DNA of 54,033 bases, counting the filler, from Jimgerdemannia flammicorona (lineage: Eukaryota), in assembly GCA_003990765.1 (NCBI GenBank). It is 3 parts of 3 records of this genome, joined end to end, with 100 filler letters (N's around TTAATTAATTAA, not from the genome) between each part and the next. Parts side by side here need not be neighbours in the genome. Positions count along the whole stretch, not along the records: positions 1 to 17,946 come from RBNJ01002353.1; 2 more parts are not named here. The stretch is one strand, 5' to 3'. Shown here piece by piece: positions 1-54,033 of the stretch. Position 1 is the stretch's first letter, and each line of letters begins with the position of its first letter. A program made the translations under genes and the position numbers. Under the pieces are notes generated by a model. It did no database searches. It worked only from the letters and a program-made list of their open reading frames with translations, and was not told the origin of the DNA.

Positions 1-330
1 GAATGCTTAGAAATCCTTTCTTGGTGCCGAGCATTAACTAGTACTTATTTAGTTAGTCACTGAATGTCCTGGAAACTTGTAGAACTTTATTTGTCATCAT
101 TTGTCATCTTTGCCAAGAACTTTCCTCTTGGCATTTTCCTTTGATTTCTCAGATCCTTCCGGATCCTTCTTTCAGATCTTGTATAAATAACCCCTTTGTT
201 CTTATGAATAAAGCTCAGAATATTTTCTCCCAGAAATCCTTTGAGAACACTTGAATCCTTAGTATCTCTTTGAGCTACTTAGGACCACCAGAATTAGTCG
301 CTTCCTCATTTAGAAACTAGAACCATTACA
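1..330 (+). repeat. Partial LTR (3' part) of an additional LTR-retrotransposon family, truncated by the contig start
   Basis: TATAAATAACCCC at 182, AATAAA at 207 and a ...CCATTACA end at 330 match the promoter/polyA layout of the other LTRs. No PBS follows, so it is a 3' or solo LTR. Confidence 0.5.
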
Positions 331-1140
331 AAGTCCTCTTATTAGAGTAAAGACTTTATCTTTATCTTTAATATAATTTACTGATATATTTAGAAAATTC
401 ACCTGATTTATAAGATTGTCTATATAATTGGTATATTTATAGATCATCTTCTTGGACTTTATTTAGAGATTGAATAATTGCATTTTCAGGTAGAATTTAT
501 TAGATATAGATACTTGCTAATAATAATTATAAAGAATCTCTCATACTTTATTCACTATAGATATATTAATCATATATTTCATTTGAGACTTTGTAAGTAT
601 AAATGTGATTTCTATTAATGTCTTACAATTTTTTGCTATATTATAGTTATTTATTTACATTTATGACTTAGTATACTCTGTCAAACTATACTTCTTTAGG
701 AGATTGTTCATATAGTATATATATCTAAATACATATATTAAAGACTGGAATCATCCTTTTGATCATATTTATACTTATTACAAAGACTATAACTATTATT
801 ATACTTATTCTAAAGATACTTATATCTATGATAGTATTTGTATTTAATATATTATTTAAGCTTGATACTCTTATATTCATATTTTCTAATATCTTAGTAT
901 TGTAACAGTGATCCCAGAATGATGATATTAGTACAAGAGACAGTCTTTCCTTTCAAGCCACGATTGGAGTACAAGAAGATCATATGATATATGAGATGAG
1001 CAATAATGATCAACTGTGAGTCATTGTGACTACAGTACAAGCATTCTGAAGAATATAAAAGAAGGATCAAGGAACCACAGTAGCAGCAACCAACAAGAAC
1101 CACCAATCCAAAAATAGCTCAAAGACTTACCATAAATGAA

Positions 1141-1945
1141 ATGCCTGCTGCCCACCAAACCTCAAGGTCAAGAAATTATCAAGGTATCTCAGTTGAGGAA
1201 AGAATGTTCCAAGACATCAGAAGAGCCATGAGGACCCACTCAAGAAGGACTCCTAGTATCAACCTGGGTACTGCAGATCTCTATTACTTTATTCTCTACT
1301 ACTATGAAATAGAAATAAGGATCACTATTGCTACCAAATGCCTCCAAATGTGGCAAGAGTATGAAATAGGAAACCTCCTCTGCTGGGAGTTCCCACAGAC
1401 CAGCCCTCAAGAGCTACAAGATGTCACTTCCATAGATATACATAAGGCAAGGATAACTAAGAAGATCTATCAGATCTTCAGGCATGCACTATGGTCAATC
1501 CCCAACTTGGAGTATGTTAGAGTCTCAGATTTCAGAGACCTATCATCCCACTATATCAATGTACTAGAAGCCAGGGTGGCTACAGAAGTCCAGTCCACTA
1601 TCACTCTCAATAGTGATGAAGTAGAAGACTTCTGGCACCCCATCCTCCAGAACAACCCAGACCAATTCTTACAAGGATTGATCTCAGTATTCCAAGGCCC
1701 AAGGCATCTGAGTTAGATCTCTCCAAGATCTCACATTTGTCCCCTATTTTGTAGAAGAGAACCTCATAGATTGGAGAGCCCCTGATTTCTCTGCCGAACA
1801 TGATAACATCATCAGTGATGACATCATCCCATGTGACATCAAAGTATGTGAAAATGATAAATTTGCAGACCTCATCTTCTTCAAAGATATTCTGACCTCT
1901 GATGATGAGGATGAAGCCTCCATGGTTCTGAACTTTCTGCTCTAA
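1141..1945 (+). pseudogene. LTR-encoded accessory protein of family A (~267 aa reconstructed; +1 frameshift near 1702)
   Basis: The 191-aa ORF 1141-1716 continues after the frameshift as ...PQDLTFVPYFVEENLIDWRAP...FADLIFF...VLNFLL*. The unshifted frame is seen in the 3' LTR copy. Homologous to the C ORF at 39147-39976. TATAAAA at 1054. Confidence 0.8.
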
Positions 1946-1997
1946 GTTCTTTGTTATACTGAATAATGCCAGCATCAGTATTTTGATGTAACACCAG

Positions 1998-2368
1998 TAG
2001 TGCTCCCAATGAATCGAATCAAATCGAATTTGGCCCAAACTCGATTCAATTCGATCGAATCAAGGGTCCAATTTGATTCGATTTGAATCAAATCAAAGGT
2101 CCAATTCGATTCGAAGTTCAATTCGAACCTTAATTTTCAAAATGTAATAACTCGACGAAAACTCATTCAAATTTAATGTATTTTAGCTAGTTAGATTCAC
2201 CATATTAATGTGATTCTAACAAGCTAAAGGACGTTAGATTTGGATGAGTTTACGCTGAGTTATTGCATTTTGAAAATTAGGGTTTGAATCAGACCCTCAA
2301 TTCAATTCAACTCGTTTAACCTTCAATTTGATTCAATTCAAATTGATTCAACTTGTTTGGAAGCACTA
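1998..2368. mobile_element. 371-bp non-autonomous hAT-like MITE / fold-back element
   Basis: TIRs TAGTGCTCCCAA / TTGGAAGCACTA and an 8-bp TSD (AACACCAG / AATACCAG). Absent from the 3' LTR. GAATC/GATTC subterminal repeats and an internal palindrome. Confidence 0.85.
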
Positions 2369-3101
2369 AATACCAGATAATATCAGCACTGGCATTCTGA
2401 GGTGATGTGAAATTGTTCCAGTACTAGTATTTTGATGTAACACCAGATAATACCAGTACTGGTATTCTGAGGTGATGCAAAATTGTTCCAGCACCAGTAT
2501 TTTGATGTGACACTGAATTATACCAGTATCCTGAACCTGTACAACCATCAGTACTAACCCTGGAACTTAGTAGTTTTAGTTATTGGAATTTTTATTTAGC
2601 TTTATATCTTAGCAACCATTGAATTATATTTTGTATAAATACTCCTCTTATTTCCTCTGAAATAAAGTCAGTCAACTCAGTGCAATATACATACTTCCTT
2701 ATAAGCAATCTAAGAGATAACAAGACAGTTTAAAGATAAGAAGTTTGAGGACTATAAGACCTTGGAAAGGCACTCCAATAAGAACTTACTTATACCAAAC
2801 TTGTAGTTAGTCTAAGAGATATATCTTGAAGAGAATCTGATATATTTGAAGAACTCAATGCCCACTACATGATAATGTATATAATATAGTCAATTCAGTC
2901 TTCTCAGTGCAATATACACAATCTCTTGCAAGCAATCTAAAAGATAATAAGACAGTTTAAAAGATAAGAAGTTTGAGGACTATAAGACCTTGAGAAGGTA
3001 CTCTAATAAGAACTTGCTTATAACAAACTTGAGTTAGTCTAAGAGATACATCTTGAAGAGAATCTGGCATATTTGAAGGACTCAGTGACTACTACATGAC
3101 A

Positions 3102-3119
3102 ACTTGGTACCCATTGACT
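3102..3119 (+). promoter_or_regulatory. A1 primer-binding site (tRNA not identified)
   Basis: ACT-TGGTACCCATTGACT directly after the 5' LTR. Related sequence after the A2 LTR at 19810. Confidence 0.6.
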
Positions 3120-3130
3120 AGTGATTCAAG

Positions 3131-6100
3131 ATGAATCCCTCACTTTTAAGCTAAAAAACGAACAACCCCACAATAACTACCCTGACTATAAGAGTTACCC
3201 CTGCAAGAATTCAAGACAAGATGGAAATATACCCCCCTACATTCTATGAATATACTACTGAAGAGTCAATCCTGACCTTCATTGAAGACTTTGAACAATT
3301 TGCCATCATATGAGCTTTCAATGTAGAGGTACAATTGGCCCTTCTACTAGTCAGCCTCAGAGGACCTGCCAGAGACAAGTTCAATATAGCCACCATTGCT
3401 GGTGCTGATAGAGTCAAACTTGCCAACATGAAGACCTTCCTCAGAACAACATACTATATCGAAGAGATCAAGCAAGCTCTCAAGGATCAACTCAATACTA
3501 TCTGCCAGGGACTTAGTGAAAATCCCAACTCATTCTATACCTGAATCTGCCACCAGATTGTCTTGGTTGGCTATGATGACCATCTCAAGGAACAAAAATA
3601 GCAGATTCAACCTTCTTTAAAGGAGTTCACTCTGAAATTTTCCTAGCAATCCAGTCCACCCCAACTGCACTGACCCTTGATCAGAAAGTGGTCTTTGCAC
3701 AGAGATATTGGACTGCCAGACACTCTGCCAAACACTCAATGGAGAAAATAACTGGCATCAAGATGGAGTCATCAAAGCCAACTAGTATCATATCCACTAC
3801 AGTTGTAAACAAACAACCAACCTTACCTACCCCCAAGACAGCCAAAGCTGACCCAGTGGAAGAACTCACCAAGCAGTTTGCTGAGATGACTGCATACCTT
3901 AGTGATGTTGTTAGAGAAGTCTGAAGTACCAATAGGAGAGCAGTGTAGAGATTTATAGCTGCTATAGAAGAACATAATATCACATACTTCAGATGTAGAG
4001 AAGAAGGCCACTATACAAAGAATTGCATGACCAAAACAAGATGCAAGGCCCAACCAAGCAATGCTAGTAGAACCAGAGAACAAACCAATATAGTAGTCAT
4101 TGAGGAGATTGGTGACACTGATGATGAAGAATACTATAAGAAGCTCGAATTCTACCCTGCTACTGAAGGTACCAGAACCCAGTCCAAGCTCTATGACAAG
4201 AAGAGCAACAGCAAGCCAGTTGGAAGACCAAAGAAGACCCCAGCTGTCACTATTCAAAGCAAGACCCAACCTGAGGAGATTGATCAAGATATAGAGTTAG
4301 ATGAAGCTATCTGCCAAATCATTGAAGGCTCTACTCTAGTCTCAGGAGAAAGTGAAAGCAAGAAGAAACAGAAGGTCAATGCTACTTTTGGACAATTAGC
4401 CAAAGTCTCTATCTTCAGACAGCAGTTGAGAGTAGAACTTACAACTACTGCCAAAAATCAAGAGTACAAGATTGCAGAAGCTTACAATGTACAGGAAGAA
4501 TCCAAGAACTCAGGTAAAGAATCTGAAGATCAGCGCAAGACATCAGCCTATACCTCATGTTAGATTGAAGACTGTATCTTTGATACCATTATTGATACCA
4601 GTGCTGGAGGATGCCTCATAAGCAAAAAGACAATTGACCACCTAGGTTGGGATATTGAAGAGTCCACCAAGATGGTCTATGTTACCGCAGATGGTATATG
4701 AGCTACCCCCCTTGGCAAAATCTGAGAAGTCCCCATCAAGATAGGAGGAGCTACCATCTCAGTAGACATGATTGTTATAAGTACCACCAACTATTATATT
4801 CTCATTGGCAACCAATGGCTTCACAAGGCCAAGGCCATTGTTGACCTCAATGCCCAGAAGATGCAGATCAACTACAGAGGAAGAAAGGTATGAGTCTCTA
4901 TCAATGTCTACAAAGGAGTTCTACTATATATAGAGAAAGGAGATGAAGAAGACCCAGAGATCTTCATACACTTGGTGAATAAGAACAAGAACAAGACACT
5001 CAAGCTCACAGATGAGCAGTGGTATAACAAGATTATCAATGGCTATGCCCCTCAAGGAAGATGCCCCCATGGTACTAGAATGTACTGCTCTGAACACCTG
5101 AATGACTGCTGGTCCTATATCAGTGAAGTCAGGAAAATCTGCTAACAGAAATATGAGCAAGAAGCCACTGAAGCAAAAAGAAAAGCCAAAGAAGATGACC
5201 AGCCCCCAGAGCTTCAGACTGACAGTAACAATAAGGAGGAACAAGAATCAGACATCACTCTCAAGGTTAAGAAGTTTCACCCTAAAGCCAAGATCCCAGA
5301 ATACAAGACCAAAGGAGCCATAGGAATGAACCTTGTCAGCATTCAAGATACTACTCTCGAACCACAAACCACCACCCTACTTGGCACTGGAATTGGAGTC
5401 AAACTGCCAGAGAACTATACCAGAATTATCAAGACCAGGAGCAGTCTGGCCAAAAGCAAAATCTCAGTTGAAGGAGGAGTAATTGACCTTGATTACACTG
5501 GTGAGATCTTCCTTATAGTCAGAAATCACAACTACACCCCCTTAGAAGTCAAGAAGCATGACAGGATTGGCCAGATGCTGATCCATGAAGTCAAGAAGTC
5601 CAAGATCATAAAAGCCATCGAACTCATCAAGACTAAGAGAGAAGAACAAGGCTTTGGATCTACTAGAAGAGGAGCCTATGCTGTCACCAAGATTATTGAA
5701 CTTGAATACAAGAAAGACAAGAACCAGAACAAGCACACATATACTATTGGAGAAAACTTTCCTCTGGAGGAATAACTTCTCAAGATTCTGCATCAAAATG
5801 AAGGAGTACTTGCTACAGACTTCAGAGATATCCACAATCAAGAACCCAAGTACTATCATGAAGTTGATACTGATAATACCAAGCCCATTTACCAGAAAGT
5901 CAGACCCATACCACCTGCCTATAGAGAATGGCTGCAAGCAGAACTCAAGGAAATGGAAGAAGCTGGGATCATCAAGCAAGCTATTAGTCCCTGGGCCACA
6001 CCCATTATCCTTGTCCCAAAGAAAGGAAGCAAGCCTGGAGAGTTTGTGCCAAGACTCTGCATTGACTACAGAAAGCTCAATACCATCATCAAGAAGGATA

Positions 6101-8427
6101 GGCAGCTCTTGCCAAATATTCAAGAAATCCTTACCACTCTTGAAAGCAAAGCCAAATACTACACTACCTTGGATCTGTTCTCAGGCTTCCATCAGATTGG
6201 TCTCACTCAAGATGCCAGTGAGAAATCAGCCTTCATCACACCTGACACTACCTATATCTACCTGCAAATGCCATTTGGAATGTGCAATGCCCCAGCAAGT
6301 TTCCAGCAAATGATGAAGAGAGTCTTCAGCAATAAGATTGGAAAATAGCTCTTTGTCTATATTGATGATGTGATCATCTTCAGCAATACTGCACAGGAAT
6401 ATGTCAATCATATATAGCTAGCCCTCAAGAAGCTCAAGGAGCATGGCCTCTACATCAAGCCCAAGAAATGCAAGTTTGCAGCTCAAGAAATTGCCTACCT
6501 AGGACACCTCATCAACTAGATTGGAATCCACACAGACCCTATGAAGATTGAGGCTGTTTCAGCCTACCTGAGACCCAGAACAACTACAGAAGTCCATGTC
6601 TTCCTTGGACTGGCCAGCTACTACAGAAGGTTCATTAAAGGATACTCCAATATTGTAGCATCTATCTATGAGCTACTGAAGAAGGAAACCAAATTCGAAT
6701 GGACCAAGGAGTGCTAAGAAACCTTCAATAAACTCAAGACCAGGTTGACCCAAGCACCTATTCTCAGAAGACCAGATTGGAACCTAGAATTCATCCTGCA
6801 GACAGATACAAGTGCTATAGGACTTGGAGCAGTCCTAGCTCAGAAAAAAGATGGATATGAATATGTCATCTCCTATGCAAGCCAAGGTACCTGCAGAGCA
6901 GAACAGAACTATAAGTCATACAAGCTTGAATACTTAGCAGTAGTTTGGATAGTAGATAAGTTCCACTACTACCTAGCCAGAAAATACTTCACTATTCAAC
7001 AGACCATTCCACTCTTGCCTGGCTATTCTACACTCTGAACTCTAAAGGAATATATGCCAGATGGATCTACAGGCTATAAGAGTATGACTGTACTATCAAG
7101 CACTGCTCAGGAAAGACCAATACCAACACTGATGCACTTTCAAGGATGCTCCAAAATACTACTATCAAGACTATTCAACATGAATAAGAAGCTATACTAT
7201 AGATTAATCAGCTACCTTGGGCAGTGGAAGATGTCCAACCACCTCAAACCCTGGACAATTACTATCATCAACTGGACTTGAAAACAGTTTGAACTAGACA
7301 ACACTACACTTAGAAAAGAAGGAAAGCTAGTAATACCCGAACACAAGAAGTATCAAGTAATGAAGGATGTACATGAGCAAGGATACTTAGGAGGAACCAA
7401 CACATATGATAAAGCAAGAAGAACCATATGGTGGCCCAAGATGGAAGAAGACCTACACCAATTTGTCAAAGGGTGTGATAAGTGTCAAAAACAGAAACAA
7501 GATCAGCAAGACCAGACATCTGGGTCATCAAGAATTGAGCCTATCCCCTTCTACCACATTGCAATGGATATCATTGGACCACTACCAGTAACACTATCAG
7601 GAAACTACTATATTATAGTTATTGTAGACCTCTTCACCAAATGGATAGAGGCAGAAGCATTACAAGAAGCCAATGCTCTCTCTATAGCCGACTTCCTATA
7701 CTGAGAAATTATCTGCTACTACAAGACACCAAAGCAAATCACAACAGACTGCAGAATGGAATTTGTCAATAGATTTTATGAGATAATGTATCAGAAATAC
7801 AAGATTCAGCACATCAAGACCACCATGTACCATCCTCAAGAAAATGGACAGACAGAGAGAACCAACAAAACTCTCAAGAACATCCTAGTGAAGATCTCAG
7901 AGATATATGAGAATTGGGATAACTATCTCCCAACTACTCTCTCTGTCCTATGAGATATACAGTCACAGAGTACACACTTTACTCCAAGAGAGCTGCTCTT
8001 CAGAGAAGAAGATTCTGATGGAACCTCAGCTACAAATCTAGACTTAACTTGGAGACAGGTTGATGCAGAAATCCAGAGACTACACCAAATCAGGAAGAAG
8101 GCTGAAGATTACATTACCAAGTTATAAGTACTGATAAGAAAGAATGCAGAAAAGAATCACAAGGCCCTAGAACCCATCCAAATCAGAGAAAAGGTTCTAC
8201 TGTATTGAAATATGGTAGAAGTCTTATGGTCATGAAAACTGGAGCCCAAATGGAAAGGACTCTTCTACATGCAAGATATCAAGAGAACTACCTTCTGGCT
8301 TAGAAAAATCTCAGGGACCATACTGCCTACCATAGTATATAGGAACAGACTCAAGAAGTACTACAAATCTATATAAGAGAAGCAAAATGTGATAACCACC
8401 CATGAGGTTCTAGTCCGCAAATTATAA
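3131..8427 (+). pseudogene. A1 gag-pol: capsid, CCHC knuckle, aspartic protease, dUTPase, RT, RNase H, integrase; many stops and frameshifts
   Basis: (Y)FRCREEGHYTKNC ~3985; IIDTSAGG ~4588; SPWATPIILVPKK, RLCIDYRKLN and YIDD at 5980-6370; FILQTDTS..GLGAVL ~6790; WWPKM..CDKCQ, IAMDIIGPLP and YHPQENGQTER at 7370-7860; KLEPKWKG ~8236. Confidence 0.93.
5260..5670 (+). pseudogene. dUTPase domain between protease and RT (A1)
   Basis: TGIGVKLPENY..IKTRSSLAKSKISVEGGVIDLDYTGEI...DRIGQ...REEQGFGST, matching trimeric dUTPase motifs. Confidence 0.9.
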
Positions 8428-8739
8428 CAGTATGTCCCATGACCAGCAAGCTATCTGTCTGGACTATTCTCTAAGAGATATGGCACTGGCAACTACTCAT
8501 CCATAAGACTTTCGAAGTCAGAGAAGTTTGAACCATCAACTGATTGGTCAAGATCAGAATCAGGCCCTTGCTCTATATGAAGGGAGCAACCCTTCACCAT
8601 CATGCCAAAATATAAAAGAAAGATGCTAGCCCATAAATACTTCTTTTCAACCCCTTGCTAGAGATTATGGGATCAGCAAATTTTTCAGGACTGGACCAAT
8701 GAATAAGGATACTCAGGAGATCCTTATTCAGGAGGAAGA

Positions 8740-10558
8740 TGTAACAGTGACCCCAGAATGATGACATTAGTATAGGAGACAGCCTTTTCTTACAAGCCAC
8801 CAGATCAGAGCACAAGAAGATCATATGGCATATGAGATAAACAATGATGACCAACTGTGAGTCATTGTGACCACAGTACAAGTATCCTGAAGAATATAAA
8901 AGAAGGATCAAGGAACTACAGTAGCAGTAACAACAAGAACTACCAATCCCAAAATAGCTCAAAGACTTACCACAAATGAAATGCCTGCTGCCCACCAAAC
9001 CTCAAGGTCAAGAGATCACCAAGGCATCTCAGTTGAGGAAAGAATATTCCAAGACATCAGAAGAGCTATGAGGACCTGCTCAAGAAGGACTCCTAGTATT
9101 AACCTGGGTACTGCAGATCCCTATTACTTTATCCTCTACTACTGTGAAATGGAAACAAGGATTACTATTGCTACCAAATACCTCCAAATATGGCAGGAGT
9201 ATGAAATAGGAAACCTTCTCTGCTGGGAGTTTCCACAGGCCAGCTCTCAAGAGCTACAAGATACCACTCCCATAGATATATGCAAGGTAAGGATAGCTAA
9301 GAAGATCCATCAGATCTTCAGGCATACACCATGGTCAATCCCCAACTTGAAGTATGTTAGAGTCTCAGATTTCAAAGATCTGTCATCTCACTATATCAAT
9401 GCACTAGAAGCCAGGGTGGCTACAGAAGCCCAGTCCACTATCACCCTTACAGTGATGAAGTAGAAGACTTCTAGCACTCCATCCTCTAGGACAACCCAGA
9501 CCAATTTCTGCAAGGATTGATCTCAGTATTCTAAGGCCCAAGCATCCAAGTTAGATCTCCCCAAGACCCCACATTTGTTCCCTATTTTGTAGAAGAGAAC
9601 CTCATAGATTGGAGAGCCCCCAATTTCTCTGCTGAACATGATGACATCATCAGTGATGACATCATCCTGTGCAACATAAGCACACAAAAATGATGAATTC
9701 ATAGACCTCATCTCCTTTGAAGAAATCCTGACCTCTGATGACAAGAATGAAGCCCCCATGGTTCTGAACTTTCTGCTTTAAGTTCTTTGTTATACTGAAT
9801 AATGCCAGCATCAGTATTTTGATGTAATACTGGATAATGCCAGCACTGGCATTCTGAGGTGATGTGAAATTGTTCCAGCACTGGTATTTTGATGTAATAC
9901 TGGATAATGCCAGCACTGGCATTCTGAGGTGATGCAAAATTATTCCAGCACTGTCATTTTGATGTAATACTGAATTATACCAGTATTCTGAACCTGTACA
10001 ACCATCAGTACCAACCCTGGAACTTAGTAGTTTTAGTTATCAGAATTTATATTTAGCTTTATATCTTAGCAACCATTGAATTATATTTTGTATAAATAAC
10101 CCTCTTATTTCCTCTAAAATAAAGACAGTCAACTTAATGTAATATACATACTTTCTTGCAAGCAATCTAAGAGATAATAAGACAGTTTAAAGATAAGAAG
10201 TTTGAGGACTATAAGACCTTGGGAAGGCACTCTAATAAGAACTTGCTTATAACAAACTTGTAGTTAGTCTAAGAGATATACCTTGAAGAGAATCTGATGT
10301 ATTTGAAGGACTCAATGCCCACTACATGACAATGTATATAATATAGTCAATTCAGTCTTCTCAGTGCAATATATACAATCTCTTATAAGCAATCTAAAAG
10401 ATAACAAGACAGTTTAAAAGATAAGAAGTTTGAGGACTATAAGACCTTGGAAAGGCACTCCAATAAGAACTTGCTTATAACAAACTTGAGTTAGTCTAAG
10501 AGATACACCTTGAAGAGAATCTGACATATTTGAAAGACTCAGCAATTACTATATAACA
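8740..10558 (+). repeat. A1 3' LTR
   Basis: Starts TGTAACAGTG after the purine tract AGGAGGAAGA and ends ...TATAACA followed by the TSD GTAT. Confidence 0.93.
8981..9781 (+). pseudogene. Second copy of the family-A LTR accessory gene
   Basis: ORF 8981-9463 (MPAAHQTSRSR...) with a frameshifted continuation to ...VLNFLL*. Confidence 0.8.
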
Positions 10559-11065
10559 GTATATAGTAGCATACAGTCTTTGTACATATATAGTCTTAGA
10601 GAGATATTTCTTAGCTACTAACCAAGGATTATAACCTTTGTTATAAATATAAAGTGAAACAAGAAGAGAAATAAGAGTGTTGTTTATTGATCTGAGTTTT
10701 ACATATTATAATTATAAGTGATGTAGTCACATATAAGTCACATATAAGTCACAAATTATCAAGATGCAGAATAACAAGAATTTCAACATATGTCATGCAA
10801 TCTCCTGCTCTCAAGCCTACTATCAATGGGTTATAAATGTTTCAATAATGGCTAGCACTTCTTTAATTGCGCTTGTACCTAGCACTTTGTAAAAAAATTT
10901 CTTTTGTTTTGTCGGTGCTTTTGCTCTTGATAATTGGCAAGGTAAAAAAATTTATCAAACATCCGAGGTTGTACTATGCCTCCGAACTCCCTATCTCCAC
11001 GGTAACATACCCATGCCTACACTGGTCAATGAGTACGCGGATATGCATGGCTCTTACAACATTCA

Positions 11066-11631
11066 TCACCGATCCCCTTTACTTTCTTCAAGTCCCGAAT
11101 AAGCTGGACGATCAAATAATGTTGGTCCAAATTTTAGTTCGAATGGCTGAATGAGAAATTCGTCTTTGGTAAGAAGTAACGAACTGCCGCCGATTTTCCG
11201 CTCTTTGAAGATTTGAATATGTGCATCTTTGGGCCGCAATGTCTTGAGGTTGGCTCTCAGGAATGCGACTACGTCATCGTCGCTCCATTCATGCACGACA
11301 TTCTCTTGGAGATAATCAGGTATGATAGGATTTCCAGGTCGCACGGCCGAGATTGACACCTTTGAAATGACGACAGAGAGGTTAAGAACAGGAATACAGA
11401 ACCCCTTGAAAGAACGAATATAGATAATAAAACAAAAATATGCACCCCTTTGCCTTTGACCTTGGACTTGTTATGCTGTGGGCCAGATTGCTAATCTTCT
11501 TTCTCATTAACTTCTGTGGTCACCTAGAAAAACAAGACAGAGAACGGGGAAGGCAAGAATAACAACAAGAAGTAAAAGATATCGCTGTTGGCAGAATTAT
11601 CGCGGAGAAAAATTATCACCGAAAACGACAT
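11066..11631 (-). pseudogene. SAM-like domain gene fragment, three putative exons, disrupted
   Basis: VHEWSDDDVVAFLRANL...HIQIFKERKIGGSSLLLTKDEFLIQPFELKFGP fits a sterile-alpha-motif-like pattern. Putative GT-AG introns at ~11360-11444 and ~11524-11619. In-frame TAG in exon 2; a frameshift precedes LIVQLIRDLKK. Confidence 0.5.
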
Positions 11632-11702
11632 GGCCTTTTGGAGTGTGAAAGGGTGACGGTTGCACGCCATTTCGGGTAAATTTGTGACGTCACATTCGAG
11701 CA

Positions 11703-11835
11703 ATTCCACGGAGGGAGATGGCCGCTGTTTTACAGTGCGCACAAAGGCCCTAGGAAATGTCTATCATGATGGACTTGGTGTTGCCCTTGCGCACACCGCC
11801 CTAGGAAATGTCGGTCATGATGGACTTGGTGTTGT
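11703..11835 (+). repeat. Rearranged partial duplicate of coding sequence 13279-13393 of the neighbouring gene
   Basis: GGGAGATGGCCGC, GCCCTAGGAAATGT..CATGATGGACTTGGTGTTG (two copies) and CCCTTGCGCACA all match the CDS. Confidence 0.85.
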
Positions 11836-12478
11836 ATCCCATCTTACAGAGCCGTAGGAAGCACCTGTGGATACTTCCGGGAAACCTTGGTATCTATCTA
11901 TCGACACCGTCATTTTCCGATATCCACGTATTCTAACCATCGTATTTCCTTACCTCCGTCTTCTGGGACGCCAAGGATCCGTTATGCCGATTACGCCAAG
12001 GGCTATAATCAGTGGTGATACGCGTTTTGGGCGCTTAGTTTTAATAGTGGTGTGGTTGGTAGAAATTCGCTGGCGAGTTTTGCTGTCGACAATAGGATGT
12101 TGTGTGCTAGTCCAAAGTTCGGTCCTGGCGTATTTTGAGCTCTATACTGACTTTGCGGAATGACAAGTTGTTTCTGCTAGGGGGCGTCCTCTACATCTAA
12201 ATTTCTGAACGCTGGGAGTTTAATTAATAAATAATCAATATTAATAATCTGGTCGCCCGATTTTCCGCTTAAGAATTTCCTCCTAACGATGGCCTATTGG
12301 CTATTGATGGGCAATGCGAACGTGACTTTTCCTCATCAAAGAAGGAGCGCAGAACAACCAAACAGCCTGATGACAAATGATGCATCTTATCCAGGCATTA
12401 CTTGATGCAGCTGTCCTTTATCTGTGCCGAAAATAACCCTCCTTTTTGGCGGAACAACGTCAAACAAGTGTTATTAGC

Positions 12479-12486
12479 TATAAATA
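12479..12486 (+). promoter_or_regulatory. Candidate TATA box of the TPR-Sel1-MYND gene
   Basis: TATAAATA ~45 nt upstream of ATG 12531. AATAAA at 15384 downstream of the stop codon. Confidence 0.5.
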
Positions 12487-12530
12487 CCTCTTAGTCATCG
12501 AAACCGTTCCATCTCTCCTTCACATTCGCC

Positions 12531-15320
12531 ATGAATTCAAACACAAAAATTATTGAACCAGAGCAACACAATTCCAATGGCAATATGGCTTTCAAGGCCG
12601 GTGATTATCACGCTGCATACAAACACTACTCGAAAGCTATCAAGGAAGCCAACCCAAAGTGCGCGAAATACTACACGAACCGCGCCCGCACAAGCCTCCG
12701 GCTCAAACGTTACGCCGTCGCCTACGACGACGCGGACGAGGCCATCAAGCACGACCCCATGAGTGTCAAGGGCTACTATTGCAAAGGCGAAGCGCTTTTT
12801 GGAAAGTCTGACTATCAGCTCGCCCAAAACCAGTTCGAAAAGGCCCTCGAGTTGGCGCCTCATGACGCCACTATCCGCCTTAAGGTCGACGAATGCAAAA
12901 AACTGCAGTTCGACAGGAACGTCCACCATGACGAAGTTCAGCAAGCATTTGCCGCAAATGCCTCTAGGGAGATCATGGATTTGATGGGAAAGATTAAAGA
13001 CGGCAGATCACCATTAAACGACTATATCAATCCCCAAAAAATCGATCCTGCGGTAATGGAAAGGGACAGGGATGTTCTCTTTAAAACCACTCCTATAGTA
13101 ATAGAAGCGCACAGCTACAGGGACGGCCTCCGTGGGCGAAAGCAGAATTACACAAAGGCGATGGAGCTTTACCACAAAGCCGCGGAGATGGGGAGTTCGG
13201 AGGCGCAGTACAACCTCGGATATTTGTACGCTAGTGTTCACGGTGGTCCCGTCAATTTCGCGAAGGCTCGCCACTATTGGGAGATGGCCGCCTCGCAACC
13301 GCTGTTCCACAGTCATCTCCGTATTCCACGACTCGGTGTTGCCCTTGCGCACAACGCCCTAGGAAATGTTTACCATGATGGACTTGGTGTTGTGCCAGAT
13401 TTCAACAAGGCATTCCAACATTTCAAAACCTCGGCTGCTGGCGGCGAACCTTGCGGAATGAGCAATTTGGGCCTTGCGTACGAGAGGGGGGAAGGTACTC
13501 CTGTCAACATTTTGAAGGCCGTCGAGATCTACACTCAAGCTTCCGACAAGAATTGGCCTGTCGCACAGTGCAACCTGGCTCACATTTATGCCTATGGCTA
13601 TCCCGGCATTGTCGAAAAGAATATATCGCTGGCCCGAGAATTGTACACCAAAGCCGCGGCGAACAACTATTCACCGGCGACAGTTGCATTGTCAGAGCTG
13701 GAGGGTAATTCCCTTGATGCTCTTCTGGTTGCGGCAGAAACTGGTGCGCCCGATGCCATGTACAATATAGGAGTCGCATATCAAAATGGAATCGACACGC
13801 AGGAACCAGACCTCGACAAAGCTATGTACTGGTTCGAAAAGGCGGCAAAGAAGAATTTCCCCCCGGCTCAGTTTCGGTTTGGATTCCTCAATCTCGACAA
13901 AGTGCGCACATCCGTCGAACCGAACCAGATCAACAAGGCAGTTCAAAGTATCCGAGATTCTGCTCAGCTGAATTACCCTCAAGCGCAATTCCTGTTGTCG
14001 GAGTTTTATCGTTTCGGTGATTATGGGGTTAAACGAGATATTGCTAAAGCTAAAAGCTGGCGCGAAAAGGCCATTGAGAATGGCTTCAGTATTCCGAGTG
14101 GCTTTTCTTACGAGGACGATCTAAACGATGGTGATTTCGAGCAACTCCTTCGCCGCATAAAAAAATGGGAGCTTTCGCACGATACCGTGGAGAATGACAA
14201 CGCAGAATTCTTTACCAACAAGGAGCGCGTGGCAAAATATCACGAATCGCAGTTGAAAAAATCTTTCATAAAGTCTTTTACCGATCCGGAGCACGCTAAA
14301 ACATTTATCGAGGCGAGTACCACCCTTTCGGAGGCAATTAAGAAAGGCATGATCCGACAGCATCCCGACAACGGCAGAATTTCCGATGACCCCTACTCGC
14401 TCGAGGAGCTCGCGCCTTATGCAAATACTAGCGTCGGAGATACCATGATAGCCGCGAAATTACACCATCATCGCGGATTCAACTTCCTGCTTGAAGGCGA
14501 CATCGGGTCTTTTATCCACGAGTGGTCTCAAGCCTTCAAACTTTGCGACATCGTCTGCACGATTCCTGATTCTGTGATGGAACTGTGTCCCGACGTGATC
14601 AAGAATTTTATCTCCAAGAACCCGCGCAATGCCGAGGCCAGATTTGTACTTGCGTCGATCTACTCCTATGGGAAACGACCTGTGAGGTTCATCATTTCCT
14701 TGATGGACGAGTGTCTCGCTTTGTGTCCACAAGATGCGGCGTTCTACTCATACCGGGGGTGCATGAAGTGCTTTGCGGAGAGGTACCAAGACGCAATTCA
14801 TGATTTCGATGCTGCTCTTCAGCTCCTTGGCCCCAACGATTGCTACCATGTTTACTATATGCGGGCGACAGCAAAGCGTCAGAACCTTCAGAGTATTGAT
14901 TCATCTCTGTTGAAGGACGCGTTGGTGGACTACAATCTATTTTTGGAGCTCGCCCCACCGGAAGAGCGCAAGATTCCAGAGGCGTTGTACAGCATGGCTT
15001 TCTGTCACATCGATGACATTCAGAAGGCGGCCGAATACTATGATCGTGGTGTTGAGGCCGAGGCTAAACGACCTCCTATCTTCGGTCCTCTGGACTTCCC
15101 GCTCAAGATGGTTGTTGAATCCCTCCTGAAGATGTCGTCGATTTTCAAACAAGAGAAAAAGTCGGAGTTAAATATTTGCCCTATATGTAAACAGGTAGCA
15201 ACCAAGGTTTGCAGCGTATGCAATAAGGTTTGGTATTGTAGCAAAGAACATCAAAAGGCAGATTGGAAAGTGCATAAGAAGGAACACAAGCGTGAGGGTG
15301 GTGACGCGTGGTCCCTTTGA
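12531..15320 (+). CDS. 929-aa protein: N-terminal TPR domain, Sel1-like repeats, further TPRs, C-terminal MYND zinc finger
   Basis: GNMAFKAGDYHAAYKHYSKAI...YYTNRA (TPR); repeated AQYNLG/ALGNVYHDGLGV/AMYNIG...KAMYWFEKAA (SLR); CPICKQVATKVCSVCNKVWYCSKEHQKADWKVHKKEH (MYND). Uninterrupted, CpG-rich ORF. Confidence 0.92.
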   Translation: MNSNTKIIEPEQHNSNGNMAFKAGDYHAAYKHYSKAIKEANPKCAKYYTNRARTSLRLKRYAVAYDDADEAIKHDPMSVKGYYCKGEALFGKSDYQLAQNQFEKALELAPHDATIRLKVDECKKLQFDRNVHHDEVQQAFAANASREIMDLMGKIKDGRSPLNDYINPQKIDPAVMERDRDVLFKTTPIVIEAHSYRDGLRGRKQNYTKAMELYHKAAEMGSSEAQYNLGYLYASVHGGPVNFAKARHYWEMAASQPLFHSHLRIPRLGVALAHNALGNVYHDGLGVVPDFNKAFQHFKTSAAGGEPCGMSNLGLAYERGEGTPVNILKAVEIYTQASDKNWPVAQCNLAHIYAYGYPGIVEKNISLARELYTKAAANNYSPATVALSELEGNSLDALLVAAETGAPDAMYNIGVAYQNGIDTQEPDLDKAMYWFEKAAKKNFPPAQFRFGFLNLDKVRTSVEPNQINKAVQSIRDSAQLNYPQAQFLLSEFYRFGDYGVKRDIAKAKSWREKAIENGFSIPSGFSYEDDLNDGDFEQLLRRIKKWELSHDTVENDNAEFFTNKERVAKYHESQLKKSFIKSFTDPEHAKTFIEASTTLSEAIKKGMIRQHPDNGRISDDPYSLEELAPYANTSVGDTMIAAKLHHHRGFNFLLEGDIGSFIHEWSQAFKLCDIVCTIPDSVMELCPDVIKNFISKNPRNAEARFVLASIYSYGKRPVRFIISLMDECLALCPQDAAFYSYRGCMKCFAERYQDAIHDFDAALQLLGPNDCYHVYYMRATAKRQNLQSIDSSLLKDALVDYNLFLELAPPEERKIPEALYSMAFCHIDDIQKAAEYYDRGVEAEAKRPPIFGPLDFPLKMVVESLLKMSSIFKQEKKSELNICPICKQVATKVCSVCNKVWYCSKEHQKADWKVHKKEHKREGGDAWSL

Positions 15321-15779
15321 GATCATGGCCGAAAAGCAATGTAATTGTCGCACAAACGTTTACTATGGAGTCTACACAATGGAAATAAAGGCTTTCGTCC
15401 TAGCTAAGCAGATCAAGAACAGGTTGAAATGCGACTTTCGGGAAATTGAGGTTGAGCTTTAATTCTTTGGTTCGTTCGTGCACCAAGATTTCCTCACGCA
15501 TTGCGAATATGCAATTTGATGAACTCTTTGCCATAGAGATTAGTGCCAGTTATGTGTCACGGCGAGACCCACCTTTTTCAACTTCAAGATCTCTCTGATA
15601 ATTAATTGAGAAGATATCTTAATCTTCTGGATTTCCTAAGTATCAGCCAATGGCTTGTTAAGACGTCCTGAGTGACACTATTCAAAGGCAATAAAAAGCA
15701 AATACAATTAAAGTAATCTTGGTTAGGAAATTATACAATAATTGATAGGCACAATAAAGAAGATTAAACTTTATAGAAA

Positions 15780-16400
15780 ATGAGAAAAGAATTATAAAAA
15801 TACTGATAATATACCTTCTTTTTATTTGTAATTCAGAAAGGAAATTATAATTAGACTATATTTAATTAATAATATATTTATTAATATAAAAGTTTTAAAA
15901 AAATTTAAACTATATATAATTTTTACTACATTAAGTCTATTAATAGATCTAGATTTTATATTAATAATATATATTACAACTAAAAGAAAATTTACTATTA
16001 TATATATATTATTTTATTAATAGTATAATATAAAAGATTAAAAATTATTACTATAGTTTAAATTATATTATTATAATTTAATAAAAATTATATATTTTTT
16101 ATATTATAATATTTATAATTAATAATTTAAATTTAATTTACTTAATTTGATTTATTAAAAAGTATTATAAATATAAAATAGTTATTAATTAAATTTACTG
16201 AATTTTTAAATAAATAATTTTAAATATTTATATTACTGGTCTCTTATAATTATTTAAATTCTTTTAATATTTTCTTTAATTTGATATACTTTACTTATTA
16301 TTAATAATATGATTTTAAAACTAATAAAATAAGAAAATATATAAAAATTATATATTTAATTTTATTATATAGTTAAATATAATATTTTACAGTTTTAATA
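15780..16400. other. Extremely AT-rich decayed tract
   Basis: Almost no C or G. Continuous with the decayed LRR exons to its right. Confidence 0.7.
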
Positions 16401-16818
16401 TATCAAAAAGTCTCAGTAAGATCAAGATTGTATTCTGCTTCAGATATTTTATTTTCTCATGATCAATATTATTTTCTTAACATAAACAGGAGATGAGTAA
16501 ACACACTAAGCTCATGAGTTTATTTCTCACTATATAGCTGTATAAAATATATCATACTACTCTGATATATATACTTTGGGCATTCAGTTCAATTAAAGTC
16601 ATTTTCTACTTTAAAGAATCGGCTAGAGTGTCTGCCTCCTAAGAATTAATGTTATTTTCTAAAATTGAATAGGGGGAGAGCAAATATGTTCAGACTATAA
16701 GCTTGACTCAATCAGGAAGCTGCAAGCAATTTCAATGCTTACACAGTTCTGACATATGTCAGTAGTATTTCATTGTGGTTGGTGGCCAATTAGTACCTCG
16801 AATCGACGAGAAAGGCAT
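16235..16818 (-). pseudogene. Decayed RNI-like leucine-rich-repeat gene (one LRR per exon)
   Basis: An 84-nt AG|...|GT exon at 16575-16658 reads NNINS*EADTLADSLK*KMTLIELNAQ. The next exon contains LKQNTILILLRL (~16410-16445). Possible ATG at 16818. Confidence 0.55.
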
Positions 16819-17946
16819 TTTGAGAAAGACTATGGCGAAGTCCTTATATTCCTGTGACAGATAGAGCCAGTATCGCGACAACTCGCAACTACGTGTCTTC
16901 ATTATTGGCGACCGTAATCAAAGTAGACAAGATGACCAACGTGTTACGGTTTCTGTTTGTGTGCAAATCACGTGAAATTCGCTTCCGGTTGTTATGTTTG
17001 ATGATTGCTAACTTCGATGGCAAGTACTTCATCAAATGACATATATATACTCACAATGTGCAACGGTTCTGTCGGCCCTTAGGCTGAATCAGAAATCGTG
17101 AACATGAAGGAACCAAAGAATCAAAATTCAACCTTTAGAAGGCATATCTCCGAACTGTTGTCCTGGACAGCGGCAGCAGCGACAATCAGCCTGATTCATG
17201 GCAAGTAAATGTTACCGATATGACTGACAAGGGCACGGCATAAACATCATTTTCTCCCGTGCCACCCACACAAGCCAAATATTATGAAATTCGGATTCTA
17301 CATATAGCTAGTAACATACATTTCGGGTCCTGACTAAAACACGTTGAATGCCGCAGTTTTTCACGCTGCGGATGTGCAGCCCTGCAACAGTGCTTCAGTC
17401 CAGCCAGTAGAAATTGAATTTGCAATAACATTTGTCGACCCCAAGCCCAATCTCCTTATTCCCACCGCGATCTGTCGTGGAAGTTATGACAGTAGTAGAA
17501 AACCAGTTATAACCAAACTTTGCCTGTGGTACAACAAGCGGATACTCGCTTGGGGGTAATCCTGCTCATCATTAAACAGAATCGTTTTGGATACGTAGGG
17601 GCACCAAAAAATTGAGACATTCATTTACACAAAGAAAAATAGTGGATACCGCAAGGTAGAACCCGAGGGCACCGCGGTTGGTCCAGGGGTCACGGTGTTA
17701 GGGTGATGTGTTTTATGGGGTTCGATTTTTAGGTAAGCAGCTGCGCACCGTGACCTTCAGCCGACCTAGACCATGCATGTAACGCTTCCGCAGTGCCGTA
17801 GCTCCCAGATTTTGATAGTGGGTGATTGTTTTCGTGCCGTAATCTCAGATTAAAATTTAGTCATTCCCGAGCAATACCGGAACTGTAACTCCCTTCCCAG
17901 GAGACTCTCATTTTTAGCAGACAGCGAATATCATAAATACCCCCCC

Positions 17947-18046
17947 NNNNNNNNNNNNNNNNNNNNNNNNNNNNNNNNNNNNNNNNNNNNTTAATTAATT
18001 AANNNNNNNNNNNNNNNNNNNNNNNNNNNNNNNNNNNNNNNNNNNN
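17947..18046. other. Artificial contig spacer
   Basis: N44-TTAATTAATTAA-N44, which has stop codons in all six frames. Confidence 0.95.
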
Positions 18047-18263
18047 AAAGACCACTCTATCCCCCACTACCCCAACTCTCCCCCCACTCTGTCTACAAAT
18101 TCTCTCCACCAAATATCACTATTGACCACCCTAACAATCCAAATCCTCATTTAAATCTTTCAACTAAATCCTCCAATCTGAATTCTCTAATCTAAATTCT
18201 CCAATCTGAATTCTCTACTTGACTCATCTGCTAGATATATCCTTATATATGTATAATATATAC

Positions 18264-19809
18264 TGTAACAGTGACCTCAGAATGATAACATCAGCAGAGG
18301 AGATAGTCTTTTCTTATACCACTAGATCAGAGTATGAGAAGATCATATGGTATGACTCATCAGGGCTACAAGATGAGCAATGATGACTAACCATGAGTCA
18401 TTGTGACCACAAGACAGATATCTCAAGGAATATAAAAGAAGAATCAAGAAACCACAATAGCAGCAATCTAAACAATATATACAAGAATAATTTTAAAGAC
18501 TTACCATAAATAAAATGCCTGCCACTCACCAAACCTCAAGGTCTAGAAACCATCAAGGCCCCTCAGTCCAGGATAGAATGTTCTAAGACATCAGAAGAGC
18601 TATAGACCTATACAAGAAGGGCTCCTAGTATTAATCTGAGTACTAGTGACCTCTATTATTATATTCTCTACTGCTGTAAAATGGAAACAAGGATCACCAT
18701 CACTACTAAATACCTCTGGATGTAGCAGGAGTATGAAATAGGAAACCTTTTCTACCAGGAGTTCCCTCAGACCAGTCTCCAGGAGATTCAAGATATCACT
18801 CCTATAGATATATATGAAATAAGAACAGTAAAGAAGATTCATCAGATTTTCTGGCATATACTATAATTGATCCCCAACTTGGAGTATACTAGAATCTCAG
18901 ACTTCAAGGAACTGTCAGCTCACTGCACCAATGCACTAGAGACCATGGTGGCCACAGAGGCTCAGTCTACTATTACCCTCAATAGTGATGAAGTAGAAGA
19001 CTTCTGGTATCCCATCCTCCAGGACAACCCAGATCAATTCCTACAACAATTGATCTCAGTATTCTAAGACCTCAGTATCCAGGTTAGACCTCCCCAAGAC
19101 TCCACATTTGTTTCTTATTTTGTTGAAAAGAATGTCATAGATTGGAGAGCCCTAGACCTCCTTGTTCTCCTCACTGCTAAATATGATAATGTCATCAATG
19201 ATGACATTATCCTGTGTGATATATGTGAGATGTACAAAGTATACAAAACAGACAAAATGTTTGCAGACTCATCTCCTTCAAAGACATCCTGTCTCCAATC
19301 TCTGGTCTTGATAGTGATGAAGATGAAGCCCCCATAGTCCTGAACTTTCTGCTCTAAGTTCTTGGTAATATCAGATTCTACCAGCATCCTTTTTCTGTAT
19401 AACTATTATTCTTCTAATATTCTTTTTCTGTACCACTGAAATTCTACTATCATCCTAAACTTATACAACCATTTGTACAGACAACTATAGTTTTCTGTAT
19501 TCTAGTATTTTATTTGGTTATTGAAATTTATATTTAGCTTTATAACTTAGCAACCATTGAATTATATTTTATATAAATACCTCTCTTATTTCCTTTGAAA
19601 TAAAGTTAGTCAAGTTCACTTACCCTCAATTTCATACAAGCAATCTAAGAGATAACAAAACAGTTTAAAGATAAGAAGTTTGAGGACTATAAGATCTTGG
19701 GAAGGCACTTCAATAAGAACTTACTTATAATAAACTTGAGGTTAGTCTAAGAGATATATCTTAGAGAGAATCTGATATATTTGAAAGACTCAGTAACCAC
19801 TATATGACA
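18264..19809 (+). repeat. A2 5' LTR
   Basis: TGTAACAGTG...TATGACA followed by the PBS ACTTGGTATC. Single U5 end. Confidence 0.9.
18515..19357 (+). pseudogene. Third copy of the family-A accessory gene
   Basis: MPATHQTSRSR...IPNLEYTRISDFKELS...WYPILQDNPDQFLQQL...APIVLNFLL*, with internal stops. Confidence 0.78.
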
Positions 19810-21036
19810 ACTTGGTATCTATTGACTGGTGATTCAAGATGAATTCCTCACTTTCAAGCTGAAAAATGAACAACTACCACAATAACTACTCTGACTACAA
19901 GAGTCATCTCTGTAAGAATTCAAGACAAGATAGAAATGTATCCCTCTACATTCTATGGATATACTACTGAAGAGTCAATCCTGATCTTTATTGAAGACTT
20001 TGAACAATTTGCTGCCATATGAGCCCTCAATGTGGATGCACAATTGGCCCTTCTACCAGTCAGCCTCAGAGGACCTGCCAGAGACAAGTTCAATGCAGCC
20101 ACTATTGCTGATACTAGTGCAGCCAGACTTGCCAACATAAAGACCTTTCTCAGAACTATATACTACACTAAAGAGATCAAGTAAGCTCTCAAGGATCAAC
20201 TCAACACTATCTGTCAGAGACTTAGTAAAGACTCCAACTTATTCTATACCCAAATCTGCTATCAGATTGTTTTGGCTAATTATAATGATTACCTCAAGGA
20301 TCAAATAGCAGATTCAACCTTTCTGAAAGGAGTTCACCCTGAAATTGCCCTTACAATCTGATCTATCTCAGTTGCTCTGACTCTTGACCAGAAAGTGGTC
20401 TTTATACAGAAATATTAGACTGTCAGACACCTCACTGAACACTCAATAGAGAAAATAACTGGCATCAAGATAGAGCCATCAAAGCCATCTAGTATCATAT
20501 CTGCTACAGTTGTAAACAAACAACCATCTCCACCTATTTCCAAGATAGCCAAAGCTGATTCAGTGGAGGAACTCACCAAGTAGTTTGCTGAGATGACTAT
20601 ATATCTTAGTGATATTATTAGAGAAGTCTAAAGGGCCAACAGGAGACCAGTACAGAGATTTGCAGTTGCTATAGAAGAATGCAATATTATATACTTCAGA
20701 TGCAGAGAAGAAGACCACTATACAAAGAGTTGCATGATCAAAACAAGATGCAAAGCACAATCAAGCAATGCTACCAGAACTAGAGAATAAACTAATGTAG
20801 TAGTCATCAAGGAGATTGGTGATACTGATGATGAAGAATACTACAAAGAGTCTGAATTCTATTCTATTACTGAAGGTACCAGAATTCAGTCCAAGCCCTA
20901 TGACAAAAAGGACAACAGCAAGCCAGTTGGAAGACCAAAGAAGACCCCAGCTATTACTATTCAAAATAAGACCCAATCTGAGGAGATTGATCAAGATATA
21001 GAGTTAGATAAAGCTGACTGCCAAATCATTGAAGAC

Positions 21037-23068
21037 TGTAAGAGAGTTGCTTTTTTAGGGTAACCATTATGTAGTTCTGGAAGGGTTTTCTGGAGGTTCT
21101 GGATATTCTGGAAGACTGTTTTCTTATGGTCAAGATCAATATCATATGGAGTACGTCCTCTATGCTTATTGATTTCAAGATCGGATTGAGGTCTCAACCA
21201 AAGTCCTTTTCCGGACTAGTTCTAGGTGTTCAGGATTTTTTCCATATTTCAGGAAGTTCAAGAAACTAAGACCAGCTTAGTTGAATTGGCATATCGCTGC
21301 AGACAATACCCAATTAGGAAATTTCGTGATGGGATTAGGAGTGAGACCTAACAGGGAACAGATTTACTTAAGAGTGGTTTATGGGTTATGGAATAGGTTT
21401 ATTTGCTATTCATGATATTGCTATACTAGGAGTAGTTGTGTGAAGGGTATTGTGGGGAAGTATTCAGGAATGTTCTTGTGTGTTTGAGTCTGAGATTCTG
21501 AGGTCTAGGGGAGGGGGTATTTATACTAGTGAGGGGCAATCTGGACTATGTTGAATATGGATATAGCACTAAGTACCTTGCTGAGTCAGAATGCAGTCAT
21601 ATAGTACAAGTGTGATCTGACATGTCAAGAGATCGTCTGACTGCTGAGTCAGTTCACAGTCATGTCGTACAAAGCTAATCTAACTATACTATGACTGCTA
21701 GGCTATTTATGGATTTAGGCGCTATCTGGGTAGTCTTCGATGACATCACTATCAATGACATCATCTCTGATAAAGTAGTCATCTAGAAAGAGTGGTTCGT
21801 GGATTACTTCTCCTTATTCGCTGAGGTAGTAATACATTGGGACTTTGTCTCCATCCCACAGGATAGCATCGTCTGTCTTGTAGGCTGGATAAGGTGTTGG
21901 TGGGTGAAGGATGGGTATATTGTCTTCGCTTTTGTCGGATTCACTGTCTGCGTACCTTCTATAGGTTATAGCACTATGAGTTGCAGGATTGTAGTAAGCT
22001 GGTGGCTGTGGTTCATGTTACTCGTACTCAGGTAGTGGAGTGGTTGGTTCAATCTCGAGGGTTGTCTGGAGGTACAGGTTGTATTCTCCGGTCTCCTCAT
22101 TGTAGTTGAAGTAGTCAGGGGTGAATATGGGTTGGTATTCGTACCAGTGGTCATTGTTCCAATAAGTCTCGTATGCAGTTATGAACTATTGCAAGTTCAT
22201 TGGCAAGTTTGGCGGTGTGATCAGGGTTGGCAGAGATCCTTGGCTAGAGGTCATGTCGGCATCAGAGGGATCATTGTCTTCTGCTTCATCTTCGTCGAAG
22301 TGGATTATATCGTAGACATCCTTCATGGCGTATCCGACTTGAGACATTTGCAGGATATGGTCATCAGGGTGCGGGAATGTTCTGTCTGTGGTCTGGATAT
22401 ATTCGAGGTACTTGTGGTTGAGTTCTTGTATCATGTCATCAATTTGGCCATAGGACAGGGTAGCAACCATTTCGCTAGTAGTGACTCGGAGGCAGGGAAT
22501 AAAGATGTTGTACTCATAGAAGAGTTCTCGATGTTTGCGGGCGATGAGCTTCTGGTGTTGAGACATCTGGGTAATGTCTGTATCATGGTGGTGTTTGACC
22601 ATGTCTTCTAGGAGGTGGCCAATCTGGTAGTAGCTTGAGATTTGTCTGATTCAGTGGGCCTTGCTAAGCATGTTCAGGGTGTTTCATCAGACTTCCATGA
22701 AGTAGAGGGGTGCCAGGCTATGGATATTCATAAGGGGCAGGGGGGGTGTGGCTTGGTTGACAATGGCATTCCAAATGTCAGCATGGATATGGTTGTAGAT
22801 CTCAGTGGTCATATTTGTGTGTTTGGAAGTTGTGGTTGTTGTTGGTTTTGGTTCTCTGATTCGACATGTCTTAGTGCTCAGTATATATGTATTTGGTCCT
22901 GATTGGTAAGATTCCGTTTGTGTAAATCTTGTGTTCCGTGACTTCGTATTGACTCAGCTTTGTGCGCTGTGACTTCGGTTTGACTAAGCTTCATGATCAA
23001 GCAGGTGATTTCCAGATTTGTTCAGAGGTCGCATGTAATTTTGGTGGCTTGGAGGTTGTGCACTTACA
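21037..23068 (-). repeat. B 3' LTR
   Basis: TGTAAG...CTTACA termini, near-identical to 29578-31585, adjacent to the PPT. Confidence 0.94.
21715..22812 (-). pseudogene. Family-B LTR accessory gene, 3' LTR copy (365 aa reconstructed)
   Basis: Same 1098-nt frame as 30233-31330. It has sense codons where the other copy has three of its stops. Confidence 0.78.
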
Positions 23069-23509
23069 ACTCTCCCCTTCTTAGCTTTCGACATCCTCAT
23101 TGGGGCCTTCTAATTTGTTCTAGTGTTGTTACACCATTTGGGAGGTCAACAGTCTAGTAAGGTCCATTTTCTCAGAAAGTGGCATGCTTGTAGTACAGTT
23201 GCCTAACACATTGGATTCACACGTTAAAGGGTCATATGTTCAATGCCATGTGCCGGAAGTGATTCTGACGTCATTCACTGCTGGAGAATTTCCTCTAAGG
23301 AATCTTCTTAAATGTCTACATCTTGTTTCCCACCAGTGGTACAGGGAGAATAGGCTTGCTTTCAGTTTTGCTATTTTTCCAGGGATTCGGTATTCTTGTC
23401 TTGTTTTGCTGAGTTCTTGACTTAGTTTGTAATAGTTATAATATTCAGGAGGGTAATATATAGTATGTATAGATAGGTGTAGAGTATTTGGTTCTAGTTG
23501 TTCAAGGAA

Positions 23510-26500
23510 TCATATTCCTGAACTAGGTCGGTAGCATTCTGGAGATTGGTCTTGGGTTCTCAGGTTGCATTGTGGATCGGGTAACCTTTCCATTTGACAA
23601 GGTACTCAGGGTGGTTCTTGTTACCACGTTTGTTGAGGATTTGTTCAACTTCATACTCTTCTTAGTCATTAATAATGACAGGTGCAGGTGGTTTGGTGGT
23701 CTGATTTGAAAATAGCTCGCCATCATTGTCATTGTATCACTTGAGACGTTGAACATTAAAGACTGGGTGAATCTTAATGGTGTCTGGTAGTGCCAGTTTA
23801 TAGGAGGTTAGAGAGACTTGTGTAATGACTTCAAATGGTCCAATGAACTTGCTGTTCAGCTTTATAGATAGTCTGTACTTGAGGTTGTCAACTCAGTATC
23901 CTCTGATGTCTAGTAGGACTTTTTCTCCAATATCAAAAGTTTCTTCTCGGCAGTATTGGTTAACATACTGTGACTGTTGTTCTTGAGCTCATAATAAATT
24001 CTCAATTGCGATCTGGCTTATTTTGCATATTCGGAGTAGGAATTCTTCAACAGCTTTGACTGTGGAGAGTTCATCAGTAGTTCGGATAAGTGTCAAAGGG
24101 GTGTTTGGGTTTTGTCCAGTATTAGCAAAGAATGGGGTCATTCCAAGAGAGGCTTGCTTGCTGTTGTTATAGGCAAACTCGACTGTGGTAAGATGTTCAT
24201 GCCAATCATCTTATCTGTAGGAGACATAGTTCCTTAGCATTTGTTCCAGAGTTCGGTTCATTCTTTCAGTTTGGCCATCAGTTTCAGGGTGAAAGGCTGT
24301 GGATAGTGCAAGTTTCATTCCAAGGTATGCATGGAGGGCTTCCCAAAAATAGCTGGTGAACTTCGGATCTCAGTCACTAATAATGATCTTAGGAAGACCA
24401 TGATGGCAGAAGATGTTGTCAAACAAGAGTGTAGCTATGTCTGGTGCTGTTGCAGTAGTGGTAGTAGGCACAAAGTGGGCTTGTTTGCTGAGATAGTCTA
24501 CAAAGATAACAATTGTATCTTTTCTGTTCTTGGTTCGGAGTAGTTGTACAATGAAGTCCATAGAGATTTGTTCCCAATTTGCGGATGGTACTGAGATAGG
24601 GTGAAGTAAGCTGGGTTTTGCTAGTGTTGAGGACTTGTTTCATTGGCAGGCATCACAGGAAGTGATGTAGGTCTTGAGCTGATCTGCCATATGGGGCCAA
24701 TAGAAGTTTCAGGAGATAACTTTGTAACATTTATCAAATCCTAAATGTCCAGCTGTAGGGGCATCTTGACATTCAAATAGGATAGTCCTTCGGAGGTCTC
24801 AGTTGTTTGGAACATACAATCTGTCCTTGTAGTAGATAGCATTGTCCTTGAGTTGGTATTGATTGTACTGGGTATACTTGTCAGCATCATCATTGTTCAG
24901 GATTTCTCGGAGTGCTTGAGCTTCTTTATCATCAACATATGCTGCGATGATTTGTTCCATGATAGTGTTGGTAACCAAGGTCAGAGTTTGGATAATCTCT
25001 TCAATTGGTGGTCTGGAGATTGCATCGGTAACAATATTTTCCTTACCAGGGTGGTACTGGATTTCATAGTCAAAGTTGGTGAGGACTTTCATCCATCTAG
25101 CTTGCTTTCAGGAAAGGGTAGCCTGTATCTTGATGTTGACTAATGACTTGTGGTTGGTCAATACAGTGAAGTGTGCTCCTTCTAGATATGATTGCCATTT
25201 GATCAGAGTGTCTACGATGGCTAGTATTTCCTTCTCGTGAGTTGCATAGTTGATTTCAGCATCATTGAACTTGTGGGAGTGATAGGCCACAGGGTGTCCT
25301 TCTTGCATGAGCACTGCTCCAAGAGCTAGGTCAGAGGCATCAGTGGTGACTTCATATGGTAGGGCAGGGTTTGCTGCTTGAAGTACTGGTGTGGTTATCA
25401 GAGTATCTTTCAGTACTTGGAAGGCGGTATCTTGTTTGTGTCCCCAATTTACAAGATTGTTGAAGATTTTCTCTTGTTTCATGGTCCAGGGTTGTTCTTG
25501 TTTCTTGCTGTGCTTGGTCATTTGGGTGAGGGCAGTAGTGATTTTAGCAAAGTTGGCAACAAATCGCCTGTAATAGTTTGCTAATCCCAGGAATGACTGG
25601 AGGTCTTTCAGCTTCTTGGGTGTGGGCCAATCTTTGATTGCAGAGATTTTGCTGGGGTCCACTTTGATTCCATTTGGTGTGACAATGTGTCCAAGGAATT
25701 GAATTTCTTTCAGAAGAAATTCACACTTGCTGAGTTTTGCAAAGAGTCTGTTTTCTCAGAGTTTCAGTAGTACTAGTTCAAGGTGTTCAAGATGTTCCTC
25801 CAGAGTTTTGCTGAAAACTAGGATGTCGTCAATGTAGACAACAATGAATTTGTCTAGGTATGGATGCAGAATGGTATTCATCAGTGTCTGGAAGGTTGCT
25901 GGAGCATTAGTTAAGCCAAAGGGTATAACCAGGAACTCAAAGTGTCCATAGTGTGTTTGGAAAGCTGTCTTGTAGATGTCTTCTTCTTTCATGGCAATTT
26001 GCCAGTAACCATTTCACAGGTCAAAGGAGCTCATGAATTGTGGGTTGGTGAGCCTATCGAATATTTCATCAATCCTCAGTAGTGGGCAACAGTTCTTGAT
26101 GGTCTGCTCATTGAGATCATGGTAGTCAATGCACATTCGCAGATCTCCTCCTTTTTTGACAACAAAGAGGACTGGTGCACCATAGGGTGATATGCTGGGT
26201 CTGATGAATCCTTGTTCTAGGAGTTCATCGATTTCCTTCTTGAGTGCATCAATTTCTCTCGGAGACATGTAGTAAATTGACTTGAAGGCTGGTTTGGCAT
26301 CTGGGATAGTCTTGATTACATGGTTTACTGCTTGTTTGGGAGGTAGGCCTTTCGGGAGCTTCTTTGGGAATATGTCTTGGAATTTCTGGAGTAGTGGTCT
26401 GACACGGTTGTCAACTTTGGAAAAATCTTCTTCAGAGTTCTCGGGTTCTCCTTTGGATGGTCGGATGGAGATAGCGAAGAGAGGGCATTTCTTGGCCAAT

Positions 26501-29480
26501 TTTTTGAGTTGTAGCTTATTGATGTGGGTGATCTTTGGTCCAGGGTCCCTAAAGTTGAGTGGGTCCTTTTCGCCTTATAGTTTGAAGTTGTGGTGTCCTT
26601 TCTTGATGGTCAGGGAATGGTTTACCCAATCAATCATGGGGTTCTCTTGTTTTAACCATGGAGTCCCAAGGATGATTTCATTGTCAGGAAGTGGTATGAT
26701 TTGGAGGGTAACATATACTCAGTAGTCACCAATTCAGAAGGGTAGATTGTGGACTTCTTTGCTAATAACATGTGAGGTTTCATCAGCTATAGCAACTGCT
26801 TGAGTTTGCTGTACTGGAGAGTTGAAGACCTTGAGTCTGTTGGCTGTCTCTTCATTGATAAAGTTGCCTGAGGCACCACTGTCTATCATAATCTTGACAG
26901 GTGCTCCGTTGACAAAAGCCTTAAGGGTGAGCAGTTTGTCTGATCCAATGCTGGTGATTTCAGTTGTAGGAGCTTTCCTTCTGTTGGTTCTTCTTTGAGC
27001 CAGTTCATTGACACAAGAGAAGCAATCATCAATCATTCGGGAAGAGTATATTCCAATGCCATAAGAGCATTGGCCACTTGGTATATATCCATCTTCAATC
27101 TTCTTGTAGAATTGTTCTTCTTTGCTCATGGTAGGTTGAGCTGTGGCCTTGTTTGATGAGCCAAATCCTTTGGATCCTCAGATGGTGGGCAGTAGTTCAG
27201 GGACTTCCTTGACTGTCAGGGTTGACTCGATTTTTTCGAATAGAATCTGGGCAATGCAGAAACCAATAGGGATCTTGAAGGGTGTCTAACTGTGGTTTCG
27301 AATGAGGACAATAATTTCACCTGTGTAATCCTCATCAATGACTCCTCCTTCTACTGAGAGTCCTTTCAATGCTAGGCTGCTGCGACAGTATATTCTTCCA
27401 ACATATCCTTCAGGGATTTGGATACTGATTCCTGTGTAGACTTGTTTGACTTCTCGGTTGGAAACTGTAGCTTCTTTGGCTGCATACAGGTCATATCCAG
27501 CTGCTTTTTGACTTCCTTTGGTTGGGGCCTTAGCAGTTTGTCTTAGCTTGACAAAGTCTAGTGTTCTGGTGGTCAGGTTGTTGAGGTGGTGCAGAGTGGT
27601 AACAGTAGCTCATGTTGCTGTTCAGGGTTTTCGGTTGGGGCAGGCACTGGCCATGTGTCCTGTCTTTCAGCAATAGAAGCATGCTCTGCTTCTTCGAAGT
27701 TCATTTCTTTCGCCTTCAGTAAGTTTCTTAAAGGTACTTGGCTGGGTGGGTTCATGATTTCTGGGTGTCTAAGAGGTGGATGTGGAGGGAGCTTGAGATG
27801 CTTCATGCTTGGGTTCTTCTTTCTTGGTCCAAGTCTTTTCCTTGTTGTTGAATTGCCTTCGTGGCAGAATTGTTCCAGCTGTTAGGATTCGCTTGACCAT
27901 GGTCTTGATTCTTGCTAGGCACTATTGTTGGTGATCACAGCCAACTGGGCAGCCTTGTTCTCGGATTTTTCTAGTAAGCCATTCAGGCAGGGCATCAAAT
28001 AAATGTTCTGCTCTTGTACCATTTCGTACTTCGTCATTGGCAATATATTCTAGGCCAACCATGTTCAGGAGTGACTCGAGTTTTGTACAGAAGGTTTCAA
28101 ATTCTTCTTTGTCATGTACATTGAATTTGAGGTTGTGGAGTTTTACTCGAGATTCAGCAATCATGGTCTCACTGCAATATTGAGCAATCATGAGTTGTTT
28201 GAGTCCAGGGGCTGCAGGATGGGCTCCATATTCTGGGGCATTGTTTGCTGCATTCTGAGCAACTACTGCAGGTTGGGTATCCCATGTGAGGGGTTTTTCA
28301 GGAAGGGTTTGCCATCATTCTTCAGCAGGTCCTCGGAAGAATGTAACAACTTGGCGGACATAGGCTGTAGTTGTAGCAAAGAGTTGTTCCAGGGTGTGGT
28401 CTTGATTGTTTATCAGAATGCAGTCAGCAACTCGCTCATTGGTCCATTGATTGGCTTCAAAGTTGGTGTTAACTATACTAATGAAGCTTTGGACTTCTTG
28501 TACAGTACCATTGAAGGTAGGTAGGCTCAGATTTTTGGTAGGTTGGGTCTGTTCAGCTAATGCAGTAATGGTTGCTGCCATTATAGCTACTTGAGCTGTG
28601 AGGTCTAGAATCTGTTGGTTCACCATGTTGTTTACTGGAGGCAGTTGGACTGCTGGTAGTGGTGTTACTGGTACTACTTGAGATACTGGTGCAGAGTGTG
28701 ATGGGGTTCTTTGGGTCTGTGTAAGTTGCTGGAGTAGTAGTTGTGGATCTGGAGTGAGGGCTTGATAGATAGCTATTTGTTGCTGTATAGGTATATTCTG
28801 TCCTGATGGAAGTGCATCTCCTTCAGTGGTATATCCAGGATCGAATTCAGTGAGATACTCCTCCTCTTCTTCAGTTTGGTCCCTGTGTAATTGGGTTTGC
28901 TCGATGTCGAAGTAGACAGAATCAGTTGTATATCTGATTTCAGATGGACTTAATTCAAAGTCAAGTTCAGGTTCAGTGTTGGTTTCAGATTCAGGTAGGG
29001 CTGTAGCAGAGCCTGCTTCAGATTCAGGGTCAGGTAGTTGATGAAGAGTTTCTCTTGCTTCTTCCTTAAGGATATGGCAGGCCTTGCTGTTCTGGAATCA
29101 GTAGTATAAGGTGGTCTTGGTCCTGGTATGGTGGAAGTCGGTAGAGTTGAGCCACTTGGCTACAGAGACTTGGGCTTTGTGAGGAACTAAGGCTAGAAAG
29201 ACTGCTGCTAGTTGTCCTAGATCGCTCAGATTTGTGGAGCTGACAAAACTCTTATTGAGAAGAGTAAAGAAGGCTTCAATAAGACCTTCTTTGTCTTGAC
29301 TTGCTGGGTGTAGTGCAAGGAGTTTGGTGAATAGGGTTTCGCCTATTTGCTGGTTTAACCTGAGTACTTCTTTCTTTGAATGAAGTTTGTCCCACTTGTT
29401 GCAGGTGTGGAGGTCAAATTGTCCTTATATGTCAGGTTCAATTCTCTTCAGATTGTCAGATGGTTCAAGATAAATTCCAG
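23510..29480 (-). pseudogene. B gag-pol: N-terminal extension, capsid, CCHC, dUTPase, protease, RT, RNase H, integrase, chromodomain
   Basis: CFYC*KTGHMASAC ~27645-27685; IMIDSGASGNFI ~26880; SPYGAPVLFVVKKGGDLRMCIDY and [39 protein letters not shown]...YLVKWKGY...ATWEP ~23540-23660. Confidence 0.93.
27160..27562 (-). pseudogene. dUTPase domain between the Gag zinc knuckle and protease (B)
   Basis: KAPTKGSQKAAGYDLYA...RSSLALKGLSVEGGVIDEDYTGEI...IAQ...GSKGFGSS on the minus strand. Confidence 0.92.
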
Positions 29481-29577
29481 TTCAGTATACCAACTTATAG
29501 GAATTTGCAGAGGGGTTTGTAGCGGGATGAGGAAGTGTCTTGAAGCGGAATTGGATTGTAAACTGCTGCTACCAAGT

Positions 29578-31585
29578 TGTAAGAGGGTTGCTTTTTTAGG
29601 GTAATCATTATGTAGTTCTGGAAGGGTTTTCTGGAGGTTCTGGATATTCTGGAAGACCATTTTCTTATAGTCAAGATCAATATCATATGGAGTACGTCCT
29701 CTACGCTTATTGATTTCAAGATCAGGTTGATGTCTCAACCAAAGTCCTTTTCCGGACTAGTTCTAGGTATTCAGGATTTTTTCCGTATTTCAGGAAGTTC
29801 AAGAAACTAAGACCAGCTTAGTTGAATTGGCATATTGCTGCAGACAATATCCAATTAGGAAATTTCATGATGGGATTAGGAGTGGGACCTAACAGGGAAC
29901 AGATTTACTTAAGAGTGGTTTATGGGTTATGGAATAGGTTTATTTGCTATTCATGATATTGCTATACTAGGAGTAGTTGTGTAAAGGGATATTGTGGGGA
30001 AGTATTCAGGAATGTTCTTGTGTGTTTGAGTCTGGTATTTATACTAGTGAGGGGCTATCTGGACTATGCTGAATATGGATGTAGCACTAAGTGTCTTGCT
30101 GAGTTGGAATACAGTCACATAGTACAAGTGTGATCTGACATGTCAAGAGATCATCTGACTGCTAAGTCAGTTCACAGTCATGTCATACAAAGCTAATCTA
30201 ACTATACTATAACTGCTAGGCTATTTATAGATTTAGGCGCTGTCTGGGTAGTCTTCAATGACATTACTATCAATGACATCATCTCTGATAAAGTAGTCAT
30301 CTAGGAAGAGTGGTTCGTAGATTACTTCTCCTTGTTCGCTGAGGTAGTAATACATTGGGACTTCGTCTCCATCCTACAGGATAGCATCGTCTGTCTCGTA
30401 GGCTAGATAAGGTGTTGGTGGGCGAAGAATGGGTGTATTGTCTTCACTTTTGTCAGATTCACTGTCTGCATACCTTCTATAGGTTACAGCACTATGAGTT
30501 GCAGGATTGTAGTAAGCAGGCAGCTATGGTTCATGTCGCTCATACTCAGGTGGTGGAGTGGTTGGTTCAATCTCGAGGGTTGTCTGGAGGTACAGGTTGT
30601 GTTCTCCAGTCTCCTCATTATAGTTGAAGTAGTCAGGGGTGAATGTGGGTTGGTATTTGTGCCAGTGGTCATTGTTTCAATAAGTCTCATATGCAGTTAT
30701 GAACTGTTGCAAGTTCATCAGCAAGTTTGGTGGTGTGATCAGGGTTGGCAGAGATCCTTGGCTAGAGGTCATATCAGCATCAGAGGGATTATTGTCTTCT
30801 GCTTCATCTTCATCGAAGTGGATTATATCGTAGATGTCCTTCATGGCGTATCTGACTTGAGGCATTTGCAGGATATGGTCATCAGGGTGCAGGAAGGTTC
30901 TGTCTGTGGTCTGGACATATTCGAGGTACTTGTGGTTGAGTTCTTGTATCATATCATCGATTTGGCCATAGGACAGGGTAGTAACCATTTCGCTGGTAGT
31001 GACTCGGAGGCGGGGAATAAAGGTGTTGTACTCATAGAAGAGTTCTCGATGTTTGTGGGCGATGAGCTTCTGGTGTTGAGACATCTGGGTAATGTCTGTA
31101 TTATGGTGGTGTTCAACCATGTCTTCCAGGAGGCGGCCAATCTGGTAGTAGCTTGAGATTTGTCCAATTCGGTGGGCCTCGCTAAGCATGTTCAGGGCAT
31201 TCCATCAGGCTTCCACGAAGTAGAGGGGTGCCAGGCTATGGATATTCATAAGGGGCAGGGGGGGTGTGGCTCGGTTGACAATGGCATTCCAAATGTCAGT
31301 GCGGATACGGTTGTAAATCTCAGTGGTCATGTTTGTGTGTTTGGAAGTTGTGGTTGTGTTTGTTTTGGTTCTCTGATTCGATGCGTCTTGGTGCTCAGTA
31401 TATATGTATTTGGTCCTGATTGGTAAGATTCTGTTTGTGTAAATCTTGTGTTCCATGACTTTGTATTGACTCAGCTTTATACACTGTGACTTCGGTTTGA
31501 CTCAGCTTCGTGATCAAGCAGGTGATTTCCAGATTTGTTCAGAGGTCGCATGTAATTTTGATGGCTTGGAGGTTGTGTGCTTACA
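29578..31585 (-). repeat. B 5' LTR
   Basis: Paired with 21037-23068. The PBS abuts its inner end. Confidence 0.94.
30233..31330 (-). pseudogene. Family-B LTR accessory gene, 5' LTR copy (365 aa reconstructed)
   Basis: ORFs 31205-31456 and 30677-31189 are in one frame separated by a TGA. The frame continues through point stops to TAA at 30233: MTTEIYNRIRTDIW...YYQIGRLL...IAHKHRELF..FIPRL, then an acidic/Pro-rich tail. Confidence 0.8.
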
Positions 31586-34500
31586 AAGACACTACTCCAG
31601 TCTCAGGAGAAAGTGAAAGCAAAAAAGAACAGAAGCTGTGCAAGATCAAGATCCACTAGTATGATATCTACAAGGACCTTAAGAAACAGAAGGTCAATGT
31701 TACTTTTGAATAACTAGTTGAAGTTCCTGCCTTTAGACAGTAGTTGAGAGTAGGACTTGCAACTACTGTCAAGAATCAAGAGTATAAGATTGTAGAAGCT
31801 CACAATATATAAGAAGAATCTGAAGACCAGTGCAAGATATCAGCCTATACCCCATGTCAGATTGAATATTATATCTTTAATACTATTACTGATATCAGTA
31901 CTGAAGGATGCCTCATAAGTAAGAAGATAATTGACCACCTAGGTTGAGATATTGAAGAGTCCACCAAGATGGTCTATGTTACAGCAGATAGTACATGAGC
32001 TACTCTTCTAAGTAAGATCTAAAAAGTACCCATCAAGATAGGAGGAGCTACCATTCTAGTAGATGTGATTGTTATAAGTACCACCAACTATGACATCCTT
32101 ATTGGCAACCAATGGCTTTACAAGACCAAGACTGTTATTGATCTCAATGCTCAGAAGATACAGATCAACTATAGAGAAAAAAAGATATGAGTCTCTATCA
32201 ATATTCATAAAGGAGTACTACCAAACATAAAGAAAGAAGATGAAGAAGACACAGAAGTCTTCATATACTCAGTATATAAGAACAAGAGCAAGACACCCAA
32301 GCTTACAGATGAGCAGTGGTACAACAAGATTCTCAATAACTATGCTCCTCAAGGAAGATGCCTCTATGATACTAGAATGTACTGCTCTGAACACTTGAAT
32401 GACTGCTGGTCCTGTATCAGTAAAGTTAGGAAAATCTACCAACAAAAATATGAGCAAGAAGCTGCTGAAGCAAAAAGGAAAGCTGAAGAAGATGATCAGC
32501 TCTCAGAGCTTTAAGCTGACAGTAATGACAAGGAGGAACAAGAACCAGACATCACCCTCAAGATTAAGAAGTTTTACTCCAAAGCTAAGATTCTAGAATA
32601 TAAGACCAAAGGAGCCATAGAAATAGACCTTACTAGCATTCAAGATGCTACCCTTGAACCACAGACTACTGCTCTACTTGGCACTGAAATTGAAGTCAAG
32701 TTGTCAGAGAACTATGCTGAAATTATCAAGATCAGGAGCAGTCTGGCAAAAAGAGAAATCTCAGATGAAGGAGGAGTAATTGACTCTGATTACATCAGTG
32801 AGATCATCCTCATAGTTAGGAATCACAACTCCACTACCCCATTCAAAGTCAAGAAGTATGATAGGATTGCCCAGATGCTGATTCATAAAATCAAGAAGCC
32901 CAAGATCACTGAAGCCATTGAACTTATTAAGACCAAGAGAGGAGAACAAGACTTTGGATCTACTGAAAGAGGAGTCTATGCTGTCATCAAGATTACCAAA
33001 CTTGAGCACAAGAAAGACAAGGACCAGAACAAGTACACATATACCATTGGAGAAAACTTTCTCTAGAAGAACAACTTCTCAAGATTCTGCACCAGAATGA
33101 AAGAGTACTTGCAACAGACTTCAGGAACATTTACAATCAAGAATCCAAAACTATTATAAAGTTGACACTGGCAATACCAAGCCCATCTACCAGAAAGCCA
33201 GATCTATACCACCTATCTACAGAGAATGGCTGCAAGCAGAACTCAAGGAAATAGAAGAAGCTGGAATCATCAAGCAAGCTATTAGCCTCTGGGCTTCACC
33301 TATTATCCTCCCCAAAGAAAGAAAGCAAGTCTAGAGAGTTTGCCCCAAGACTCTATATTGATTACAGGAAGCTCAATATAATCACCAAAAAGGATAGGCA
33401 ACCCTTGCCAAATATTTAAGAAATCCATACCTCTTGGAAGCAAAGCTAGATACTATACCATCTTGGATCTATTCTCAGGCTTCCATCAGATTGGTCTTAC
33501 TTAAGATGCCAGTGAGAAATCAGCCTTCATCATACCTAATGCCACCTATATCTACCTGTGAATGCTATTTGGAATATATAATACTCCAACAGAGTCTTCA
33601 GTAATGAGATTGGAAAATGGCTTTTTGTCTATGATCATCTTCAACAATACTATATAGAACATATCAACTACATATAGCTAGCCCTCAAGAAGCTCAAGAA
33701 ATATGGCCTCTATATTAAGCTCAAGAAATACAAGTTTGTAGCTCAGAAAATTGCCTACCTAGGACACCTTATCAACTAAACCAGAATTTACATAGACTCT
33801 ATAAAGATTGAGGCTATTGCAGCCTACCCAAGACTCAGAACAACTATAGAAATCCATGCCTTCCTTAGACTGGCCTCTTACTATAAAAGATTCATTAAAG
33901 GATACTTCAACATTACAGCATCTATCTATAAGCTACTGAAGAAGGAGACCAAATTCAAATGGACCAAGAAACACTAAGAAATCTTCAATAAACTCAAAAC
34001 CAGGTTGATCTAAGCATCTATCCTCAGAAGACCAGATTGGAATCTAGAGTTCATCCTACAGATAGATATAAGCTATAGGACTTGGAGCAGTCCTAGCTCA
34101 AAAGAAAGATAGATATGAATATGACATCTCCTATGTAAGCTGAGGTACTCATAGAGTAGAACAGAACTATGAGTCATATAAGCTTGAATACTTAGCAGTA
34201 GTTTGGGTAGTAGACAAGTTCCACTACTATCTAGCTAGGAAATACTTCACTATTCAAACAGACCATTTTGCTCTCACCTAGCTATTCTATACTCTGAACC
34301 TCAAAGAAATATATACCAGATGAATCTATAGGCTGCAAGAGTATAACTATACTGTTAAGTACTACTCAGGAAGAATCAATGCCAATACTGATATACTCTC
34401 AAGGATACTCTAAAATACCTCCATCAAGACTATTCAACATAAATAAGGAGCTATACTATGGATTAATCAGCTACTTTGGACAGCAGAAGATGTCCAACCA

Positions 34501-35833
34501 TCTTGAACTCTGGACTATCACCATCATCAACCAGACTTAGAAACAATTTGAATTAGATAACACTATACTCAGAAAAGAAGAAAAACTCATAATATCTGAA
34601 TACAAAAAGTATCAAGTAATGAAGGAAGTATATAAACAAGGATACCTAGGAGGAATTAATATATATAACAAAGCAAGAAGAAATATATGGTGGACCAAGA
34701 TAGAAGAAGACCTGTGCCAATTTGTCAAAGGGTATAACAAGTGCCAAAAACAGAAATAAGATCAGTAAGACTAGGCATCTGGGTCATTAATAATTGAACC
34801 TATCCCCTTCCATCACATCACAATAAATATCATTGGACCACTATCAGTAATACTATCAGAAAATTGCTATATTATAGTTACATAGACCTTTTTACCAAAT
34901 AGAGAGAAGCAGAAGTATTATAAGAAGTCAATGCTCTCTCTATAACTAACTTTCTGTACTAAGAAATCATCTGCTGCTATAAGATACCAAGGCAAATCAC
35001 TACAGACTGCAGCACAGAATTTGTCAATAGATTCTATAAGATAATATATCAGAAATGTAAGATTCAGCACATCAAGACCACTGCATATCACTCTCAAGGA
35101 AATAGACAGATAGAAAGAACCAATAAGACCCTCAAGAACATCCTAGTGAAGATCTCTGACACATATAATAATTGAGATAACTATCTCCCAACTGCTCTCT
35201 CTATCCTATGAGATATATAGTCACAGAGTATACACTTTACCTCAAGAGAACTGTTCTTTGGAGAAGAAGATTCTGATGGAACCTCAGCCATAAATCTAGA
35301 CCTAACTTGGAGATAGGTTAACTCAGAAATCTGGAGACTACACCAAATCAGAAAGAAGGCTGAAGATTATATTATCAAGTTACAAGTACTGATAAGAAAG
35401 AATGCAGAGAAGAATCACAAGACCCTAGAACTCATTCAAATTGGAGAAAAGGTCCTACTACATCAGAATATAATAGAAGCCTCATGGTCACAAAAACTGG
35501 AGCTCAAATGGAAAAAACCCTTCTATGTACAAGATATCAAGAGAACTATCTTCTGGCTTAAAAAACTCTCAGAGACTATACTGCCTACTATGGTATATAG
35601 AAATAGACTCAAGAAGTACTATGAATCTATACAAGAGAAGCAAAATATAATGACCACCTATATGATTCTAGTCTGTAAATTGTAACAGCATATCCCATGA
35701 CTAGTAGGCAATCTGTCTGGACTATTCTCTAAGAGATACAGTATCAGTAACTACTCATCTGTGAGACTTTTAAAGCCAGAGAAGTTCAAACCATCAACTG
35801 ATTGGTTAAGATTAGAATCAGGCCCTTGCTCTA

Positions 35834-35991
35834 TCCCTTTGACTGTTTTGCACCTATATTTAGAGGCAAGATTTTAAAAGTTTATAACTTTTAAAATCAT
35901 AATAGCTTTTAAAAAAAAAATTACCAATAATTTTTTATATAATAATTTTACCTTTGGTAAAAATTTTACAAAAAAAAAAAAAATTTTTTTT
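35834..35991. repeat. End of an unidentified AT-rich insertion interrupting A2; related sequence at 36101-36165
   Basis: Abrupt loss of similarity to A1. TCCCTTTGACTGTTTTGCACCTATATTTAGAG resembles TCTCTTTGACTATTTTGTATTTATATTTAGAG at the start of contig 3. Confidence 0.5.
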
Positions 35992-36091
35992 NNNNNNNNN
36001 NNNNNNNNNNNNNNNNNNNNNNNNNNNNNNNNNNNTTAATTAATTAANNNNNNNNNNNNNNNNNNNNNNNNNNNNNNNNNNNNNNNNNNNN
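35992..36091. other. Artificial contig spacer
   Basis: N44-TTAATTAATTAA-N44. Confidence 0.95.
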
Positions 36092-36189
36092 CCATCTCAC
36101 TCTATTCTCTTTGACTATTTTGTATTTATATTTAGAGATAATATTTTAAAAAAAAATTACCAATTTCAGTCATCATCCCAATAAGCATA

Positions 36190-38356
36190 GGCTGGATGAC
36201 TCTATTGTCTAAGAGTTCTTGAATGTGCTCTTTTTTAAATATTTTCAAGTGATGGGGTATTCTATAGGGTTTCTGCCAGATGGGTGTTGCATTTCCTGTA
36301 TTTATGCTGTGGTGATATGATGGATTGTATGGCAGATTGCCATAATTAGTGGTGAAGATATCTTGATATTTGTTGAGAAGTTCTACTAGTTGTTGCTGTT
36401 GTTGCAGTGTCAATTCTTCTCCAATGTTAGTGGAAGGCTTCACTGTCTCCTGGGTCACAGAGGGGCCTTTCCTTTCTTCTGAGACCTTTTGCCATTTCCC
36501 AATAGGTTTAGTTCATAAACTTCTCTATGAGTTCAGTTGAGAAAAGGTACCAGATGTCCTATGATGGTTCCTTTCAGCAGGATGATGGTCTCCCAACTTT
36601 GGTTGGTCACTTGGGAGTATACTGGATTCATCTTGTTGGGAAATGTGTGTCTCTCTATATCCAGGTGGGAGATATCTTCCTTGGGTTCAAAAAAAAGGTT
36701 TCTGGGATTAGGTGGTGCAAAGATTTTGAAGGTTGTTTGTTCTCCAGGCTCCAGGATAAGATTTTTATGCAGTCTGACTAGTTGCCAGTATACTTGCTAG
36801 GGAACATTCTTCTTGAGATAGTTGACTTGTAGAAGGTATACTTCCTTCTTATCTGAACTTCCAAATCCCTTGGCTTGTCTTGTTCCTTCAGTTAGTTCAG
36901 AGACTTCTTATAACTGTGGGGTCTTGATCTTCATGAAGACTGCTTGGGCAATCTTCTGTCCTCTAATGATTCAGTACCATTCTATACTGCTGTTGTGTAA
37001 GATAACCTTGATTTCACCTATATATCCTGGGTCAATGGTTCCTCCTTCCACAGTTATTCCTTGTCTGGCAAGTCTGGACCTTGAGATCAGTTGGATGTAA
37101 GATCCTTGGGGTGACTGCATGGCTAATCCAGTTCTGATCATGAAGGTTTTTCCAGGTTTAATAGATTCATCCTCCAGACTGTGAAGATCATACCCTATAT
37201 CTTCTGGGTGGGCTTTGGTCAGGAGTTTGGCCTTAGGGTGCAGCAGGGTATACTGGGCAATATCCTTGCTGAGTTTGGGCTTTCCTAAGGCTGAAGCTCT
37301 ACTAGCAGAGAGCCTCCAAGCTCTGAGGTTGAGGTGTGGCCATCTGGCTCCAGTGGAAGGGTCTTGGAGGTAGTTAATTCCCCTTCTTTCTGTAAGGTCT
37401 AGGGCTTCCATGAAGTTGGTGGCATCTTCTGCCCATCTCTGGCAGGTTATATATCTGATGAGAGCTAGGATGTCTTCTCCCAAATCATAGATCTTGAGGA
37501 TTCTTCTTGCTGGCTTCTTGGTCAGGCTTTTTTGGATCTGGCTTTGGTTATCTTCTCTCTTTAAGGTGTGGACTACAACATCATGGCTGAGATAGATCTT
37601 CTGATGTCTACAATCTTGGAAATCTGGGTGTCTTCTATGATTGCAATATCCCATTGCTCAGAAATGGTGTTCCCAATTATTGATCTCTTGTTGTCTTGGG
37701 AATTGGTACCCATCTTGATCATAAGTTGGAAGAAGGGTAGATAAGGGGTATATTTCTGTTCAGATAAAGAAGCCTTGTCCTTTAAATTTACTTTGTAACT
37801 TTGTGGTAACTTCTTGAAAGATAGTTGACTATACAAGTATAGTTGGGGAGTTCTGGTCTCTGGGGTCTCTGTCTTTCTTATTAGTCTAACAGATGACACT
37901 GATAGCAGTAGTCTTAGAGAGAGTAGAAGACCATTTAGTGTAGACATCTTCTAAGCCAAAAGACCTTCTCTTGGTAAGTTTCTTTCTTGGGAATAATGGT
38001 GATTATACTGGGTCCTTCTCCCATATTCCAAGGATCATTGTCCTCAGGTAGTGTCCATTGAGGGTCATTCCAGGAAATGAGTTCAGAGACCTCTTCTTCT
38101 TCAGATGCTTCTTGTTCAGGAACTTCTTGGTCAGAAGTTTCTTCTTCCTTAGATAATTCTTGTTCCCAAATTGCTTACACTTCTGCAGCTTCAGTTGCAG
38201 GTGTTTCTGGAATATGTCTGCATTTCTTCTTCTTCCTTCTGCACTCTGGGCAGGCTGTATCAGGCAATTTTCTTGTTCCTGTGATCTTAGAGAAGTGCTT
38301 GGGACACTTGTATCTCTTGAGGCAAATAGGGCATCCTTTGATTTCTCCTGTAATAG
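36190..38356 (-). mobile_element. Ty3/Gypsy element D fragment: Cys/His-rich insert, dUTPase (~36830-37260), start of RT
   Basis: KAHPEDIGYDLHS...RSRLARQGITVEGGTIDPGYIGEIKV; IGEELTLQQQQQLVELLNKYQDIF...HHSINTGNATPIWQKPYRIP. Continuous with 47469-48043 across the TSD of C. Confidence 0.85.
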
Positions 38357-39135
38357 TGTAATAACTCTCACTTCTACCCCACTCTTATCCTTTGGATAAT
38401 TAGGGAAGTGGACTATTACTTATGGACTTAGTACACAATGTGTACCAAGAAGCCTTCAGTTTGAGGAAGTGCTTGCTTATAAGTAGTTGTAGCAGCAGTG
38501 CCTTCTGTTTCAAAGGTCTTTCTCTGGTTTGCCTTCTATTTCAAAGGTCTTGTTCTTTGCTGTGCACAGACTGAATCCGTCTTGGAATTCAGGTTCAATT
38601 GGTTTACTAAAGTCTTTGGGGATTTATATACCAGTCTCAGTTCTGGCAGAAGTTAGCTAGGCTTCTGGAGTTTAGTCAGAAACACTAGAGTCACTTAGAT
38701 GTCATTACTAAGACTCAGGGGAATGTGTGTGTGGAGGGGGACTTGATTCTTATATCAAGGACTGAACTAAAACTGCTTTATTTCGGATGGAAACTGGGGG
38801 GTATTTATACAAGTTGGTCTGCAATTTCTGACTAAGTATGAGTGACTAATTTGGTAACTATAATGAGGTTTATGATTGCAACCTTTGTCAGATGGTTTTT
38901 GGTAAAGAATATCTTTATGATTAGGATCTCAATTACTAGGCAATGATCAGCAGCTATGGCAATAGTTACTGTAGTATCGATTGTTGGAGATAAGCTGGAT
39001 ATTATTTTCCACATCATTTCACATCATTTATCACTTGCTATTCATATGTCATGCTCGATTGTTTGATGACATCATTGCCAGGTCACATGATCATTCGTGA
39101 TCGCTCATCATGTCCCATCTGTTTGTTATATTATA
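38357..39135 (-). repeat. C 3' LTR
   Basis: Matches 46690-47468. Minus-strand TATAAATACCCCC and AATAAA. Confidence 0.93.
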
Positions 39136-39146
39136 TCTTTCTCTCC

Positions 39147-39976
39147 TTAGAAATCAACATCCTTGTTGATTGAGAAATTGAGAACCAGGGGAGAGAAAGG
39201 TGGGAAATCCTGCTCAGGGTTGTTGGCATCTTCTTCAGTAGTAGAGCGGGTGGTGGTTGCTGATGGCTCACTGTCCAGGATGGAGAAGTCAATGAGGTCT
39301 GCAAATAGTTCTTGCATTGGGATAGGTGCTAGTGTAGGGGTTCTCCATCTAATATGGTTGGGGCCATCCAAGTAGGGTTCTTGGTCCTCATGCCTGGGAA
39401 TATCCATTTGGATGAGCAGTCCTTCAAAGAGATCAGAGAGGCCTTGGAGCCATTGATTAGGGTTGTTATTCAGAAGGGGACTCCAGTAGAGTTTGCAGTC
39501 AGTGGACTTGAGGGTGATCCAGGAGTTGGCTTTTTGGGCTACCTTGATCTCTAGTTCATCAACCTCAAAGAAGGAGAGGTTCTGAAAGTCCTTTAGTTAG
39601 ACATAGTTGAGGTTGGGGATTGCAAAGGATGCATGGCATATGATTCGGTGGACCTTCTTGGCAAGTCTTTGCTCGCTCCCATCCAGGTAGATCCAATTAG
39701 AGACTTGGTCCATGGGCAGGTCCTTTGCCTGTTGGAGGAGTTGATGGCCAATCTTATATTCATGCCAAATCTCTAGGTGGCTGGTGGTAAGGTAGGCTCT
39801 TTCGATGACTTCATGGCAGTTGAGGACATAGTGTCCTAGGTCCTGACTGGAGAGGTTAAGGGCCTCTGAGCAGTAGTTCCTTCCTTGGATAGCAACCTGG
39901 ATGTGTCCAAAGAGGCAGTCAACCTGGCTTGGGAGGGGCTGACTATAGCAGGCAGTTTGCAGCAGATGGCAGGTAT
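39147..39976 (-). pseudogene. Family-C accessory gene between integrase and PPT (~276 aa reconstructed)
   Basis: LEIWHEYKIGHQLL...LAKKVHRIICHASFAIPNLNYV*LKDFQNLS...WSPLLNNNPNQWLQGL...FADLIDF...PLVLNF. Start decayed to ATA, one frameshift near 39957, TATAAATA at 40041-40048. The stop codon overlaps the PPT. Confidence 0.85.
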
Positions 39977-40624
39977 TCTTACCTTGTCTTTTCTTTATGA
40001 GGAGAGAGAGATGAGAGTTACAGAGTATTCTTGCCTAGGGTATTTATACTTATTCACCCATCTGATGTAACCTTCCTTTGGTCATGCTTTCTGACAAAAT
40101 GTATGACCTGTTGCTGTAAGTAGCACATGTGCTGGTCACATGAGAAAATCCTGATTTCAAAGATCTTATCACTCATAGTTGTGGTTACACAGGGTTAACA
40201 GGTCTTGGTCCACTTTTTTTTTGTCTGGTTGGTGCATTTGTGAGGACTGGCAATCCTTGTCTAGGGCAAGGGCTCCCATTATCATGGCTGGGGGTTCAAA
40301 CCTCTCAGAAATAGACTTTCTTATAATCCAAGGCAATTTCTAGTAACAATATCTATCATGTGGATGGACTTAGACTGGTTTCAACATTGTCAGCTTTCCT
40401 AAGTTCCATATGAAGTATCTGTCATCATCCAGTGGAGATGACACAGATAGTGTGAAATAGAGTTATTCAAATGTGTTTTGCTATACTGTACTAGATTGTT
40501 CTTTTGCTCAGGTATCTTCTTGTTAGTTATCCATAGTATTCCTTTTTCTGCAATGTTTGGTATTATATGTTTCCAGATAAATATGTAGTATCCTTCTGCT
40601 CACTATGCACTCCAATACTTAGAG

Positions 40625-43600
40625 CTATAGTTCCTTCCTTTGCTGGGGGGTGAGTGTTTTCATGTAGTCCTGGAGGGCTTCATATGCATTCTTCAGGGCT
40701 TCTTCTTTTTTCCAGATGGCATCATGAGTGGGGTAACTCTTCCACTTGATCAGGAAAAACTGCTTGACTGTATTGGGGTATTTGCAGACCTTGTGGTCAA
40801 GTACTTCCTCAATTTTGAATTCCTCATGATCATTGATCCTAATTGAGAGTGGTGGTGGAACTATATGCTCAGGGAATGGGTTCTCATAGTAGTCTACCAA
40901 TTGGCTGATATGGAATACTGGGTGTACTCAGATATTGTGAGGAAGTTGCAACTTGTAGTTGACTTCACTAATTTTTTCCATGATCTTGTATAGTCCAATT
41001 CTTCTAATATAGAGTTTCTTGGCTGGTTGTTGTGTCAGGGTGTCTGGGTGGAGGTAGTCTGTTCTAAGCATGACCATGTCACCAATATTGTAGGAGGCTT
41101 CTCTTTACTTCAAGTTCACATACTTGGTCTGGTAGTCTTGTGCTTCTATGAGAGCATCTCTTGTCATTCAGGTAAGGTCAGAAATGGTCTCAGCCAGATC
41201 TTGGGCTGCTGGGACTGCTGATTTTGCAGTAGTACTCAGGGTTCTTGGGTGTTGACCATGGTTCAGGATAAATGGAGTCTTCTTTGTAGAGGTTTGCTAA
41301 CTATTATTATAGACAAACTCTGCATGGGCTAGGCACTTGACCCAATCATTTTGCTTATAACAGCAGAAGATGCTAAGCATCTGTTTGAGAGTTCTGTTAG
41401 TTCATTCAGTTTGACCATCAGTCTGAGAGTGGTAGGCAGTAGAGAACTTCAGCTTGGTTCTATGGAGGGAGAAAAATACCTTCCAGAAGTTGCTTGTGAA
41501 CTTGGAATCTTGGTCAGATACAATAGTGCTAGGCATATTATGTAGCCTGAATACTTGATTGAGAAAAATCTTAACAATCTCTGGTGCTGTAGCAGTGGTC
41601 TTGGTGGGTGCAAAATGGGCTTATTTGCTTAGGCGGTTCATGAATACCACTATGGCATCCCATCCTGCCTTGGTCTTGGGGAGTTGGACAATGAAATCCA
41701 TTGCAATCTGGTCCCAGTTGTAACTTGGGATAGGCAAGAGTTGCAGGAGTCATACTGGTAGCTTATTACCACTTTGAACCTTTGGCATATCTTGCATGAG
41801 ACCACAAAGTCTTTGATGTCCTTGGTCATCTTTGGCTAGTAGAACTCTCTTGAGAGGAGATTGTAGGTCTTTTTGAAACCAAAGTGTCCTACTGCAGAAG
41901 TATCATGGAGTTCCTATATGATCTTGAGTCACAGAGTATCATTATTGGGTACAACCACTCTGTCATGATCCCTGTAGATAAGTCTATCATGGTAAGTGAA
42001 TCTCTTGGCCATTTGCCTCATGAGTTCTAGAACCTCAGCCTCTAGGTCTTGGTAGAATTGAAGGAAGTTCATCAGGGGGCTGTCCTGCTGGTAGCCATCC
42101 TTGATCATTTGGGTAAGGTCTCTAATTACTTCGACCATAAAGACAAGTTCATCTTCCATGTATCTGGAGAAACCATCAGCCACATGGTTAGTTTTGCCTG
42201 AGATATACTTAATTTCCATATCAAAGTTGACAATGATTTCCATCCAGCAGGCTTGTCTGTGGGTCAGCATGGGCTGTGTGTGAATATACTGCAATGTATG
42301 GTAATCAGTGTAGACCACAAATGGCTGTCCTAAGAGGAAATGGCACCATTCCTGAAGTACACAAGAGTTCCTTCTCATGGGTGGTATACTGGGTCTCAGC
42401 TGGCTTGAGCTTTTGAGAAAGGTAGGTCACTGGGCAGTCCTCTTGGCTGAGCACTGCTCCAATAGCAATATCAGAGGCATCTGTGGTCAGGGTGAATAGT
42501 CTGGTAGGGTCAGATGCAATTAGCACTAGGGCCTCAGTAAGGAGTCTCTTGAGATGGTCTATAGCCTGGGTGTATTCTGGAGTCCATTCAGCTTTAATGT
42601 TCACTCCTTTGCAGGCCAGGCTGGTCAGTAGAGCTGCAATAGTAGAGTATCCTTAGATAAACCTTTGGTAATAACCAGCAATATCCAGAAAGTGCTGGAG
42701 TAGCTTGAGGGTAGTAGGGATAGGAATATTCTTAAGGGCTGATACCTTTTGGGGGTCCACATTGATACCTTCAGCAGAGATGATGTGTCCTAGATATTCA
42801 ATCTGGTCTTGATAGAACTTGCATTTGCTCATCTTGGTATAGAGCTGGTGTTCTCACAGGAGGGTCAGTACCTGTCTGAGGTAGGTGTAGTGTAGCTTTA
42901 CTGTCTCACTGTAGATTAGTATATCATCAATATACACAAGGACACAGATGTTGAGAAGTAGTCCAAAGATATCATTCATCAGATACTGGAATGTTGCTGG
43001 TGTATTGATCAATCCAAAAGACATGACTCCAAACTGGTAGTATCCAAACTGTATTCAGAAAGCTGTCTTCTCAATATCCTTCTCATCAATGAGAATCTGG
43101 TGGTAGCCATTTCACAAATCCAGTAGAGAAAAGGTCTTGGTCTTGAAGATTTGGTATAGCAACTCATCAATCCTAGGTAAGGCATACTGGTTCTTGATGG
43201 TGATCTTGTTGAGGGCTCTGTAGTCAATACACATTTACAGAGAGCCATCCTTCTTCTTGACAAATAGAATGGGGGCTCCAAATGGAGAGTGGCTGGATTC
43301 AATATATCCTTGGGCCAGTAGTTTGGTCAATTCATCCTTGAGGGTCTTGAGCTCAGGTTGGACCAGTTGGTAGATACTCTTATATGGGGGTTCAGATCCT
43401 GGAATAAGATCAATTCTGTGTTGGATTTGGCACTTGGGTGGAAGTCCTTAGGGGTCTTGGAATACATCTTGGAATTCTTCGAACAGTTCTTGAGCTTCTG
43501 TTGAGATTAGGCTACTTATAGCTTCAGTAACTTCTTGTACTATACAAATGAAGTAGGTGTTTCCCTTTTTTTGAGAGAGTCTCTTCATTTGAATGGCAGA

Positions 43601-46600
43601 GATGATTTTGATTCCTTGGTGGTTGGTATCTTCCTGGGGTGTCAGGGTGATCTTTCTGCCTTTATGGATCAGGTTAACCTCATTGGTTCTCCAGTTGATG
43701 TCTGGGTTGTACTGGGTCAACCAGGCTTTTCCTAAGATAATATCTTGTCTTAGGAGATCTACAATGCTAAAGTCCAACTTCTCTTGATATTTGCCAATCT
43801 TGAGCAAAAGATCTTCGCAGATCTTGGTCAATGGAGCAGTTTTTCCATCACCAAAGGTAACACTTCTTTTCTTGGTGGTTGGTCTGCTTTGGGCTCCAAT
43901 CCTCTTGGCAGTCTTGGTACTGATGTAATTTCCAGTAGCACTACTATCAAGCAAGATATTGACATTCTATCTGTGGACTTGGCCTGTGAACTTAATGCAA
44001 CTATCCTCCTTCTTGATGGTATTGAGCTCTTCATCTTCATTGTTGTCCCAATTGCTGTCAGTCTCCTCAAAGTCAGTTTCTCCCCATCCTTCACAAGGAG
44101 GGTTGTCTTGTTTGGGTTTCTCAGTCTATTGAGCTTGGCATTTCTTGGATTGAATTTTGAAAACTTTGGAGAGATATGTATGGCATTCACTAACATGTTC
44201 TATGTAGTACATTCAAATGGAATGAGGGCATCATCCACATAGTGCATAACTATCTACAATTCTCTTATACCAGTTTTCATCATCTTCCTTCATGGTAGTG
44301 ACCTTTTGACTGGGAGGTTTGTTGGTAGATCCAAACTCTTTCTTGCTACAGTCTGTCTGGGAGAGTTTGGGGACTTCTTCAATGATGAGATCTTGATGGA
44401 TTTCTTCAATGATAGCTTGGGCAATTCTTTGGCTTGCTTTGACTTCAAATGATGTGTCTCCAAAATTTCACAAGATGACATGAATTTCACCAGTAAATTC
44501 TTGGTCAACTACTCCTCCTCCTAGCCCAATGTTGAACTCTTTGGCTAGGCTGCTTCACTCAGCAAGGTGGATGTATGTTCCTTTGGGAGCTTGCATTGCA
44601 ATTCCTGTTCGCACTGTAGCATTGGTACTTGGTGGAATAGTGAGGTCTTGGCTACTATAGAGGTCATATCCAGCATTGGTTGGGTGGGCCTTGGTGGGGA
44701 TGGTAGTCTTATACCATATCTTCTGTACTTTGATGATATTCTCAGGATTCTTCTTTCCTGGGCCTTCTTCAATGACAGTAATGTTCTGGTTACTGGGTTC
44801 ACCTGTTCTGTTCTTCTTCTCAGAGCATCTGAATGAGATGTGTCCTGCCTTCTTGCAGATGAAGCACAATCCTTTTTCACAGAGCTGCTTCTTTTCATCC
44901 TTGGTGGGAGGTCTGGGTCCTCTGGAATTTTACTGGTTCCTTTGATCATTTCTTTGATCATATCTTTGGTCATTCCTTTGATCATTTCTCCTGGTAGGAT
45001 TTCTCCTATCTTGGTTATCCTTCTTGTATTCTTGATTTCATAGAGCTTGTGCTATAAGGATTTCGCAGACTCTTCTTTGTACTTGGGCAAAACACTATGA
45101 GTAGTGGGGGCATCCTTGGGGAAGACCTTGTTCCTTGATCTTCTGGGTGAGCCATTCTGGTAGGGCTGCAAAGATATAGTTGGCTCTGATACCATTGATG
45201 GCCAAATTGTTCTCCTGGTAGGTAAGTCCAACAGTTTTGAGATAGGTGTCCATTCTGGTGGCAAAGATCTCTAGATCCTCTTTGTCATTCTTGTGGAACT
45301 TTATCTGGGACAGTTTGTTCCAAGTTTCTTGGATGTAGACCGCATTTCGGAATTTGGTCAGTAGCAAGACCTTGAGTCCTGGGCCTGTTTCATGGTTATC
45401 CCAACCTGGTCTATTATTGCCAGATACTTGTCCATTGATCTGGGGGCAAGCTTCCCAGGTTACTGAGTGTTGTTCCAAGGTTTATCAGAATTCGGCTGCT
45501 GTTCTAGTGAAGAATGTGGCTACTGTTTCTACTTATGCTGCTGATGTAGCAAACAGTTGTTGAAGGGTGCTGTTCTGGTTGTTGGTGAGCATTCCTATAG
45601 ACACTTAGTTGTCATTCCATTGGTTTGCTCAGTAGCCTATATCAACTACATTGATGAAGTTTTCAATATCACTGTTTTTTCCACTAAATGTTAGGATTTG
45701 CAAGGTTTTGGTTGGCTTGTTCTGTTCAGCAATCTGTCCTACTATCCCTGTTAGTGCCACTAGCTGGGTAGTCAGTGCTGCAATGTTGATATCTACTATT
45801 GTGTTAACTATTGGTGGTGGGCCTGTTGGGGTAGATTCTCCTGAAGCTTGATCTGCTTAGTGGGGTTGTGATGCTGTATAACTTGGGGTTACTTGGTTCC
45901 TAGATATCAGATCAAAGAGTCCTGTGAGAGAGGGTAAACCAAACCTCTATATAGGTGGCTGAGTTAGTTCTGGGGTCTGATCTTCTTGACTTGTGGTTCC
46001 TTGGTAAATTCCTAGGCCTGCTATTCCTTATTGGCTATCATCAGACTGGTAACCTATAGAGTCTTCATCTGACTCTCTTCCCTGATGAGATAGTGTGTCC
46101 TCGTACTGACTAGGTCCTTCAAAGAAGATATCAGTCTCTGGCTAGATAGATGGGCCTGCTCCTTGTTCAGCAGTAGGAGATGGTTGGCCTGCTTGCTCAT
46201 TCTCATATCTGGTTATAGCAGAGGCATAGTATACAACTAGCCTGTAGTAGAGAGAGGTCTTGGTAGGGATATGATGATATCTCTTAGAGGCAATCCACTT
46301 GACAGCTGCTTCTCTTGTAGCCAGGGGTGTGATATAATCTAGAAAATCCTGGGTGGCTGCAGCAGTAGATTCTGGGGTCCTAGTAGTGCTAATGTGTCCT
46401 CAGAGGAGTTCGTAGAACCTATAGTGGCTGACAATATTCCTAAGTCCTGGGTGGTATGTCCTAAAGGCCTGGTATAGATCCTTGTAAGCCTGGTCAATTA
46501 CAAGCTAGTGGGTCCTTGGGTCTGTGGTTTCCTGGTACCATCTGGTCCTAATGGCAAGGGCTTCTCTGGCTCTGATTTGAGGATCTACAGTTGATTCTGG

Positions 46601-46620
46601 GGGTTACTCCTGTCCAAGGT
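40625..46620 (-). pseudogene. C gag-pol: N-terminal extension, capsid, CCHC, dUTPase (~44325-44735), protease, RT, RNase H, integrase, chromodomain
   Basis: CFICKKAGHISFRC; PTKAHPTNAGYDLY...GGGVVDQEFTGEI; LDSSATGNYIS; YIDDILIYS; TDASDIAIGAVL; EEFKIEEVLDHK...FLIKWKSYP. Confidence 0.93.
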
Positions 46621-46689
46621 TGGTCTTGTTCCAACTTCAGGAGTGTGTTCTTTGGTACCTTCTTGGCTGGTAATTCACTGCTACCAAGT

Positions 46690-47468
46690 TGTAATAACTC
46701 TCACTTCTATCCCTCTCTTATCTTTTGGATAATTAGGGAAGTGGACTATTACTTAGGGACTTAGTACACAATGTGTATCAAGAAGTCTTCAGTTTGAGGA
46801 AGTGCTCACTTATAAGTAGTTGTAGTGGCAGTGCCTTCTGTTTCAAAGGTCTTTCTCTAGTTTGCCTTCTATTTCAAAGGTCTTGTTCTTTGCTGTGCAC
46901 AGACTGAATTTACCTTGGAATTCAGGTTCAATTGGTTTACTTAAGTCTTTGGGGATTTATATACTGGTCTCAGTTCTGGCAGAAGTTAGCTAGGCTTCTG
47001 GAGTTTAGTCAGAAACACTAGAGTCACTTAGATGTCATTACTAAGACTCAGAGGAATGTGTGTGTGGAGGGGGGACTTGATTCTTATATCAAGAACTGAA
47101 CTAAAACTACTTTATTTCAGATAGAAACTGGGGGGTATTTATACAAGTTGGTCTGCAATTTCTGATTAAGTATGAGTCACTAATTTGGTAACTATAATGA
47201 GGTTTATGATCACAACCTTTGTCAGGTGGTTTTTGGTAAAGAATATCTTTGTGATCAGGACCTCAATTACTAGCAATGATCAGCAGCTGTGGCAACAGTT
47301 GCTGTGGTGCAGATTGTTGAGGATAAGCTGGATATTATTTTCTATGTCATTTTGCATCATTTATCACTTACTATTTATATGTCATACTCAATCATTTGAT
47401 GACATCATTGACAGGTCACATGATCATTTGTGATCACTCATTGTGTCCTATCTGTTCGTTCTATTACA
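46690..47468 (-). repeat. C 5' LTR
   Basis: TGTAAT...ATTACA, adjacent to the PBS and followed by the TSD. Confidence 0.93.
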
Positions 47469-48043
47469 AATAGCTCCAATGGTGATAGGGATGGTATTCT
47501 TGGCCCACATATTGTCTTCTGGTCTATCATCCACCAGGTTAATTCAGGGATTGAGTCTGGAATCATTTCCATCTTCAGATTCTTCTTCCTCTTCTATAGT
47601 AGACTCCTCACTACTGGCATATTCTTTCTGAATAGTGACCTTCTTCTTCTTTTTCGATTGTCCATAGCTAGTCATCTTAACTCTATACTTCTTGCCTCGG
47701 TAGTCAAACTTGAGTACCTGTTGACCAATATCAACAACTGCATTCATTTCCTTCATCCAGTTGGTACCAAGAATCATATCATAGATGACAGCTTCAGTGA
47801 TGACAGCTTTCAGAATAGAAAACTGAATGTATCTAAGAGAGATGGTGATATTTCATACTTCTCTAAGAGGTTGAGTTCAGGCTCCATCTGCTACTATGAT
47901 GCTGAGATTGGATGGTCCATCAATGGGCCATTGGAGGGTGTCTAAGAATCATTTGGCAATAACACAGACAGCTGCTCCTATGTCTATGAGGATCTTCACC
48001 TTTTGTCCTCCAATATCTTCATATAAGTAGGTGCTAATATGTC
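47469..48043 (-). pseudogene. Element D aspartic protease region
   Basis: KVKILIDIGAAVCVI...IIVADG...YDMILGTNWMKEMNAVVDIGQQVLKFDYRGK, similar to the protease of A. Confidence 0.85.
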
Positions 48044-51000
48044 TTTTTTTTTTTTTTTTATAGTCACTTGGACTCATCCTTTATTACACCCATCTATCCC
48101 ATATAAATACAATAAACTCACCCCCTATCCAATCCCCCTAGGGGGGCCCCTCCCCCCTACCCCTTCTTGATGAAACACTACTCTATCAAATACAATCCCC
48201 ACCCTTCCACCACTCTGTTCACATATCCTTGCTACCAAACCATGCTGCCGCCTCCCTGAAGAACCCCAACCTATCTACCACCCAGTCAACAGATCCCCCA
48301 ACAGCTCCTCCCACCTTACAACCTTCTCCTACAGACTCATCTACTACCCCTCCTCAAACACAAATAGCCAATGTCCCACCAGACCCACCCAAACTGCTAA
48401 CACCCACTCGACAGTGAGCCAACTATCACCCACCCCCTCCACTAGCCAAGATCTCAAGTCCTCCCAACAATCCCCTTCACCTGCAGGCCTGTGCTCCACA
48501 CCCAGTCTATTCTCTATTTCAACCCAAAAGTCCCCCAAAATCTCACACTCCCCCAGCCAATATTCTGGTATCTGTACCAAACCCCCAACTTGCCCTACAT
48601 TATAACACTCCTTACAGTCGAAACAGCCACCATCCACCAGGTGCCTGGTGCAGAAATTCAGCATGACATTCCTCTGCAGCATTTGCCACCACACCACCCA
48701 GAACTTGGGGGGAAGCCACCACTGCACCTCAGCACTCCAAGACCAGATATCTGCCCAGTCCCACTCCTCGCTGATCCCAACTACCTGCCAACCACTTGGC
48801 CAAAGGTCCTGGCCAAGACCCTGCTGATACTCTACTCTATCCCCAATATCAAAGGTAATAAGTAGAGCACCCCCCAGAAGCAGTCTATCCCATCACCACA
48901 TATGAGGACCCCACAACACCTCCCCCTCATTGCCTTGCCAGTGCAGACCAATTTGGTGTGCTCCATCGACCACTCCCCACCAAAAGCCCTTAAATTACAG
49001 CTGCCAAATTCCATTGAGCCCTACCAAAGAGAATAGATCTCCTGAGGACCCTCGGGGGGAGGTTCTCATCTCCCACACCTTCTGCATCAGAAGTACCCAA
49101 CCCCCTCCCTGTAGTTCAGCCACTCTCTTCAGCCACCAGACTCGCAAGCAGTGCAACCTCTTAGGGAAATCTATAAGGCCAAGACCTCCCCTGTCCACCA
49201 GTGTCACAAGAGTATCCCAACTGATCTGGGACCTCCTCCCTGTCCAAATCCAATCCCTAGCCACCTTTGTCAGCCTCTTCACCACCTAAGCTGAGAAGTC
49301 TAGGTGGTATACCACATACCATAGCTTGGGAAATCAGTATGTATTCAGAATTGATACCCACCCTGCTAGAGAAATATGGCAGCCTCTCCAACCTCGAAGG
49401 GCCTCCTCCCTAATAGCCACCCTGCTCTCCCACCACACTCATGGTAAGACAGAACCATATATAGAGAGGAAGATGCCCAGATACCATATCACCTCATCAG
49501 TAGAGACAATTGTTCCAATGACATCCCCACCCACCAGTCCATTCTCTAGCACCATAGTCTCACACTTATACCAGTTGAGCTTCACCCCAGAGTGAATCTC
49601 ATACCATTCCACTGCCTTCTTAAGTGCCTCGACATCTGCCACAGACCCAAGGCCAACTACCATATCATCTGCAAAGGCCCCCACCTTCTCCACTATACCA
49701 TAGATAGAGAGCCCCACCACCTTCTGGCGAATCCTATCTATTAATGGTTCCAATGAGAGAGCATAAAAAATAGGGGACAATGGGTCCCCCTGAGGAACTC
49801 CTCTTCTCAAGATAAATGTCTGACTACAGTGACCATTACACAACAGTGCTGCCTGACTGCCCTCGAGCAGATGCACCATAGAAGTCTGAAACCCAGGAGG
49901 AATACTAATATGATCCAATACCTTACCCAGCCAAACCCACTGGACCCAGTCATAGGCCTTCTCCTGATCCAAAAAGACCAACCTCCCATCCAGGCTACAA
50001 GCCCAGGTCTCTTCAATGACACCATGCACCCAAGCAGTCCCATCTCTAATAAGCCTGTCTCTAACAAAGCCCTACTGCTCCTCCCCCAGCACCTGTTGGG
50101 CAATATTCTGCAGCCTTATGACAACCACCTTGGTTACCATCTTCCTGTCCATATCCAAAAGCATGATCAGTCACCAGTTCTTCCAGTCTTCTCTCCTCCC
50201 CTTATCTTTGTACAATAAAGCCACCAGCCCGAGGTCCTGCTCTCCAACCCACTCACTACTCTGAAGAATATGATCACAGAGAGCAGTCATCTCTCTCAGA
50301 ATGCCAGAGACCTTGACCATCTTCTTCCAGAAGTTCCATGGTAGTCCATCCTCCCCTGGTACTGTTCCAGTTTTAGTTGCTACAAGGACACTCTGGACCT
50401 CCTCACCTCACACCAGCAAGATCAAGTCATCCAGTCCAGCCACTTGTGGTGGCCTCCATTCCCCTAATGCATCTTCAATAGCCACCTCATCAGCACCCCC
50501 TTCCTTCTCACTCCACAAACCCTGCCATCTCTCTTTCAAAACCCCTAAGATTTGTTGTATACTATACACCATGTCCTCATTGGCATTGAGGATGCCATCT
50601 CACTGATGTCTCACCCTCCTAGCATTGAGCAGACAGGATAAATATCTAGTAGGCTGCTCACTCTCCTCAAGCCCCTGCCACTGTAGCCTAGCAGCCATAC
50701 CTCATATATACACCTTCTTCTCTTCTCTCAACACCTGTTACAGTTTCAATATCTCCAATTTAATCCACACTAACCTCCAATCCTCCACCCCATCAGAAGT
50801 AAGCAAACCTGCCCAATCTATTTGCAATCTCCTCAGCCTGCTGGAAGCATACCTCATGTGCTTCCTCCTCTATCTCCCAGCTTCTCTCTCAGCCTCTCCC
50901 CAATAGACCCTCACAGCATCTTTCAATCTCATCCACCAGACACCCACTGACAAACCCTCATACCTCCAGCAAGAAACTTTTGCCTGAATGTCCTCTACCC

Positions 51001-53786
51001 ACAAATCCCACAACCCCTTCTCAGCCAGTAGGGAGGAGTTGAGGCACCAATGTCTGGGTCCATCTCCACTCCCCCCAAACTGCCCCTGTCCCAACAGTCC
51101 CCAGTGATCAGACCATGGGCACTATTCCACCTCCAATACCTTTTAGACATCAGACCCCAGCATTCCACCATCAGAATCCAGTCAATCCTTGTACCCAAGC
51201 CATTCACCCAATGCATGTAGACCCTGGAATCACCCCATCATATTCTATCCATATCCCCTAAGGCTCTCCACCTCCTCCCATGCATCCAGGCCTCCACTTC
51301 TCCCTCCTGTACTCCTCCCACCATCAGTGTGGTCCAGATGCTGATCCCAAACCATATTAAAGTCCCCCCCAATCACATTGACCCCTTCTGCCAAGAGAAT
51401 ACCCTCCTCCAGCAGCTCCTCAATCCATGCAATCCTCTCACCCCTAACTGCAGAGCAGTAGTAAGAGCTAACCCTCACTGACTCTCACCCTGGCTGCTGC
51501 CAATCTCCCCAGACCAAGTGGTCACCCCAGCTCCTGATTCCCTCCAAGTCACCTCTGCCCTTCCTCACCAGAATCACTACTTTTCCAAACCAAGTAGTAG
51601 CCCCACCCCATTCCTTAGTTCACTTCACCCGATCATCCTCATCCTCACACCATACATCCTGTAGTAAAAAGAGATCAGCCTCCAATCCCTTGAGCCAAGT
51701 AAAAATGTCCTTATGCCATCCAGACCCCCTCAACCCATTCACATTCAAAGAGAAAATGTTAGTTGTACTGTTTATAAGGAATAATACTAAAAAAGGACCC
51801 ATCCTCTACAAGTCCACATTTGGCTCCTCCTGCACCAAGTCCAATTCATGTTCAGCAGCTAGTTCCCTTTCCCCAGCTTCCCATACCTCCAACCCTCCCA
51901 GAAGTTCTACCATTACCTCATCTTCCCTCTCCTCAAATTCCTCTCAATACTCCAGACAGGTCTCTCTCCAGAGCTATAAACTATACTGCTCAGCCCAGCA
52001 GTATGTTACCTGCTCACCTGCAGCCACCACCAGCTCTGCCTTCCTCACCTCATCAACCTCATATCCCTTCTCCTTTAAGAGAATCACAAGAATCTCCCCC
52101 CTCAGTGCCTCCACCACTTCCTCACCATGCAGCATCAGCTCTCAGTGCTCCTCAGGCATAACCCACAGGTCCACTTCTCCCAATGCATCAGCCATGAGGT
52201 TATCCATCACCTTGCTTATCCACAGCAAGTTTCCTACCTCCTTCCCTCCTGGAGTCCCTGGCTGTCCCACATCCAACATCATGGTGTCAGCACCCACACT
52301 GGCAGCCTCATCCCACTCCTCCTCAGGGATATCCACCAGCTCATCCTCACCAGCTGCCACCACCTGGCCCCCTTTTGCCACATCAGGGACCCCAAAATTC
52401 ACTTACTGGGCCCCCTTCATCAGCACATCCTCTGCTGCCCTTCTCTTTGCAGCTGGGCCCCTCCTGATCAGAGGGGGGGGGGTGGAGTCCAATTCTGGCT
52501 CCCAGACCTCAAAGATGCCATCGGCAAAGGGGTCCTTGCTCAGCACCTTTCCATCTCCTTCCTTGCCTACCTCCACCTCCCCTATCCCTTTACTAGCCCA
52601 GATACTGGCCTCAATGCCCCCAGACACCTCAGCCCCAACTGCCTTCTTCTTTGCCTCAATTGTCATACTCACCAGTAGCTCCCTCTGCCTCCTGTGCCCC
52701 TGTACCTGCTCCCACTGCCCCTTGTCCATGTGGATACACTTCCCCTCCACAACCTCCAGATGTGTCAACTCCTCATACATCTTCCAGGCCCTTGCCCTCC
52801 TCTCCACAGCTCCACTCATCTCCTCCAGCACCTCCAACAAGTCCTCCTCCTCCTCCTCACTCCCCTTCATCCTCAACACCTTACAGATGAATGCCCCTCA
52901 CATCAGCACAGAAGGCCAGTCACTTGCCTTCCCCATGGCCTCCTTTTCTGTCAGCCAAATCCTAATATCAATGTCACCTGTTCTGATCGTTGTCCCCTCT
53001 CACACCTGAAAGCCAATGTTCACTATATCACCATACTCAATCATCACCTCCTTCACCCTCTTCCTAGTCTCCTCCTTAGTCACCATAGGCACCCCCTTCA
53101 CCAGAAGCTGTACCACCCTGGGGTCCCATCTCAAGTACCACACCATGGGGACCACTACCTCCCCAACCACAACTTCAGTCTTCAGTGTCTCATCCAGTGG
53201 ACCGGCCTCCTCAAAGCCCACCTTGACTCCCTCCAGACTCTTCAAGAACTTCACTGAGGCTGTCCCAGCCACCTGCTTCAAAACAAGTCCCAGAACCATC
53301 CTTGCCATCACTGTCAAGCCCCAGAAGTACAAGGTCACCACAAACTCCAAGATTGACTTCTTGAGCAACAGGGTCACCACCAGCCCATTATACTATCTGC
53401 CAGGTCCCCCTTCTGCATCGGGAACCCCTGCCCCACCTGGTCATCAGCCATCACATCTCCTTTTTTTTCCTGATTCCCCATTACACTCCTATCAACAGTC
53501 ACACTCCCAGCCACAGCACCTCCAGCCCCTACACCTGACTCCCAGCTGGAGCACTACCCCCCCTCCCAAGGCTCATCTTGCCCTTCCCCTCAGCAGTACC
53601 AGCCCTATTACCAGCTGGCCACTCACTCCCCTTAACCTTGTCTGTGAAGCTCAGGAGACCAGATCTTCCCCCATTGCTCCCAGACACCGGTCCCCCTCCA
53701 GAGCCTTCTCCATTCTTTGGTCCTCTGAAGGCCCCCATCCCCAGGCCATAACCCCTTCCCACCTGCTGCCAGTCGAAGGCCCTAGA
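48044..53786 (-). mobile_element. Degenerate non-LTR retrotransposon (L1/Tx1-like LINE) inserted in D
   Basis: Poly(A) tail seen as T16 at 48044-48059. ORF2 endonuclease (SLNVNGL, VIGGDFN, TRIDWIL, SDH) at ~51000-51770. RT (LDQEKAYD, GVPQGDPLSP, AFADD) at ~49400-50200. ORF1 with an RRM-like segment at ~51820-53400. Confidence 0.9.
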
Positions 53787-53821
53787 TAGTGCATCGCAAC
53801 CCGAGCCGACCCGTGTACATA

Positions 53822-54033
53822 TTTAACCCGACCCGGAATTATACGTCACCCGTCTTTAACCCGACCCGGAATTATACGTCACCCGTCTTTAACCCGACCC
53901 GGAATAATACGTCACCCGTCTTTAACCCGACCCGGAATAATACGTCACCCGTCTTTAACCCGACCCGGAATTATACGTCACCCATCTTTAACCCGACCTG
54001 GAAACGTACGTCACCCGTCTTTAACCCGACCCG
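53822..54033. repeat. 33-bp tandem array (~6.4 copies, runs off the contig)
   Basis: Unit TTTAACCCGACCCGGAATTATACGTCACCCGTC starting at 53822, 53855, 53888, 53921, 53954, 53987 and 54020. Confidence 0.95.

Follow-up and report, generated by a model that had tools for sequence, protein, structure and literature searches.

Divergent Ty3/Gypsy retrotransposons of Jimgerdemannia flammicorona carry an orphan accessory gene family with a possible regulatory role

Our analysis of nested Ty3/Gypsy LTR retrotransposons in Jimgerdemannia flammicorona indicates that they carry a genuine family of orphan accessory genes that has been under selection, and we infer a regulatory role for its product from the sequences. 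The best overall explanation, which we hold at slightly less than an even chance, is a sense-oriented 3' accessory gene with its own transcription unit that would encode a trans-acting regulator of the element. The parts of this reading differ in strength. That the gene is real, selected, and borne by the element is highly probable; a separate, promoter-driven mRNA from the accessory unit could go either way; and an activator function of the accessory protein is a tentative suggestion that we regard as rather doubtful. All coordinates refer to the window, by which we mean the whole stretch of 54,033 nucleotides that was analyzed (three parts of three records of assembly GCA_003990765.1, joined with 100 filler letters between each part and the next).

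RESULTS

A nest of Ty3/Gypsy elements

In the window, Ty3/Gypsy LTR elements that all encode a dUTPase lie nested together, and self-comparison revealed three pairs of LTRs plus a single extra one. Element A1 lies on the plus strand between a 5' LTR at 901 to 3101 and a 3' LTR at 8740 to 10558. The former has TG...CA termini, 89 to 92% identity to the latter by self-blastn, a 4-bp TSD (GTAT), and a PBS, and it contains a secondary insertion of about 375 bp at 1994 to 2369; the latter is directly preceded by the polypurine tract AGGAGGAAGA. A second element of the same family, A2, has its 5' LTR at 18264 to 19810 on the plus strand, defined by self-blastn and its termini, and an internal part that consists of 19811 to 21040 and 31681 to 35834, the B insertion splitting the two. 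Element B is on the minus strand, with a 5' LTR at 29578 to 31585 (92.7% identity to approximately 21037 to 23069; recognizable termini, PBS, and TSD GTCTT) and a 3' LTR at 21037 to 23068, directly preceded by the polypurine tract AGAAGGGGAGAG. Both LTRs of element C, also on the minus strand, were found by self-comparison, the 3' LTR at 38357 to 39135 (TSD CTATT) and the 5' LTR at 46690 to 47468. The LTRs of A, B, and C end in TG..CA and start with TGTAA. In all elements a PBS reading TTGGTA(C/G)C lies two bases past the LTR, and a purine tract precedes the 3' LTR.

Pfam searches identified dUTPase, RT, RNase H, and integrase domains in families A, B, and C, with a protease in the latter two. 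A reading of the window made from its sequence alone (the sequence-only reading) had noted that A lacks a chromodomain while B and C have one, and this was confirmed: the domain was found in none of the 18 A pieces tested and was detected in B (E 4.8e-10) and in C (E 1.8e-9, at 40628 to 40927). Because RT identity between the A, B, and C families is 37 to 47%, we treat them as distinct families of one broad group.

Copies of the accessory ORF in the window

The accessory ORF is present in all five A and B LTRs of the window and additionally in element C. Every copy has the sense of gag-pol and is located outside gag-pol, whose domains end upstream. The copy in the A1 5' LTR (1141 to 1945, plus strand) matched the family profile in two frames, with E values of 4.6e-82 and 2.6e-18; it runs from an ATG at 1141 to a TAA at 1943 to 1945, has one frameshift at about 1700 to 1712, and has no in-frame stops. 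The copy in the A1 3' LTR (8981 to 9781, plus strand) is interrupted by a frameshift and stops, and that in the A2 LTR (18515 to 19357, plus strand) by three in-frame stops in the core and a frameshift in the tail. In element C the ORF (39147 to 39976, minus strand) sits between the chromodomain and the 3' LTR; its start codon reads ATA, the frame shifts early in the N-terminal region, and a single in-frame TAA interrupts it at 39599 to 39597. The sequence-only reading had placed the A1 and C ORFs correctly. It had also found an ORF in the B LTRs, which is indeed present in both of them and is longer than had been seen, covering 365 codons in one frame; the 5' LTR copy (30236 to 31330, minus strand) contains 4 stops, and the second copy (21718 to 22812, minus strand) contains 6 stops and no frameshift. 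None of the six copies in the window is intact, and all are pseudogenes. The ORF fits the sense aORF type: it lies inside an LTR retrotransposon and outside gag-pol, recurs in several families, and is no one-off transduction.

Kinship of the A, B, and C ORFs

The A LTR ORF and the C ORF are clearly homologous, judged by their protein alignment, which begins at about residue 57 of the A frame and extends to the end of the core. The Smith-Waterman score of 283 compares with 32.5 ± 5.1 for shuffled controls (z 49), none of 500 shuffles scoring as high, so the original observation that the two ORFs align is well founded. The acidic tails of A and C taken alone align weakly (score 38, z 2.0; 24 of 500 shuffles as high). 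At the nucleotide level, A and C cannot be aligned by blastn at E 1e-20, yet their proteins align over about 250 codons.

A profile of the A/C type, built from relatives outside the window alone, was run on 1280 six-frame pieces of the window. It matched the A ORFs in all three LTRs and the two C pieces with E values from 1e-82 to 6e-4, and the next best of the 1280 pieces were the two B LTR ORFs (E 0.036 and 0.21). Read through with X at stops, the B ORFs scored 9.3 to 10.4 bits, which was reached in 1 and 0 of 2000 shuffles. An intact B-type N-terminus (P0013) scored 16.4 bits against the A/C profile (0 of 2000 shuffles) and was colinear with it over residues 7 to 126, and the C-terminal 247 residues of a B-type protein (P0014) showed no similarity to it (-0.1 bits; 349 of 2000 shuffles as high). 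Comparison of A/C with B by hhalign gave P 0.0019 and a probability of 14.6% over 83 columns, and pairwise scores between A/C and B were marginal (z 1.3 to 4.4). The B ORF is probably a distant relative of A/C over its first ~120 residues alone, a limit that we set because P0013 matches the profile and P0014 does not. The distant core that the sequence-only reading had seen in B holds for these residues with modest significance; the kinship is weaker than had been stated, and the C-terminal part shows no similarity. A likeness by eye between YFIRDDVID in the B tail and YFVEENVID in A was dropped, P0014 having no profile similarity.

How does this conservation compare with that of the rest of the element? 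Among the decayed copies, RT identity is 40.2% for A-C, 37.4% for A-B, and 46.8% for B-C, and the corresponding values for integrase are 30%, 36%, and 50%. Gag aligned between B and C (41.6% over 255 aa) and was not aligned for A-C and A-B. For the accessory ORF, A-C identity is 34.5% over 165 aa, about equal to that of RT (40.2%) in the same decayed copies, and tblastx gave no hits for A-B and B-C.

Intact relatives outside the window

The relatives comprise 11 metagenome protein records. The intact ones sit on ENA/JGI metagenome contigs of 619 to 4848 nt and are annotated at most as "hypothetical protein." They include A-type proteins (P0001, 271 aa; P0002/P0011, 247 aa; and P0003), C-type relatives (P0005, P0012, and the 291-codon ORF of locus L001), and further types: P0006 (342 aa) plus P0008 and P0010, which are shorter and more distantly related. 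Identity between the intact types is 41 to 49%.

When 1.84 billion representative proteins were searched with a profile, 7 matched at E <=0.001. One of these, the TRF-like P0009, was rejected as a repeat-driven chance match (a 39-residue motif with an E value of 5.5e-6, helped by six repeats), and the TRFH lead was unsupported, with an hhalign P of 0.04 and probability of 1.3% and with TRF2 TRFH chains at Foldseek E values of 1.0 to 2.2. There were no relatives among 463 candidate proteins longer than 368 aa, among 37 pattern matches in viral contigs, or among 25 pattern matches in genome contigs; 52 pattern matches in metagenome contigs yielded one locus. Pfam gave no family at E <=10 beyond scattered chance matches for any of the 14 members searched. 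No PDB sequence matched (best E 0.41), Foldseek with the second structure model described below found nothing at E <=0.001 (best 0.53), and the best feature score (0.83) and best TM (0.33) in the ESM Atlas were both at chance level. With no Pfam, PDB, or fold match, and with 7 matches in 1.84 billion proteins, the description of the family as uncharacterized stands.

Purifying selection and decay

Comparison of the C and L001 ORFs by the NG86 method gave pS 0.659, pN 0.259, and an omega of 0.20. Because NG86 omega is biased low by an excess of transitions, as seen in neutral LTR-pair controls with values of 0.52 and 0.31, we simulated neutral change in 200 runs with 94% transitions. The simulated omega had a median of 0.48 and a minimum of 0.269, and the observed value lies under all 200 neutral runs. 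A codon-position test, which is independent of transition bias, counted 79/58/112 differences at the three positions for C versus L001 (p 1.3e-4) and 93/61/111 for A1 versus L001 (p 7e-4); neutral controls, each the LTR pair of one element, were flat (17/16/24 and 27/17/31). This dN/dS check and the excess of third-position differences show at the sequence level that the accessory ORF has been under purifying selection across divergent types, and they bear out the earlier argument that its conservation implies selection. The omega of 0.27 to 0.28 between A1 and A2 was set aside as evidence for selection; it is not clearly below the LTR-pair controls (0.31 to 0.52) and is indecisive.

The copies in the window have been inactivated mainly by transitions of the C-to-T and G-to-A type. 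Transitions make up 329 of 350 LTR-pair differences. The contigs of four runs, which contain copy variants and LTR-internal junctions, also differ from the window mostly by transitions, and they more often have C/G where the window has T/A. The transition excess explains the many stop codons in the window copies, and its pattern fits cytosine deamination or a RIP-like process.

Properties of the predicted protein

The A and C types encode about 270 to 340 residues. Conserved motifs of the core are W.EYEI, AKK.HQ.F.H, IPNL.YV, LE..VA, and NPDQ.LQGL..F.GP, and those of the tail are I.W[RE].P, DLI.F (present twice in P0006), and P.VLNF. The four proteins examined are acidic overall (pI 4.5 to 4.9), and the tail has a net charge of -6 to -8 per 30 residues. 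Mapping and net charge agree with the claim that all copies are in element sense and end in acidic tails. The first 60 residues have a charge of +8 in the A type and of +3 and +1 in the L001 and P0006 types, making a predicted basic N-terminus clear in the A type only. The highest 19-residue Kyte-Doolittle hydropathy was 0.64 to 1.05 in all four proteins, and because it does not exceed 1.05 we predict no transmembrane helix. By hydropathy, none of the four has the signal peptide or membrane helix of an Env-like ORF3, which agrees with the assertion that the protein is not Env.

The first structure model was useless (mean pLDDT 40.3), and the second was poor overall and partly usable (mean pLDDT 53.9, pTM 0.48). 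The second model has a helical core that is confident only at about residues 20 to 35 and 100 to 160, with a pLDDT of 70 to 89 over about 100 to 160, and an unstructured tail with a pLDDT below 40. Judged from this model, the protein probably has a mostly helical core of ~150 residues and a disordered acidic tail.

Anatomy of the accessory unit

A TATAAAA box, matching the consensus, lies at 1054 to 1060 on the plus strand, 87 nt before the ATG of the A1 accessory ORF. The other A LTRs have this box as well, at 8895 and 18431, ~85 and ~87 nt before the start. In element C a TATAAAT box (40042 to 40048, minus strand; consensus match) precedes the accessory start by 71 nt; the TATA box of L001 is 80 nt before the start, and B has a TATAAAG at about -150. 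Common to A and L001 is a 16-nt 5'-UTR motif, AAAGACTTACCA(C/T)AAA, directly before the ATG (z 5.6 and 2 of 1000 shuffles for the A1 3' LTR copy; z 3.7 and 9 of 1000 for the 5' LTR copy). The remaining upstream regions of A and L001 are not alignable.

The position of the unit relative to the LTR differs between the types. In C and L001, the stop codon adjoins the polypurine tract and the TGTAATA start of the LTR. In A and B, the polypurine tract is upstream of the ORF, which opens 241 and 256 nt into the LTR, in U3; the coding sequence is inside U3 in A and B and not in C. Its location in U3 means that in A and B the unit is copied into both LTRs and would persist on solo LTRs. The simplest account, we infer, would be a shift of the polypurine tract that carried the unit into U3 or out of it.

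Within the A LTR, TATA boxes are found at positions 156, 1352, 1596, and 1811, and the sole AATAAA is at 1379. This AATAAA is downstream of the ORF and could therefore also end a putative accessory transcript. A 27-nt TATA/AATAAA spacing recurs in the A LTR (1352/1379) and the C LTR (327/354), and the two LTRs have a core block in common (z 5.4, 0 of 300 shuffles). In size, the A LTR (1819 nt) corresponds to an accessory unit of ~1040 nt plus a part as large as the C LTR (779 nt). The idea that the sequence before the C ORF is a relic of an A-like LTR start was rejected after local alignment (z -0.4; 717 of 1000 shuffles as high).

DISCUSSION

What could a retroelement gain from such a gene? 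We hypothesize that the accessory gene would form its own transcription unit, driven from the putative TATA box 71 to 87 nt before the ATG in A, C, and L001, with the unit placed just upstream of the polypurine tract in the C type and within U3 in A and B. The accessory protein would act in trans, in the nucleus, to regulate expression of its own element, and of the roles considered we favor that of a transcriptional activator, which would act back on the promoters of the accessory gene and the LTR. A trans-acting nuclear regulator is suggested by the separate 3' TATA unit, by a predicted protein that is soluble and acidic and combines a helical core with a disordered acidic tail bearing conserved bulky hydrophobic motifs, and by conservation like that of RT. 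The tail motif presumably resembles acidic activation motifs.

Other roles for the protein have to be weighed against this one; the sequence-only reading had named a transactivator and an anti-silencing factor as candidates. A counter-defense factor, modeled on VANC of VANDAL transposons or on viral silencing suppressors, would shield the element from RNAi, heterochromatin, cytosine methylation, or a RIP-like process. In its favor, transitions dominate both the LTR-pair differences (329 of 350) and the differences in the contigs of the four runs, a load heavy enough to suggest that the host attacks these elements in a way that a counter-factor could target, and the gene is lineage restricted, fast evolving, and orphan, as arms-race genes often are. 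We nevertheless consider this role unlikely, and the same low probability applies to an RNA-handling factor that would bind genomic RNA and serve its export, stability, or packaging in the manner of Rev/Rex or CERV. The latter has a precedent in CERV, an orphan nuclear protein needed for export of Ty3/Gypsy genomic RNA (PMC10309623), and the A-type protein has an arginine-rich N-terminus and hydrophobic, leucine-rich C-terminal motifs, VLNF(L/S) and DLI.F. However, conservation of the arginine-rich N-terminus does not extend to the C or P0006 types, no splice sites calling for control of export were identified, and Pfam searches revealed no RNA-binding domain.

Two disfavored alternatives, both very improbable in our judgment, deny the element a protein of its own. 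A host gene fragment might have been transduced once and be carried as a passenger without a role for the element, much as LTR retrotransposons of plants have acquired aORFs by transduction (PMC7264820). Such an origin is at odds with the presence of the ORF in at least three families whose RTs share only 37 to 47% identity, in every case in sense and at the same 3' location, with the purifying selection on the ORF, and with the complete lack of host-like homologues among 1.84 billion representative proteins or the 463 candidates above 368 aa. The conserved region might instead hold cis-acting nucleotide signals of U3 or the 3' UTR, the ORFs being incidental; it does lie in or beside U3, the home of cis elements, and every copy in the window is broken. 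Against this, A and C are alignable over ~250 codons as proteins but not by blastn at E 1e-20, differences accumulate at third codon positions, and several divergent relatives retain intact frames of 247 to 342 codons.

Extra ORFs 3' of pol are known in LTR retrotransposons, mostly without a known function (PMC7264820). In bdelloid rotifers, ORF3s are shared across retroelement types in lineages that also encode a dUTPase (PMC5408684), and a figure in a chromovirus survey draws an "add. ORF with unknown function" for fungal/plant chromoviruses (PMC2864245). The ORF of the window resembles such aORFs in its sense orientation, its place at the 3' end of Ty3/Gypsy elements, its many copies, and its occurrence in several families. 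It differs in having no sequence, Pfam, or fold tie to the Env-like, GDSL lipase, or DEDDy exonuclease types and in lying inside the LTR (U3) in two families with its own putative TATA box. The open-access full texts searched contained no description of the present protein, nor of any protein gene inside a fungal LTR.

Retroviruses offer analogies. The Tas (Bel1) protein of foamy viruses has ~300 residues and an acidic C-terminal part, and its gene lies 3' of pol and env with an internal promoter. The likeness would be in working logic only: a small 3' protein, a candidate separate promoter, and an acidic tail. Our proteins differ from Tas in having no Pfam match in any of the 14 members and no PDB sequence match, and the host is not a vertebrate. 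The genes for MMTV Sag and HIV Nef lie in or overlap U3 of the 3' LTR; Sag is a type II membrane glycoprotein, and Nef is myristoylated. Coding sequence in U3 that is duplicated with the LTR is a shared property of A and B, though not of C, whereas the window protein is without a membrane helix or hydrophobic segment and has no similarity to Sag or Nef.

Closer in element type is CERV of Cer1 in Caenorhabditis elegans, described as an orphan accessory protein for genomic RNA export that can be essential, with 517 aa, a five-exon spliced mRNA that shares gag exons, and a G-protein-like domain (PMC10309623). Both are orphan, lineage-restricted accessory proteins of a Ty3/Gypsy element, the regulatory role being that of CERV; unlike CERV, the window ORF is separate, is located 3' of pol, and has no G-protein-like domain. 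The ORF0 of the rice elements Retrosat2, RIRE3, and RIRE8 lies upstream of gag-pol and diverges faster than pol (PMC3485330). Long LTRs and an orphan extra ORF with faster divergence than pol are common to these elements and ours, the rice ORF0 differing in its place upstream of gag-pol and in belonging to plant elements. As for VANC of VANDAL, the Pfam, PDB sequence, and fold searches, whose libraries may not contain VANC, produced no match.

Few extra ORFs of LTR retrotransposons have a function, and plants and animals account for most of the known cases. In the present elements an orphan protein persists in families whose RTs are only 37 to 47% identical. The gene also provides a test case for how a retroelement gains retrovirus-like regulatory complexity. 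If it is expressed from its own promoter, solo LTRs could be a family-wide source of a trans-acting factor and would not be inert relics, and the modeling of LTR load, element regulation, and host silencing in such genomes would change.

A bolder version of the model, which we offer as conceivable and on the whole unlikely, would combine promoter, ORF, and a shared polyadenylation signal in a self-contained U3 unit, making every LTR a potential source of the trans-regulator. Such a unit would move by relocation of the polypurine tract, may be exchanged among Gypsy lineages along with the LTR core promoter, and would encode a new regulator family without a known fold. Relevant to such swaps is that B and C are the closest pair by gag-pol, and A and C by accessory ORF and LTR core promoter. 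Under a clock, these two patterns of likeness would conflict. With three lineages and no root, a faster-changing or partly replaced B gene could explain the pattern equally well as exchange between elements, which the sequence-only reading had thought probable, and one polypurine-tract shift in the C lineage would be enough to account for the positions of the ORFs.

Decay and internal organization of the elements

Transitions account for 329 of the 350 differences between paired LTRs across all three pairs compared (901-3101 with 8740-10558, 21037-23069 with 29578-31586, and 38357-39135 with 46690-47468), and the differences between the contigs of four public runs and the window are also mainly transitions. 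This excess, seen in both the LTR pairs and the run contigs, points at the sequence level to decay of the elements by deamination or a RIP-like process.

The position of the dUTPase in the polyprotein differs between the families. A conserved Cys-rich motif, (W/F)Y.KI..GY.P.G.C, precedes the dUTPase in A (4978-5130 in A1), whereas it follows the dUTPase in B (27001-27153) and C (44108-44305). A Pfam search found no protease in A.

Sequences around the accessory gene

A 16-nt motif, AAAGACTTACCA(C/T)AAA, lies immediately 5' of the accessory ATG and is common to family A (window 1120-1137) and L001, a metagenome contig locus with a C-type accessory ORF (355-370); outside this motif, the upstream sequences of A and L001 cannot be aligned. 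The reverse complement of the motif is similar to the 5' splice-site consensus.

The accessory-family profile also matched a database protein from outside the window, P0009, at the NPDQFLQGL motif of the accessory core, and we rejected it as a relative of the family (hhalign P of 0.04, not significant). P0009 has 1052 residues, with a 30-residue unit repeated many times in tandem and a Myb-like C-terminal end.

At its 3' end the A LTR holds two tandem copies of a segment of about 210 nt, which presumably belong to U5; they are 87% identical, with a period of 227 (2665-2875 and 2892-3102; also 10126-10332 and 10379-10559). The 5' LTR of A1 contains, in addition, an insertion of about 375 bp (1994-2369) that is absent from its 3' LTR. 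This insertion resembles a small element of the foldback or MITE type, having an internal inverted repeat of 80-nt arms (2121-2200 and 2210-2289, 84%) and outer arms similar to terminal inverted repeats (2010-2028 and 2322-2340).

Surroundings of the elements

C is inserted, with the TSD CTATT, into further retroelement remains (35834-38356 and 47469-50100), which hold an additional dUTPase (36971-37657, minus strand) and an RT (49439-50071, minus strand). No 3' LTR of A2 is recognizable in the window. An intact ORF of 941 residues on the plus strand (12495-15320), encoding seven Sel1 repeats along with TPR repeats and, at the C-terminus, a MYND zinc finger, appears to be a host gene between two elements. 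Two further long ORFs, at 51465-53009 and 53010-53789, for which no Pfam family was found, lie within 48000-54033, a segment that is unlike the rest of the window in its GC content of 50-55% and strong negative GC skew (-0.43 to -0.49).
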